A stretch of 64,000 bases of DNA, from assembly GCA_964560875.1 (NCBI GenBank), contig CAZLMW010000005.1, positions 3,882 to 67,881 of the forward strand, given 5' to 3'. Origin of the DNA: an uncultured Enterobacteriaceae bacterium (GTDB lineage Bacteria; Myxococcota_A; UBA9042). How positions within the stretch are numbered: the stretch's first letter is position 1; each line of letters begins with the position of its first letter. Shown piece after piece: positions 1 through 64,000 of the stretch. Position numbers and translations under genes: made by a program. The notes under the pieces were generated by a model, which saw nothing but the letters and a program-made list of their open reading frames with translations, was not told the origin of the DNA and searched no databases.

Positions 1-1140
1 CTGTCCGTCCAACAGGCCGTGACGGTCACGCTCGCACAGTCCGGCTGGGCACAGGCGCGAGCGGCGGCGGGACGGGCGGCGCAGGCTCGATCGCGGCGTG
101 CGAGTCGCTGGGCCAATCCACAGCTGCAGTTTCAACGTGGCGAAGTGCCTGGCGTCGAGGTTGAACAGAGCCTGCTGGTCCAGCAAACGGTCGATCTGAC
201 GGGCCGCCGCAGCAAGCGATCGGCGGCCGCCATGTTGCGCGGCAACGCAGCCAAGCTCGCGATCGAGCGACAAAAACAGTTCGTTGCGAACGCGGTGCAA
301 CGGGTCTTCTACACGCGCCTGGCAGGTCAGCGACGCAGAGCCGTCTTGCGCGATTGGGCGCGGCGGCTCGCGACGATGCTCGATGTGGTCGATAAGCGCC
401 TCGCCGCCGGAACAACGAGCCGCTATGCCCGCCTGCGACTGGTGCGGGAGGTCCGGATGGCGCGGTCGCAGCTGGCCAGGTGCGAGGCCAACATCGCCGC
501 CGCAACGCATCGACTCGCCGCGTGGATGAACCAGCCCCCCGCGTCGCTGCCAAAGTCGATCGGCAAGCTCTTACCGGGGCCTCCGCCGGGACGGCCGTTG
601 GGCAAACGGGAACGAGCCGACATCCGGGCGGCCATGATGCAGACGAAGGCGTCCCGTCTCGATGCCGATGCCGCTGGCCGCGCGAAATGGCCGGTGCTCC
701 AACTCGGCCTCGGCTGGCGCAACCTGGCGGGCAGTGGCGCGTCCGGGCACGGTTACATCGTCACGCTCAACGCGACGCTGCCGGTCTTCAAGCGGGGTGT
801 CGCGGGGGCCGCATCGAGCCGGGCGCAAGCCGCGGGAAACGAAGCGCAGCTCGCCGTGACCCGCCGATCCGCACAAGCGAAAGCCACGGCCGCGCTCACC
901 CGCTGGGCCTTGCTGCACCACGCCACGGTCAGCTTCGACACCGCGCGCCGTCGGGACAACCCGCCGATGCTCGCGGCCGCCGATGCCGGTTTTGTTGGCG
1001 GCAGCCTCGGCGTAACCGGCGTGCTCGACGCACATCGGGCCGCAACTGAGGACGCGGTTGGAAACATCGCGCTGCGTGCCTCCACCCGTTTCGCCCAGCT
1101 CCAATGGCGACTCGCAACCGGCGCAGGAGGCCCCCGATGA
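1..1140 (+). CDS. czcC: Outer-membrane efflux protein, CzcC/TolC family (5' partial; open frame runs to base 1)
   Basis: No stop upstream in frame. Coiled Ala/Arg/Gln-rich sequence typical of OMF proteins. The stop overlaps the start of the next gene (ATGA), and the next two genes are a membrane-fusion protein and an HME-RND pump. Confidence 0.7.
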   Translation: MSVQQAVTVTLAQSGWAQARAAAGRAAQARSRRASRWANPQLQFQRGEVPGVEVEQSLLVQQTVDLTGRRSKRSAAAMLRGNAAKLAIERQKQFVANAVQRVFYTRLAGQRRRAVLRDWARRLATMLDVVDKRLAAGTTSRYARLRLVREVRMARSQLARCEANIAAATHRLAAWMNQPPASLPKSIGKLLPGPPPGRPLGKRERADIRAAMMQTKASRLDADAAGRAKWPVLQLGLGWRNLAGSGASGHGYIVTLNATLPVFKRGVAGAASSRAQAAGNEAQLAVTRRSAQAKATAALTRWALLHHATVSFDTARRRDNPPMLAAADAGFVGGSLGVTGVLDAHRAATEDAVGNIALRASTRFAQLQWRLATGAGGPR

Positions 1141-2813
1141 ACGCCGACAGCCGTCGCCGCAAGCGGCTCGTTTTGCTGACTTTCGTGGGCTTGCTCGCCC
1201 TGGCTTGCCATGAACACGAGCACGGACAACTCGGGCACGGGCACGACGAATCCCACGCACACGGGGACAAACACGAACACGGGGACAAACACGAACACGG
1301 GGACAAACACGAACGAAGCGACGAACACGGCAATGAACACGGGCACGGGCATGGGCACGGCGACGGTCCCGAGCCGCTCGTCTTCACGCACTTCACCGCG
1401 AAAACCGAGCTGTTCATGGAACTGCCGCCGCTTGTTGTCGGCGAATCCTCCACAGCCGCGGCGCACGTCACGCTGCTCGATGGGTTCGCGCCGCTCGCCG
1501 CCGGCAAGCTCACCGTGATCGTTCGCGGCACCGCCAGCGAAGACCGCTTCGTCGCGACCAGAGCCCAACCCGCCGGGATCTTTCGGCCCGACGTGCGACC
1601 GCGGGCGCCCGGGACCTACACCCTCGCCGTTGAGGTCGCTTGGTCGGGGCAACGCGTCGTGCACCAGCTCGGCAAGGTCACGGTTTTCGCCAGGGCCGCC
1701 GATGCAGCCGGTGCCGTCAGCGCGACTGGCGACGACAGCGCCATCACCTTCCTCAAGGAGCAGCAGTGGAAGATGGAATTTGCGCTCGCGCCGGTCGCCG
1801 TCCGCGCGATCCGGCCTTCGTTTGCTGCTTACGGCACGATCGTCGCGCGCCCCGAAGCCGACGTACACGTGTCCGCGCCGGTGGCTGGTCGCATCCTCGC
1901 CCCCGATGGCTTACCGCAGCTCGGCGACAAGGTGGTGCGCGGCCAGGTGCTGGCCCGCATCCTCCCGCAGCTCTCCGATGTGGGCGACCTGGCCGTGCTG
2001 CAGACCGCCCTGACACGCGCCGCCATCAGCCGCCGCAAAGCCACCCACGAAATCGCCCGCCTCACCAAGCTCGTCCGCGACGGGGCCACCGCCCGCCACG
2101 AGCTCACTGATGCAAGATTCGCCCTGCAACAAGCCGCCGCCGCCGAAACCGCCGCCCGCGCCCGTCTGCGCCAGGCCCGCCAACTCGGTCGGACCGACCG
2201 CGACGGCGACGCGCACTCCATGCCGATCCGCTCGCCGATCGACGGCCAGGTCGCACAGGTCAACACCTCGACCTCCGAGCTTGTGCGTTCTGGAAGCCAC
2301 CTCTTCCGCGTCGTCGACCTCGCCCGGCTTTGGCTCAAAGTCCACGTGCCCGAAACCCGAGCTGCCGCCCTTCGCGACGTCGCGGGCGCCTGGTTCACCG
2401 TCCAGGGCTTCGATCCGATCCTGCGCGCAACCGCCGCCGATGTCGTCGCGACGGCGGCCGTGATCGACGAGAAGACGCGCACGCTGCCCCTCTTCATCGC
2501 CGTCGACAACAGCGCCAGGCGCTTCCGCCCGGGGATGTTCGCCGATGTGCATGTCGCCACTGGCCGGGCGCGCCGCGTGCCGACCGTCGCCGCCTCCGCC
2601 GTCGTCCACGAAGCCGGCCTGCCCACCGTGTACGTCCAGGTTCACGGCGAGGCCTTCGAACGCAAAACCGTCCGACTCGGCAACCGTGACGGCGCCCACA
2701 TCGAGGTGCTCGCCGGCCTGGCCACCGGTGAACGTGTCGTCTCCAAGGGGGCCTGGGCGGTGCGACTCGCGGCGGCGGCTGGACAGCCGCGAGGTCATGG
2801 CCATGCCCACTGA
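1137..2813 (+). CDS. czcB: RND efflux membrane-fusion (periplasmic adaptor) protein, CzcB-like, with a His-rich N-terminus
   Basis: ATG at 1137 overlaps the czcC stop. Signal/TM then HEHEHG..(HGDKHE)x3..HGHGHGHG metal-binding tract. C-terminal beta-barrel/lipoyl-like adaptor region (PIRSPIDGQVAQV, RVVDL..LWLKVHVPE). Confidence 0.8.
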   Translation: MNADSRRRKRLVLLTFVGLLALACHEHEHGQLGHGHDESHAHGDKHEHGDKHEHGDKHERSDEHGNEHGHGHGHGDGPEPLVFTHFTAKTELFMELPPLVVGESSTAAAHVTLLDGFAPLAAGKLTVIVRGTASEDRFVATRAQPAGIFRPDVRPRAPGTYTLAVEVAWSGQRVVHQLGKVTVFARAADAAGAVSATGDDSAITFLKEQQWKMEFALAPVAVRAIRPSFAAYGTIVARPEADVHVSAPVAGRILAPDGLPQLGDKVVRGQVLARILPQLSDVGDLAVLQTALTRAAISRRKATHEIARLTKLVRDGATARHELTDARFALQQAAAAETAARARLRQARQLGRTDRDGDAHSMPIRSPIDGQVAQVNTSTSELVRSGSHLFRVVDLARLWLKVHVPETRAAALRDVAGAWFTVQGFDPILRATAADVVATAAVIDEKTRTLPLFIAVDNSARRFRPGMFADVHVATGRARRVPTVAASAVVHEAGLPTVYVQVHGEAFERKTVRLGNRDGAHIEVLAGLATGERVVSKGAWAVRLAAAAGQPRGHGHAH

Positions 2814-5800
2814 TTGGGAGCCCCGCTCGTGATCGACGGCGTCATCCTCTGGTCGTTGCGCAACCGCGCGATGGTGATCGTGCTCGCCGCGGGCCTTTGC
2901 GCGTTTGGCGGCTGGCGGTCGATGAACACGCCGGTCGACGTCTTCCCCGATTTGACCGCGCCCACCGTGGTCGTCGTCGCCGAAGCGCACGGCATGGCTC
3001 CCGCCGAGGTCGAAGCGCTGCTCACCTTCCCCCTCGAAACCGCGCTCAACGGCGCCGCCAACGTCCGCCGCGTTCGCTCCAAGACAAGCGTCGGCCTCGC
3101 CGTCGTGAGCATCGACTTCGCCTGGGGCACCAACATCCACATCGCCCGCCAGGTCGTTGTAGAACGGCTGCAGCTGCTCGCCGGCAAGCTCCCCGCCGGC
3201 ATCGAACCGCCCGTCATGGGCCCGATCACCTCGATCATGGGCGACATCCTCTTTGTCGGTATGACGTCAACGAAACACGACCCCATGGCGCTGCGCACCG
3301 CTGCCGATTGGACCGTCGCGCGCCGCTTGCTCGCCGTGCCCGGGGTCGCCCAGGTCATCACCATTGGCGGTGACGTCCGTCAGTTCCAGGTGCAGCTGGA
3401 CCCGCGGCGCCTCGACGCCTACGCCCTGACCGCCGACGATGTCGCCCACGCCCTCGAAGCGGCCAATGAGAACACCTCCGCCGGATTCCTCGTCCACGGC
3501 GGCCAGGAGCACCTCATCCACGGCATCGGTCGGGTCGGCAACTCGGCCGACATCGGCGCCACTCTCGTGACCCAGCGTGGCGATCTGCCCATTCTCGTCA
3601 GCGACGTCGCCAAGGTCCGCGTCGGCCCGGCCCTCAAGCGCGGTGAAGGCGGCGTCAATGGCAAACGCGGCGTCGTCGTGGCGATCCGCAAGCAACCGCG
3701 CGCCAACACGCTCCGCCTGACCCGCCGCATCGAAGAAGAGCTCAAGAGCCTGCAGACCGCCCTCCCCACCGGCATGAAAATCCACCCCGGCCTGTTCCGG
3801 CAGGCCAGCTTCATCGAGGTCGCCGTCCGCAACGTCGGCATCGCCCTGCGCGACGGCGCGATCCTCGTGGTGCTCATCGTGCTGGTCTTCGTCTCGAGCA
3901 TCCGCGCGACCATCATCACCGCGCTTGCCATCCCCCTGTCGCTGCTTACCGCGCTCATCGCTCTGTCCGCGTACGGCGCCGAGATCAACACAATGACGCT
4001 TGGCGGCATGGCCATCGCCGTAGGGGCGCTGGTCGACGACGCCATCATCGACATGGAAAACGTGGTGCGACGGTTACGGCTCCGCGCCCTCCAACCCGAA
4101 CAATCCCGGGCGCCCGTCCTCCGCACCGTTTTCGAGGCCAGCCGCGAGATCCGCGCATCCATCGTCTTTGCGACCTTCATCATCCTGCTGGTGTTCGTGC
4201 CGCTGTTCTTCCTGTCGGGCGTCGAAGGCCGGCTGCTGCGACCGCTCGGCGCCGCCTACATGCTGGCTTTGACGGCATCTCTCGGGGTCGCCCTGACCGT
4301 CACGCCGGTGCTCTGTTCATGGCTGCTGCCGACCGCCGGGGCCGTCCGCAAACACAAAGAACCGGCCATTGTGAAGTGGCTCAAGGCCGCCTATCGCCCC
4401 GTCCTCGCCACGGGCATGCGCTACTGGGACGCGCTGCTCGTGGTCGCCGCGGTGGCCTTCGTGGTCGCTGCGATCGCCCTATTCGGCGCGGGTCGCTCAT
4501 TCTTGCCCCAGTTCAATGAAGGCTCTCTAACCCTGAACCTGGTGGCGTTGCCGGGCACATCGCTGACCAAATCCGACGCCCTTGGCCAACGCGTCGAGTC
4601 GATCCTGCTGAGCCACGCCGAGGTGATCTCGACCGCCCGCCTCACGGGCCGCGCCGCCGGCGACGAACACGCCCAGGACGTCCACGCCTCCGAGGTCGAA
4701 GTCCGCCTGCGCCCCACCAAACGCGATCGGGAAGCCTTCCTCGCCGCCCTCCGCAACGATCTCGCCGCCGTGGCCGGGCTCGCGGTCACCATCGGTCAAC
4801 CCATCGAGCATCGCATCGACCACATGCTGTCGGGCACCCGCGCCAACATCGCCATCAAGATCTTCGGCCCCGATCGCCACGTCCTTCGCAGACTCGGCCA
4901 GCGCGTGGAATCCGCCGTCGAGCCCATCGCCGGCGTCGTGGATTTGCAGCAACAGACCCAGGCCGACGTGCCTTTCGTCCAACTGCGCTTCAAGCGTCGC
5001 GCGATCGCCCGCCACGGTCTCACTGTGCGTTTTGTGTCCCGCGAGATCGAGACCGCTTTCGCCGGCCGCGCCGTCACCCGCCTGCTTGACGGCGCCGCCG
5101 TTTTCGACGTCGTGGTCCGGTACGCCGGCGCCACTGAACGGGCCCTCGAAGATGTCCGCCAGACCCGGATCGGCACGCCTTCCGGAGCGCGCCTACCCCT
5201 GCATGTGCTCGCCGATGTGCAACGTGCATCCGGACCCAACCGGATCGTGCGCGAGAATGTGCAGCGCCTGCTCGTTGTCAGCTGCAACGTCGCGGATCGG
5301 GACCTCGGCTCGGTGGTCAACGATATCCGCGAGACCGTGGCCGCCAATGTGCCGATGCCCGCCGGTTACCGCGTCGCTTACGGCGGCCAGTTCGAGAGCG
5401 CGCAAGACGCCCTGCACGTGCTCGGTTGGGTCGGTCTGGCCGTCCTGCTCGGCATCTTCGTCATGTTGCTGTCCGCGATCGGGTCAGCCCGCGACGCGCT
5501 TCTTGTGATGGTCAACTTGCCGCTGGCGCTGATCGGGGGCGTAGGCGGTGTCTACCTCGGCAACGGCGTGGTCTCCGTCGCGTCCGTCATCGGCTTCATC
5601 ACGCTTTTCGGAATCGCGACCCGCAACGGCATCATGCTGGTCACCCACTTTCATCACCTGCGCGACGAGGAGGGCGAGACCGATCCCGACGTCATCGTTA
5701 CCCGCGGCGCCCTCGAGCGCTTGTCGCCGATCCTCATGACCGCCCTCGCCTCCGGGCTCGGCTTGTTACCCCTGGCGCTCGCAGCGGGCGAACCCGGCAG

Positions 5801-5963
5801 CGAAATCCAGGCCCCGATGGCGCTCGTCATCCTCTGCGGCCTGGCCACGTCGACCGCGCTGAACATGCTGGTCCTGCCCGCCCTCTACCGACGATTCGGC
5901 GCCGCGTGTGCCGTTGCCATCGAGCCGCCAACCAGCCCGACCGCCCTGCAAGAGCTCGCATGA
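2814..5963 (+). CDS. czcA: Heavy-metal efflux RND permease, CzcA/CusA family (HME-RND)
   Basis: About 1045 aa, 12-TM RND layout, N-terminus VIDGVILWSLRNRAMVIVLA, AIAVGALVDDAIIDMENVVRRL motif. Start is TTG at 2814 or GTG at 2829, immediately after the czcB stop. Confidence 0.85.
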   Translation: MGAPLVIDGVILWSLRNRAMVIVLAAGLCAFGGWRSMNTPVDVFPDLTAPTVVVVAEAHGMAPAEVEALLTFPLETALNGAANVRRVRSKTSVGLAVVSIDFAWGTNIHIARQVVVERLQLLAGKLPAGIEPPVMGPITSIMGDILFVGMTSTKHDPMALRTAADWTVARRLLAVPGVAQVITIGGDVRQFQVQLDPRRLDAYALTADDVAHALEAANENTSAGFLVHGGQEHLIHGIGRVGNSADIGATLVTQRGDLPILVSDVAKVRVGPALKRGEGGVNGKRGVVVAIRKQPRANTLRLTRRIEEELKSLQTALPTGMKIHPGLFRQASFIEVAVRNVGIALRDGAILVVLIVLVFVSSIRATIITALAIPLSLLTALIALSAYGAEINTMTLGGMAIAVGALVDDAIIDMENVVRRLRLRALQPEQSRAPVLRTVFEASREIRASIVFATFIILLVFVPLFFLSGVEGRLLRPLGAAYMLALTASLGVALTVTPVLCSWLLPTAGAVRKHKEPAIVKWLKAAYRPVLATGMRYWDALLVVAAVAFVVAAIALFGAGRSFLPQFNEGSLTLNLVALPGTSLTKSDALGQRVESILLSHAEVISTARLTGRAAGDEHAQDVHASEVEVRLRPTKRDREAFLAALRNDLAAVAGLAVTIGQPIEHRIDHMLSGTRANIAIKIFGPDRHVLRRLGQRVESAVEPIAGVVDLQQQTQADVPFVQLRFKRRAIARHGLTVRFVSREIETAFAGRAVTRLLDGAAVFDVVVRYAGATERALEDVRQTRIGTPSGARLPLHVLADVQRASGPNRIVRENVQRLLVVSCNVADRDLGSVVNDIRETVAANVPMPAGYRVAYGGQFESAQDALHVLGWVGLAVLLGIFVMLLSAIGSARDALLVMVNLPLALIGGVGGVYLGNGVVSVASVIGFITLFGIATRNGIMLVTHFHHLRDEEGETDPDVIVTRGALERLSPILMTALASGLGLLPLALAAGEPGSEIQAPMALVILCGLATSTALNMLVLPALYRRFGAACAVAIEPPTSPTALQELA

Positions 5964-6132
5964 TCGACCCGCGCCGCTTTCAGGCTGTTCATGCTCCCTT
6001 TTGGAGCTGCCACGGAATCCCGGGTTGGACCGGCTGGTTGTAATTCGGTGGTCGACGCCTTGCGGATTGGCTCTCGCGGCGGGTCTCACATCAAAGACCG
6101 AGCGCATTCCGCGCCGCCCTACGGAGCCCACC

Positions 6133-7845
6133 ATGAACACCATCGACCGTCATCGACACCAGATACTGCCCATCGTCCTCGCCTTCGTGCTCGGATTCAA
6201 CGCCGGCTGCGAAGCGGAAACAACCGGTGCCCCCGATCCCATCGACGCGTCCGTTGACGGCAACGTGGATGGTGGCACCAGCGGCGCCGGGACAACGAGC
6301 GGCCTGACCTCCCAGCAAGTCGCGGAAGCAACCGATCCGGACGGCCCCACGCGCTACGACAAGATCTTCGACGGCGACGTGATCCATGACTTGACGGTCA
6401 CTTACAGACCCGGCTCCTGGGACAAGCAGCAAGCCGATATGGTGAAGCTCCTCGGCGAATTTGGTGCCGGCGGCGGCGCAGGGGGCGGTGGTCCGGGCGG
6501 CGGTGACAAGGGCGGCGGTGACAAGGGCGGTCCAGGCGGAGGTGGTGGAGGTCCCGGCGGCGGCAAGGGGCCACCGGCCGAGGCGTTCGCGGCATGCGAT
6601 AAGGCGTCGTCCGGGGATAAATGCACCGTCAGCGTCGGCGGCAACAAGGCGTCGGGCACCTGCGATGATTTCCAGGGCAAGCTCGCCTGCAAGCCCGAAG
6701 GTATGGGCGCCGGCGGCGGAAAGGGCGGCGGCCCGGGCGGCGATCCGCTCAACGGCGGCACCGACCTCGTCAAGGACGATCCGGCGTGGGTTGCGGTCGA
6801 CGTTATCTTCGACGGTGTGCCGCTGAAGTGGGCCGGCCTCCGCTACAAGGGCAACTCGACACTCTCCAGCTCGTGGCGCGGCGGCGTTCACAAGCTCCCG
6901 TTCCGCGTCACCATGGACAAATTCGAGGACGACCACCCCGAAACCAAGAACCAGCGGCTGTGGGGCTTCAAGAAGCTCACGTTCGCGCCCGCCGCCAAGG
7001 ACGCGTCCTTCTTACGCGACGTGTTGGCCGGTGAGGTGCTCCGTGATCGCGGCGTTCCATCGGCCCGCACGGCGTTCTGCCGCGTCTTCGTCGACAAAGG
7101 GGACGGCAAGGGCACGGTCTACGCCGGCCTCTACATCGCCATCGAGGATCCCGCCAACAAGATGATGAAGACGGTCTTCGGCGATAAGAGCGGCAACCTC
7201 TACAAACCCGACGGACCCGGCGCCACGTTCGCGGTGTTCAACCAGTCGTCCTTCGTGAAGAAGACCAACGAAGACGACGCCGACTTCAGCGATGTCAAGG
7301 CCGTCGTCACCGCTCTCAACGCCGATCGCAGCGACGCCGCGGCGTGGCGCAAGACGGTCGATAAGCTCTTCGACGTCGATGGCTTCTTGCGCTGGCTCGC
7401 CGTCAACTCCGCGATGCAGAACTGGGACGCCTACGGGCGCATGACCCACAACTACTACATCTACGCTGACCCCGGTCAGGCCGGTCGCCTCGTCTGGATT
7501 CCGTGGGACCACAACGAAGCGTTCACCAACGGCAAGGGCCTGGCCGATCCCATGCACGCGGACGTCGACGCCACGTGGCCGCTGATTCGCTTCCTGCTGG
7601 ACGATCCCGTTTTCGGAGCGGCCTACAAGGTGCATCTCGGCAAGGCGATCGAGGGCCTCTACGCCGAAGCCGCGTTCGAAGCCCGCGCCAAGAAGCTGCA
7701 CGCGCTCATCGCCAAGGACGTCGCGAACGAGTTGGCGCCGTGGACCCAGCTGTCCGACCCTTCGGCGTTCGCGACGTCTGTCCAGGCCCTCGTTGACCAC
7801 GCCAAGGCGCGTCGTTCGGCGATCAGCGCGTCGTTGGCGAAGTAG
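6133..7845 (+). CDS. CotH kinase-family protein, secreted/lipoprotein with a Gly-rich linker
   Basis: Signal peptide ending ..LGFNAGC. Gly/Lys low-complexity tract. C-terminal region YYIYADPGQAGRLVWIPWDHNEAF and the following helices match the CotH family as I remember it. Confidence 0.65.
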   Translation: MNTIDRHRHQILPIVLAFVLGFNAGCEAETTGAPDPIDASVDGNVDGGTSGAGTTSGLTSQQVAEATDPDGPTRYDKIFDGDVIHDLTVTYRPGSWDKQQADMVKLLGEFGAGGGAGGGGPGGGDKGGGDKGGPGGGGGGPGGGKGPPAEAFAACDKASSGDKCTVSVGGNKASGTCDDFQGKLACKPEGMGAGGGKGGGPGGDPLNGGTDLVKDDPAWVAVDVIFDGVPLKWAGLRYKGNSTLSSSWRGGVHKLPFRVTMDKFEDDHPETKNQRLWGFKKLTFAPAAKDASFLRDVLAGEVLRDRGVPSARTAFCRVFVDKGDGKGTVYAGLYIAIEDPANKMMKTVFGDKSGNLYKPDGPGATFAVFNQSSFVKKTNEDDADFSDVKAVVTALNADRSDAAAWRKTVDKLFDVDGFLRWLAVNSAMQNWDAYGRMTHNYYIYADPGQAGRLVWIPWDHNEAFTNGKGLADPMHADVDATWPLIRFLLDDPVFGAAYKVHLGKAIEGLYAEAAFEARAKKLHALIAKDVANELAPWTQLSDPSAFATSVQALVDHAKARRSAISASLAK

Positions 7846-7863
7846 CCGTACCGGGATTGCCGG

Positions 7864-8097
7864 TCAGATCTTCGCGAGCAACATGAAACCGAGCACCAGC
7901 GAGTAGATCGCCAGCGACTCAATGAGCGCCAAGGCCAGCACAAACGGCGTGAAGATGTCCTTGGCGGCCGACGGATTGCGCCCGATCGCTTCGAGCGCCG
8001 CCGACGCAGCACGTCCCTGTCCCAGCCCGCAGCCAGCAGCCGCAAGTCCCATGCCCAGCGCCAGCGCCAGCGCGATAAGTCCCGAGTTGATGCCCAT
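7864..8097 (-). CDS. atpE: F-type ATP synthase subunit c (proteolipid), solitary
   Basis: 77 aa, two TM helices, GLAAAGCGLGQG loop-proximal Gly motif, conserved carboxylate in LALIESLAIYSLV. No atpB or atpF adjacent. Confidence 0.75.
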   Translation of the reverse strand: MGINSGLIALALALGMGLAAAGCGLGQGRAASAALEAIGRNPSAAKDIFTPFVLALALIESLAIYSLVLGFMLLAKI

Positions 8098-8492
8098 GAT
8101 TGCCTCCAGCGCGCCGCCGGTGCGACCGGGATGGCCGCGGTCACGGCGGTTGTGCTGCCTGAGAGAGCAACCTTCGTGCCAAACACGAACTGACTGAAAT
8201 CATGGTTGTTTTGAACGTCTCTGAGATGCGCGAACGCAACGTTGTGCGCACCGATGTTGCAGGGATGCCACGTTCTCGGTAACAGACCCGCGGTCGCTGC
8301 GACGAGACACGACTGGAGCACCGAACAGCAATGCTTCTCGGTGCATGATTGTTATTTGGTTGGGGAACTATGAGCGTCCCCACGCCCCGAAAAGTGTCAT
8401 TTTCGTGGCGTTCCCCATCCCAGAGCGCCGATTCCTGATCGCCGCTCTAGCACATGCGCCGGTGTTTTCCGCGCGCGACCCAAGGACCTGAC

Positions 8493-9350
8493 ATGACCAA
8501 CGAGACCGACTACCAGCCGCCCGAGGTGTGGCAGTGGGAAACCGACAAGGACAGCGCGTTCGCGAGCATCAACCGCCCGATCGCCGGGCCGACGCACGAC
8601 AAGGAGCTCCCGGTCGGCGAGCACCCGCTGCAGCTGCACTCGATGGGCACGCCCAACGGCGTCAAGGTCACGATCATGCTCGAAGAGCTGGTCGAGCTGG
8701 GCATCGCGGAGGCCGAGTACGACGCATGGCCCATCAACATCCTCAAAGGCGATCAGTTCAGTAGCGGATTTGTCGACATCAACCCCAACTCCAAGATCCC
8801 GGCGCTGCTCGACCGCAGCGTGGACCCGCCGCTGCGCATCTTCGAATCGGGCTCGATCCTCATCTACCTGGCCGAAAAGCACGGCGTGTTCCTGCCCACA
8901 GACATCCGCGCGAAGACCGAGACGCTCAACTGGCTGTTCTGGCAGGTCGGAGCAGCCCCTTACCTTGGCGGCGGCTTCGGTCACTTCTATGCCTATGCGC
9001 CGTTTAAGAGCGAATACGCCATCAACCGCTTCGCGATGGAGACCAAGCGCCAGCTCGACGTGCTCGACCGGCAATTGGCCGACAACGCCTACATCGCCGG
9101 CGACGAGTACACCATCGCCGATATGGCCATCTGGCCGTGGTACGGAGGCCTGGTGTCCGGCTTGCTCTACGGCGCCGCCAAGTTCCTCGACGTGCAGAGC
9201 TACACGCACGTCCAGCGCTGGACCAAGGCGATCAACGACCGGCCCGCCGTCAAACGTGGCACGCGCGTCAACCGCGTCTGGGGACCACCGCAGCGCCAGA
9301 TGCCCGAGCGGCACAGCGCCGCCGACTTCGACACACCACCGGTCGAGTAG
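8493..9350 (+). CDS. yghU: Nu-class glutathione S-transferase, YghU family
   Basis: Near colinear with E. coli YghU over its whole length, e.g. PLQLHSMGTPNGVKVTIMLEEL, DAWPINILKGDQFSSGFVDINPNSKIPAL, YTIADMAIWPWYGG. Confidence 0.9.
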   Translation: MTNETDYQPPEVWQWETDKDSAFASINRPIAGPTHDKELPVGEHPLQLHSMGTPNGVKVTIMLEELVELGIAEAEYDAWPINILKGDQFSSGFVDINPNSKIPALLDRSVDPPLRIFESGSILIYLAEKHGVFLPTDIRAKTETLNWLFWQVGAAPYLGGGFGHFYAYAPFKSEYAINRFAMETKRQLDVLDRQLADNAYIAGDEYTIADMAIWPWYGGLVSGLLYGAAKFLDVQSYTHVQRWTKAINDRPAVKRGTRVNRVWGPPQRQMPERHSAADFDTPPVE

Positions 9351-9521
9351 GCAACCGCATCGATTCCGCATGGTGAGCTTGCAGATCGAGTCAGCGCACG
9401 TTGACGCCTGCAATCACCGACCCAGAATTGCTACGATGCCCGACATGGCGCGCGCGCCCCTTTTCACGCCACATGCGCCGCCGCCAGCAGCTACAAGCCT
9501 GGCACCACGAACGGAGATGAC

Positions 9522-11699
9522 ATGAACCAGACACGCACACGGCTGCCCGTGATGGCGATTGGAGTCGCCGTGTTGACCGCGTCGATGTTCGCAGCAAACG
9601 CCTTCGCGGCACCGACCACCATCGCGATCGAGGGCGTCATGAGCGCGACCGGAGGCGGCGCGGCTCCCGATGGCTCGTACGTCATGTATTTCCGCCTCTA
9701 CGACGGCAAAGACGCCAAGAAAGCGGCCTGGCAAGAGGGCCCGGTCGCGCTCGTCATCAAGGGCGGCCGATTTGGTCACGCGCTCGGGACGACCAAGGCT
9801 ATCTCCGCCACAGCGCTGGCCGCGCTCGCCAAGCCGTGGCTCGGGATCTCCATCAACCAGGAGCCCGAGATGAAGCGGGTTCCGGTCCACGCCGTGCCAT
9901 ACGCCCGCGTCGCTGCCCGCGCCGGCGCGCTCGATTGCAAGGACTGTGTAGGAGCCAAGCACATCGCCGCCGGCTCGGTCGGTCCGTCCGACGTCGGGTT
10001 CGCCTACGCCGCCGCCGCCGATGGCATCAAGGGCGGCCCGGCCAAGTCTGCCAAGACGCTCGCGTGCACCGGCTGCGTGACCAACAAGCACCTGAAGTTC
10101 ACGGGCGACCTCAACCTCGGCAAATACGGGCTCAAGGCCGGCAAGGTCACCGCGACGTCGGTCGTGGCCAGCACCATCACGGCGGGCAAATACGTTGGCG
10201 ATGGCTCGGCGCTCACCGGCATCCAGATCCCCAGCGGTAAGTGCCCGGCCGGCAAAGTCGTCAGCGGAATCGACGCCACCGGCAAGCTCATCTGCGCCAT
10301 CGCGATGGACCCCAAGGCGCTGCCCGCCGACGGCCTCGACGAGATCAGCAACGGCCTGCTGCACAACCAGTTCGTCGACGAAGCCAAGAGCAAGGCGCCG
10401 GTCAAGATCCCCGACAACAACCCGACCGGTATCTCCAACACCATTGTCTTCCCCGACGTTGGCATCGCGCAGAAGCTTTGGGTCACCGCCAACATCACCA
10501 ACAGCAACATCGCGCAGGTCGAGGTGTCGCTGAAGGCCCCCAACGGCGCGAGCTACCTGTTGTGGAAGAAGGGCACCGGCAACAAGGGCGGCAAGATCGC
10601 GACATCCTGGCCGACGCCAACCAAGACGGTGAGCGGCAACCTCGCCGCGTGGCACGGCAAAAACCCCAAGGGCAAATGGACGCTGACCGTGAAGGACTCG
10701 GGCTTTCTCAACAACCAAACCGACGGGGCCATCAACAGCTGGTCGGTCAAGATCCAGACGCTGAGCAGCAAGAAAGTCGCCGCGTCCGGCCTGCTGCAAG
10801 CCAACGGGGGACTTCAGCTGCTGCGCACCGACAAGCCTCCGCGCGCATGTGACCAGTCTGCGTTCGGCCTGATGTACGCCAGCCCCAAGAACAACGCGAT
10901 CATGATCTGCAACGGCAAGGAGTGGTTCCCGCTGCTGATGGCCGCGTACGGCACGCAGAACAGCCCGGCCGCCAGCTGCAAGGACCTGCTGACCAAGGCG
11001 CCGTTGACCAAATCGGGCGTGTACTGGCTCGATACCGATGGCCTGGGCGGCGAAGTGCCGTGGCAGACCTGGTGCGACATGGATAACGACGGCGGCGGCT
11101 GGACCCTGGCCATCAAGGGGACGCTCAAGGGCAGCTATAACGGCAGCAAAAACCAGCAGCTCAGCGCGTCCAAGGGCTTCATGTACGCGTTCAACCGGGT
11201 CAAGTTCCGAGACGTCCTCGTCAAGCCCGGCAACTACCAGACCAGCCCGCATTGGGTGACCTTTCACAAGGTTGGGGACAGCACCAGCACGCTGGACACG
11301 CGCATCCAAAAGGGCACCCCCGGCAAGAGCTACAGCGTCGACTACAACGTCAGCGCACCGTACAAGCGGACCAACGCCAGCAAGAGCCTCGCGAGCGTGC
11401 CCGAAATGCAGGCCCTGTCGCTGCGGATGAGCCAAACGTCCGGGCCCAACGACGCAATGTTCTTCGTCGTCACCCGCACCTCGCGCGGCTCGTGCAACAG
11501 CTACAACCCGACCGGCACCTACCGCTACGTCACCGGCAGCGGCAAGTGCATCGGCGTCCAGCTCGGTTTCCGGTCCGGCAACTACACGTGGAGCAGCTGG
11601 AAGACCCGCACCGACTGGTCGACCGGCTGCGGCGTGGCCGGCTACTGGAACGGCTCGGAGACCAATTGCACGTCCTCGGGCGCGGTTTTCGTCCGCTGA
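9522..11699 (+). CDS. Secreted protein with a proprotein-convertase P-domain and a C-terminal fibrinogen-related domain (FReD)
   Basis: Signal peptide (AFAAP). P-domain-like GKWTLTVKDSGFLNNQTDGAINSWSVKIQTL. FReD core SCKDLLTKAPLTKSGVYWLDTDG...WQTWCDMDNDGGGWTLAIKG. Paralog of 59560-61947. Confidence 0.7.
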   Translation: MNQTRTRLPVMAIGVAVLTASMFAANAFAAPTTIAIEGVMSATGGGAAPDGSYVMYFRLYDGKDAKKAAWQEGPVALVIKGGRFGHALGTTKAISATALAALAKPWLGISINQEPEMKRVPVHAVPYARVAARAGALDCKDCVGAKHIAAGSVGPSDVGFAYAAAADGIKGGPAKSAKTLACTGCVTNKHLKFTGDLNLGKYGLKAGKVTATSVVASTITAGKYVGDGSALTGIQIPSGKCPAGKVVSGIDATGKLICAIAMDPKALPADGLDEISNGLLHNQFVDEAKSKAPVKIPDNNPTGISNTIVFPDVGIAQKLWVTANITNSNIAQVEVSLKAPNGASYLLWKKGTGNKGGKIATSWPTPTKTVSGNLAAWHGKNPKGKWTLTVKDSGFLNNQTDGAINSWSVKIQTLSSKKVAASGLLQANGGLQLLRTDKPPRACDQSAFGLMYASPKNNAIMICNGKEWFPLLMAAYGTQNSPAASCKDLLTKAPLTKSGVYWLDTDGLGGEVPWQTWCDMDNDGGGWTLAIKGTLKGSYNGSKNQQLSASKGFMYAFNRVKFRDVLVKPGNYQTSPHWVTFHKVGDSTSTLDTRIQKGTPGKSYSVDYNVSAPYKRTNASKSLASVPEMQALSLRMSQTSGPNDAMFFVVTRTSRGSCNSYNPTGTYRYVTGSGKCIGVQLGFRSGNYTWSSWKTRTDWSTGCGVAGYWNGSETNCTSSGAVFVR

Positions 11700-11726
11700 G
11701 CCGTCGAGCTCAAAATCGGGATCAGG

Positions 11727-11858
11727 CGGTAGGACTGGTTCTACGGGCCGATCTCGCCTCGAAGCTGTTAATACCAAGCCCCCCTGCCAAAACCGCTCCA
11801 GCGGCTTCTACGTGGCTTAGAGAGGCATATGGCTCCAAAAAACGCCCCCGCGGACGGT
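11727..11858 (+). repeat. About 130-nt structured intergenic repeat element, copy 1
   Basis: About 85% identical to the reverse complement of 36912-37052. Contains hairpin-forming TCTACGGG arms and a GGCATATGGC box. Confidence 0.6.
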
Positions 11859-12001
11859 GTGCGGAGGCGAATTCGGCCGGCTAGCCCCGGCTAGCCCGAG
11901 CGATGCGTGCGCTGAGGCCGTGACCGCGAAACAGTCGTCCTGGAGCCTACCTACGCGCTACAATGACGGTCATGGTCATACCTGCTGCTGGCTCGCCCCG
12001 G

Positions 12002-13555
12002 ATGGTTACCGGGAGTTGTGCACGCGTATGCGCGACGATTGTCTTCGTCGTTGCCGGCCTTGGCTCGTGCGGGCAGCGCGCTGAAGACACCAATGGCCTG
12101 GCCAGCGGAGACTTGGACGCGACCGACGGCAACACGGCGGTCCAGCCCACGGATTCGTTCGACGCCGACGTCGCAAACGGCGGCGGTTCAGTCGACGTTG
12201 GCGCGAAGGCGTGCGTCGAGCTTCATCCCAAAGGGACCGTGCCGTTCGTCGCGAAGATCAACACGACGCAGAAACGGACGTTCGAGCTAAGCAACTGCGG
12301 CGATCTCGCCGTCGACATCACGCGAATCCGATGGGATCCGCAGCTTCCACAGCCGCTCTCGTTCACCCTCGAGCTCTCTGGCTTGAAGGCGACCTGGCCC
12401 TCGATCGACGAAACCGACGGACCGACCCTCACCAAACCGGCGACCCTTTTGCCCGGCGCCAAGGTGTCGTTCGCGGTCGTCTACAAGCCGACGCAGGTCG
12501 CCCCGACCTACCCCGATGGCAAACCGATCCCCGAAGAAGCGCACGTCATTGTCCGCCACGCCGCATCCGCCCAGCCTCTGCGACTGCACCTCACCGGCCA
12601 AGGCGTCAAACACGTTTGCCCGGTCGCGTTTGCGCAGGCCAAAGAGGGCACGGCCGTCATCCCCAACACCATGCTTCACCTCAAGGGCAGCGCGTCGTAC
12701 GCCGCCATCGGGTCGCTGAAGAAGTGGAGCTGGACGGTCAAGCAGCCGAGCGGATCCAACCAGGTGTTCGTGCCCGGCCCGAGCTTCCCCGACCCGACGT
12801 TCACCACCAACGCCGCGGGCGATTACGAATTCTGCCTCGAGGTGTTCGACGATGAAGGCCGCAAGAGCTGCCATCCGTCGTGCGTCACCGTGTCCGTGGT
12901 TGTGGAGGCCAGCATCCACGTGGAGCTGCTGTGGAAGACGCCCGCCGACCCCGACGAAACGGATACGGGACCGGCCGCCGGGGCCAACATGGACCTGCAC
13001 TTCGCCCATCCCAAGGCGTACGGTCCCGACCGCGATTGTGACAACGTCCCCGATCCGTGGTTCTCCGTGCCGTTCGACGTCTTCTGGTTCAATCCGAAGC
13101 CAAAATGGCACGCCAATCCCAAGGCGCCTACTGCGGCGTGGCTGGATGTCGACGACACCGACGGAGCAGGTCCTGAGAACATCGTGCTCGACGACCCGCA
13201 AGGCCAGGTCAGCAAACCGATGGCCTACGATATTGGTGTGCACTATCGCAACGACCATGGCTTCCAGACGTCCTACGCGACCGTCAACGTCTACATCCTG
13301 GGCGTGCTCGCGCTGCAAATCAGCAAGGTCAAGATGAATGTGCTGGATATGTGGCATGTCGGCCGGATCAACTGGCCCAACACCATGGCGCAAGGCGTGC
13401 TCGATCCCTTTCACATCTGCTACCAGTCGGGCGACCCGTGCAAGGGCGGCAAGAAGTGGCGGCTCAAGGGCGACTACTGCATCGCCCGGTGCTACCTGCC
13501 CAAGGCTTTCGCGAAGTACGCGTCGACGCTCGGCTGGGGCAGCTGCAAGAAATGA
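12002..13555 (+). CDS. Hypothetical lipoprotein with a PKD-like domain
   Basis: Lipobox AGLGSCG (ATG at 12002; an upstream in-frame ATG at 11963 is possible). PKD-like segment WSWTVKQPSGSNQVFVPGPSFPDPTFTTNAAGDYEFCLEVFDDEG. The stop overlaps the next start. Confidence 0.6.
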   Translation: MVTGSCARVCATIVFVVAGLGSCGQRAEDTNGLASGDLDATDGNTAVQPTDSFDADVANGGGSVDVGAKACVELHPKGTVPFVAKINTTQKRTFELSNCGDLAVDITRIRWDPQLPQPLSFTLELSGLKATWPSIDETDGPTLTKPATLLPGAKVSFAVVYKPTQVAPTYPDGKPIPEEAHVIVRHAASAQPLRLHLTGQGVKHVCPVAFAQAKEGTAVIPNTMLHLKGSASYAAIGSLKKWSWTVKQPSGSNQVFVPGPSFPDPTFTTNAAGDYEFCLEVFDDEGRKSCHPSCVTVSVVVEASIHVELLWKTPADPDETDTGPAAGANMDLHFAHPKAYGPDRDCDNVPDPWFSVPFDVFWFNPKPKWHANPKAPTAAWLDVDDTDGAGPENIVLDDPQGQVSKPMAYDIGVHYRNDHGFQTSYATVNVYILGVLALQISKVKMNVLDMWHVGRINWPNTMAQGVLDPFHICYQSGDPCKGGKKWRLKGDYCIARCYLPKAFAKYASTLGWGSCKK

Positions 13556-15909
13556 GCACGATGTTTCGATGGTTGCTGGTCGGTGTCGCGGTGGCGACGC
13601 TGGCGGCCTGTTCGCAAGCCGAAGAGGGTGACGAAGCCGACGGCATTGCGGTTGACCTCGCGGCCCAGGACATGGTCTCGGCGGGACAGGACGTGCACGA
13701 CGCCGGACTTGAAGACGGTGCAGCCAGCGAGGTCAGCGGGTTTGACGACGTCGGACCGTTTGTGGATGCGCCGAATGACACCGGGTCGACCGCGGCCGAT
13801 GTGGCGCCGACAGATACAAATCCGGCCGAGCTGATCAAGTGCAACAAGCCCAGCTACTGCACCAAGTTCAAGCCAACACCAATCTGCGATCTGGTGACTG
13901 GCTATTGCGTGCAGTGCCTTATCGACATGCATTGCATCTATCGCTCGCCGAGCAAGCCAACCTGCACGAACAAGGTGTGCACCAAGTGGGGCAAAAACGA
14001 GCCCTGCAAGCCCGGCAGCACGTTGTGCGGCGGCAAGCACGTGCTGATGGTCTGTGGCAAGGACAGTCAGTGGCAGCCCCAGCTCTGTCCTGAGATCGCG
14101 CCCGTCTGCATTGCCGGCCAATGCCGCGATTGCGTTGCCAACCAGCCCTACTGCGCCAAACCGGAGGCCGGCCAGCCGTCTAAAGCCCTGATGAAGTGCG
14201 ACGCGACCGGCAAGGGCAGCCTGCTCAAGGTCTGCGGGGCCAAGGAGTTGTGCGTCAACGGGCAGTGCGTGATGTGCCCGCCCGGCAATTTCACGTGCGA
14301 TGGCGACAAGGCGATGGTGTGCAACGCCGCCGGCAGCCAGCTTTCGTTGAAGGAGGATTGCGCCAAGACCGGCAACGTCTGCGTCGCGGGAACATGCGTT
14401 GACCCGTGCAAGTCCCCGACCGGCAGCATCTGCGTGCGCGCGGCTGTGGATCTCGACATGGCGGCGCTGCCCATCCCCGGTCAGACCAGCAAGACGGCGG
14501 CGGGGCTGCCGGTTGAAGCGCTGTTGAGCAACCCATCGAGCAGCGACGGGACGATTCTCGCGACCGCCGCGAGTGGACAGACCCACAAAGACACAATCAA
14601 GGCGGGCAAGGGCTTGACGATGCAGCTGCCGGTCGCTGCTTGGAACTTGCCGGCGTGGAGCCAGGACGGTTCGACCATCAACAACTACAGCGCGCGCGTC
14701 GACGTCGGTAAACACACGACCATGCACCTGCACAAGCGATCGGTCGGGGTTGCGCCACGGACGGCGGCGATGGCGCTTTCGTTCCCCATGGCGCTGCTTG
14801 GCAAGAAGTACTGGATCGTCGCGGGCGATCACCCGTGGCCGAAGATGCGCTCGTTCGTCACCATCGTAGCGGTCGAAAGCGGCTTGACGTCCCTGCAGTT
14901 GGTGCCGTCTACGAAGTTGCTCAGCGGCGGCGGGATGGGTCAGTCGATCCCGGCGCCATCCAGCTACAAGCTAACGAAAGGGCAGGTCCTGACAGTTGAG
15001 TCCGACGTCTTGGGGGGCGGGCTGACAGGATCGTTTGTCATGGCGAGCAACCCCATCGCGGTGTTCGCTGGCGGCGAGGCGGCGACGGTTCCGCGAACCA
15101 ACCGGTGCGTGAAGCAGGCCGGCAAGGTCAAGGGCGCGTGCGCCACAAAGGGGTGGGCGTGTGCCACCGACGCCGACTGCCCACGGACGTGTTGCGAAGA
15201 TGCGGTGCACGAGCAGCTGCTGCCGGTGTCGCGGTGGGGGACCATCTACCCGCTGGCCGCATTTGCGCCGCGCGGCAAGGCCAAGGACACCTGGACAGTC
15301 ATCGCCGCGCACAGCAACACGATCGTCCAGACCTTCCCGCAGGTCGCGACAATCCCGCCGCTCAACCAAGGCCAGGCCTATTCATTCGACGCCTCGGGCA
15401 TGTTTGTGCTCAAGGCCAACAAGCCCGTCATGGTCGCCCACGCTATGAGTGGCAAAGCTGCGCCCGACGCCAATCCGGACATGTGCGCGCCCGGTGCCGC
15501 CAACGTTTGCATGTGGCATCACAGCAACAAAGTGTCGACGAAGCCGTGCAAGCACCATGTCGACTGTCCGAATATCCCCCAGGCGGACGATGCAAAAGTC
15601 GGTGGGCCGGCGCTGTCGATCGCTATGCCACCCACGCTGCATGCCAAGAGCCACGCTTTCACGGTGCCGGAGGGGTACGACAAGGCGTGGGTGACCATCA
15701 TCTGCGAGAAGGGCGATGTCGCCGTGGACGGCAAGAAGATCGCGGCGGCGGCTTGGCAGACGATCCCGTCGCAGCCGTGGAAAGTCGCGAGGGTTGCTAT
15801 GAAACCCGGAACGCACGTCGTCAAAGCAGACGATCCGTGCGGTGCGGAGATCCACGGGTGGAACGCCGATGCGGGGTGGGCCACGACCGCGGCCGTCGGT
15901 GGTTGGTGA
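13552..15909 (+). CDS. Large cysteine-rich lipoprotein, hypothetical
   Basis: ATG at 13552 overlaps the upstream stop (ATGA). Signal peptide with lipobox LAACSQ. About 30 Cys in the N-terminal EGF/follistatin-like modules. Large C-terminal beta-rich domain. Confidence 0.6.
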   Translation: MSTMFRWLLVGVAVATLAACSQAEEGDEADGIAVDLAAQDMVSAGQDVHDAGLEDGAASEVSGFDDVGPFVDAPNDTGSTAADVAPTDTNPAELIKCNKPSYCTKFKPTPICDLVTGYCVQCLIDMHCIYRSPSKPTCTNKVCTKWGKNEPCKPGSTLCGGKHVLMVCGKDSQWQPQLCPEIAPVCIAGQCRDCVANQPYCAKPEAGQPSKALMKCDATGKGSLLKVCGAKELCVNGQCVMCPPGNFTCDGDKAMVCNAAGSQLSLKEDCAKTGNVCVAGTCVDPCKSPTGSICVRAAVDLDMAALPIPGQTSKTAAGLPVEALLSNPSSSDGTILATAASGQTHKDTIKAGKGLTMQLPVAAWNLPAWSQDGSTINNYSARVDVGKHTTMHLHKRSVGVAPRTAAMALSFPMALLGKKYWIVAGDHPWPKMRSFVTIVAVESGLTSLQLVPSTKLLSGGGMGQSIPAPSSYKLTKGQVLTVESDVLGGGLTGSFVMASNPIAVFAGGEAATVPRTNRCVKQAGKVKGACATKGWACATDADCPRTCCEDAVHEQLLPVSRWGTIYPLAAFAPRGKAKDTWTVIAAHSNTIVQTFPQVATIPPLNQGQAYSFDASGMFVLKANKPVMVAHAMSGKAAPDANPDMCAPGAANVCMWHHSNKVSTKPCKHHVDCPNIPQADDAKVGGPALSIAMPPTLHAKSHAFTVPEGYDKAWVTIICEKGDVAVDGKKIAAAAWQTIPSQPWKVARVAMKPGTHVVKADDPCGAEIHGWNADAGWATTAAVGGW

Positions 15910-15926
15910 GTCGGCTCCACGCCGAT

Positions 15927-16172
15927 TTGCCACGTCGTCAACAAGAAGCCGACCTGCGTGGGAAGTGGGCCTCGAAGTACACATCGTGGACCAAGTCGAG
16001 CTTCAAGAGCCCCGCAGAGTGCAAAGCGTGTGGTACGGAATCGGCGTGCTACATCTGCGCCTACATGTCCAACGCGCGCTGCGCCGGCGCATCTACGACG
16101 TGGGTGAAGTCTGCGTTGAGCAAGGTGAAGTGTTCGCGCTACAAGCTGCCGTGCAAGGACGTCTACCGGTAG
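15927..16172 (+). CDS. Possible small Lys/Cys-rich ORF, or a frameshifted C-terminal extension of the upstream lipoprotein
   Basis: The +3-frame peptide KWASKYTSWTKSSFKSPAECKACGTESACYICAYMSNARCAGASTTWVKSALSKVKCSRYKLPCKDVYR is protein-like. Only a TTG start is available. Confidence 0.3.
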   Translation: MPRRQQEADLRGKWASKYTSWTKSSFKSPAECKACGTESACYICAYMSNARCAGASTTWVKSALSKVKCSRYKLPCKDVYR

Positions 16173-16299
16173 CTGAGCGCTCGAGTCGGCTTGCTCCAAA
16201 AAACGCACCAGCCAGGCAGCGATTCTTCGTTGGATCGGCTAGCGTTGCTGCTACCGCACATCTACCCGACGACAACCCCTGCAACCCGCGACAAATGAC

Positions 16300-18102
16300 A
16301 TGGCTATTAACGTAGACGACCGCCCCAAGACCCTGGTCCACCACATCGAGTACTGGGCCAACAAACAAGGCAGCACGCCAGCGATTCACGGCAAGGTGGA
16401 CGGGCGCTGGCAGCAGATGACGTGGACCGAGTACTGGACCGCCGTTCGCGAGGCCGCCAAGGGCTTCATCGCGATGGGTCACGAGGTCGGTGACTGCGTG
16501 GCGATCGTTGGCGACAACCGCATGGAGTGGGTCGTCTCGCAGTTCGGCATCATGGCCGCGCGCGGCGTTCCGGCGCCGATCTACACCACCAACACGCCCA
16601 GCCAGGTCGCGCACATCCTGCGCAACTCCGAGGCCAAGATCGCGGTCGGTGACACCGGGGCGCAGATCGACAAGTACAAAGAGGCGATGAAGGAAGACGG
16701 CGTGCGCGTCGAACACCTCGTCAGCATGCTCGCGGGCCAGGCCGACGATGCCAAGACCCTCGACGAGCTGCGCGCACTCGGCCGCGAACAGGACGACGCC
16801 GAGCTGGACAAACGCCTCGCCGAGCTGACCGACGACGAGGTCTCGCTGCTCATCTACACGTCCGGTACGACCGGCGTGGCCAAGGGCGTGATGCTCGACC
16901 ACGGCGGTATGCTGGCCATCGCCAAGAGCATGTTCGAGCTCTTCCCGGCGATCGCAGAGCCCGACACCTACCGCTGCGTCAGCTACCTGCCCCTGTGCCA
17001 CGTCGCCGAGCAGCTGTTCACCAACCTGGGCCACCTCGGCAGCGGCGGGCAGGTCTACTTCTGCGGCGACCTCAAGGAGATCCTCGAGTACCTGGTGCAC
17101 GTGCGACCGACGATTTTCCTCGGCGTGCCACGCGTCTGGGAGAAGTTCCAGGCCAAGCTCGAAGCCGGGTTGAACGCCGCCACCGGCATCAAGGCGATCC
17201 TCGCCGGGTGGGCCCGCAAGACGGAGCTCGCCGCACAGCTCGAGGGCATGAAGACGCGGCGGCCGGTCGACACGTTCTGGCGCCGGCTGGCCAACAAGCT
17301 GGTCATCTCCAAGGTGCAGGCCAAGCTCGGGCTCGACCAGGTGCGCTGCGCGGTGACCGGAGCGGCGCCCATCTCCATCGGCACGCTCCAGTTCTTTGCA
17401 AGCCTCGGGATCATCATCCACGAGGGCTACGGCATGTCGGAGACGACCGGCGTGGCGACCGCAAACCCCGTCGGCCGCGCGCGCTTCGGTAGCGTCGGCG
17501 AGCCGCTGTCATGCGTGGAGATCAAGATCGCCGACGACGACGAGATCCTGCTCAAGGGCCGCAACATGACCCGCGGCTACCTGCGTATGCCCGAGAAAAC
17601 GGCCGAGCTCATCGACGACGAAGGCTGGCTGCACACGGGCGATCTCGGCGCGATGGTCGACGGTCGGCTGAAGATCACCGGCCGCAAGAAGGACATCCTG
17701 ATTACCGCCGGCGGCAAGAACGTCGCGCCCGCGGAGATGGAAGCCCACATCCAGCAGATCCCCGGCGTCGGCCAGGCGGTGGTCGTCGGCGATGCCCAGC
17801 CCTACCTGTGCGCGCTGATTACCCTCGACGGTGAGGCGCTCGACGCGCTCCGAAACGCCGCTGGCGTCACCGGTAACACCGTGGCTGAACTGGCCGGGCA
17901 GGACGCCGTGCACAAGTTCATCGACGGCCAGGTGCAGTCAGGCTGCAACACGCTTGTCGCGCGCTACCAGACCATCAAGAAGATCTCGGTGCTGCCCAAC
18001 GAGTTCTCGGTCGACGGCGGTGAGCTGACGCCGACCATGAAGGTCAAGCGCAACGTGGTGGCGAAGAAGTACGCCGAACAGATCAGCGCGTTCTACGCGT
18101 AG
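16300..18102 (+). CDS. Long-chain fatty-acid--CoA ligase (AMP-dependent synthetase)
   Basis: AMP-binding motif LIYTSGTTGVAKGVMLDHGG, and GDLG..DGRLKITGRKKD near the C-terminus; 600 aa. Confidence 0.85.
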   Translation: MAINVDDRPKTLVHHIEYWANKQGSTPAIHGKVDGRWQQMTWTEYWTAVREAAKGFIAMGHEVGDCVAIVGDNRMEWVVSQFGIMAARGVPAPIYTTNTPSQVAHILRNSEAKIAVGDTGAQIDKYKEAMKEDGVRVEHLVSMLAGQADDAKTLDELRALGREQDDAELDKRLAELTDDEVSLLIYTSGTTGVAKGVMLDHGGMLAIAKSMFELFPAIAEPDTYRCVSYLPLCHVAEQLFTNLGHLGSGGQVYFCGDLKEILEYLVHVRPTIFLGVPRVWEKFQAKLEAGLNAATGIKAILAGWARKTELAAQLEGMKTRRPVDTFWRRLANKLVISKVQAKLGLDQVRCAVTGAAPISIGTLQFFASLGIIIHEGYGMSETTGVATANPVGRARFGSVGEPLSCVEIKIADDDEILLKGRNMTRGYLRMPEKTAELIDDEGWLHTGDLGAMVDGRLKITGRKKDILITAGGKNVAPAEMEAHIQQIPGVGQAVVVGDAQPYLCALITLDGEALDALRNAAGVTGNTVAELAGQDAVHKFIDGQVQSGCNTLVARYQTIKKISVLPNEFSVDGGELTPTMKVKRNVVAKKYAEQISAFYA

Positions 18103-18141
18103 CAGTCCGTTTCAAGACAACCGAAGGCCGTCTGCGGCCCG

Positions 18142-36161: not shown

Positions 36162-36686
36162 TCATATGCCGCCCGGCCGCGGCCATTTCAGCCAGAGTTC
36201 GATGATGGGATGCGGTGCAGCGTTGCCTGGTGAGGGCCCGAATCCGACGCCGGCAAATGCGGTCCGCTTGACCTTCTTGCCGCCGAGCATCATCGCGACG
36301 CGAGCGTCTCCGTACACCTTGACGAGCAGAGGTCCTCCGCCGTCGTCGGATTGCAGCAAGAACGGCATGAACCCGGCGGCGGGTATCGCAACCTTGTCGG
36401 CGTGTCGGTCGGCCAGCAGGTAGAGGCGGTCCCGTTTTTCGTCGACGTGGATGTACAAGCTGCCCCACGGTTCATCCGACGGTTGCGCCTGCCATTCGAC
36501 ACACTCGGTGACCGTGCCGAGGCCGGTGAAGGCGCCGTCGATGGTCAGCGGAATCGGGCATTGAATTGTCTCGTCATCGCCGGGCGCGGCGACACGACCG
36601 CATCCAGCCGCCACCATGAGCACGAGCGACAGGCCAACGCGCAACAAGTGAGCGAGGCGTCGGTCGGCGATCGGCAGCGGCAACAT
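36162..36686 (-). CDS. Hypothetical lipoprotein
   Basis: Signal peptide LSLVLMVAAGCG. 175 aa, immediately upstream of the IPT gene. Confidence 0.55.
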   Translation of the reverse strand: MLPLPIADRRLAHLLRVGLSLVLMVAAGCGRVAAPGDDETIQCPIPLTIDGAFTGLGTVTECVEWQAQPSDEPWGSLYIHVDEKRDRLYLLADRHADKVAIPAAGFMPFLLQSDDGGGPLLVKVYGDARVAMMLGGKKVKRTAFAGVGFGPSPGNAAPHPIIELWLKWPRPGGI

Positions 36687-36911
36687 CGTCGCAGTGTACC
36701 CCACAATCACCGGCTGCCCGGCACGGTCAATGCGCGCCGGACCGGCATCTGGTTGCGGGTTGTGGTGCCGTCGTTGCGCTGTTCAGCGGACGGGGGCCTC
36801 TTTGGCCCGGAAGACGCCAGGCAAACCTGTGTCCCGTCAACTGGTCAGCGATTTCGGACTTGGGTTCACGCTACCGCAAGCCGTTGCACAGCCGACCGTG
36901 CCAAAACCGTG

Positions 36912-37052
36912 CACCCGGACCGTCCGCGGGGGCATTTTTCAAGGCCATATGCCCCTGCGTGGCTCGTAGAGGCCACTGGAGCGGTTTTGATAGGGGGGTG
37001 CGGCATCAATACCTTCGAGCGGCGATCGGCCCGTAGAGACGGTTCTACGGGC
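36912..37052 (-). repeat. About 130-nt structured intergenic repeat element, copy 2 (inverted relative to copy 1)
   Basis: The reverse complement aligns to 11727-11858 at roughly 85% identity. Contains the CCCGTAGA-GACGGT-TCTACGGG hairpin. Confidence 0.6.
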
Positions 37053-37175
37053 AAACGGCCAACCGTCGCGCCTCGGCGACTTCTCGCTCTGGGAGCTCCT
37101 GCGCCGGGCGCGGCGACGCGACCGCATCCAGCCGCCACCATTGCTTCGGCGGCGGTTTTTCGAGACGTTGGTGCC

Positions 37176-37769
37176 GTGGACGCCGAGCGACTCTACGTGC
37201 AGCCCGATGTGTACGGGCATGCCTACGACCTCTTCCTGCATCCGCTCGACGGTGGGCAAGCGGCGTTGGCGGCGATCCTCGGCGCGCTGGGGACCCATCC
37301 GGCGTTTGGCGACTGGTACGTCGGCTCCGACCACGGCTGGCGGCTGACCACACCCAAGCTCGCAGTCGAAGCCGAGGTGCTCCAGCTGGTCGCGGCATCC
37401 AAGACCATCGGATCGGTGGCGAACCTCGGCGGCAACCGACGCCTGGCTTTCTTCGCCATCGTCTTCTTGCAGCCGCCGGTGTCGATCAACCTGTGGACGA
37501 AGATGTCCGAGGTGGTGGGCGCCTTTGGTTTGCGCGACGACGACGACGACGACGACGCTCCGACGACACCATGGCGCCGCGTGATGGACAGCTTCTACCG
37601 CGACCTCGCCGAGCGTGCGCACGCCGCCTCGCCGCTGCACGGCGCGTTGATCGGGCCCGAGGTCGAAAACGAGCTGGATTGGACGGCGCCGCTGCCCGAA
37701 GACCGCTGGGAAGGCACGCTCATCGCCATGGCCGATGGGTTGCACTGGCATCCCGCGACGCGCTGGTAG
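37176..37769 (+). CDS. Hypothetical protein with a poly-Asp tract (GTG start inferred)
   Basis: Protein-like C-terminal 200 aa of a long ORF. (GAC)7 gives DDDDDDD. No ATG, so GTG at 37176 is chosen. Confidence 0.35.
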   Translation: MDAERLYVQPDVYGHAYDLFLHPLDGGQAALAAILGALGTHPAFGDWYVGSDHGWRLTTPKLAVEAEVLQLVAASKTIGSVANLGGNRRLAFFAIVFLQPPVSINLWTKMSEVVGAFGLRDDDDDDDAPTTPWRRVMDSFYRDLAERAHAASPLHGALIGPEVENELDWTAPLPEDRWEGTLIAMADGLHWHPATRW

Positions 37770-38252
37770 CAAGGTGAGGGGACCGTATTGCCGCGAATCG
37801 GGTCTGCCGCGGCCGAGGGCGGAGAGCCTTGGGCTCGCTTTGGGCGATGGCGCCCGAGCACGCCGCTAACGCGTCGTGCCGGTTGGTTCGGATACGGCGT
37901 CGGCGGCCGCGGCCGATGGCGGACTCGGAAATGGCGGACGTCGGATTCTCGGAGCTCGGACGGCGGGAAAGCGCCGCAGATTCCGGCCGCCGCGTCTGCT
38001 TTGCAGCCCCGCCTTTACTGCTTGTCGGCGCGGACGAGATTGGCTGGATTCAACGGCTCGCCCATCCGGGCGGCCGCGCAGCGGTATTGGGTGCAGCCTT
38101 TCTGCGCGAAACAGATTCGCCGTCGTTTCGCCTCTTGGCGCCGCACGAACGGCAACAGTCCGCGCTGGGAAACCAGCGATTCTCGTCGCAAAGAAGCGCA
38201 TCGATAGTGGGTTGTAGAGCGGTGCTCGCGAGATTGAGCGATCGCTGCGGTC

Positions 38253-38948
38253 TCATCGAATGGCGGTCACCGACCAGCCGCCGCGCTCCATCCTGTAGGC
38301 CTTGCGCCCGGTCAATAACCCACCGACGACCGCGCCGATCAGAGCGCCTCCGCCAATTGCGAGTGGCGCCACCCAGTCGTCGGTAGGTTCGCAGAACCGG
38401 TCGGGCGAACATGCCTGCAAACGGGCAATGTCGGCGACGATCGCGGCGATCGCCCCTATTCCTGCGCCAACGCCACTGCCGATACCCACCAGGCTGCGCG
38501 GCGCGAGGTCGAGCTGCCGGAGCTTGTCGGGCGGGATGCGCCACGGGCTCGCATCGGCGCGGTTTCTGCACACGTAGACCGAGCCATCCGCCGCGTGACC
38601 ACAGGCGATAACGGGACGTCCGTCGAAGTGAAAACCACCAACCGAAGGCGCGGCGCTCACGATGATGCGGGTGCCCTTGGGGATCACCACGTGAGTGGGG
38701 CCTTTCTCTTCGAAACGGTCCGGGAATTGGTCGAGCGGAACGGGCTTGGCGACGGGCCGCACGATGACGATCGCGTCCCGCGCGTCGGCCGGTGTCTTGT
38801 TGCTCATCGTGTAGCGGTGAATGGTACAGCCCGAGGCGACGGCCAGCAGGGCCACGCCGACAAGCCCCGACACGAGGAGCCGACGAATCGACCGCGAACA
38901 AGCGGACGTCTTGGAGTGGTCGCCACGCATCCTGCCCGCCCTTCTCAT
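38253..38948 (-). CDS. Hypothetical lipoprotein with a C-terminal glycine-zipper membrane segment
   Basis: Lipobox LAVASGCT. GIGSGVGAGIGAIAAI and GGGALIGAVVGGLL Gly-zipper helices. Confidence 0.55.
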   Translation of the reverse strand: MRRAGRMRGDHSKTSACSRSIRRLLVSGLVGVALLAVASGCTIHRYTMSNKTPADARDAIVIVRPVAKPVPLDQFPDRFEEKGPTHVVIPKGTRIIVSAAPSVGGFHFDGRPVIACGHAADGSVYVCRNRADASPWRIPPDKLRQLDLAPRSLVGIGSGVGAGIGAIAAIVADIARLQACSPDRFCEPTDDWVAPLAIGGGALIGAVVGGLLTGRKAYRMERGGWSVTAIR

Positions 38949-39035
38949 AACGCACGCGCCCTGCCGCGCTGTGTTCGGCGTCCTGCGCCCCTTCGCCGCT
39001 TTGATGTGACGCTGCCACACCGGCAGCGTCGAAAG

Positions 39036-39100
39036 ACCACATGACTTGAACATCGAACGGCATGCCTCCGCGCTTTGATGAGAAGACCGGGCTAGAAGCG
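39036..39100 (+). repeat. X-Y intergenic repeat, copy B
   Basis: GACCACATGACTTGAACATCGAACGGCATGCC + TTTGATGAGAAGACCGGGCTAG. Overlaps the stop codon of the 39092-40414 gene and is preceded by a 9-bp-stem hairpin (39008-39030). Confidence 0.5.
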
Positions 39101-40414
39101 CCAGAAGAAGCCGAGAATGAGCGGCTGGATGTGCAACTGCAGCCGGAACGTGCGGGTCGCGGCGAACATGAATCCAACGTCCGCGCCGGCCCCGGTGTCG
39201 CCGGTCAGGTAGTTGTAGGCGTCGGGGTCATACCAAGCGACCAGCATCAGCTTCACGCGCGGGGTGAGGTCCATGTCCATGCCCGCCCAGATGCGCCACG
39301 GCAGCTGTTCGGTGACCTTGTTCTCTTGGACCACGAGTTGGTTGGTGCCGACCTGGCCGCCGGCCGTGAGCCCGAGACGACCGCCCGTTCGTTGCGCAAG
39401 CGACACGGTTTGCACGAGGTAGAGCTGTGTCTGCCAGCCAAACTCCGGCTTGTAGTTAAGCTTCGAGCAGTCGCTGGGGTCGGGCAGGTTGCAGCGTTTT
39501 GTCGACCCGAAAAATGACGTCAGCGTGTCGCTGTAGAACTCCATGTCGCTGTGTTCGGCGCCGGGCCGCAGGGTGGTTTTCGTCGTGGTGCCCGAGCGAC
39601 TGTCGGTGCGGGTCCAGCCATTGAGCGTCTTGTAGTTGAGGCGCAGACCGACCGTGGTGAGCACGTCGCGCTCGGCCGTCCGGTTGGCGAAGATGTTGAA
39701 CTTCAGCTCGATATTGGGGTTGGCAGAACCCGCTGTATTGAGTCCGAGCAGCTGCACGACGTTGATCGACGCCAGCATCCAATCGGTGAATCCATACGCG
39801 AACGAGAGGCCGCTGATGTACCGGTCCCCCGCGTTGAACGTGTACGCCGTCGGATCGAAGAAGAGGTCGACGGGCGGCTCGATGGCGTGGCTGAACTTGC
39901 CGCTGGCCTGGTCGCCGCCAATCGGGCGTCCGGTCGGGTCGAGCGTGGTTGTGTCGAACGCCCGCACCTGCGACTTGAGCACGTCGAGCCGCCCCATCGC
40001 GCTCCTGATGAAGAAATGGGTCTTGGTCTGGTGCAGCAGGAGCCCGGTCACCGTGTTGCCGTCGGTCGTCTTGAGGCGGATACGGGTCTGCAGCAGGCGA
40101 TTCTTGGCGATGCGCACCCGACCCATCGAAGTCTGCACCTGGTAGGACGCGGTCGACTCGCCGGTGATCTTCCCCGTGACGCTGGTGCCGTCGACCATCC
40201 GGAAGGTGCGCGTGATGCCGTCTTTGACCGGCCGCATCGGGCCGTCGACGGTCTTGCCGTATGCCGACGCCGACGCCGGCGGCGAGTCGACCCGCGTGGG
40301 CATGGGCGGTCGTCGGGTCGGATCCTGGCCGTGGCCGATGGACGGCGCGAGAAAGAGCGTGATCGTGATCAGCGCCGTCGTCAGCGCTGGCTCCCGCGTG
40401 GTTGGGTCCGTCAT
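39092..40414 (-). CDS. Outer-membrane beta-barrel protein, hypothetical
   Basis: Signal peptide. Alternating amphipathic beta-strands. C-terminal ...LILGFFWRF with a terminal Phe. Confidence 0.55.
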   Translation of the reverse strand: MTDPTTREPALTTALITITLFLAPSIGHGQDPTRRPPMPTRVDSPPASASAYGKTVDGPMRPVKDGITRTFRMVDGTSVTGKITGESTASYQVQTSMGRVRIAKNRLLQTRIRLKTTDGNTVTGLLLHQTKTHFFIRSAMGRLDVLKSQVRAFDTTTLDPTGRPIGGDQASGKFSHAIEPPVDLFFDPTAYTFNAGDRYISGLSFAYGFTDWMLASINVVQLLGLNTAGSANPNIELKFNIFANRTAERDVLTTVGLRLNYKTLNGWTRTDSRSGTTTKTTLRPGAEHSDMEFYSDTLTSFFGSTKRCNLPDPSDCSKLNYKPEFGWQTQLYLVQTVSLAQRTGGRLGLTAGGQVGTNQLVVQENKVTEQLPWRIWAGMDMDLTPRVKLMLVAWYDPDAYNYLTGDTGAGADVGFMFAATRTFRLQLHIQPLILGFFWRF

Positions 40415-40432
40415 GGCGTCCTCCTCGGTGCG

Positions 40433-41590
40433 CTACAGCACGACGTAGGCGTCTTCGAGCAGCACATAGAGCCGCTCGAACGACCACGTGCGGCCGCCGC
40501 GGGTGATCGTCCCGCTCGCCTCGCCGTAGTACTGGTTGAAATCCCGCTCGAAGAGCCACAGCTCTGCGGACTTGTTGCGGCGATGGAACATCCGGTCGCG
40601 GCCCTTGGGCGGCTTCACCGTCATGTCGAGCCCGTCGTCGCCCGGTTTGCTGCCCGTATGGACCCGCCACGGCGACGTGGTCCGCGTGGACGCGTCGTTC
40701 AGCCTGTAGTCGAAGTGCAGCTGCGGGACCTTGAAGATCTGGCCGTCGACCCACAGCGCGAACGCCTTGGCGTCGACGAACGGCTTGGTGCGCTCCTTGT
40801 CGACGGAGCCCTGCAGCGCGATTGTCGCCGTCGCACCGTTCGCGAGGTCGGTCGCCACGCCCGCCATCGCGACGTAGTTCCAGTTCATGGTGGTGCGCTT
40901 GTGGCCGATGGTCCGGTCGTAGAGGCCGAGCGAACCGGGGGCCAGGGTGTGCTTGGTGCCGTCGAGGGTCAGCGCGCCTTCGTCCAGGCGAATATTTCCC
41001 CAGAAGATGAGATCGCCGTAGCCCGCTTGGTACGCCGTGGTCTGGATCAGCGGACGGTCGAAGATCTCGGTGGCGCGGCCGACGATGTCGATGCCGTCGG
41101 TCTTCAGTTCGAAAGTGAGCACGCCGTCTTTGAGCGCGATGGATGAGCCGGTGTCCGAGTCGGTGAAGGAAGTCGCGGCGTCGTCGCCGGAGATCTGGTC
41201 GCCAAACGTGTAGACGATGTCTTCTTCGTAGAACTCGCCGGTCGTCTTGTCCGAAACAGCGATGGCGAGGTTGCCAGCGATGTCGGTGACGACCAGCTGC
41301 GCGACGACGTAGTACTTCGGGTCATCGATGTTGAAGTGCAGCCAGGTCTTGAACGTGTAGGCCTCACCGGTGGCGTCACCCGCGTTGAACTTACCGTCGA
41401 ATTTCGACCACCAGCCCGGCACATAGTTGCCGTTACCGTCGACCATGCGCGGCGGTCCATCGCGCATCTCCAGGTACTTGCCAGCGCTCGCGTCGACGCG
41501 GTCGGGGATGTCGATGCAGGCGCTCGTTGAACAGAGGGCCAAGACCGAGACGACGATGGCGATGGGACGCAGGCGTGTTTCAAAGCGCAT
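40433..41590 (-). CDS. Hypothetical lipoprotein
   Basis: Signal peptide with lipobox LALCSTSAC. 385 aa. No family assigned with confidence. Confidence 0.5.
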   Translation of the reverse strand: MRFETRLRPIAIVVSVLALCSTSACIDIPDRVDASAGKYLEMRDGPPRMVDGNGNYVPGWWSKFDGKFNAGDATGEAYTFKTWLHFNIDDPKYYVVAQLVVTDIAGNLAIAVSDKTTGEFYEEDIVYTFGDQISGDDAATSFTDSDTGSSIALKDGVLTFELKTDGIDIVGRATEIFDRPLIQTTAYQAGYGDLIFWGNIRLDEGALTLDGTKHTLAPGSLGLYDRTIGHKRTTMNWNYVAMAGVATDLANGATATIALQGSVDKERTKPFVDAKAFALWVDGQIFKVPQLHFDYRLNDASTRTTSPWRVHTGSKPGDDGLDMTVKPPKGRDRMFHRRNKSAELWLFERDFNQYYGEASGTITRGGRTWSFERLYVLLEDAYVVL

Positions 41591-42092
41591 AGCCGATTCC
41601 GATGCGGGGGTTGATGCCGATGGCGAAGAGGCTGCCCATGCCATCGACCGCCACCTCGGCGACCAATCGGCCGAACCTCTTGCGCACGCCGAGGCCTACG
41701 AAACCGATGGGCAGGACCGGCGCGACGTCGGCCGCGTACACGCCCAGCGCGATGCCGCCGAACGGCTCCACGGGCAGGTCACCGATGGCATATGACCAGC
41801 CGACGCGACCACCGACGAGGGCCGCCGATGTGTCCGTGGGCATGAAGTGCAGCCACTCCACCTGCGCGACGAACGCGTGGTCGCCGCCGCTCCTGCGCCA
41901 CTGCAGCGCCAGGTCTGCGGCCGGGACGGACAGGCCGTTGTAGACATGGCGCATCTGCGCGGCGCCGGCCTGCAAGCTGACGACGTTTTCGGCCTCACTG
42001 GCGAACGCTGCGCCCGAAACGAGCGTCGCCAGGAGCAGGGAGAGTCCAGCCGCACGAAGCGATGCACAGCCTTGTCGGTGAAGTTGACGCAT
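41580..42092 (-). CDS. Small secreted beta-rich protein, hypothetical
   Basis: Signal peptide LLLATLVSGAAFA. 170 aa, overlaps the downstream gene by 11 nt. Confidence 0.45.
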   Translation of the reverse strand: MRQLHRQGCASLRAAGLSLLLATLVSGAAFASEAENVVSLQAGAAQMRHVYNGLSVPAADLALQWRRSGGDHAFVAQVEWLHFMPTDTSAALVGGRVGWSYAIGDLPVEPFGGIALGVYAADVAPVLPIGFVGLGVRKRFGRLVAEVAVDGMGSLFAIGINPRIGIGYAL

Positions 42093-42300
42093 AACGGTCC
42101 ACTGCAAGTTCGTTGGTGCAGCGGAGGAATGCGAAGCTCGTACCAGCACCGTCTAGCGACCGAGAAAACCCCTTGTTTCCATGTCTTTATGGGGTACTGG
42201 TGGCGCACGGCCTGACGAGCGAAGGAGCGCTCATCGGCCATGCAAACACCCACAAATGGGGCACTGTCCCGCTAGTGTGACGCTCGCCGGCGCGACGGAC

Positions 42301-43686
42301 TCAGCTGCGGTAGCGGACCAGATCGGCGGTGTCGATCCCCGCCGCGGCGAGCCACCGATAGACCTGCTTGCGGTCACGACCGAGCGCGCGCCCGACGGCG
42401 TTGACGTTGCCGTTTTTCTGGCGGAGCAGCGACTCGAGTGTCGCTCGGTCTGGCGTCCTGGTCCGCGGCGCTGTCGGGGGCGGAGGAGGTTCGGGCGCCG
42501 ATTGCGGTGTCGATTCGGCTTCGAGGGCGGGTACCCGGATCCAGTCGGGCAAGCTCGCGACCGGGCTACGGCCGCGACCGATTCCGCCGTGCAACGTGCG
42601 CAGAGCGACGTGGAGCCCGCGCAGGTTGTCATGCCAGGGATCGCAGAGCAGGGCCTCGATCGCGTCGCCATCGAGGACGTCCTGCCAACGACCGTGGCTG
42701 GACGTGAACACGACAGCGGCGAGCGCCATCAGGTCGGCGCGGCGGCGACCGAGCGGCGCGAGGACGACCCTGTGGTGCCGCAACCGCGCGAGCAGGTCGG
42801 CTCGGAAGCGTCCCCCGGCGACCATGTCATCGAGGTCGGCGTTCGTCGACGCGATGACTTTCACATCGACACGCGAGTCCGTCGTGCCTCCGACCGGACG
42901 GATGACGCCGTCTTCGATGACACGCAGCAGCTTGGCCTGCAACTCCAGCGATAGCTCGCCGATTTCGTCGAGCACGAGGGTGCCGCCGTCCGCTTCGCGG
43001 AAACGTCCCGTGCGGCTGCGATCGGCGCCCGAAAACGCCCCGCGGACGTGGCCGAAGATTTCCGATTCAAAGAGGTTGGCGGGCACGGCTGCCACGTTCA
43101 GTCGAACGAGAGCACCGCCGGCACCGCTCAGCCTGTGAATGGCGCCCGCCACGAATTCCTTGCCCGTGCCCGATGCACCGTAGATGAGTGTAGGACGTCG
43201 ATCCGCAGCGGCTTCGTGCGCAGCTGCGCGGCTGCGCCGAGCGGCGACGGACAGGCCGGGGATCTCACGGACGTCGAGGCAGTCGTCGCCATCGCCGGGC
43301 CCGCGGCGTTCGACCGCGAACAACGTGTCACCCAGGCGCAAGATGTCGCCGTGATCAAGCGTTGATTCAACGACCCGCTGGCCGTTATGCCAGACGCCAT
43401 TTTGGCTCTCGAGATCGCGCACTCGGACTGCGTCGGCGCCAGGCTGCACCGTCACAAGAGCGTGTTCGCGCGAGATCAATCGGTCGCGAATGCGGATGTG
43501 GCCGCCAGCTTCGCGCGGGCGTCGCCCGATCACGTGCGATCCCGTGTCGATTGGAACCGTCCTTGCATTGTGAAGCACCGAACCCTCTTCATCGGGTCCA
43601 TGCACCACATGGAGCAGCCAACGCACGTCAGTATTGTCGGTAGCTCGCGACGGCGGGCGTCGCGGGGTTGTCGTCGATGCGGTCAT
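42301..43686 (-). CDS. Sigma-54-dependent transcriptional activator with an N-terminal FHA domain
   Basis: FHA (HVIGRRP...LISREHALV...GVWHNGQRV). AAA+ domain (GASGTGKE, ESEIFGHVRGAFSGA = GAFTGA motif). C-terminal HTH. Confidence 0.85.
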   Translation of the reverse strand: MTASTTTPRRPPSRATDNTDVRWLLHVVHGPDEEGSVLHNARTVPIDTGSHVIGRRPREAGGHIRIRDRLISREHALVTVQPGADAVRVRDLESQNGVWHNGQRVVESTLDHGDILRLGDTLFAVERRGPGDGDDCLDVREIPGLSVAARRSRAAAHEAAADRRPTLIYGASGTGKEFVAGAIHRLSGAGGALVRLNVAAVPANLFESEIFGHVRGAFSGADRSRTGRFREADGGTLVLDEIGELSLELQAKLLRVIEDGVIRPVGGTTDSRVDVKVIASTNADLDDMVAGGRFRADLLARLRHHRVVLAPLGRRRADLMALAAVVFTSSHGRWQDVLDGDAIEALLCDPWHDNLRGLHVALRTLHGGIGRGRSPVASLPDWIRVPALEAESTPQSAPEPPPPPTAPRTRTPDRATLESLLRQKNGNVNAVGRALGRDRKQVYRWLAAAGIDTADLVRYRS

Positions 43687-43769
43687 CGAAGATCCCGATG
43701 TTGTTCATACGGACGAATGAGTAATGCAATGGTAGACGGTAGAGCCTCTCAGAACCAATCGACGCAGCA

Positions 43770-45065
43770 ATGACCGGCCTGTCCCCCGATCGAAGGTGCC
43801 CCGTGTGCGGCTTGCGGACCGGTGCGGTTCGATGCCCGGACGACGGGACGGCAACCGTCAGCATCGCACCCAACGAATCGCGCGTGGTGCTGCCCCCCGG
43901 CCATGTCATTGACGGGCGCTATCGCATCGATGACGTCGTCGGAAAGGGCGGCTTTTGTACGGTCTACGCGGCTGAGCACACCGGCACCGGGCAGGCGGTG
44001 GCGATCAAAGTGTTGGATCGCCTGTCCGACAGTGACGACGGCAGCCGCCGCTTTCACCGGGAAGCGCGCGCCACCGCTTCGCTGCGCCACCCCAACACGG
44101 TCCGTGTTTTCGACGTCGGGGAGACGCACAATGGCGCGCTCTACCTCGCGATGGAGCTGCTCCGCGGCGGGACTCTGGAGGCGGAGATCGCGCGTCGACG
44201 TACCGCTGGAGCCGTGCTCGGTGAGGCCGAGGCCATCGAGGTCGGCTTGCAGGTGCTCGGCAGCCTCGAAGAGGCCCATGCCAGGGGCCTTGTTCATCGC
44301 GATCTGAAGCCGGGCAACATCGCCGTGTGCACCCCCGAGGATGTCGGCGTCGGTTCGTCGGTCGAGGCGGCGCTGACCATCAAGGTCCTCGACTTCGGCA
44401 TCGCACGCGAGCACGGCTCCAACCTCACGGACGACCACAAGACGCTCGGCACCCCGGCCTATATGAGCCCGGAGCAATGCCAGGGCCTGCCTGTCGACGG
44501 TCGCAGCGATCTCTACGCACTTGGGGCCGTCCTGTGGGAGTGCGTTTGCGGCGAGCGGCTCTTCGCGGATGGCAACTCAATGTCGGTTATGTTCCAGCAC
44601 GCCTATCACGAGCATCCACCGCTGCAGCGCGCGGCCCGGACACCGCTGAGCGCGGCTTTCATCGCGACCGTCGAGCGCGCGCTCAAGAAACACCCACGTG
44701 AACGATTCGCCAGCGCGGCCGAGATGCGCCGATCCTTGCAGCAGGTTGCCGCCGTTCAATCCGTCGCGACATCCGGACCCTTGGACGCCATTGCCGCACC
44801 GACGAGCCGGGGGCCATCGAGCACGCGGTTGCGGCCTTCTTCGTCCACGATGCCGCGGCACGAAGGCCTGCGCGCGTCCTCCGCTGCCATCCCTGCGGTG
44901 CTGTCCGAAGAAGACGACAGCGACCAGGCCGCCGTCCGCATGATCCTGTTCGTAGGCGTGCTCCTCAGCATTCTTGGCGTGGTCGCATTCCTGCTCGGGG
45001 AGATCACCGACGATGAGGTCGCGCCCGCCCCGGCGGCGCTTGTTGCACCGGATGCGAACCCGTGA
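43770..45065 (+). CDS. Ser/Thr protein kinase (Hanks-type) with a C-terminal TM anchor
   Basis: GKGGFCTVY, AIKVL, HRDLKPGNI, DFGIA, APE motifs. Divergent from the FHA-sigma54 activator. Confidence 0.85.
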   Translation: MTGLSPDRRCPVCGLRTGAVRCPDDGTATVSIAPNESRVVLPPGHVIDGRYRIDDVVGKGGFCTVYAAEHTGTGQAVAIKVLDRLSDSDDGSRRFHREARATASLRHPNTVRVFDVGETHNGALYLAMELLRGGTLEAEIARRRTAGAVLGEAEAIEVGLQVLGSLEEAHARGLVHRDLKPGNIAVCTPEDVGVGSSVEAALTIKVLDFGIAREHGSNLTDDHKTLGTPAYMSPEQCQGLPVDGRSDLYALGAVLWECVCGERLFADGNSMSVMFQHAYHEHPPLQRAARTPLSAAFIATVERALKKHPRERFASAAEMRRSLQQVAAVQSVATSGPLDAIAAPTSRGPSSTRLRPSSSTMPRHEGLRASSAAIPAVLSEEDDSDQAAVRMILFVGVLLSILGVVAFLLGEITDDEVAPAPAALVAPDANP

Positions 45066-45121
45066 CGGGCGGGCTTCACCAGCCGGTCACCGCCATCGGT
45101 AGGGGCCTGGCGAGCGGACAA

Positions 45122-46432
45122 TCAATCGCGCCGCACGGGCGGTCGCGGTGCGGTTTGCAGATCATCGTCGGGATCGGTCGCGTGCTCGGTCGATTCCGGT
45201 TCGTGCGCAGAGGCCGTGTTGACGCCGATATGCGGCGCCCGTTCCGCTGCCGTTTCCGCCGCTTGCGGGAGCCGATGCCAGACGTCGAAAACGAAACAGC
45301 GGTGGCCAATGACGGCGGTCACCACGGAGCCGGTCACCCAACCGACCTGCAGGCGAACCGCAGGCAATCCGTCGGCCCGCAGAGCCTCGTGCAAGGTCGG
45401 GAGGTTCTCGGCGAGCGTCTGCATCGCGTCGTCCCCGGCGGTCGCGGCGCTGTCGAGCTCGTGCAGGTCGGCGACAAAGACCCGACCGGCCTCGAGCGTC
45501 TCGTACGGAGCGAAACCGACCGGAGTCATGACTTCCGTCGTCCAGGCCAACCACTCGTCCAACGAGCGCCATGTCGCCAGCGGGTTGTCGGCGGCCCGCA
45601 CCCCGCGCAACCCGACGGGGCGGACCGAGAGCACACAGGCGTAGTCGAACGCATCCAGATCGGCAGGGACGCCGGCGCGCGCGGCGATCGCCTGCAGCTG
45701 CGGCGGCAACAACACCGCCTCGAATCCGGCTGCGCGGGCCGTTCCCGTATCGAGCAGGTCATGAACGCGCACAAGGTGACGCGCTCGTCGCCAGCTTCGG
45801 CGCCGCACGATGTTGAGGACCCAGGCCAGGAACGTCGACACCACAACCGCCATGGCGATGTCCGTGAAGCTGTAACGATGCGCGACACCCCCGACGTTGG
45901 CGCCCGATGCAAACAGGGCGCCGCCGAACGCGATGACCGACGCCCACGTCGACCTCCATGTGTAGCGCAGCGGCAGCGGGATCGTCGGCGCGAGCATCAT
46001 CAGCAGCACGTACCCGCCCACATACTCGGCTCGCGCGCCGGTCAGCCCCGCGATCAGCCCCGATCCGACCTGCAGGTAGCCGAGCAGGGCGCCGGCCAGC
46101 AGCGTCGCTCGGGGAGGTCGCGGCGCGACGTAGCGGAGGGCCAGGACGAACGCCGCCGTTGCGGTCAACCCGACACGGATGTACGGCAGGGCGGTGGTTT
46201 CTGGAGCGAGGCCCCGGTCGAGCCACACGTACGGCAGCCACGCGGTCAGCGTCAGCAGCGCACCGGGCAATAAGACGCGGTTGGCCTGCGACTCGAGCTC
46301 GCGCTCGAACGTGTGCTCTCCCGGTCCGGTGTCGGGAAAGAGCCATCCGTCGGCGCGCGCCGCCAGTCGTGACGATGAGCCGTTGGCGCCGGGTTCATCC
46401 GACGCAACCGTCGTTGTCTGCGCGCTGTCCAT
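45122..46432 (-). CDS. Membrane-anchored class III adenylate/guanylate cyclase
   Basis: N-terminal 6 TM, then a cyclase fold (VFVADLHELD, VGWVTGSVVTAVIG, FVFDVWHRLPQAAETAAE). Confidence 0.65.
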   Translation of the reverse strand: MDSAQTTTVASDEPGANGSSSRLAARADGWLFPDTGPGEHTFERELESQANRVLLPGALLTLTAWLPYVWLDRGLAPETTALPYIRVGLTATAAFVLALRYVAPRPPRATLLAGALLGYLQVGSGLIAGLTGARAEYVGGYVLLMMLAPTIPLPLRYTWRSTWASVIAFGGALFASGANVGGVAHRYSFTDIAMAVVVSTFLAWVLNIVRRRSWRRARHLVRVHDLLDTGTARAAGFEAVLLPPQLQAIAARAGVPADLDAFDYACVLSVRPVGLRGVRAADNPLATWRSLDEWLAWTTEVMTPVGFAPYETLEAGRVFVADLHELDSAATAGDDAMQTLAENLPTLHEALRADGLPAVRLQVGWVTGSVVTAVIGHRCFVFDVWHRLPQAAETAAERAPHIGVNTASAHEPESTEHATDPDDDLQTAPRPPVRRD

Positions 46433-46508
46433 CGCCTTCCAGGGTGGCCGTACTATACCTCAGCACATCGCGTCATAACCAAGCGGTCGCGGTCGCGTAT
46501 TGAGCCCC

Positions 46509-47489
46509 TCACGGCCCGATACAATCGCCCGCATTGGCGTCGAGAAACGATCGCATTTTGGCCACATAGGTGGCGTAGCCGATCTCTGGAACACCCATCG
46601 CCGCGATGCCGTGACGCGCCCCTTCGGGCGCCCAGAACACGCCGGTGCCGGGCGCCGCGTCGATCAGCTTGGCGCCATCAGCCTCGGGGAACTTCTCGTC
46701 GTCGGTACCGTACATTCCGAACACAGGGCCGGCGTACCCCGCGATCTTGCGGATGTTGTCCAGGTGGCCGCTAGACAGGAACGACTCGGGCAAAGAGAGC
46801 GCTGCGTTGCTGCCCACGATGGCTTCGATCGAGGTAAACGCCCCCTCGAGCAGCAGGGCACACGGCTTGCCATGCGCCGCCATCTCCACCGCTGGCACGC
46901 CGCCCAGTGAAAAGCCATAGCTCACGATCCGCTTGCCGTCGGGCGCGAGCGCCTTGACCCGGTCAAAGACCACGCGCGCGTCGCCCACGAGTTCGGCGGG
47001 CGTACCCACATCCGCCGGCAGGCTCTTGCCGTACCCGCGGTAGTCCCAAACGAAGAGGTTGAACCCCGCCTCGTACAGCATCCGAACCCGCGGCAGGTAG
47101 TGCTCGATCCCCGCGAAGTTGCCGTGGTTGTAGATGATCGTTGTCTTCGCGAGCGTCTTGTCGTCGCCGTGGCTGGTCAGGAAGTAGCCGTCGAGTTCGA
47201 CCCCATCATCGCCGGGTTTGATGACGACGCGCTTGACGAGTTCCTGGGGCACGGGCCGGATGGTGTGACCGCCGGCCAGCGTCTTTTCGCGCCATGGATA
47301 CGTGCGCTGCCATGCGTAGGAATCCGCGCACGGCACGCACACCTTGTCCCAGATCTCGGCCTCGTTCTCGCAGGTCGTTGGCCCAACGGTGGTGCAGTGC
47401 ACCGGGTCCCAAACGAAGCCATCGAGATCGGCGCAGCCCGTTGTCGCGACCACGGCTGAAGCCGCGAGGACGAGCAGTCGGACATCCAT
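46509..47489 (-). CDS. Alpha/beta-hydrolase lipoprotein
   Basis: Lipobox VATTGC. HGNFAGIEH ... GFSLGG nucleophile elbow. Confidence 0.7.
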   Translation of the reverse strand: MDVRLLVLAASAVVATTGCADLDGFVWDPVHCTTVGPTTCENEAEIWDKVCVPCADSYAWQRTYPWREKTLAGGHTIRPVPQELVKRVVIKPGDDGVELDGYFLTSHGDDKTLAKTTIIYNHGNFAGIEHYLPRVRMLYEAGFNLFVWDYRGYGKSLPADVGTPAELVGDARVVFDRVKALAPDGKRIVSYGFSLGGVPAVEMAAHGKPCALLLEGAFTSIEAIVGSNAALSLPESFLSSGHLDNIRKIAGYAGPVFGMYGTDDEKFPEADGAKLIDAAPGTGVFWAPEGARHGIAAMGVPEIGYATYVAKMRSFLDANAGDCIGP

Positions 47490-47493
47490 CGGT

Positions 47494-48180
47494 TCACATC
47501 GCATAGCCCACCCCTACCGTAAAGCCGAGCGCGCCATTGCCCGTCAGCCAGTCCACCGCATCAGCTTGTTTGGGCAGGTTGACCCCCCACCACCTCGCTT
47601 CGAGCTGGAGCTGCCAGCCACCTCGCTCTCCCGGGTCCATGCGAGCCCCCACCGCGGGCGTCAGCAGCACCTTCGGCAGACCGAAATCCGTCGTCTGGGA
47701 CAGCGAGGCGTAGACCAGGTGGTCGCCGATATCCCAGGCGGCCGTGACCCCCGCTTCATTGGCTGTCCACAACGCGGTGTCGGACACGCGCTTGCCCTCA
47801 GCCGTCAGCGGATTCGCCGCGATGTATTGGCGGGCAGAAAGCGCGAGCGACGGCCTCAGTCCGGCGGCCCCGAGCATCAGCCACGAGGCGCCGATGTGAC
47901 CTTGCACGATGCCGAAGGCGAGCGGGGTGACGTTCAAGCCGATCGTCGCGTCAGCTGCCTTCCCCGCGATGCGACCCACGCTGGCGCGTCCCTCCACCAC
48001 CGCCATCGGCAGCGGGAGCGGCGAACCTCCGAGGAGCACGGGCGGTCCGAATAGGGAGAGCGCGACCTGCTTGCGGCCTGGCTCCAACGGCCGGGCGCTG
48101 TTCCAGGTTGCGCATCCCGTGGCGATGGCCATGGTGCCGCTCAGTGCGACGATCGTCGGCCAAGCCTGGTATCGGTCCAT
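47494..48180 (-). CDS. Hypothetical lipoprotein / small OM beta-protein
   Basis: ATG at 48180. Signal peptide ALSGTMAIATGC. The long 5' extension of the tracked ORF is discounted. Confidence 0.5.
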   Translation of the reverse strand: MDRYQAWPTIVALSGTMAIATGCATWNSARPLEPGRKQVALSLFGPPVLLGGSPLPLPMAVVEGRASVGRIAGKAADATIGLNVTPLAFGIVQGHIGASWLMLGAAGLRPSLALSARQYIAANPLTAEGKRVSDTALWTANEAGVTAAWDIGDHLVYASLSQTTDFGLPKVLLTPAVGARMDPGERGGWQLQLEARWWGVNLPKQADAVDWLTGNGALGFTVGVGYAM

Positions 48181-48417
48181 CGCGTCCCCTTCCACCGCAC
48201 CATCCGTGGCGTGCGCTGAGGGATCGACAGTGTAGGACCCGTTCCAGTCCTTCGTGCGGGCGCAAACACGCTGAAAGAACAACAGATTTGTAGGCCAAGA
48301 ACGGACCGGGCCCGCCGCGATGGACGGGCCCGACCGACGGGTTTCGAGGGGCAGGTATGTGGCACCTGTCCCGCAATCGTGACAGCTACGTTGTACGCGC
48401 GCTACGGGCGATAAGGC

Positions 48418-49149
48418 GTGAAATTCGAATCCGGTGGGGGCATTTGCAAGGCCCGCGTCACCGCGGCCGTGGTCGTCCGTTTCTACATTCCCGAGGGGCT
48501 CTCGATGCTTGACGGCGTCGACGCCTTCGCGATTGCGAAGCTGACGTCGTGCGGCAAATTGCAGTGGTACCGGCGCTACGACGGCGGCAAGGACAACGGC
48601 GCGCGGGAACTTGGCCGCGGGCTCCACGTTGTGCCGGACGGCTATGTCATGTCCGGCGTCCGACACTGGCCCGGGGACGGCTACGCGTTCTGGCTCGCGA
48701 AGGCCAACAAGAGCGGTCAACTCGTATGGGATCGGTACGTGGGCGGTACTCACGACGGGGTCGTGAGCGGCAAACCCAGCGACAACTACGCCCACTTGAA
48801 CCTTGGTGCAGCCGGGCCTGGCGGGTTCTTCTTGGCCGGCTGGACACAAGCTCCAAACCCGAAGTCACAGAAGCTCCAAGCGACCCCGTGGCTTCTTCGC
48901 CTGACCCCGACCGGCCACGACAGCTGTGGCGGCGTCGACCTGTGCGCGGGGAAGGTCGTGTCCGAGATGTGCGACGACAACAAGCCGTGCACGATCGACA
49001 GTTGCCTTCCGGACAAAGGCTGTGTGCACACGTCGCGCGCCAACTTCTCCTGGTGCGGCAATCACTACCTGGCCGACGCAGACAAGGTCGTGCCCTGGAG
49101 CTGCAGCGCTGGGTCGTGCGTTCCCGATTGGGTAGGACCGCTGCCCTGA
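48418..49149 (+). CDS. Hypothetical protein carrying one CDDNKPCTIDSC..GC repeat of the same type as the giant downstream lipoprotein
   Basis: GTG start, no signal peptide. C-terminal CDDNKPCTIDSCLPDKGCVHT module. Confidence 0.4.
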   Translation: MKFESGGGICKARVTAAVVVRFYIPEGLSMLDGVDAFAIAKLTSCGKLQWYRRYDGGKDNGARELGRGLHVVPDGYVMSGVRHWPGDGYAFWLAKANKSGQLVWDRYVGGTHDGVVSGKPSDNYAHLNLGAAGPGGFFLAGWTQAPNPKSQKLQATPWLLRLTPTGHDSCGGVDLCAGKVVSEMCDDNKPCTIDSCLPDKGCVHTSRANFSWCGNHYLADADKVVPWSCSAGSCVPDWVGPLP

Positions 49150-49281
49150 TGATCCCCGGGACAGCGGTGAGGATCGTATGAGTCGGGCTGTGACGCGCCC
49201 CTGCCAGCGATCCGCGGCACATGTGGTCGCGAGGTTGCAAATAACCTACATTGTTGCTGCCCCACGCCGCCGGAGTCCTTC

Positions 49282-52200
49282 ATGACCGCTCGTTTCACGC
49301 CCGCGGCCGCGCGCCGTTACCCCATCGCGTGCCTTTGCATCGCTTCCCTCGCGCTGACCGCCTGCGGCAGCGATGAACCGGTCGACGGCCCCCTGGCTTC
49401 GACAAACGTCGACTCGGGCCCGGCCGATACCGGACAGACCGACACCGGCGTCCAGGACTCGGGGACCACCGACACCGGGGTCAACGACACCACGCCCACG
49501 GACACGGGGACCACCGACACCGGGGTCAAGGACACCAACCCGAACGTCGACGTCCAGCCGGTGGACACCAAGCCGCCGGTCGACGCCAAGCCCGACACCA
49601 AGCCGCCGACCGACGCCGCGCCCGAGTGCACCAACGCCACCGACTGCGTCCCGTCCACCGATCCGTGCAAGGTCGCCGCGTGCACGTCCGGCCAGTGCGT
49701 GCTCGCCGATGGGCCCGACGGCAAGGAATGCACCGACGACGACGCCTGCACCGGCCCGGACCTGTGCAAGACCGGCGTGTGTCTGCCCGGCAAAGCGACC
49801 CAGTGCGACGACGCGAACGCTTGCACGCTCGACAACTGCGACAAGAACAAGGGCTGCAGCCACACCAACGTCTCGCTGCCCTGCGATGACGGCAGCAAGT
49901 GCACTTTGGCCGACCAGTGCAAGGACGGCGCGTGTCTCGCCGGGGCCACGGCCGAATGCGACGACGCAAACCCATGCACCGACAACACCTGCGAGCCCGC
50001 GATCGGCTGCGTGACGACCGCTACCACCAAGCCATGCGACGACGCAAACGCGTGCACGCTCGGCGACAAGTGCAGCGCGAAGGTCTGCCTGCCCGGCACG
50101 GTCACCAACTGCAACGACGACAACCCATGCACGACGGACGCGTGCGACAGCAAGACCGGCTGCACCCAGGCGTTCAACAAGGTGCCTTGCTCGGACAACG
50201 ACGCCTGCACCATCAAGGACGCCTGCAAGGACGGCAGCTGCAAGCCGGGCACCAAGCTCGACTGCGACGACTCCAACCCCTGCACCGCGGACGCCTGCGA
50301 CGCGCAATCGGGCTGCACGACCAAACCGAACACCGCGACCTGCGATGACAACAACCTGTGCACCGAAGACGACAGCTGCAAAGGCGGAAAATGCCTGCCC
50401 GGCAAGTCCAAGTCGTGCAGCGACGGCAACCCGTGCACCACCGATAGCTGCGACCCGGCGACCGGCTGCGCATTCAAGCTCAACAGCGGGCAGTGCGACG
50501 ACGGCAACGCGTGCACCGACTTCGACATCTGCAAGAGCGGCAAGTGCCGCGGCGTCGCCAAGGACACCAAGACCGACTGCAACGACGCCAACCCATGCAC
50601 GACCGACGCGTGCGATCCCGGCTCGGCCCAGGTGAAGGGCAAGGGCTGCGTACACACCAACAACACCGCCAAGTGCGACGATGGCAACGCCTGCAGCGCC
50701 GGAGACGCCTGCAAAGACGGCAAGTGCGCGGCCGGCAAAAACGTCTGCGCCTGCACCGAAGACAAGCACTGCGCCCCGTCCAACCCCAAGAACCCGTGCC
50801 TCGGCACGCTGTTCTGCGACAAGTCCGCGGCGCCGTTCAAGTGCAAGCTCAACCCGGCTTCAGTGGTCAAGTGCAGCGGCGCCGGTGACACGTTGTGCGC
50901 CAAGAACCAGTGCGATCCCAAGGACCTCAAGTGCAAGGTGACGCCGATCGCCGAGGGCCAGTCCTGCAACGCCGACAACTCGGTCTGCACCGTTGGCGAC
51001 GCCTGCAAGAACGGCAAATGCGCGCCCGGCAAAGCGCTCGCCTGCAACGACGCCAACCCGTGCACCAACGACGCCTGCGACCCCAAAGCCGGCTGCGTGA
51101 ACACCGCGAATTCGGCGCCCTGCAACGCGGACGGCAACCCCTGCACCGTCGGCGATGTGTGCGTGGCCAAGGCGTGCACGGCGGGCAAGAAGAAGGACTG
51201 CGACGACGGCGACAAGTGCAGCGACGACTCCTGCGACAAGAAGTCCGGCAAGTGCGTCAACGACAAGATCGCCGGCTGCGGCGGTCACTGCCAGGAAGAC
51301 AAGCACTGCGACGACGGCACGACCTGCACGACCGAGTCCTGCGCCAAGGCCAAGGGGGCCGCGTGGGGCAAGTGCGCGTACAAGAACCAGCCCGGCAAGT
51401 GCACCGACTTCAACGCCTGCACCGCGGCCGACCACTGCGTCGCGGGCAAATGCGTCGGCACGGCCAAGTCCTGCAGCGACGGCAACCCCTGCACCAACGA
51501 CGGCTGCGACCCGACCAGCGGCTGCACGTTCCCGCACAACACCGCGCCTTGCGACGACTTCGACAAGTGCACCCAGGGCGACCAGTGCAAGGCAGGCAAG
51601 TGCGCGGCAGGCACCCCCAAGAAGTGCGACGACGCCGACAAATGCACCAAGAACGCCTGCAACCCTGCGGACGGGGCCTGCAGCTTCAAGGGCATCGCGG
51701 GCTGCGGCGGCTACTGCGATACCGCGGCGGACTGCGACGACAAGAACCCGTGCACGACCGCGCAATGCAACAAGGGCAAATGCGTCTCATCGGTCAAGGC
51801 GGGCGGCTGCGAGGACGGCAACAAGTGCACGCTGAGCGACAAGTGTTCGGCCGGCAAGTGTGTCTCGGGCAGCAAGAAGAGCTGCGATGACAAGAACGCG
51901 TGCACCACCGATTCGTGCGACACCAAGACCGGTCAGTGCGCCAACAAGCCGCTCAAGGCCGGCGACAGCTGCAACGACAACAACAAGTGCAGCACCAAGG
52001 ACGTGTGCAAGCTCGTCAGCGGCAAGCTGCAGTGCGGGGGTACGACCAAGAACTGCGACGACGGCAACAAGTGCACCGACGACGCGTGCGACGCGAAAAC
52101 CGGCAACTGCCAGCCCAAGGTCAACACCCTGCCGTGCGAAGACGGCAACAAGTGCACCGCGGGCGACCGCTGCAAGGACGGCAAGTGCGTCACCGGCGCC

Positions 52201-55200
52201 AAGGTCTACGTCGACACGTTCGCGGGTTCGGGGCCCATCCATGGCAACAAGGGCGGATTCGTCGACGGGCCTGGCAACAAGGCCAAGTTCAGCTACCCGC
52301 TTGGCGTCGCAGTCAACAGCAAGGGCGTCGTCTACGTCGCCGACGCGTCCAACCACCGGATTCGCCGCATCGCCGCCGACGGCACCGTGAGCACCGCGGC
52401 TGGTTCGGGTAAAGCTGGCCTGCTCGACGCGAAGGGCACCGCCGCCTGGTTCAACGCGCCTTATGGCGTCGCTATCGGGCCGGGCGATGAGGTGTTCGTC
52501 GCCGACCAGGCCAACTACAGCATCCGCAAGATCGCGACCGACGGCACCGTTTCAACCGTCGCGGGATCGGGCCAGGGGGGGCACGTCAACGGCGACGCGG
52601 CCAAGGCGCGGTTCAACCGACCGTTCGGCGTGGCGGTCAGCAAGGCCGGCACCATCTTCGTCGCGGACACCTACAACCACCGCATTCGTCGCATCGCTTT
52701 CGGGCAGGTAACGACACTCGCGGGCAGCGGCGGGGCAGGGTTCACCAACGGCACGCCGACCAAGGCGCGCTTCTACTACCCGATCGGGGTCGCTATCGAC
52801 GCTGGTGGCAACGTGCTCGTCGCCGACCAGAGCAACCATCGCATCCGCCGCGTCGACGCCAAGGGCAACGTCACCACGTTCGCCGGCACGGGCGGCTACG
52901 GCTCGCTCAACGGCAGCGCGACCAAGGCCACGTTCCGCAACCCGTGGGGCATCGCGGTCGACAACGCGGGCGTGGTTTGGATCGGCGATCGCTACAGCCA
53001 TCGCATCCGGCGCATCGCGGGCGGTGTGGTCACCACTTTTGCTGCCAGCGGCGCCGCGGGCTTCGTCGATGGGGCCGCGAACACCGCGCGCCTGTACTAC
53101 CCGTCCGGGGTTGCCGTCGACGCCGGCGGAACCCTCTACATCGCCGACCAATACACCCACCGTGTGCGACGTGTGCGCGATTCGACCGCGCCATGCCTCA
53201 TCGGCGGCAGCTGCTACGCCAACGGCGCGGCGAACCCGGCCAACGGCTGCGAACGCTGCGTCGCCAAGACGTCATCGACCAAGTGGACGGCGGGCGGCGA
53301 CGGCAACGCGTGCTCGGACGGCGATGTCTGCACCGCGGCCGACAAGTGCAGCGGCGGCTCCTGCAAGGGCAGCGCCAAGGTCTGCAACGACAGCGACAAG
53401 TGCACCCTCGACAGCTGCGACAAGAGCACCGGTCAGTGCGTGTTCGCGCCGATTAACAAGTGCGGCGGCAACTGCAAGGGCGCCAGCGACTGTGCCGACA
53501 ACAACCCGTGCACCATCGACAAGTGCACCAACGGCAAGTGCGCGAACAGCAACGCGGACGGACTTGTCTGCAACGACGGCAACAGCTGCACCCTCGGCGA
53601 CGCCTGCAAGGGCGGCAAGTGCCAGCCCGGCGCGTCCAACAGCGTCTCGACCCATGCCGGCAGCGGCGTCGCGGCGTTGACCGACGGCAAGGGCATAAAA
53701 GCCAGCTTCAACTACCCGCGCGGCGTCGATGTTGGCGTGAAGGGCGAGCTGTGGGTCGCTGAAGGCCACTCCCACCGCATCCGCAAGGTCGCTGCGGACG
53801 GCACGGTCACGACGGTGGCCGGGTCCGGTGTCGCTGGATTCGCGGACGGCAAGCTCGCCGGCGCGATGTTCCAGTGGCCGCACGACGTCTCGTTCGCCAA
53901 GGCCGGCGTGATCCACGTCGCCGACGGTAGCAATCACCGCATTCGCACGGTCGACACGGCCAAGGGCGTGGTGACGACACTGGCCGGAATTGGCGCCGGT
54001 TTCACGGATGGTCCGGCCGCCAAGGCGCGGTTCAACAACCCGTACAGCCTCGCGACCGCACCCAACGGCACGGTTTTCGTCGCGGACTACAGCAACCACC
54101 GCATCCGCGCGATCTCGCCAGCCGGGGGTGTCAGCACGCTTGCCGGCGGCGCCAAGGGCTTCGTCAACGGCACCGGCAGCAAAGCGCGCTTCAACGGCCC
54201 GATCGGCATCGCGCTCGACCAGCAGGGGCGCGTCGTCGTGTCCGATTACAGCAACCACTCGATCCGCCGCGTCACCATGCAAGGCGTCGTGACCACGATC
54301 GGCGGCACTGGGGTCGCCGGGTATCGCGACGGTTCGGCCGGTGTCTCGCGCTTCCGCTACCCCTGGGGCATCACCACGGATTCAGCCGGGCGCGTTTTCG
54401 TGGCCGACCGACACAACCATCGCATTCGGGCGATCCATCCCAACGGCACGGTGACCCGCATCGCTGGCACAACCGCCGGGTTCCTCGATGGCGACGGCCT
54501 GACCAAGGCGCGACTGCACTACCCGATGGGGCTCGCCGCGGACGCCAACGGCACGCTGTGGGTGGGCGACTACAGCACGCGCAGGATCCGCAAGGTCGTG
54601 CCCTCGGCGAACGCCTGCTCGATCGGTGGCGCCTGCTACGCAAACGGCATTGGTTCCCCGACCAACGGCTGCCAGGCATGCGCCGGACAAACCAACAGCA
54701 AGGCGTGGACCGCGCGGGCCGACGGCGCCGTTTGCTCCGATGGTGACGTGTGCAGCGGCAAGGACGCCTGCGCCAGCGGCAAGTGCGCGAGCAAGAAGAC
54801 CAACTGCGACGACGGCAACAAGTGCACCAAGGACTTCTGCGACCACCTCGGCGTGTGCCGCAACGAGCCGATCGTCGGCTGCGACGGCTTCTGCTACCAG
54901 CACGCGGATTGCGACGACAAGAACGTGTGTACCGACGACGTCTGCAACGCCAACAAGTGCGCCAACCCGACCAACGTCAAACCGTGCGAGGACGGGGTCT
55001 CCTGCACGCTCGGCGACACGTGCAGCGGCGGTAAGTGCAAGCCAGGAACCGCCGTCTGGACGTCGACCATCGCGGGCAATGGAAAGGCCGGCTTCAAGGA
55101 CGGGAAGGTGACCGACGCGCAGTTCTACTATCCGCTCGGGATCGCGGTCGACAGCGGCAAGGGCCATGTCTACGTCGCCGACAACAGCAACCACCGCCTG

Positions 55201-57639
55201 CGTCGCATCGCGGCCGACGGCACCGCGACAACCATCGCCGGTAGCGGCAAGGCGGGCTTTGGGGACGGCGCGGCAGCCATCGCTCAGCTGCGCAACCCAT
55301 CGGATGTCGAGATCGGCCCCGGTGGCGGGCTCTACTTCGCTGACCGCGGCAACCACCGCATCCGTGTCCTCGCGGCCGGCAAGGTCACCACGGTCGCGGG
55401 TTCAACGGCCGGATACGCCAACGGCAAGGCCGCCGCGGCGCGCTTCAACAACCCGTATGGCATCGCGGTGAGCAGCGGTGGCGTCGTCTACGTGGCCGAC
55501 TACAGCAACCACCGCGTGCGCCGCATCCTGCCCGACGGTTCTGTCAGCCTCGTGGCCGGTTCAGGCGCCGGTTACGTCAACGGCAAGGGCGCTGCCGCCC
55601 GATTGCACGGGCCGATCGATGTCGCGCTCGACCGCGCCGGCAACCTCTTCGTCGTGGAGCACACGGGACATCGCGTGCGGCGGATCACGCCCGATGGTGT
55701 CACCTCGCTCGTCGCAGGCTCCGTCAGCAACCAGGCCGGGTATGTGCACGGCAAGGGCGCAACTGCGCGTTTCCGCTACCCGTGGGGCATCGCCGTGGCA
55801 CCCAACGGTCGCATCTATGTCGCCGACGGACATAACCACCGCATTCGCGAGATCGTCGGTGACGTCGCCGGGCATTTCGCGGGCAGCGGCACGGCCGGGT
55901 TCGCCAACGGAACCGCCGGCAAAGCCGCGTTCTACTACCCGCGTGGAATCGGCGTCGGCGCCGACGGCGCGGTCTACATCGGGGACCAATACAACCACCG
56001 CATCCGCAAGATCGTGGATGCGCGGGCACCTTGCGCGATCGGGTCGGCCTGCTACGCGGCTGGTACGCCAGCGACCGGCAAACCATGCTCGGTTTGCGAC
56101 GCGGCGAAGAACGCCAAGGCTTGGACCACATTGGCCAACAGCGCGCCCTGCGAGGACGGCAACTACTGCACCGAAAAGGACGCGTGTGCATCCGGCTCCT
56201 GCGCCGGTAGCAAGGTGTCCTGTGACGACTCCGACAAGTGCACCACCGACTCGTGCAACGCCAAGTCCGGCGCCTGCGTGCACACCAAGATCGTGGGCTG
56301 CAACGGTTTCTGCACCGAGGACAAGCACTGCGACGACGGCAACCCGTGCACGCAGGGCGACCTCTGCATCAACAACACCTGCGGCAAGGGCACGCGGACG
56401 GTCTCCTCGACGTTGGCCGGCACCACGATCGGCTTCCAAGACGGCGACGCGAAGACGTCCAAGCTCAACAGGCCCTACGACGTCGCGGTCGACAGCAAGG
56501 GCGCGCTCTATGTCGCGGACTACAACAACAACCGCATCCGCAAGGTTGCCGGCGGCAAGGTGAGCACGCTCGCGGGCAGCGGCCAGGCCGGGCTCAAGAG
56601 CGGCAAGGGCACCGCTGCATGGTTCAACCGACCATCCGGTGTCACGACCGACGCAGCAGGCAACGTCTACGTCGCCGATCGCTACAGCTACACGATCCGC
56701 AAGGTCACCGCGGACGGCACCGTCTCGACCCTCGCTGGCAACGGTGCGGCCGGGGCGTCGAACGGCAAGGGCTCAGCAGCGCGCTTCAACCAGCCGATCG
56801 GCATCGCATCGACCGCTGGTGGCGTCCTGTATGTGGCCGACTACAACAACCAGCGCATCCGCCGAGTCACCGCCGATGGCACTGTGTCCACGCTCGCCGG
56901 TAGCTCGTACGGGTACGCCGACGGCAAGGGTTCGGCCGCCAAGTTCCGCTACCCGATCGGCATCGCCGTCGACCGGGCCGGCAACGCATTCGTCACCGAC
57001 TTCAACAACCACCGCATCCGCAAGGTCACCGCGGACGGAGTCGTCACCACAGTCGCGGGCTCGGGCAGCGCGGGCTTGCTCAACGGCGACGCCAAGACGG
57101 CCAAGTTCTACAACCCCTGGGGTATCGCCGTGGACGGCGCCGGTCGCGTCTACATCGGCTCGTACCGGTACCATCGCTTGCGCGTGCTCGACGCGGGCAC
57201 TGTCTACCAGGTCACCGGTTCATCGGCGGGCTACGTCGACGGCGCAGCGGGCCGCTTCTACCACCCGCTCGGTATCACGACCGACGTCTACGGCAACATC
57301 TTCGTCGCCGACTACTGGAACAACCGTATTCGCCAGGTGAGCCGCACGGCCAACGCTTGCTCCATCTCCGGAGCGTGCTGGACCGACGGCGTGCACAACC
57401 CGGGTTCAGCGTGCCAGGCCTGCGCCGGGAGCAAGAGCGCGAAAGGTTGGTCCGCCATCGCCGACGGGCAGTGGTGCGAAGACGGTGCAATGTGCACGGT
57501 CGGCGACGTCTGCAAGAGCGGCAAGTGCACCGGCGGCGCGAAGGACTGCGACGACAAGAACAAGTGCACGACCGACAGCTGCGACGCCACGACCGGAGCC
57601 TGCACGTACAAAGTCCCCGACCCGAAGTGCAAACCGTAG
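49282..57639 (+). CDS. Giant (2785 aa) lipoprotein: Thr/Asp-rich linker, about 24 alternating 25-aa cysteine-rich repeats, and four NHL-repeat beta-propellers separated by Cys-repeat spacers
   Basis: Lipobox LALTACG. Repeats CDDANPCTxDxCDxxxGC alternating with CxDxxxCTxxDxCKDGxCxPG. NHL blades YPLGVAVNSKGVVYVADASNHRIRRIAADGTVST... Confidence 0.85.
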   Translation: MTARFTPAAARRYPIACLCIASLALTACGSDEPVDGPLASTNVDSGPADTGQTDTGVQDSGTTDTGVNDTTPTDTGTTDTGVKDTNPNVDVQPVDTKPPVDAKPDTKPPTDAAPECTNATDCVPSTDPCKVAACTSGQCVLADGPDGKECTDDDACTGPDLCKTGVCLPGKATQCDDANACTLDNCDKNKGCSHTNVSLPCDDGSKCTLADQCKDGACLAGATAECDDANPCTDNTCEPAIGCVTTATTKPCDDANACTLGDKCSAKVCLPGTVTNCNDDNPCTTDACDSKTGCTQAFNKVPCSDNDACTIKDACKDGSCKPGTKLDCDDSNPCTADACDAQSGCTTKPNTATCDDNNLCTEDDSCKGGKCLPGKSKSCSDGNPCTTDSCDPATGCAFKLNSGQCDDGNACTDFDICKSGKCRGVAKDTKTDCNDANPCTTDACDPGSAQVKGKGCVHTNNTAKCDDGNACSAGDACKDGKCAAGKNVCACTEDKHCAPSNPKNPCLGTLFCDKSAAPFKCKLNPASVVKCSGAGDTLCAKNQCDPKDLKCKVTPIAEGQSCNADNSVCTVGDACKNGKCAPGKALACNDANPCTNDACDPKAGCVNTANSAPCNADGNPCTVGDVCVAKACTAGKKKDCDDGDKCSDDSCDKKSGKCVNDKIAGCGGHCQEDKHCDDGTTCTTESCAKAKGAAWGKCAYKNQPGKCTDFNACTAADHCVAGKCVGTAKSCSDGNPCTNDGCDPTSGCTFPHNTAPCDDFDKCTQGDQCKAGKCAAGTPKKCDDADKCTKNACNPADGACSFKGIAGCGGYCDTAADCDDKNPCTTAQCNKGKCVSSVKAGGCEDGNKCTLSDKCSAGKCVSGSKKSCDDKNACTTDSCDTKTGQCANKPLKAGDSCNDNNKCSTKDVCKLVSGKLQCGGTTKNCDDGNKCTDDACDAKTGNCQPKVNTLPCEDGNKCTAGDRCKDGKCVTGAKVYVDTFAGSGPIHGNKGGFVDGPGNKAKFSYPLGVAVNSKGVVYVADASNHRIRRIAADGTVSTAAGSGKAGLLDAKGTAAWFNAPYGVAIGPGDEVFVADQANYSIRKIATDGTVSTVAGSGQGGHVNGDAAKARFNRPFGVAVSKAGTIFVADTYNHRIRRIAFGQVTTLAGSGGAGFTNGTPTKARFYYPIGVAIDAGGNVLVADQSNHRIRRVDAKGNVTTFAGTGGYGSLNGSATKATFRNPWGIAVDNAGVVWIGDRYSHRIRRIAGGVVTTFAASGAAGFVDGAANTARLYYPSGVAVDAGGTLYIADQYTHRVRRVRDSTAPCLIGGSCYANGAANPANGCERCVAKTSSTKWTAGGDGNACSDGDVCTAADKCSGGSCKGSAKVCNDSDKCTLDSCDKSTGQCVFAPINKCGGNCKGASDCADNNPCTIDKCTNGKCANSNADGLVCNDGNSCTLGDACKGGKCQPGASNSVSTHAGSGVAALTDGKGIKASFNYPRGVDVGVKGELWVAEGHSHRIRKVAADGTVTTVAGSGVAGFADGKLAGAMFQWPHDVSFAKAGVIHVADGSNHRIRTVDTAKGVVTTLAGIGAGFTDGPAAKARFNNPYSLATAPNGTVFVADYSNHRIRAISPAGGVSTLAGGAKGFVNGTGSKARFNGPIGIALDQQGRVVVSDYSNHSIRRVTMQGVVTTIGGTGVAGYRDGSAGVSRFRYPWGITTDSAGRVFVADRHNHRIRAIHPNGTVTRIAGTTAGFLDGDGLTKARLHYPMGLAADANGTLWVGDYSTRRIRKVVPSANACSIGGACYANGIGSPTNGCQACAGQTNSKAWTARADGAVCSDGDVCSGKDACASGKCASKKTNCDDGNKCTKDFCDHLGVCRNEPIVGCDGFCYQHADCDDKNVCTDDVCNANKCANPTNVKPCEDGVSCTLGDTCSGGKCKPGTAVWTSTIAGNGKAGFKDGKVTDAQFYYPLGIAVDSGKGHVYVADNSNHRLRRIAADGTATTIAGSGKAGFGDGAAAIAQLRNPSDVEIGPGGGLYFADRGNHRIRVLAAGKVTTVAGSTAGYANGKAAAARFNNPYGIAVSSGGVVYVADYSNHRVRRILPDGSVSLVAGSGAGYVNGKGAAARLHGPIDVALDRAGNLFVVEHTGHRVRRITPDGVTSLVAGSVSNQAGYVHGKGATARFRYPWGIAVAPNGRIYVADGHNHRIREIVGDVAGHFAGSGTAGFANGTAGKAAFYYPRGIGVGADGAVYIGDQYNHRIRKIVDARAPCAIGSACYAAGTPATGKPCSVCDAAKNAKAWTTLANSAPCEDGNYCTEKDACASGSCAGSKVSCDDSDKCTTDSCNAKSGACVHTKIVGCNGFCTEDKHCDDGNPCTQGDLCINNTCGKGTRTVSSTLAGTTIGFQDGDAKTSKLNRPYDVAVDSKGALYVADYNNNRIRKVAGGKVSTLAGSGQAGLKSGKGTAAWFNRPSGVTTDAAGNVYVADRYSYTIRKVTADGTVSTLAGNGAAGASNGKGSAARFNQPIGIASTAGGVLYVADYNNQRIRRVTADGTVSTLAGSSYGYADGKGSAAKFRYPIGIAVDRAGNAFVTDFNNHRIRKVTADGVVTTVAGSGSAGLLNGDAKTAKFYNPWGIAVDGAGRVYIGSYRYHRLRVLDAGTVYQVTGSSAGYVDGAAGRFYHPLGITTDVYGNIFVADYWNNRIRQVSRTANACSISGACWTDGVHNPGSACQACAGSKSAKGWSAIADGQWCEDGAMCTVGDVCKSGKCTGGAKDCDDKNKCTTDSCDATTGACTYKVPDPKCKP

Positions 57640-57664
57640 CCCGTCTTTCTGAACCAGGCTTGTT

Positions 57665-58171
57665 GTGACCGACCATCTGCTCATGTTTGCGGCGGCCGGC
57701 GTGATCCCCGTCGTGTTCCTCGTCGCGTGGCTGTTCACGGCCGGTGGCGCGCGGGCGTCGAAGTCCGGCAAGTCGGCGGCGGAGGAGCGCGCCTTCCTCT
57801 GGCACGAAAACCGGATCGCGTTCCTGGTCGTGCTCGCCCTCGGCGTCGCCACGCATCTGTATCTCGGCCACACCAGCGCGCTCTGGTCCGCGATCGAAGG
57901 CAAGGTAGTGACGTCCGAAGAACGCACCACCCGCCGCGGCGCCGCAACGACCTGGGTCACCGTGCTGACCGAAGATGGCGTGCGCGAGCTGTCGAGCGAA
58001 GGCCTGTCAGCCTCGGATTGCCGGTCGGGCTATCCGTTCAAGAAGGACGCGTGGTCGTACGAGTTCACGTGCGGCTCGACCGTGGTCGCACCGACATTTC
58101 AGTTCGCGTTGTTCACGGTGCCGCTGTTTGCCTGCGTCGTGCTGTGGCGCCTCGGCCGTCAGACGGTTTGA
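57665..58171 (+). CDS. Small integral membrane protein, hypothetical
   Basis: Three hydrophobic helices. 26 nt downstream of the giant gene. Confidence 0.5.
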   Translation: MTDHLLMFAAAGVIPVVFLVAWLFTAGGARASKSGKSAAEERAFLWHENRIAFLVVLALGVATHLYLGHTSALWSAIEGKVVTSEERTTRRGAATTWVTVLTEDGVRELSSEGLSASDCRSGYPFKKDAWSYEFTCGSTVVAPTFQFALFTVPLFACVVLWRLGRQTV

Positions 58172-58182
58172 TGACAAGACCG
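58158..58182 (+). repeat. Y-module intergenic repeat, copy C
   Basis: TTTGATGACAAGACCGGGCTAAG matches 39074-39095 in 21 of 22 positions. Overlaps the stop of the 57665-58171 gene. Confidence 0.45.
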
Positions 58183-58252
58183 GGCTAAGCACAATGCCGG
58201 TCATTTTCAATATGTTCCATCCTAACTGGACGATCGGCATTGGGGCTAAACA

Positions 58253-59281
58253 TCATCCGTCCGTCTTGCGGCGGACCCCCGACGGTCGCCTCGACGTGCC
58301 CGAATGCCTGCGAATCGGTTCGGAAGGCCGTCGAATGGGCGCGGATGGCCGACGAATCGGGGCTGATTGCCGTCGCACGGGTTCGGACGCCCTCTCGCCC
58401 GTTCGGAGACCCGGCCGGCCCACGGGGGTTCGGTTCGCCTTGAGCTGGGCACCGACAAAGCGCGCGATCACGTCCACGGCAACGCGGTGTCCGCGGGTCG
58501 ACAGCGAGGTGAACGTCGGCCCCGACGTGTGGTTGATTGCGGCGTCCAGCGTCGCGTTGTGAATGTGCAGGACATCGGCGACCGTGCCGCGTTGGCGGGC
58601 GAGTCCATCGATGAAACGCTGCAGTGTTCGCACGGCCTCGCGCCGGTCGGGCGCGCTGCCATCGAGCGCCGGAGCGAGCAGCTTCTTGTAGATCTCGACC
58701 AGCTCCGCATGCCGTTCGGGTGACCGATCGGAAAGCAGCTTCCTGCCGCATCCGTCAAACGTGGCCGAGACCATCTGGTAGCAAGCCTCGACCGCGTGAT
58801 CGGCGCGGCTGGAAACGTCTCGGGCCCGGGCCCGGTAGATGGACGCAAGCGACGCATCGACGGCGCGGTTGATCAGGTAGCGATCGATGCCACGCTTGGA
58901 CACGACCTCGTCCGCGCCGCCTTTTCGGCAGGCCGTCGCCAGGTTCTCATCGACCTCTTCGGTGACCACGATGACAGGCACATTGCGGTGCTGCTGCGTG
59001 AGCTTCACGAGCGCTTCGAACCCGGGCAAGTCGCTCAGCAGCAGATCCATGATGACGAGGTCGATACGGTCTTCGGCCAGCATCTGCATCGCGTCTTCGT
59101 GGGTCGTGGCATGGCGCACCTGGAAGCGTCCCGTCCCGCGGCCCAGCATTCGCTCGATCATCCGGCGGTCGGCGTCCGCGCTGTCGAGCAACAGGACGAC
59201 GGGTTCGACATAAGATGAAGACGTGGTCGATTGACGGCGCATCGGGACCTCGGGGGCTGCAGCTGCATCCACTGTATCCAT
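58253..59281 (-). CDS. Response regulator (CheY-like receiver) with an uncharacterised C-terminal domain ending in a PIRRPSA-type repeat
   Basis: Receiver domain VVLLLDSADAD...DLVIMDLLLSDLPG...VIVVT. Start at 59281 or 59242. 21-bp x3 tandem repeat near the 3' end. Confidence 0.7.
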   Translation of the reverse strand: MDTVDAAAAPEVPMRRQSTTSSSYVEPVVLLLDSADADRRMIERMLGRGTGRFQVRHATTHEDAMQMLAEDRIDLVIMDLLLSDLPGFEALVKLTQQHRNVPVIVVTEEVDENLATACRKGGADEVVSKRGIDRYLINRAVDASLASIYRARARDVSSRADHAVEACYQMVSATFDGCGRKLLSDRSPERHAELVEIYKKLLAPALDGSAPDRREAVRTLQRFIDGLARQRGTVADVLHIHNATLDAAINHTSGPTFTSLSTRGHRVAVDVIARFVGAQLKANRTPVGRPGLRTGERASEPVRRQSAPIRRPSAPIRRPSEPIRRHSGTSRRPSGVRRKTDG

Positions 59282-59559
59282 GTTGGAACATGTGGCCAAC
59301 CACAATGGCGGCCCCAGAGCCGCCGCTGTTCCCACGGCCCGGCACAATGGTCCGCGACGCTTTGTCGAAGTGAAAGGTCCCGGCGACCAGCTACAGCCCA
59401 ATCAGAAGCGCTGGCTGCAGGCGCTCGAGGAGGTTGGCGTTGACGCGAGCGTAGTCGATGTCCGGTGGGCGGCCGGCAGCCCATGAGCCGCGAAGAGAGC
59501 CAAGCCTCGTTCACCCCTCGATATTCGGCCTGCTGGACCGAATGTGGCAAGCTGCCGCC

Positions 59560-61947
59560 ATGAAGAACCGCACCATTGTTGGCCTTGCCGCCGCCGCACT
59601 TTCTCTCACCCTCGCCGCACCCGCCGCGGCCGCTGTTCCAGCCACGGTCGCCATGCACGGAACGCTGCATTCGGCCGGTGGTGGACCGGTCGCCGACGGC
59701 ATCTACGGCGTCACCATCGCGCTCTATGCCGGCGAAAACGATAAGGTGGCGGCGTGGAGCAACCTCGTGCTGGTCAAGGTCACTCACGGCCACTTCGCGC
59801 ACCCGCTGGGCAGCAAGAAGGCGCTCGATGCCAAGCTGCTCGGGACGTTCGGTTGGCTCGGCGTGACCGTCGGCCAGGACCCGGAGTTGCCGCGTGTTCG
59901 CCTTCACAGCGCGCTCTTCGCCCGCCACGCCGCGGTCGCCAACGCCGTCGCATGTTCGGGCTGCATCACCGCCACGCACCTCGCCAAGGGCCTGTTGAGC
60001 ACCGGAGTCCCCGACGGGTCGATCACCGCCAAGAAGGTCACGTTCGCCTGGGCCGCCGCAGACAAGGCCGGTGGCAAGGCCCTCGCAGCCAAGATCGCCG
60101 ACAGTGCCAAGAACGCCGACAGTGCCAAGAACGCCGACAATGCCAAGAACGCCGACAATGCCAAGAACGCCGACAATGCCAAGAACGCCGACAGTGCCAA
60201 GAACGCGGCGTCTGCCCTCGTTGCGACCACCGCCAAGCTCGCCAGCGACCTCAAGTGCACCGGCTGTGTCGGCGTGTCTGAGCTCGCCTTCGATGGCGAC
60301 ATCGATCTCGGCAAGAACCGGCTCAAAGCGGCCAAAGTGAGCGCGACCGAGGTCGTCGGAAGCACCGTAACGGCGGGCTCTTTTGTAGGCGACGGCTCCA
60401 AGCTGACCGGAATCGCGCTGCCCAAGGGGTCATGCGCCGCTGGCGAGGCGGTTGTCGGGGTCAGCACGAACGGCAAGCTGCTTTGCAAGAAGGTCGCCTC
60501 TGCCACGCCCGGCGGCTCGCTCGAGAAGGTCAGCGGCGGTCTGCTCACGACAGGGTTTTCGCAGGTTGTCGCCAACAACAAGGCGATCCCGATCCCGGAC
60601 AACAACCCCGGCGGCGCCTACAGCGATGTCGTCGTGCCGGACCTCGGCATCGTCAAGAACCTGACCGTCGCCATCGACGTGACCAACTCGGCGTTTTCGG
60701 GGCTCACCGTGACCCTGATCGCCCCCGACAAGAGCAAGTACGTGCTGTTCTCCAAGAACGGCGCGGTCATCACCAACCTCAAGGCGACCTATCCCGCGCC
60801 GAACAAGCCGGTCAGCGGCGACCTCAACGCGTGGATCGGCAAGAACGCCAAGGGCACATGGCGGCTGCACGTCGTCGATATGTCGTTCAAGGACAACGGC
60901 AAGGACGGCAACATCGTCTCGTTTTCGATGCACATCGCGTTCCAGGCAACCGGCAAGGTCGGCACCACCGGCGTCTTCATGCTGCACAAGTCCGCGACCC
61001 CACCAGCGGCCTGCTCGCTCGCGTCCGAGGGCGGCATCTACTACGACCCCAAGCTCAAGCGCCTGCGCTTCTGTGACGGCAACGCGTGGCAATCGGTCGC
61101 GGGGAGCTGCGGCAACGGCACCAAGGAGCCGGGCGAGATGTGCGACGACGGCAACAACACCAACGGCGACGGATGCACGTCTGTCTGCACGACGATCTGC
61201 GGCGACGGCAAAGTCGGCGGGGCCGAACAATGCGACGACGGCAACAAGGTCGACAACGACGGCTGCAGCAACACCTGCAAGGGCGCACTCGGCCAATCGC
61301 AGAGCTCGGCCGCGAAGAGCTGCAAATACATCAAGCAGCTATCGCCCAACGTCAAGAGCGGCCTGTTCTGGCTCAAGGTCTCGGGCCTCGGCACGTTCCA
61401 GGCCTACTGCGATATGTCGACGGCCGGCGGTGGCTGGGTCCTGACGCACGTCGTCCGCACCTACAGCAGCAACGTCTCGTGGTGGTTCACGCGCACCGGT
61501 GACGGCACAGGTGGCGTGACGAACCTGCCCAAAGCGGTCAAGCAACCGAGCAGCTACCACACCGGTCCGACCCTGAAGACGCGCGCCAGCCTGTGGACTG
61601 GCCTCGGCGGTACGGAGTATCGGGGCACGCGCTACAGCACCGGCGGGTCCCTGCTGATGGACGTGACCAAGAACGACATCAAGTCCTGCCAGGTCGGCCT
61701 GTTCTGCTACGCGGCAGGATGCGGCGGCAGCCCGTGCTTCAGTCAGAAGCGGTCGGGCAGCGTGACCGTGATCGGGGGAACGCTGTACGGCAAGGGCACG
61801 CAGCCCTACTACGACGTCGGCAGCTACAAGTGCAATTGCTCCGAGGCGCTGCAGGTCGGCGGGTCGGGCGCCGGACAGAGCAACGGACACGGCCTCGCAG
61901 GCGACTGGGACACCGGCAACGGCTACACGGCCTTCTGGGTCCGCTAG
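59560..61947 (+). CDS. Secreted protein with a P-domain, Myxococcus cysteine-rich repeats and a C-terminal fibrinogen-related domain (paralog of 9522-11699)
   Basis: Signal peptide. (AKNAD)x7 repeat. P-domain GTWRLHVVDMSFKDNGKDGNIVSFSMHI. CGNGTKEPGEMCDDGNNTNGDGC, CGDGKVGGAEQCDDGNKVDNDGC. FReD SGLFWLKV..YCDMSTAGGGWVL. Confidence 0.75.
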   Translation: MKNRTIVGLAAAALSLTLAAPAAAAVPATVAMHGTLHSAGGGPVADGIYGVTIALYAGENDKVAAWSNLVLVKVTHGHFAHPLGSKKALDAKLLGTFGWLGVTVGQDPELPRVRLHSALFARHAAVANAVACSGCITATHLAKGLLSTGVPDGSITAKKVTFAWAAADKAGGKALAAKIADSAKNADSAKNADNAKNADNAKNADNAKNADSAKNAASALVATTAKLASDLKCTGCVGVSELAFDGDIDLGKNRLKAAKVSATEVVGSTVTAGSFVGDGSKLTGIALPKGSCAAGEAVVGVSTNGKLLCKKVASATPGGSLEKVSGGLLTTGFSQVVANNKAIPIPDNNPGGAYSDVVVPDLGIVKNLTVAIDVTNSAFSGLTVTLIAPDKSKYVLFSKNGAVITNLKATYPAPNKPVSGDLNAWIGKNAKGTWRLHVVDMSFKDNGKDGNIVSFSMHIAFQATGKVGTTGVFMLHKSATPPAACSLASEGGIYYDPKLKRLRFCDGNAWQSVAGSCGNGTKEPGEMCDDGNNTNGDGCTSVCTTICGDGKVGGAEQCDDGNKVDNDGCSNTCKGALGQSQSSAAKSCKYIKQLSPNVKSGLFWLKVSGLGTFQAYCDMSTAGGGWVLTHVVRTYSSNVSWWFTRTGDGTGGVTNLPKAVKQPSSYHTGPTLKTRASLWTGLGGTEYRGTRYSTGGSLLMDVTKNDIKSCQVGLFCYAAGCGGSPCFSQKRSGSVTVIGGTLYGKGTQPYYDVGSYKCNCSEALQVGGSGAGQSNGHGLAGDWDTGNGYTAFWVR

Positions 61948-61953
61948 CGCATT

Positions 61954-62484
61954 CTACTTCAGTATCTTCGCGAGGATGCAGGCGGAGAGCTGGATGGGTT
62001 CGGCCTCGGGGTCGTCCGCAGCGGCTTGGCGACACGCGCGTTGACCGACGTCGGTCGCTGACATGCCGTCTTTGCCCTTGATGCTGGGATCGCCGCCCGC
62101 CGTGAGCAGCACGCGCACGATCGCCAATTGGCCGTCATGGGCAGCGCGATGCAGCGCCGTCCAACCATCCGCACTATCCGATTCGGTGGCGTCGAACGGC
62201 GCGTTGACGTTGGCACCGGCGGCGAGGAGCGCCTTCACCCCCGCTTTGTGTCGTTTGACCGTCGCATAGTAGATGGCGGGCATCCCGTCGGGCCGCCGCG
62301 AGTTGGCTTGTTTGGGGTCGGCGGTCACGACGGCGCGGACTCCAGCGGTGTCTTTGCTGGTGAGCGCTTTGTGCAATTGCGGCGACATGTCCGGCGCGTT
62401 GCAGCCTCCAAGAAGACCGCCAAGAAGCAGAAGGCCGCCCGCGACGGTGACCCGGATGAGCCTGGGCGTGGTGGTGGCGCTCAT
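61954..62484 (-). CDS. Ankyrin-repeat lipoprotein
   Basis: Lipobox LLGGC. Two to three ANK repeats (GWTALHRAAHDGQLAIVRVLLTAGGDP). Confidence 0.7.
   Translation of the reverse strand: MSATTTPRLIRVTVAGGLLLLGGLLGGCNAPDMSPQLHKALTSKDTAGVRAVVTADPKQANSRRPDGMPAIYYATVKRHKAGVKALLAAGANVNAPFDATESDSADGWTALHRAAHDGQLAIVRVLLTAGGDPSIKGKDGMSATDVGQRACRQAAADDPEAEPIQLSACILAKILK

Positions 62485-64000: not shown

Follow-up and report, generated by a model that had tools for sequence, protein, structure and literature searches.

Putative secreted paralogs with fibrinogen-related heads in a multi-copy modular protein family of uncultured Myxococcota

Introduction

In animals, fibrinogen-related (FReD), gC1q and C-type-lectin heads carried on stalks play a central part in innate immune recognition and in signalling by the extracellular matrix. 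They are usually seen as metazoan inventions that occur only sporadically in bacteria. The locus described here raises the question of what two proteins with a FReD-type head do in an uncultured myxococcotal bacterium, and whether their genes delimit a distinct part of the chromosome. The window, meaning the whole 64,000-nt stretch of DNA that was analysed, contains two such genes, hereafter A and B. In the initial annotation they were described as paralogs encoding secreted lectin- or adhesin-like proteins that bracket a lipoprotein-rich region and could mediate its recombination. The analysis points to another picture of this bacterial lineage, with one secreted scaffold, interchangeable heads, dozens of paralogs per genome and hypervariable distal halves.

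Genes A and B and their relation

The features of both genes are listed in Table 1. The length of protein B is counted from the MKNRT start, and a longer open reading frame opens at 59458. As initially stated, both genes lie in the same orientation, 47.9 kb apart by their ORF coordinates. The encoded proteins are paralogs, with 35% identity over 511 columns of their N-terminal two thirds (BLASTP, E 1e-86). The architecture that had been ascribed to both is likewise found: each is a secreted protein with a P-domain and a C-terminal domain of fibrinogen-related type. A third copy of the family was not found by tblastn in the whole window. Protein A occurs as an exact copy in at least three metagenome contigs. 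The closest database match of B has 49% identity, with no nearer ortholog, and B is absent from the protein collection searched, for which three alternative starts were queried. Promoter and terminator scans near A and B gave results at chance level.

Table 1. Coordinates of genes A and B and of their modules within the window (res, residues; a slash marks the end of the signal peptide)
Feature	Position	Strand	Basis or remark
Gene A, 725-aa secreted scaffold and FReD-type head protein	9522..11699	+	ORF; at least 226 homologs
A signal peptide (res 1-29, ...ANAFA/APTT)	9522..9608	+	Read from sequence; family consensus AxA/AVPxT
A N-terminal Ig-like beta-sandwich (res 28-127)	9603..9902	+	AF2 pLDDT 81-97
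A stalk spacer between CxxC motifs CKDC (res 139-142) and CTGC (res 182-185)	9936..10076	+	
A GDGSALTGI motif (res 226-234) and Cys241-Cys258 beta-hairpin	10197..10295	+	Near-invariant columns
A P-domain (PF01483, res 319-410)	10476..10751	+	38.7 bits vs cut-off 21
A Cys-linker mini-domain (C443...C463, CDQSAFGLMYASPKNNAIMICNGKEWF)	10848..10928	+	Both Cys invariant
A FReD-type head (res 485-725)	10974..11696	+	Core res 485-529, NF040941 match; distal half "A-type"
Gene B, 795-aa paralog of A	59560..61947	+	ORF; 35% identity to A
B signal peptide (res 1-25, ...PAAAA/VPAT)	59560..59634	+	Read from sequence
B stalk spacer, CSGC (res 132-135) to CTGC (res 233-236)	59953..60267	+	
18-bp x 6.6 near-perfect tandem repeat in B stalk spacer	60088..60206	+	TRF
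B P-domain (PF01483, res 366-458)	60655..60933	+	33.3 bits vs cut-off 21
B Cys-linker mini-domain (res 485-510)	61012..61089	+	
B two myxo cysteine-rich acidic repeats (res 517-569)	61108..61266	+	TIGR02232, DUF4215
B FReD-type head (res 587-795)	61318..61944	+	Core res 587-628, NF040941 match

The conserved scaffold

Both proteins begin with a signal peptide of Sec type, as proposed from the outset, and a lipobox is present in neither of them. Because these signal peptides go together with an even number of cysteines (14 in A and 24 in B), A and B are regarded as extracellular proteins. The signal peptide is followed by a conserved scaffold, newly described here, that consists of (i) an Ig-like domain; (ii) a stalk with CxxC motifs; (iii) a P-domain; (iv) a cysteine linker. 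With the exception of the P-domain, no family model covers this conserved N-terminal module in current annotation. For the Ig-like domain in the model of A, fold matches are of a generic Ig/MG-like kind only, with a best E of 0.026 in the PDB and 4e-3 in a viral library.

In the stalk, the second CxxC motif is almost invariant (family alignment A2), and in most family members (164 of 206) the spacer between the two motifs is either 38 or 41 aa long, with lengths that change stepwise. The stalk of A is modelled at low confidence (pLDDT 53-68 in the AF2 monomer model). Two conserved CxxC motifs together with stepwise spacer lengths are at most suggestive of an oligomerising stalk. At 101 aa, the spacer of B is the second longest among the 206 members, and it contains a tandem repeat that encodes AKNAD[S/N] (TRF, 97% matches, score 210) and also emerges as repeat family D12. 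Behind the stalk spacer, the "Gly-rich beta repeats" of the initial annotation give way to one conserved single-copy GDGSxLTGI motif per protein, and in the model of A strands are predicted at positions 218-233, in the region of this motif. The GDGSxLTGI motif and "LAKGAVGAxA" repeats are known from phage fibre-like proteins. A relationship to tail fibres was considered and rejected, the PHROGs match of the motif reaching only E 0.059 and no structural relative of the N-terminal module appearing among viral proteins at E<=1e-3.

The P-domain exceeds the Pfam cut-off in both proteins and is of the proprotein-convertase type that had been proposed. It could be read as the mark of a processing protease, all the more as some homologs bear the JGI name "subtilisin-like proprotein convertase family protein". 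Searches of A and B with Pfam and NCBIfam models, however, revealed no peptidase S8 or other catalytic domain, and the neighbours of the P-domain are the stalk and the linker instead of a catalytic domain. There is hardly any chance that A and B are protease-related, and for these proteins the JGI name is misleading.

The cysteine linker is modelled with high confidence in A (pLDDT >90) and precedes all FReD heads, two of the three TLDc heads and most gC1q heads. In B it is followed by the myxo disulfide repeats noticed earlier, two in number (TIGR02232, 66.4 bits vs cut-off 20.8; DUF4215, PF13948, 48.3 vs 27), and no such repeat was detected in A with Pfam and NCBIfam models. According to precomputed Pfam domains, these repeats are an optional insert, present in some homologs, P0040, P0042 and P0044 among them, and missing from most others.

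The FReD-type heads

The C-terminal heads of A and B are placed in the fibrinogen-related/intelectin superfamily, at the superfamily level only. Of the FReD head predicted initially, the CDM..GGGW core is confirmed: the SCK...CDM..GGGW segment is matched by NF040941 with 62.9 bits in A and 54.7 bits in B, vs a cut-off of 30. Membership of Pfam Fibrinogen_C (PF00147) did not follow, with scores of 17.7 bits (A) and 15.3 bits (B) under the gathering threshold of 22 bits and partial matches to profile positions 5-59 and 14-46 of 221, respectively. The family profile A1 retrieved solved FReDs, namely intelectin-1 (E 2.4e-14), tachylectin-5A (8e-12) and FIBCD1 (4e-11), as well as fibrinogen gamma (E 3.4e-10), aligned over chain residues 7-228, with nearly the whole domain covered. 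In 74 aligned sequences C66, C98 and G104-W107 are invariant, corresponding to the first disulfide and GGGW; the cysteines of this disulfide are C486/C518 in A and C588/C617 in B.

The AF2 model of A residues 421-725 is confident at residues 421-600 and in the last strand, and has pLDDT <50 in the distal ~110 residues. Among the PDB matches listed by Foldseek for this model only FReD lectins occur, XEEL/intelectin being the best (E 3e-6, probability 1.0), and the superpositions are good over about 110-150 columns only, with TM <=0.41. A COLFI match was also obtained for A (25.4 bits, near threshold), and it corresponds to the ~50-residue core shared with FReD, at positions about 22-70 of 233.

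Conservation falls off sharply behind the core. Averaged over sequence pairs, identity amounts to 53% in the N-terminal module and 46% in the FReD core, and drops to 15% in the distal head; the C-terminal domains of A and B can be aligned over 52 residues only. For the distal 163 aa of the B head no relative was detected, and the alignment of the A-type-head profile with solved FReDs is limited to the ~50-residue core. Since the distal part of A is modelled at pLDDT <50 and the A-type profile matches no solved FReD in this part, neither source reveals a recognisable Ca2+ or ligand site in the distal head.

Family expansion and head exchange

Relatives of A and B are encoded by 445 genome stretches, and 353 representatives at 50% identity were obtained with E<=1e-30. 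The best 79 of these family loci are distributed over 11 MAGs, and a single MAG accounts for 32; the family is massively multi-copy, this MAG alone having 32 loci or more. The remark that bacterial FReD proteins are uncommon is overstated for this lineage, and a curated NCBI model and a product name exist already. No published description of this bacterial family was found in full-text literature searches.

On the same scaffold and in the same genomes, the head may be of FReD, gC1q-like, CTLD/Link-like, CTHRC1-C, discoidin or TLDc type, which demonstrates head swapping. Among the non-FReD heads, CTHRC1_C (E 1e-40), TLDc (6e-23) and F5/8 type C (4e-14) were identified. The gC1q-like heads match adiponectin (E 1.4e-8), the NC1 domains of collagen X and collagen VIII, and C1QL3, and in this class BclA_C was matched in 4 of 11 members and C1q in 3 of 11. 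The matches of the CTLD/Link-like class are sub-threshold (DC-SIGNR, E 2.4e-3; Xlink in 5 of 9 members). Three head classes have no assigned family, and the "FCLKLxN" class was identified with neither Pfam nor PDB profiles. TLDc does not count among the classical lectin domains. The A-type head is found on other scaffolds too, at 42-58% identity. A giant Cys-rich/NHL protein was examined as a companion of the family genes and discarded, the apparent association having come from common Cys-rich repeats. This protein is truly adjacent at only about 10 loci, with non-FReD heads.

Such a repertoire of heads bears on two further readings of the family. In the first, an extracellular fibre, sheath or matrix would be assembled from the proteins, and the head would serve mainly oligomerisation or nucleation, as COLFI does in procollagen and NC1/gC1q in collagens VIII and X. 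This agrees with the COLFI scores near or above threshold (the above-mentioned score of A, and 48.8 bits in L007), with the gC1q matches to collagen NC1 domains, with the existence of CTHRC1_C heads, and with a disulfide-rich protein whose stalk varies in length. The COLFI matches are nevertheless confined to the core common to FReD, discoidin and CTLD-like heads are binding modules, and the extreme diversity of heads together with hypervariable distal halves fits diversified recognition better than uniform assembly, so that a structural role is considered doubtful.

In the second reading, an N-terminal trafficking module would deliver variable toxic or enzymatic C-termini to competitors or prey, as in polymorphic effector families. 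The general pattern of a constant N-terminus with exchangeable C-termini and numerous paralogs in each genome would suit such a family, as would the occurrence of heads on other scaffolds and the possibly enzymatic nature of TLDc heads. All identified heads (FReD, gC1q, CTLD/Link, CTHRC1, discoidin), on the other hand, are globular domains of binding/ECM type, and no nuclease, deaminase, peptidase or pore-former is among them. A conserved small immunity-like gene is missing downstream of A and B, which are followed by a PKD lipoprotein gene and a convergent ankyrin gene of a GGDEF operon, respectively, and T6SS, Rhs, PAAR or CdiA-type markers were not found within the window. A toxin role is improbable.

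The interval between A and B

The earlier reading, in which A and B flank a variable lipoprotein-rich island that they could delete or rearrange by homologous recombination, starts from two co-oriented copies 47.9 kb apart with several lipobox proteins between them. A lipobox is indeed present in about 9 of the ~30 ORFs of the interval; the label "lipoprotein-rich" is not confirmed as described. At the DNA level the two genes have 65% identity over 596 bp and a longest shared word of 12 nt (blastn and shared-word analysis), and the repeat scan yielded, as the best A-B direct-repeat family, 43 nt at 74%, and no repeat family joining both ends of the interval. The GC content is flat (0.63-0.69 throughout), the tRNA scan found no tRNAs, and integrases, transposases or mobility genes are absent among the about 35 ORFs scanned. 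The interval encodes ordinary chromosomal functions, such as efflux, MMPL, ECF sigma, LOG, CCC transporter, sigma-54 activator and Ser/Thr kinase proteins.

The side of A argues against a variable island as well, its surroundings being at least 99.8% identical, with unchanged gene order, in three samples; the whole interval is spanned by only one of the contigs searched. In this multi-copy family, moreover, other pairs on the same contig lie 42-90 kb apart on five contigs, in either orientation. The neighbours of A (CotH, GST, PKD lipoprotein and IgGFc-binding lipoprotein) and those of B (response regulator, ankyrin and GGDEF-EAL) do not accompany family genes, with only isolated single-gene matches across 79 genome loci. 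The island reading is very unlikely to be right, the use of A and B as a recombination substrate is refuted, and the 48-kb spacing carries no structural meaning.

Proposed function

The best explanation is that A and B are probably anciently diverged members of a lineage-specific and strongly expanded Sec-secreted modular family of uncultured marine-type Myxococcota, which displays exchangeable recognition heads. The family proteins are disulfide-rich, with a scaffold that runs from the signal peptide through the Ig-like beta-sandwich, the CxxC-bounded stalk with GDGSxLTGI and disulfide hairpin, the proprotein-convertase-type P-domain with no protease attached, and the two-cysteine linker to a C-terminal globular head. 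The head of A and B is fibrinogen-related and intelectin-like, with a conserved ~50-residue core that includes the SCK...CDM disulfide pair and GGGW. Its distal ~190 residues, wholly different between A and B, may be the counterpart of the ligand-pocket part in animal FReDs. The scaffold would present the exchangeable recognition head outside the cell, possibly as an oligomer by analogy with ficolins, C1q, collectins and BclA, and the paralogs together would cover numerous binding specificities, the most plausible ligands being glycans or other polymers on prey, on adjacent cells or in the matrix. The analysis shows the architecture, homology, secretion signals, family expansion and head swapping, and from these we infer ligand binding, oligomerisation and the biological role of the proteins; extracellular ligand (glycan) recognition is their most likely function, and the lectin- or adhesin-like role suggested initially is the best reading of secreted proteins with FReD-type heads.

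If this is true, the family would offer a tractable system for studying how binding specificity diversifies while the scaffold stays constant. It would also supply new lectin-like reagents, and material on the origin of the head domains and the direction of their transfer. A bolder proposal, put forward tentatively, and less likely than not, regards the family as a bacterial counterpart of animal soluble pattern-recognition molecules (ficolins, C1q, collectins and intelectins), in which an oligomeric scaffold with FReD, gC1q, CTLD-like, CTHRC1 and discoidin heads in combination would recognise surface glycans of prey or neighbours on behalf of predatory or social marine Myxococcota. The arrangement of a FReD, gC1q or CTLD head on a stalk would then exist in bacteria, which might also harbour a deep reservoir of these head domains.

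Comparison with known systems

NCBIfam NF040941 "GGGWT_bact" scores well above its cut-off in both proteins, and its title, fibrinogen-like YCDxxxxGGGW domain-containing protein, is also the product name that homologs from Myxococcota MAGs bear at NCBI. This model comprises a 46-residue core only, and the scaffold, the hypervariable distal half and the alternative heads lie outside it. Myxobacterial cysteine-rich acidic repeat proteins (TIGR02232/DUF4215) are represented by the two repeats of B, located between linker and head. The P-domain of furin and kexin (PF01483) is matched in the middle of A and B, where it stands alone, without a subtilisin-like catalytic domain; Pfam and NCBIfam searches found no peptidase S8 domain N-terminal to it, and this region is modelled as the Ig-like sandwich and stalk.

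The family profile is significantly similar to animal FReD lectins (intelectins/X-type lectins, ficolins, tachylectin-5A and FIBCD1), to which the model of A has a fold similarity over part of the head, and the comparison set also includes the C-terminal domains of fibrinogen beta/gamma, tenascin and angiopoietin. As in animal FReDs, the first disulfide and GGGW are kept, and the head is C-terminal, behind a stalk. Animal FReDs end in ..RP, which the ..VR end of the C-terminal strand in the family may resemble. Intelectins and A/B are alike in that clear FReD sequence likeness is restricted to the first ~50 residues. In contrast to animal FReD lectins, A and B show no site that is recognisable as binding Ca2+, acetyl groups or diols, PF00147 stays sub-threshold, the stalk is made up of the Ig-like domain, the segment with the CxxC motifs and the P-domain instead of collagen or coiled coil, and the host is bacterial.

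The same principle, an N-terminal stalk with a C-terminal recognition head, is found in the "defence collagens" (ficolins, C1q and collectins) and in BclA, a bacterial exosporium protein with a collagen-like stalk and a C1q/TNF-like head. FReD, gC1q-like and, with weak matches, CTLD-like heads are likewise present here, on one scaffold. In the present family, by contrast, no collagen domain is detected in A or B with Pfam and NCBIfam models, and the heads are swapped inside one paralogous family instead of being spread over separate gene families.

Genes A and B

The two secreted paralogs described in the initial annotation, A and B, are both present and co-oriented (see table). Each begins with a typical Sec signal peptide, and a lipobox is absent from both N-termini. 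A contains 14 cysteines and B 24, even numbers such as extracellular disulfide-bonded proteins should have. BLASTP aligns the two over the N-terminal two thirds (35% identity, 511 columns, E 1e-86); the C-terminal domains are alignable over only 52 residues around SCK...CDM..GGGW (46% identity). No third copy was found in the window by tblastn. A is on record in the protein collection, with relatives at 71%, 56% and 55%; B was missing under three start codons tried, its best database relative being 49% identical.

The P-domain assigned to both proteins was borne out by Pfam P_proprotein (A 38.7, B 33.3 bits; cut-off 21), and the myxo disulfide repeats of B by the agreement of TIGR02232 (NCBIfam), matching two repeats, with DUF4215 (Pfam, 48 bits). 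What had been read as Gly-rich beta repeats is one single-copy conserved motif per protein, GDGSxLTGI. The fibrinogen-related domain (FReD) claimed for both C-termini holds for the GGGW core and, through profile and fold matches, at superfamily level, but not as Pfam Fibrinogen_C, which stays under its cut-off (A 17.7, B 15.3 bits vs 22), as does COLFI (25.4 and 16.6 vs 26.2). The core is already known, as the curated NCBIfam model NF040941 ("GGGWT_bact: fibrinogen-like YCDxxxxGGGW domain"; A 62.9, B 54.7 bits; cut-off 30) covers exactly that motif. Neither Pfam nor NCBIfam revealed a peptidase domain in A or B; the JGI name for homologs, "subtilisin-like proprotein convertase family protein", is therefore misleading, and a protease-related role is extremely improbable.

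Features in and around genes A and B (nucleotide positions in the window)
Feature	Position	Strand	Remarks
CotH	5908-7845		upstream of A
ATP-synt_C (c-subunit-like) gene	about 7864-8097	-	77 aa; L001 8343-8576; between CotH and GST gene
Gene A	9522-11699	+	725 aa ORF
Predicted lipoprotein, K319L-like PKD domain	11963-13555	+	directly downstream of A
Predicted lipoprotein, IgGFc_binding domain	about 13555-15909	+	146 bits; next after PKD lipoprotein
Small secreted Cys-rich protein	21056-21883	-	internally repetitive
Small secreted Cys-rich protein	25534-26451	-	internally repetitive
Giant predicted lipoprotein	49282-57639	+	2785 aa, LALTAC lipobox
Gene B	59560-61947	+	795 aa counted from MKNRT start; ORF opens at 59458
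Tandem repeat in B stalk spacer	60088-60206	+	near-perfect 18 bp x 6.6, in frame, AKNAD[S/N]

The C-terminal head

An AlphaFold2 model of the A head (residues 421-725, 73 homologs) reached pLDDT 85-97 for residues 421-600 and the last strand (..VFVR), and below 50 for most of 613-716. The listed Foldseek matches in the PDB are fibrinogen-related proteins throughout: XEEL and intelectin-1 (E 3e-6, probability 1.0), then FGL1, FIBCD1, ficolins, angiopoietins and tachylectin-5A (probability 1.0 each), with superpositions good over about 110-150 columns only. Structure prediction, suggested earlier as a check, points to FReD relatives for the confidently modelled part of the A head and leaves its distal part at low confidence.

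The GGGW-type family profile matched solved FReDs, namely intelectin-1 (E 2.4e-14), tachylectin-5A (E 8e-12, chain 47-230), FIBCD1 (E 4e-11) and fibrinogen gamma (E 3.4e-10, chain 7-228, nearly the entire FReD), while the profile of A's own head subtype did so over the ~50-residue core only. Across 74 sequences, neither the GGGW motif nor the cysteine pair of the canonical first FReD disulfide varies. With these matches and invariant residues, FReD-superfamily membership is well supported. A counterpart of the part that makes up the ligand and Ca2+ site of animal FReDs was not recognisable.

The scaffold

Conservation in the family is highest in a region without Pfam annotation. In a model of A 28-300 (AlphaFold2, 104 sequences), residues 28-127 form an Ig-like beta-sandwich (pLDDT 81-97), followed by a helix and a weakly ordered segment that includes a disulfide hairpin; no significant structural relative of this region was found (best E 0.026 in the PDB, 4e-3 in a viral library). 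Two CxxC motifs are conserved in the stalk; for 164 of the 206 members the spacer between them measures 38 or 41 residues, and it lengthens stepwise via "LAKGAVGAxA"-type decapeptides. The spacer of B, 101 residues and second longest of the 206, owes its length to the 18-bp tandem repeat, which could vary in length through slippage. In two other samples the contigs stop at 60301 and 60517, just past this repeat. The P-domain is followed by a small two-Cys linker domain (C..G..Y...C.G..W, pLDDT >90), present ahead of every FReD head, of two TLDc heads out of three and of most gC1q heads. In the homolog P0219 (798 aa) the query P-domain region was matched in five separate stretches, a pattern that suggests P-domains in tandem; the lineage may thus employ the P-domain as a reusable spacer module.

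A conserved scaffold with variable heads

For 30 GGGW-type members, pairwise identity averages 53% in the N-terminal module (N-module), 46% in the 50-residue FReD core and 15% in the ~190-residue distal head (A vs B: 43%, 42% and 23%). The distal head is hypervariable, and by their last 150 residues ~32 FReD heads form about 20 clusters or singletons. No relative of the B distal head was detectable among about 290 family proteins. The A subtype is itself conserved and turns up again, at 42-58% identity, on scaffolds of quite another make-up: Stig1-type Cys repeats (P0211), MopE-type repeats (P0214, P0216), and a "mini" form with Ig-like domain, linker and head, lacking stalk and P-domain (P0215).

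Head exchange occurs at a fixed junction, and only about 40% of members picked by the N-module carry a FReD head. The other classes are: (i) gC1q/TNF-like, 12 loci, matching adiponectin (E 1.4e-8), collagen X (1.7e-3) and C1q-like proteins, with BclA_C hit in 4 members out of 11 and C1q in 3; (ii) triple CTLD/Link-like, 9 loci (DC-SIGNR 2.4e-3, poxvirus A33, aggrecan; sub-threshold yet coherent, as is Xlink, sub-threshold in 5 of 9); (iii) CTHRC1_C (E 1e-40); (iv) TLDc (E 6e-23); (v) F5/8 type C discoidin (E 4e-14); and (vi) three unassigned classes, "FCLKLxN", "LANK" and "CGLCC". Among the heads that were identified, globular domains of extracellular binding or ECM type overwhelmingly prevail. 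The metagenome-assembled genome (MAG) CAYTLW01 by itself holds at least 8 head classes on the one scaffold. No description of the scaffold, head swapping or expansion was found in the searchable literature.

Family size and distribution

The window DNA was found on metagenome contig ENA ERZ27251152 k141_591830 (103 kb) and in JGI samples. At least 226 homologs of A, mostly unnamed MAG proteins, occur in a 5.8-billion-protein set, some named [quoted passage not shown] at NCBI; HMMER yielded 353 scaffold relatives at E<=1e-30 among 1.84 billion 50%-identity representatives. When each GTDB species, represented by one genome, was scanned with the N-module alignment, 445 encoding stretches emerged; just 11 MAGs account for the best 79 loci (CAYTLW01 32, CAZPHC01 9, JAUIAC01 8, others fewer). 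All informatively titled MAGs among these are Myxococcales or Deltaproteobacteria; the family is massively expanded and lineage-specific. CAYTLW01, CAZPHC01 and CAYHHL01 (loci L004-L082) are titled "uncultured Enterobacteriaceae bacterium" despite dozens of Myxococcota-type copies, almost certainly a placeholder or mislabel.

Genomic context

The proposal that A and B bracket the intervening 48 kb and could mediate recombination did not survive. Their DNA is 65% identical over 596 bp, with a longest exact word of 12 nt and a best direct repeat of 43 nt at 74%; GC is flat across the window (0.63-0.69), which holds no tRNAs. The interval encodes ordinary chromosomal functions (AMP-binding ligase, MMPL transporter, DUF1552/DUF1592 pair, ECF sigma factor, LOG, cation-chloride cotransporter, sigma-54 activator, Ser/Thr kinase, hydrolase, giant NHL lipoprotein, response regulator), and about 9 of its ~30 ORFs carry a lipobox. 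Three samples share the initial 21.7 kb, A among them, in collinear order and at 99.8% identity or more; the B side is matched at 100% in two other samples, both contigs stopping inside B, and one contig only spans the whole interval. Five contigs in the set of 79 genome loci carry a pair of family genes, in either orientation, at a distance of 42-90 kb, and no neighbours of A or B are shared with other family loci. Two copies 48 kb apart are what a dense multi-copy family produces; given the divergence of A and B and these other pairs, an island or recombination role is very improbable.

The giant lipoprotein combines about 35 "CDDxNxCTxDxC" Cys-rich repeats (Dicty_CTDC, 181 bits) with 19 following NHL repeats, matched as a teneurin-type NHL domain at 520 bits. 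An ortholog, 51% identical across 2688 aa, adjoins family locus L014 in divergent orientation; within CAYTLW01, L014 is A's closest relative. At about 10 of the 79 loci (L020, L039, L051, L054, L056, L067, L076, L077, L079, L082), all with non-FReD heads (gC1q-like, CTLD-like, "LANK"), a same-strand gene of 970-2000 aa with 9.5-16% Cys lies directly upstream; Cys-repeat motifs number 0.3-0.6 per kb in the 3 kb upstream vs 0.07 per kb at 8-10 kb. In those subfamilies the two genes may form a cassette. The neighbourhood of A (CotH, PKD, IgGFc_binding) is rich in "eukaryote-like" secreted proteins, the lipoprotein domains being of animal extracellular type. The two small Cys-rich proteins flank the DUF1552/DUF1592 (PSD) pair and have weak thionin and hefutoxin matches. 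No other ATP synthase genes accompany the ATP-synt_C gene in the window.

Proposed function

A and B unite secretion signals, modular architecture and FReD-superfamily heads in an expanded family. The family probably serves the extracellular display of exchangeable recognition heads: the scaffold would present the head outside the cell, and the paralog repertoire would provide many specificities, the ligands most plausibly being glycans or other polymers on the surface of prey, of neighbours or of the matrix. By analogy with the characterised stalk proteins of FReD, gC1q or CTLD type, all of them oligomeric, the scaffold may oligomerise, with the two CxxC motifs as candidate inter-chain disulfides. 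A role in structure or matrix, in which the head would be an assembly domain, appears rather unlikely, and a polymorphic effector family more doubtful still.

Animal heads of the FReD, gC1q, CTLD and CTHRC1 types cap oligomeric stalks C-terminally in ficolins, C1q, collectins, collagens VIII and X and CTHRC1, and the head of Bacillus BclA likewise sits at the C-terminal end of its stalk. Compared with such stalk-plus-head recognition proteins (ficolins, C1q, collectins, BclA), the A/B family is of the same general kind and represents a variant of it.

Follow-up and report, generated by a model that had tools for sequence, protein, structure and literature searches.

A non-coding sequence of about 130 nt recurs in at least four copies on three contigs, which most likely belong to one genome. 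We favour, with some reserve, the reading that these copies are an old, non-autonomous, REP/MITE-like dispersed repeat family of one uncultured marine Myxococcota population. Two copies, named c1 and c2, lie in inverted orientation inside the window (the whole 64-kb stretch of DNA that was analysed), and two more, c3 and c4, are carried by other contigs of the same organism. Each copy retains three parts: a hairpin at its left end, a unique core of ~75 nt, and an invariant run of five A followed by a G+C-rich hairpin. Throughout, the element strand is the one on which the sequence-only reading had placed the element, and the opposite strand is its complement.

The homology of the two copies in the window is well defined. 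A repeat search of the window returned inverted arms at 11729-11858 and 36919-37048 that are 130 nt long, ungapped and 77% complementary, whereas no such pair is expected by chance. In a MAFFT alignment, c1 and c2 share 82% column identity over ~200 nt and 76% over the 133-nt core. Two conserved blocks, CAAAACCGCTCCAGNGGCNTCTACG and AAAAANGCCCCCGCGGACGGT, with 23 and 20 specified bases, respectively, each occur exactly twice in the window at up to 3 mismatches, against 0.00 matches expected for either in 100 shuffles. The sequence-only reading had aligned 11727-11858 with the reverse complement of 36912-37052 at roughly 85%; the homology stands, but that figure is slightly too high, the identity being 76-82%. 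The similarity ends abruptly at ...GCGGACGGT, leaving the downstream genes outside the homologous region, and on the opposite side it fades ~15 nt beyond the GTAG...CTAC hairpin. The copies and their left-end hairpins are as follows.

11729-11858, plus strand: core of c1, common to the other copies, with 76-77% identity to c2, c3 and c4 over 133 nt.
36907-37078, minus strand: full extent of c2 (172 nt), 85% identical to c3; the 130-nt core held in common with c1 is 36919-37048.
11717-11756, plus strand: left-end hairpin of c1, GGGATC..GGC.GTAGGA-loop-TTCTAC..GCC GATCTC; fold of -19.5 kcal/mol, 12 of 13 consensus pairs.
37022-37061, minus strand: left-end hairpin of c2, GGC.GTT.GCCCGTAGA-ACCGTC-TCTACGGGC.GAT.GCC; 13 of 13 consensus pairs.

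Two further copies place the pair in a family, in keeping with the small dispersed repeat that the sequence-only reading had listed among its possibilities. Copy c3 (positions 1761-1932 of contig L025) matches c2 at 85% identity across 172 nt and c1 at 79% across 119 nt; c4 lies at about 10345-10495 of L063, a section of a 42-kb contig that derives from the same samples. Within the family, any two copies are 76-86% identical in the core. Copy c2 is nearest to both c3 (86%) and c4 (84%), and c1 is the most divergent. The contigs that carry the copies were recovered in the same four to five assemblies, and their tetranucleotide composition correlates with that of the window, closely for L063 (r = 0.989) and less closely for L025 (r = 0.929); the four copies therefore most likely reside in one genome. 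Exact-protein look-ups located the window on a metagenomic contig of ~103 kb (ENA ERZ27251152, k141_591830), and its DNA is also present in several JGI and Logan assemblies; the source sediments are those of JGI 3300009703, 3300009481 and 3300024344.

The two additional copies came from different searches. A scan of metagenome contigs with AAAAANGCCCCCGCGGACGG returned 19 loci, of which L025 alone was a true copy, whereas c4 was reached by aligning one open frame, built from c2 and c1, against 1.84 billion protein representatives; the match was a spurious 199-aa open reading frame on L063 (P0130, E = 3e-10) that contains ...LSLRADLGSKVLIPHPPPKTAPGASASHVGAYGLEK... The exact-pattern scan of the metagenome collection is unfit for estimating copy number because it did not return a JGI contig known to carry c1, and the count of four is a lower bound. 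Among 185,579 species-representative genomes, two probes picked up no true copy: AAAACCGCTCCAGNGGCNTCTAC had 0 matches, and the 4 matches to AAAANGCCCCCGCGGACGGT were all chance terminator-like or coding sequences. Scans of viral contigs gave 0, 0 and 20 matches, all 20 spurious; a BLAST search of plasmids in distant mode gave none; and a chimeric six-frame 'protein' of three copies, run against a set of 5.8 billion proteins, found no relative among the 8000 candidates listed.

All four copies are intergenic, and among them every class of gene orientation occurs. Copy c1 lies tail-to-head, between gene 9522-11699 on the plus strand (P_proprotein/COLFI/fibrinogen-like) and a PKD-domain lipoprotein gene at 12002-13555, also on the plus strand. 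Homologs of the latter bear the annotation of Myxococcales or Deltaproteobacteria MAG proteins, from which the host is inferred to be an uncultured myxococcotan. Copy c2 lies head-to-head, in a divergent spacer of 489 nt between a 197-aa gene (37176-37769, plus strand) and a 174-aa lipoprotein gene (36686-36162, minus strand) for which no homologs beyond itself were found. Copy c3 lies, on the element strand, tail-to-tail with a convergent toxin-antitoxin pair, brnT-brnA (BrnT_toxin, E = 8e-28), and faces its 3' end; the brnA stop codon is 20-30 nt from the element. Copy c4 lies between two genes of the opposite strand and faces, on the element strand, a convergent Cys-rich coding remnant, which reads into the element, and then a 165-aa gene. 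An orientation upstream of a co-oriented gene is found in two of four copies on either strand, in c1 and c2 on the element strand and in c2 and c4 on the opposite one. The flanking genes are unrelated. Because the two lipoprotein genes are not paralogs, duplication of a gene does not account for the repeat.

Other repeats adjoin two of the copies, local rearrangements that give an indirect hint of mobility. Three tandem units of 165-186 nt abut c3, and c2 is bracketed by a pair of 40-nt direct repeats (family D1) that are 98% identical and 524 nt apart. They lie 54 nt and ~300 nt from the ends of c2 and have no counterpart at c1 or c4.

36578-36617, no strand assigned: downstream member of the 40-nt direct repeat, within the signal-peptide/lipobox coding part of gene 36686-36162.
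37102-37141, no strand assigned: upstream member, located in the spacer between the genes, 54 nt beyond the left end of the c2 core.

The A5 run at the right-hand end is the same in all four copies, in a genome of 66% G+C, and a G+C stem adjoins it. Of the two halves of this stem, the inner one, GCCCCCGC, is kept in c1, c2 and c3 and has diverged to GGCTCTGC in c4; the outer one varies between copies yet keeps some pairing. On the opposite strand, the combination of a G+C stem and a U run has the form of a Rho-independent terminator in c1 and c3, and weakly so in c2 and c4.

11835-11870, minus strand: terminator-like hairpin of c1, CGCCTCCGC-loop-GCGGGGGCG TTTTTT; 9 bp, -22.2 kcal/mol, z = -3.5.
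36900-36944, plus strand: weak G+C hairpin of c2 with T5, the homolog of the terminator-like end in c1 and c3; its -12.2 kcal/mol does not improve on shuffled sequences.

In c1, the conserved core takes in the T run and the 3' half of the stem but not the rest of the hairpin. The hairpin of c3 is moderate, with a stem of ~9 bp that includes five G-C pairs and one bulge, followed by T6, and it stands 20-30 nt past the brnA stop codon.

This end of the element is the basis for the first of four rival explanations, according to which the copies are a domesticated terminator or insulator module of the opposite strand, made of the G+C stem with U5-6 and then the second hairpin, and are kept by selection instead of selfish spread. 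The canonical geometry in c1 and c3, the T run invariant in four of four copies, and outer stem halves that differ in sequence and still pair are what such a module would display. It would also be placed to act after a co-oriented unit in c3 (brnA) and c4 (the coding remnant); c1 and c2, however, have no co-oriented upstream gene to terminate, and in c2 and c4 the hairpin is weak and does not exceed shuffled controls. Moreover, conservation continues for ~110 nt past the T run, sequence for which a terminator has no use. We consider this explanation unlikely, and it is still the best placed of the four, followed by a small-RNA family, a leader or upstream-frame element, and the ends of a larger element.

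The left-end hairpin is the other structured part. Imperfect and 13-16 bp long, it centres on GTAG(R)A-loop-TCTAC-GGGCCGATC (in short form, GTAGA...TCTACGGGCCGATC) and forms in all four copies. The sequence-only reading had seen a hairpin-forming segment at the start of both copies in the window, and this observation was confirmed: CCCGTAGA/TCTACGGG is perfect over 9 bp in c2, as an inverted repeat at 37029-37037 and 37044-37052, and degenerate in c1, where it reads GTAGGA/TTCTAC. In the four-copy alignment, 92% of the cells pair, as opposed to 29-50% when the partners are slid. Of the 52 cells, 48 pair on the element strand but only 40 on the opposite one, the difference being due to 8 cells that are G-U. 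Between the two hairpins runs the unique core, CTCGAAGGTATTGATACC..CCCCCC..CAAAACCGCTCCAG.GGC.TCTRCG..AG.GGCATAYGGC. A long-range helix between ACCGCTCC and GGACGGT is also predicted.

The second rival takes these features as those of a multi-copy sRNA gene family on the element strand, with a 5' hairpin, a single-stranded CCCCCC stretch as a possible seed and a 3' G+C hairpin. The strand on which the left hairpin pairs better is the one that this explanation calls for, several substitutions in the predicted helices are wobble-compatible on that strand, and conservation is good in the C6 run as well as in the core. Several results argue against it. First, covariation does not reach significance: with four sequences, two pairs have changed on both sides, 84 of 500 shuffles attain the observed score of the left-end hairpin, and the RNAalifold covariation terms, computed on three or four copies, are unfavourable (+0.24, +1.57 and +0.81). 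Second, the whole element folds no better than shuffled sequences on either strand (z from +0.66 to -1.6). Third, Rfam 15 gave no match at gathering thresholds in the whole window, and around c1, c2 and c4 the matches at E <= 10 were at chance level only (E >= 0.8). Fourth, nothing resembling a sigma-70 site was detected near c1 or c2 in a promoter scan, and the sequence upstream of c1 does not recur at the other copies. Fifth, the 3' hairpin lacks a U tail on the element strand, except in c2, where TTTT follows four nucleotides later, and the right-hand block is badly diverged in c4. The candidate sRNA of the sequence-only reading thus finds no support, the terminator-like feature being confined to the opposite strand, and we regard this explanation as decidedly unlikely.

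Several other classes of signal were considered for the conserved stretches and set aside. An ECF-type or sigma-70 promoter is contradicted by the absence of a conserved -35/-10 arrangement in the copies. Sigma-54 promoters carry GG-N10-GC (TGGCAC-N5-TTGC), whereas TGGC(Y)(Y)..AAAAA(Y)GC in the element gives GG-N11-GC in every copy; the stretch is furthermore damaged in c3, where TGGC is CGGC, and in c4, where the GC is lost (CGGCTC). The best match to an IHF site, TATCAATACCTTC on the opposite strand of c3 and c4, is one base off the consensus WATCAANNNNTTR. Defining features of an integron attC site, a retron msr/msd, or a tRNA or tmRNA fragment were not found.

A related and bolder proposal is that the hairpin-ended element acts as a single-stranded nucleic acid on the element strand. 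As single-stranded DNA, it would be a mobilised repeat of a new class, comparable by analogy to RAYT or IS200/IS605 elements and distinguished by a long unique cargo core; as RNA, it would be a trans-acting, multi-copy sRNA family whose exposed CCCCCC run would pair with Shine-Dalgarno sequences. The strand asymmetry of G-U/G-T pairing in the left hairpin is the sole positive hint for either version, and we give the proposal slim prospects.

The embedded conserved mini-ORF of the sequence-only reading did not survive the comparison of copies.

11829-11894, plus strand: 21-codon reading frame in c1, judged no gene.

The ATG at 11829 does open a frame of 21 codons that ends at 11894, and a purine-rich stretch does precede it. 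This ATG is ACG in c3. The frame has 21 codons in c1, 25 in c2 and 93 in c4 and is missing from c3, with ~10 residues alike, and its third-position G+C in c1 is ~57% by hand count, against 0.79-0.9 in the open reading frames of the window. The short frame is not a gene. Nor is the element a coding remnant: c1, c2 and c3 can be read through without a stop in a further two frames, but their third-position G+C is 51-57% (hand count) compared with the same 0.79-0.9, and the substitutions show no constraint. Between c1 and c2, the open frame is 57% identical as protein, about what is expected from 76-82% DNA identity without constraint. In annotation, neither the 21-codon frame nor the 199-aa P0130 should be called a gene.

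The third rival, also proposed by the sequence-only reading, is a cis-regulatory 5' leader or uORF element that controls the downstream lipoprotein genes. As had been noted, c1 and c2 lie upstream of, and co-oriented with, lipobox-type genes, 143 nt from 12002 on the plus strand and 232 nt from 36686 on the minus strand, and the frame MA(P/L/S)KN(A/G)(P/S)AD is recognisable in c1, c2 and c4. Against this, c3 and c4 face convergent genes, the start codon and frame length vary as described above, the purine-rich stretch ends just 3 nt before the ATG, and the two lipoprotein genes are unrelated. In the nearest ortholog of the c1 operon, on contig L056 of a related species, a lipoprotein gene with 58% amino-acid identity is followed by the same overlapping IgGFc-binding-like gene, and its 126-nt upstream spacer does not contain the element. 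We hold a leader or uORF function to be quite improbable.

The last rival makes c1 and c2 the two inverted ends of a 25-kb mobile unit or genomic island (11729-37048), or else remnants of a segmental duplication. It draws on their inverted placement with the left-hairpin ends outermost, on a PIN-domain toxin gene within the interval and on the 40-nt direct repeat beside c2. It is very hard to credit: no transposase, integrase or recombinase is among the genes called in the interval, no G+C shift marks the boundaries, c3 and c4 each stand alone between unrelated flanking sequences, and c1 and c2 are only 76% identical, less than c2 is to c3 or c4.

A REP/MITE-like repeat, which we favour over these rivals, was compared with the hallmarks of mobile elements. 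By size (130-172 nt, below 300 bp), non-coding nature and number (four copies on three contigs), the element falls in the range of MITEs. Inverted-repeat scans of all four copies detected no terminal inverted repeats common to them; c1 alone has a TIR-like pair, of 15 nt and 87% identity, at 11746-11760 and 11864-11878. The alignments show no short direct repeats beside the homology boundaries that could be target-site duplications. Gene lists around the copies, covering ~110 kb of genome, include no transposase, RAYT or integrase gene, and neither an empty site nor a presence/absence polymorphism turned up, the copies being unchanged in every assembly. With respect to REP sequences, GTAG/CTAC lies inside the stem of the left hairpin, next to the loop, and the 13-16-bp hairpin is joined to a non-palindromic body of 90 nt. 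The element belongs to the general kind of small bacterial intergenic repeats and to no named family; it is placed in the general kind only because shared terminal inverted repeats and target-site duplications were not found and because the REP architecture is absent.

The comparison with named families makes this placement concrete. REP, BIME and REPIN sequences, mobilised by RAYT (TnpA-REP), measure 20-40 nt, have copy numbers in the tens to hundreds, are often arranged as inverted doublets, and carry GTAG at the 5' foot. Our element shares with them a G+C-rich imperfect hairpin with GTAG, G-T/G-U pairs that favour one strand, an intergenic position often past stop codons, and the potential to act as a terminator or mRNA stabiliser; it differs in its long unique core, in the GTAG inside the stem, and in having no RAYT gene in any fetched locus. 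Correia elements (NEMIS/CREE) of Neisseria are ~100-155 nt long and intergenic and supply terminators, promoters and RNA hairpins; they are bounded by 26-bp terminal inverted repeats, duplicate a TA target and contain an IHF site. The likeness here is one of size, intergenic location and the ability to supply hairpins or terminators to neighbours, whereas no terminal inverted repeat or target-site duplication is common to our copies, and the IHF-like match departs from the consensus by one base. BOX elements of Streptococcus pneumoniae (boxA-boxB-boxC) are modular, non-coding and intergenic, are without a transposase, and have a boxA that pairs with boxC. Our element is likewise a small, modular, non-coding, intergenic repeat with distinct end modules, a central module and no transposase, but each of its ends forms a local hairpin of its own, and no variable-number central module was seen.

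The enterobacterial units are a further point of reference. ERIC is one long imperfect palindrome; ERIC and the other RU sequences occur in either orientation, form hairpins in transcripts, and contain chance open frames that can fuse to neighbouring ORFs. In reviews by Delihas, ERIC/IRU (RU-1), RU-2 and RU-3 are described as non-coding units of 100-170 nt in multiple intergenic regions (PMC2759123; see also PMC2229807). The present element agrees with them in size, non-coding nature and intergenic location, and the coding remnant that runs into c4 resembles the frame fusion of RU sequences. In contrast to ERIC, two different hairpins here flank a unique core, and there is no whole-element fold; in contrast to the ERIC/RU group as a whole, there is no sequence similarity, the host is a myxococcotan, and four copies are known. 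Nothing in the element would surprise a specialist, and the one odd feature is that its left hairpin favours one strand in pairing.

The sequence data establish the family itself, where its copies lie, their capacity to form hairpins and the absence of coding constraint; mobility and any terminator or RNA-stabilising activity are inferred. If the family is a REP/MITE-like repeat, its history and present effect may be pictured as follows. The element, with a core of ~130 nt that reaches ~170 nt in the c2/c3 subtype, would have spread in the past by trans-mobilisation or recombination, entering intergenic DNA regardless of gene orientation, and its copies, at a pairwise identity of 76-86%, would now be decaying. 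Any effect today would be incidental and structural, namely the addition of stable hairpins to transcripts wherever copies are transcribed. On the opposite strand, the G+C hairpin with U5-6 could terminate transcription Rho-independently after brnA in c3 and after the Cys-rich remnant in c4. On the element strand, the left hairpin of c1, which starts 18 nt past the stop codon of gene 9522-11699, may be included in the transcript of that gene and might stabilise it.

The significance depends on the reading. A repeat mobilised as single-stranded DNA, or an sRNA family of the kind outlined above, would be new for Myxococcota and would matter more, but the evidence at present points to neither. 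Should the dispersed-repeat reading be correct, it adds one more small intergenic repeat family, in a poorly sampled marine Myxococcota lineage, and little follows from it beyond some practical consequences. Assemblies of the host may break at the copies, as may have happened at c2, where two Logan contigs both stop inside the element with a 28-nt overlap around 36944-36971 (SRR5211068); this may be an assembly-graph branch, as one would expect at a repeat, and is a second indirect hint of mobility. In addition, the genes beside the copies, namely brnTA, gene 9522-11699 and the Cys-rich gene remnant, may gain terminators or 3'-UTR hairpins from them.

Two Logan contigs from run SRR5211068, L006 and L031, both end within copy 2 of the element, where they overlap by 28 nt (window 36944-36971). 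This pattern suggests that the assembly graph branches there, owing either to a further near-identical copy or to a structural variant. The Logan contigs L061 and L062 run through copy 1 unbroken. Copy 2 is also bracketed by a 40-nt direct repeat (window 36578-36617 and 37102-37141), whose two members are 98% identical and lie 524 nt apart. The downstream member (36578-36617) is coding and supplies the lipobox segment, MVAAGCGRVAAPG, to the 174-aa lipoprotein. The upstream member (37102-37141) falls in the intergenic spacer, and the divergent 197-aa gene starts 35 nt from it. Rearrangement, an att-like duplication and gene conversion are all possible origins of this 40-nt repeat.

The PKD-domain lipoprotein encoded downstream of copy 1 (window 12002-13555, 517 aa) has homologs of ~780 aa, one of which carries the name 'choice-of-anchor D' in Myxococcales MAGs. 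The alignment to these homologs spans only 86% of the length of the window protein and leaves its first ~70 residues outside. The protein is a short form lacking the N-terminal domains of the ~780-aa homologs, and a few further short forms exist (proteins P0011, P0060 and P0086). Toxin-antitoxin genes lie near element copies at two places: copy 3 is found 20-30 nt from the end of a BrnT/BrnA pair (L025 1209-1745), and a PIN-domain gene and its partner of 147 aa are located between copies 1 and 2 (window ~32073-32519, + strand).

On the metagenomic contig L025, the 1.2-kb spacer beside copy 3 is crowded with other repeats (L025 1911-2431 and 2549-2700): three tandem units of 165-186 nt adjoin the left end of copy 3, and two 59-nt repeats each carry the palindrome CCGGATCCCG(C/T)TCGGGATCCGG. 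In the window, nearly all direct-repeat families derive from a giant ORF of 2785 aa (49282-57639), whose sequence is made up of tens of Cys-rich (CDDGNxCTxDxC) units and NHL-like repeats 159-162 nt long. Within the ORF at 59458-61947, ~9 tandem units of an 18-nt repeat, GCCAAGAACGCCGACAAT (60070-60231), specify a peptide repeat some six residues in length (AKNADN/AKNADS).

Copies 3 and 4 are flanked by Cys-rich (Dicty_CTDC) genes related to the 2785-aa ORF. Beside copy 4, the minus strand of L063 10495-10745 looks coding, with G or C at almost all third positions by hand count, and encodes a Cys-rich peptide (...CKNDMFTHSGGNYACNGKSTACPDDDKLLAWTSYACKKAAAGVC). This frame, which has neither a start codon nor a signal peptide, runs directly into copy 4; the gene caller instead placed a spurious 199-aa ORF (P0130) on the opposite strand. 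The segment probably represents what is left of a gene, with its 3' end now inside copy 4.

Follow-up and report, generated by a model that had tools for sequence, protein, structure and literature searches.

Two nearly identical copies of a short sequence lie at the start of a lipoprotein-like gene of an uncultured bacterium, one inside the gene and the other in non-coding DNA upstream of it, and the question that this locus raises is which event placed them there and whether the non-coding copy has a role of its own. The whole stretch of DNA that was analysed, here called the window, is 64 kb long. GC content is 67% and paralogous Cys-rich repeat proteins are abundant, which gives a Myxococcota-like impression. 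In a preliminary description of this DNA, the repeat had been taken as the footprint of an insertion or recombination event that rebuilt the 5' end of the gene, possibly through mobility of a repeat element situated between the two copies.

A 40-nt direct repeat at a divergent gene pair

The repeat consists of two copies of 40 nt in the same orientation, identical at 39 of 40 positions, and is placed with respect to the two adjacent genes as follows:

36162..36686, minus strand: ORF for a lipoprotein-like protein of 174 aa, equivalent to the N-terminal domain in a family whose members usually continue into an IPT-like region and Cys-rich repeats
36578..36617, minus strand: copy A of the repeat, covering codons 24-36 (MVAAGCGRVAAPG) of the lipoprotein ORF together with the first nucleotide of codon 37
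36618..37101, no strand assigned: segment of 484 nt between the copies, with the content given below
37102..37141, no strand assigned: copy B of the repeat, non-coding, in the divergent intergenic region, 34 nt from the GTG at 37176
37176..37769, plus strand: orphan gene for a protein of 197 aa, divergent from the lipoprotein ORF, starting with GTG and also called in the public assemblies

On the plus strand copy A reads CGCCGGGCGCGGCGACACGACCGCATCCAGCCGCCACCAT, and copy B differs from it at position 17 alone, where it has a G (37118) and copy A an A (36594); in the frame of the lipoprotein ORF this mismatch is synonymous (CGT versus CGC, Arg31). Copy A corresponds to positions +70 to +109 of the lipoprotein mRNA and includes the lipobox cysteine, Cys29. 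The two 40-mers are spaced 524 nt from start to start, and the segment between them contains the first 23 codons of the lipoprotein ORF, 234 nt of upstream DNA, an element of 130 nt and 51 nt of unique sequence. The preliminary description had the repeat sequence itself and its single mismatch right, but it gave a length of 39 instead of 40 nt, placed the copies at 36586-36624 and 37100-37138, and counted about 475 bp and the first 20 codons in the intervening segment; the 130-nt element is present as described, with its limits at 36921-37050 (or up to 37060 against the closest copy) and not at 36912-37052.

A match of this kind is not expected by chance, as none was obtained in 100 dinucleotide shuffles with up to 3 mismatches allowed. 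When the whole window was compared with itself, no dispersed repeat other than the 40-mer reached 24 nt with 93% identity, the 24-mers of Cys-rich repeat genes excepted. Gapped local alignment of the 120 nt on each side of the two copies gave scores of 9.0 and 8.0, versus means of 9.2 and 8.8 for shuffled sequences; as the flanks align no better than shuffles, the homology is sharply bounded at both ends. No diagnostic microhomology was seen at the junctions. That the 40-mer is the footprint of some duplication or recombination event, as had been proposed, is supported. The search for further copies that had been recommended along with this proposal returned none elsewhere in the 64 kb, in the other fetched loci or in a collection of viral contigs, where the 23-nt core of the 40-mer had 0 matches.

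The intergenic region that separates the divergent lipoprotein and 197-aa genes measures 489 nt and contains copy B. A minus-strand ORF of 91 codons starts at the ATG of copy B, but its GC3 of 0.60 is not coding-like when compared with the values of 0.86-0.89 of real genes, and copy B is therefore considered non-coding; there is likewise no coding-like ORF within the 484-nt segment. The 197-aa gene has a coding signature that is typical of this genome, with GC1/2/3 values of 0.70/0.46/0.86, versus 0.67/0.51/0.89 in the adjacent conserved gene for a CCC transporter. Besides this transporter, the neighbours of the locus are a PIN-domain protein, a DUF2804 protein and proteins without Pfam match. 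Among the genes called next to the locus, over about 6 kb towards lower coordinates and 3 kb towards higher ones, no integrase, transposase or reverse-transcriptase Pfam matches were recorded, and as no tRNA or tmRNA was found, there is no obvious att target.

The repeat is present in four independent assemblies

Both 40-mer copies were found in a contig of 102,975 bp from ENA assembly ERZ27251152 and in a contig of 37,473 bp from JGI 3300009481, which come from different projects; over 6.5 kb their identity to the window is 99.94-99.97%. Runs SRR5211068 and SRR6056609 are among the public data behind the contigs, and Ga0114933 and Ga0209992 are sister samples of JGI 3300009481. In addition, Logan unitigs from two further runs span copy A with both flanks (L003 and L004) and copy B with both flanks (L006), and they are interrupted only within the 130-nt element, at 36944-36971. 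The repeat is thus carried by four independent assemblies, and an assembly artefact is ruled out by the ENA and JGI contigs and the separate Logan unitigs. The repeat is real, statistically secure and reproducible.

All public instances of the locus are from near-identical strains, with 2-4 differences per 6.5 kb and 0 in the 40-mers, and none of those recovered is without copy B. An allele without copy B would read ...GGGAGCTCCTG followed directly by TGCTTCGGCGGCGG, whereas a deletion product or "empty site" would read ...TTGTCTCGTCAT, a single 40-mer and TGCTTCGGCGG. No orthologous locus in another species was found, and word-index searches of 5.8 billion clustered proteins with the lipoprotein and the 197-aa protein returned only the query proteins themselves.

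The lipoprotein ORF is part of a split gene with a 5' end that appears native

The translation of the minus strand gives the N-terminus of the lipoprotein as MLPLPIADRRLAHLLRVGLSLVL-MVAAGC-GRVAAPGDDETIQCP... Neither this protein nor the 197-aa protein had a Pfam, NCBIfam or PDB sequence match. An exhaustive HMMER search yielded 32 distant relatives of the lipoprotein, many of which have 430-680 aa and are composed of a lipoprotein-type signal peptide, a domain equivalent to about residues 40-170 of our protein, a middle region and C-terminal repeats of the form CG.DGCGG.CG.C. With one of them, the distant full-length homologue P0007, residues 3-166 of the lipoprotein can be aligned at 39% identity (residues 5-172 of P0007). 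What follows the lipoprotein ORF downstream also has its counterpart in this homologue:

36162..36164, minus strand: in-frame TGA dividing the lipoprotein ORF from the downstream Cys-rich ORF, identical in L001-L004
34980..36149, minus strand: Cys-rich repeat ORF in the same reading frame as the lipoprotein ORF, corresponding to residues 213-679 of P0007

Since the two ORFs correspond to successive parts of P0007, they are derived from one ancestral gene that was split by a nonsense codon, and what appears as a lipoprotein is the N-terminal portion of a surface-protein gene with a nonsense interruption. The nonsense codon is present in all four assemblies. The lipoprotein ORF also has a lower GC3, of 0.77, and together the nonsense split and the low GC3 suggest that the locus is under relaxed constraint and that a scar could persist there.

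The alignment with P0007 spans the 23 residues encoded within the 484-nt segment as well as the lipobox, which is supportive and not conclusive, as signal peptides are compositionally simple. The cysteine lies 13 residues ahead of the conserved CP..IDG.FTG motif, the same distance as in other family members. If the 484-nt segment is left out, the gene would begin with MVAAGC and have no n- or h-region of a signal peptide, and the frame upstream of copy B runs into an in-frame stop 18 codons away with no start codon in between. Because the N-terminus aligns with P0007 and a gene without the segment would lack its signal peptide, copy A was taken as the original and copy B as derived. The present 5' end of the lipoprotein gene looks native, judging from these comparisons, and the proposal that it was rebuilt by the event that left the repeat does not agree with an alignment that begins at residue 3.

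The element of about 130 nt is independent of the repeat

The segment between the 40-mers contains one of two copies of a dispersed element in the window, which are 77% identical to each other:

36921..37050, plus strand: element copy 2, a member of a dispersed intergenic repeat family of about 130 nt, reaching 37060 in comparison with the closest copy
11728..11856, minus strand: element copy 1, without the 40-mer and without a flanking direct repeat

Four further copies (L008, which equals L013; L014, which equals L016; L011; and L012), 74-89% identical, were recovered from JGI metagenomes, so that six distinct copies at unrelated loci are known and the earlier view of the element as a member of a dispersed multi-copy family is borne out. 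These four copies come from three samples of one series, and the contigs on which they lie agree in GC content and in their Cys-rich repeat genes. The scan of JGI metagenomes with the core of the element also gave four chance matches (L009, L010, L015 and L017) and did not return the window's own JGI contig. When species-representative genomes were scanned with the element core CTGGAGCGGTTTTGNNAGGGGGG, its most conserved block, a single chance match in a Verrucomicrobiales MAG was obtained.

Homology among the copies extends over only about 130 nt (140 nt when the closest copy is compared) and comprises the invariant blocks GGAGCGGTTTTG..AGGGGGG and GATCGGCC. The edges of this homology are 303 nt away from copy A and 41-51 nt away from copy B. 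The 40-mer or its core was not detected at any of the five other copies, and no comparable flanking direct or inverted repeats were found around element copy 1, L008/L013, L014/L016, L011 or L012. Given the distance of the element edges from the 40-mers, and as both the 40-mer and flanking repeats are missing at the other copies, the 40-mer is not a target-site duplication of the element; the same evidence speaks against the suggestion that the duplication reflects mobility of the element. As homology is confined to about 130-140 nt, the 484-nt segment does not constitute a shared mobile unit either.

Rfam models gave no match at gathering thresholds on the whole window and none at E-values up to 5 on 36690-37180. 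When the six element copies were analysed with RNAalifold, neither orientation gave a convincing conserved structure, and the covariation terms (+1.1 and +2.9 kcal/mol) were penalties. At the level of predicted ORFs, 3 of the 6 loci have the 3' end of the element overlapping the stop codon of a convergent ORF or no more than about 30 nt away from it. The element resembles families of the REP/ERIC type in being short, non-coding, multi-copy and intergenic, and often located just beyond the stop codon of a gene, but it differs from them in that no conserved palindromic fold was detected, in that Rfam has no match, and in that it is known so far from just a few related environmental samples.

A single patch duplication as the probable origin of the repeat

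The explanation that we favour, with a probability of roughly 55%, is a one-off ectopic duplication in which a patch of 40 bp of gene sequence was copied into the upstream intergenic region. Copy A would be the native signal-peptide sequence, with the lipobox and the first part of the linker, and copy B a secondary, non-coding copy of these 40 bp that was placed once, in the same orientation, 484 bp upstream. Copy B would have nothing to do with the element of about 130 nt between the 40-mers, nor would it have created the present 5' end of the gene. We infer the direction of the duplication, from A to B, as well as its timing, and the copying was presumably an act of break repair, for example templated filler synthesis or the capture of a fragment. 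If this is how the repeat arose, copy B has no demonstrated function.

Several lines of evidence support a patch duplication. The repeat has sharp bounds and no wider relic in DNA or protein, copy A lies in what looks like its native context, and copy B is non-coding; the element is independent of the 40-mer; no recombinase, transposase or reverse-transcriptase domains are recorded nearby, and viral contigs lack the core; and there are further signs of decay at the locus. Several observations count against it. Neither a locus without copy B nor an orthologous locus in another species was recovered, and no diagnostic microhomology was seen at the ends of the copies. The orientation of the repeat is the one that makes divergent transcripts complementary to each other, and the single mismatch would be a G·U pair in such a duplex; copy B ends in a hairpin followed by T5 in DNA in which T5 runs are rare; and a neutral direct repeat of 40 bp is expected to be deleted in time, yet it was retained in all sampled populations. 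One structural consequence is certain in any case, as direct repeats of 40 bp at a distance of 524 bp are a substrate for deletion, and the deletion would cause the loss of the lipoprotein promoter and the first 23 codons.

Complementary transcripts as a possible function of copy B

The main rival is a functional alternative, which we regard as unlikely, in which a plus-strand RNA running through copy B would pair over 40 nt with codons 24-36 of the divergent lipoprotein mRNA. The leader of the 197-aa gene could be this RNA, or else it would be a short transcript that terminates at the following structure:

37130..37160, plus strand: terminator-like hairpin GCCGCCACC / GGCGGCGG and then T5, with the 3' end of copy B as its left arm

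Pairing would result in decay of the mRNA or in an opened terminator hairpin and read-through into the 197-aa gene. A direct repeat in two divergent units does make their RNAs complementary, here with 39 Watson-Crick pairs and 1 G·U pair in 40 contiguous pairs without mismatch, and cofolding of the two RNAs gains about -59 kcal/mol over the separate folds. The last nine bases of copy B form the left arm of the hairpin, which has a predicted stability of -15.3 kcal/mol (z = -2.6) and is followed by U5. In both strands of the 64 kb, 128 kb in total, there are 19 T5 runs, of which 4 are preceded by a stable hairpin, and the one at copy B is among these 4. Other features argue against such a function. 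A scan of both strands of 36100-37800 for sigma-70-like promoters found nothing, and the best candidate, TTGATA-N17-TACCTT inside the element, is a weak one read by eye. The end of the hairpin is 16 nt from the GTG, which leaves too little space for a separate promoter of the 197-aa gene. Sequence rich in GCC/GGC triplet runs easily forms hairpins by chance. The target site begins 70 nt into the coding region and not at the ribosome-binding site, and the target is a lipoprotein fragment of 174 aa from a nonsense-interrupted gene and not a small toxin.

Work on regulators with long complementarity has so far centred on type I toxin-antitoxin loci of enterobacteria, and istR-1/tisB is one divergently encoded antisense RNA pair with extended complementarity. 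The precedent closest in layout is that of agrA and agrB of E. coli, which are transcribed opposite to dinQ, contain an antisense sequence of 31 nt, 30/31 in the case of agrB, and have their own promoters and rho-independent terminators (PMC3567139). As in agrB/dinQ, an adjacent region that is transcribed in the opposite direction contains a direct repeat of a short stretch of the target gene, so that the RNAs are complementary, and the lengths are comparable, with 39/40 over 40 nt here and 30/31 over 31 nt for agrB (PMC3567139). The repeat at this locus is also followed by a terminator-like hairpin and a U-run. Unlike agrB/dinQ, the target at this locus is the 174-aa lipoprotein-like N-terminal domain of a larger family of surface proteins and not a small membrane toxin, pairing would take place inside the coding sequence (+70 to +109), the putative RNA would have its complementary stretch beside the terminator, at the 3' and not the 5' end, and the scan found no promoter for it.

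A more specific version, which must be called quite unlikely, holds that copy B originated as a fragment of the lipoprotein gene and has been domesticated as an mRNA-sensing attenuator of the 197-aa gene, born by patch duplication of its own target. The plus-strand leader or short RNA would then combine 40 nt of antisense sequence with a terminator hairpin, the left arm of which belongs to the antisense stretch. Pairing would have two simultaneous effects, silencing of the lipoprotein mRNA and melting of the terminator, the latter causing read-through into the orphan gene. The element of about 130 nt was also considered as a general antisense module and rejected, as no 40-nt "targeting" patch was found beside its other copies.

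Larger rearrangements and insertion of the segment

There is only a small chance that the repeat is the relic of a larger event, either a decayed segmental duplication or tandem paralogue, perhaps with a 40-bp patch refreshed by gene conversion, or a pair of attL/attR cores whose cargo has been deleted. The in-frame stop that splits the ancestral gene indicates that the locus has been remodelled, and the genome is rich in paralogous Cys-rich repeat proteins; both points speak for such a relic. However, tblastn with the lipoprotein family around copy B detected similarity limited to the 13 residues of copy B itself, and the absence of residual nucleotide or protein similarity beyond the 40-mer argues against a decayed paralogue or a larger duplication. 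As in attL/attR pairs, one copy lies inside the end of a working gene and the other beyond the intervening DNA, and the length is typical of such cores. Unlike in these pairs, the intervening DNA measures merely 484 nt and contains no integrase, the gene part that would have been "restored" looks ancestral, and no displaced native 5' end is found beside copy B; the genes called around the locus include no recorded recombinase, and the 40-mer core is missing from the viral contigs and from all other fetched loci.

The model of the preliminary description, in which the 484-nt segment or the 130-nt element was inserted into the gene, duplicated a target of 40 bp and provided a new promoter and N-terminus, has become highly improbable. 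Its appeal is in the geometry, since direct repeats that bracket a segment with a member of a dispersed repeat family resemble the target-site duplications of IS elements and MITEs. Known bacterial transposases generate target duplications of 2-14 bp, a size that 40 bp far exceeds. Unlike target-site duplications, the 40-bp repeats do not abut the element, the edges of which lie 303 and 41-51 nt from them, and they are absent at its other copies, where no flanking duplications occur and which share only 130-140 nt. No terminal inverted repeats were seen at the ends of the segment or of the element, and no transposase was recorded among the genes around the locus. In addition, the gene before insertion would have started with MVAAGC, without a signal peptide and with a stop 18 codons upstream, whereas the present N-terminus aligns with P0007.

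Finally, a diversity-generating retroelement was rejected, as no reverse-transcriptase Pfam match was recorded for the neighbours, and the sole mismatch (A/G on the plus strand, T/C on the minus strand) is of the wrong kind, since these systems have mismatches at adenines of the template and here it is the gene copy, rather than the intergenic one, that has the A. The position does not fit either, as a variable repeat is expected at the 3' end of its target and this repeat is part of the signal peptide, at the 5' end.

Implications

If the repeat is only the scar of a patch duplication, it matters little, and the locus is a clean example of an ectopic duplication of a 40-bp patch in an uncultured bacterium of high GC content and a caution against reading every pattern of repeat, segment and repeat as transposition. 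If the antisense reading were true, a regulator with long complementarity would have been born by copying a fragment of its target into a neighbouring leader, and the layout would be extended to a lineage very different from enterobacteria. Two side results may be of more practical use, namely the new delimitation of an intergenic repeat family of about 130 nt and the recognition of the "lipoprotein" as the N-terminal fragment of a nonsense-interrupted gene.

Dispersed repeats

Copies of an intergenic repeat element of about 130 nt are located in the window and in JGI metagenome loci (L011–L014) from one sample series, as follows.

36921-37050, plus strand, window: element copy 2
11728-11856, minus strand, window: element copy 1
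L013 3491-3620, L014 6455-6584, L011 7512-7635 and L012 11129-11255: copies outside the window

The family is characterized by the invariant blocks GGAGCGGTTTTG..AGGGGGG and GATCGGCC, and in three of six loci a convergent ORF has its stop codon adjoining or overlapping the 3' end of the element. No match to the family was obtained in Rfam and no conserved fold was found. A weak promoter-like arrangement, TTGAyA-N17-TAsCTT, can be read by eye inside the element. At copy 1, CGCCTCCGC in the flanking DNA pairs with the element's own GCGGGGGCG (-17 kcal/mol), and a T6 run comes after it, giving a terminator-like site on the minus strand into which no gene on that strand reads.

11842-11870, minus strand, window: terminator-like site at element copy 1
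L011 12344-12532 and L013 3798-3972 (the same as L008 789-963): large imperfect palindrome

This palindrome differs from the element and represents a second kind of repeat, with arms of about 46 nt that are 77-85% complementary and have 80-100 nt between them. These two unrelated loci, which come from the same samples, share similar arm sequences.

Other genes and arrays in the window

About 31630-32520: PIN-domain gene (148 aa) and overlapping partner (147 aa), genes seen in sequence L018 at 3215-4101
48900-57600: very large gene region of Cys-rich CDDGN.CT modules and NHL-like repeats of about 160 nt
60070-60231: tandem array of 18-nt units (GCCAAGAACGCCGACAAT), separate from that region

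The PIN-domain gene and its partner, which adjoin a CCC-type cation-chloride transporter, look like a VapBC-type toxin-antitoxin module.

Lipoprotein gene and split surface-protein gene

Outside the 40-mer direct repeat, 10 nt at 37146-37155 (plus strand) are complementary, one G·U included, to lipoprotein mRNA positions +7 to +16 (36671-36680). The partners are the right arm UCGGCGGCGG of the terminator-like hairpin and the codons directly after the lipoprotein start codon, and this complementarity may be due to chance in GCC/GGC-rich sequence.

36154-36164, minus strand (...GGCATATGAATTCCC...): site of the in-frame TGA splitting the ancestral surface-protein gene into lipoprotein ORF and Cys-rich ORF

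The TGA is enclosed by the AT-rich 11-mer CATATGAATTC, which contains overlapping NdeI and EcoRI sites and lies in surroundings of 67% GC. All four independent assemblies carry this TGA. The split gene is perhaps a pseudogene, or it could by now function as two separate proteins.
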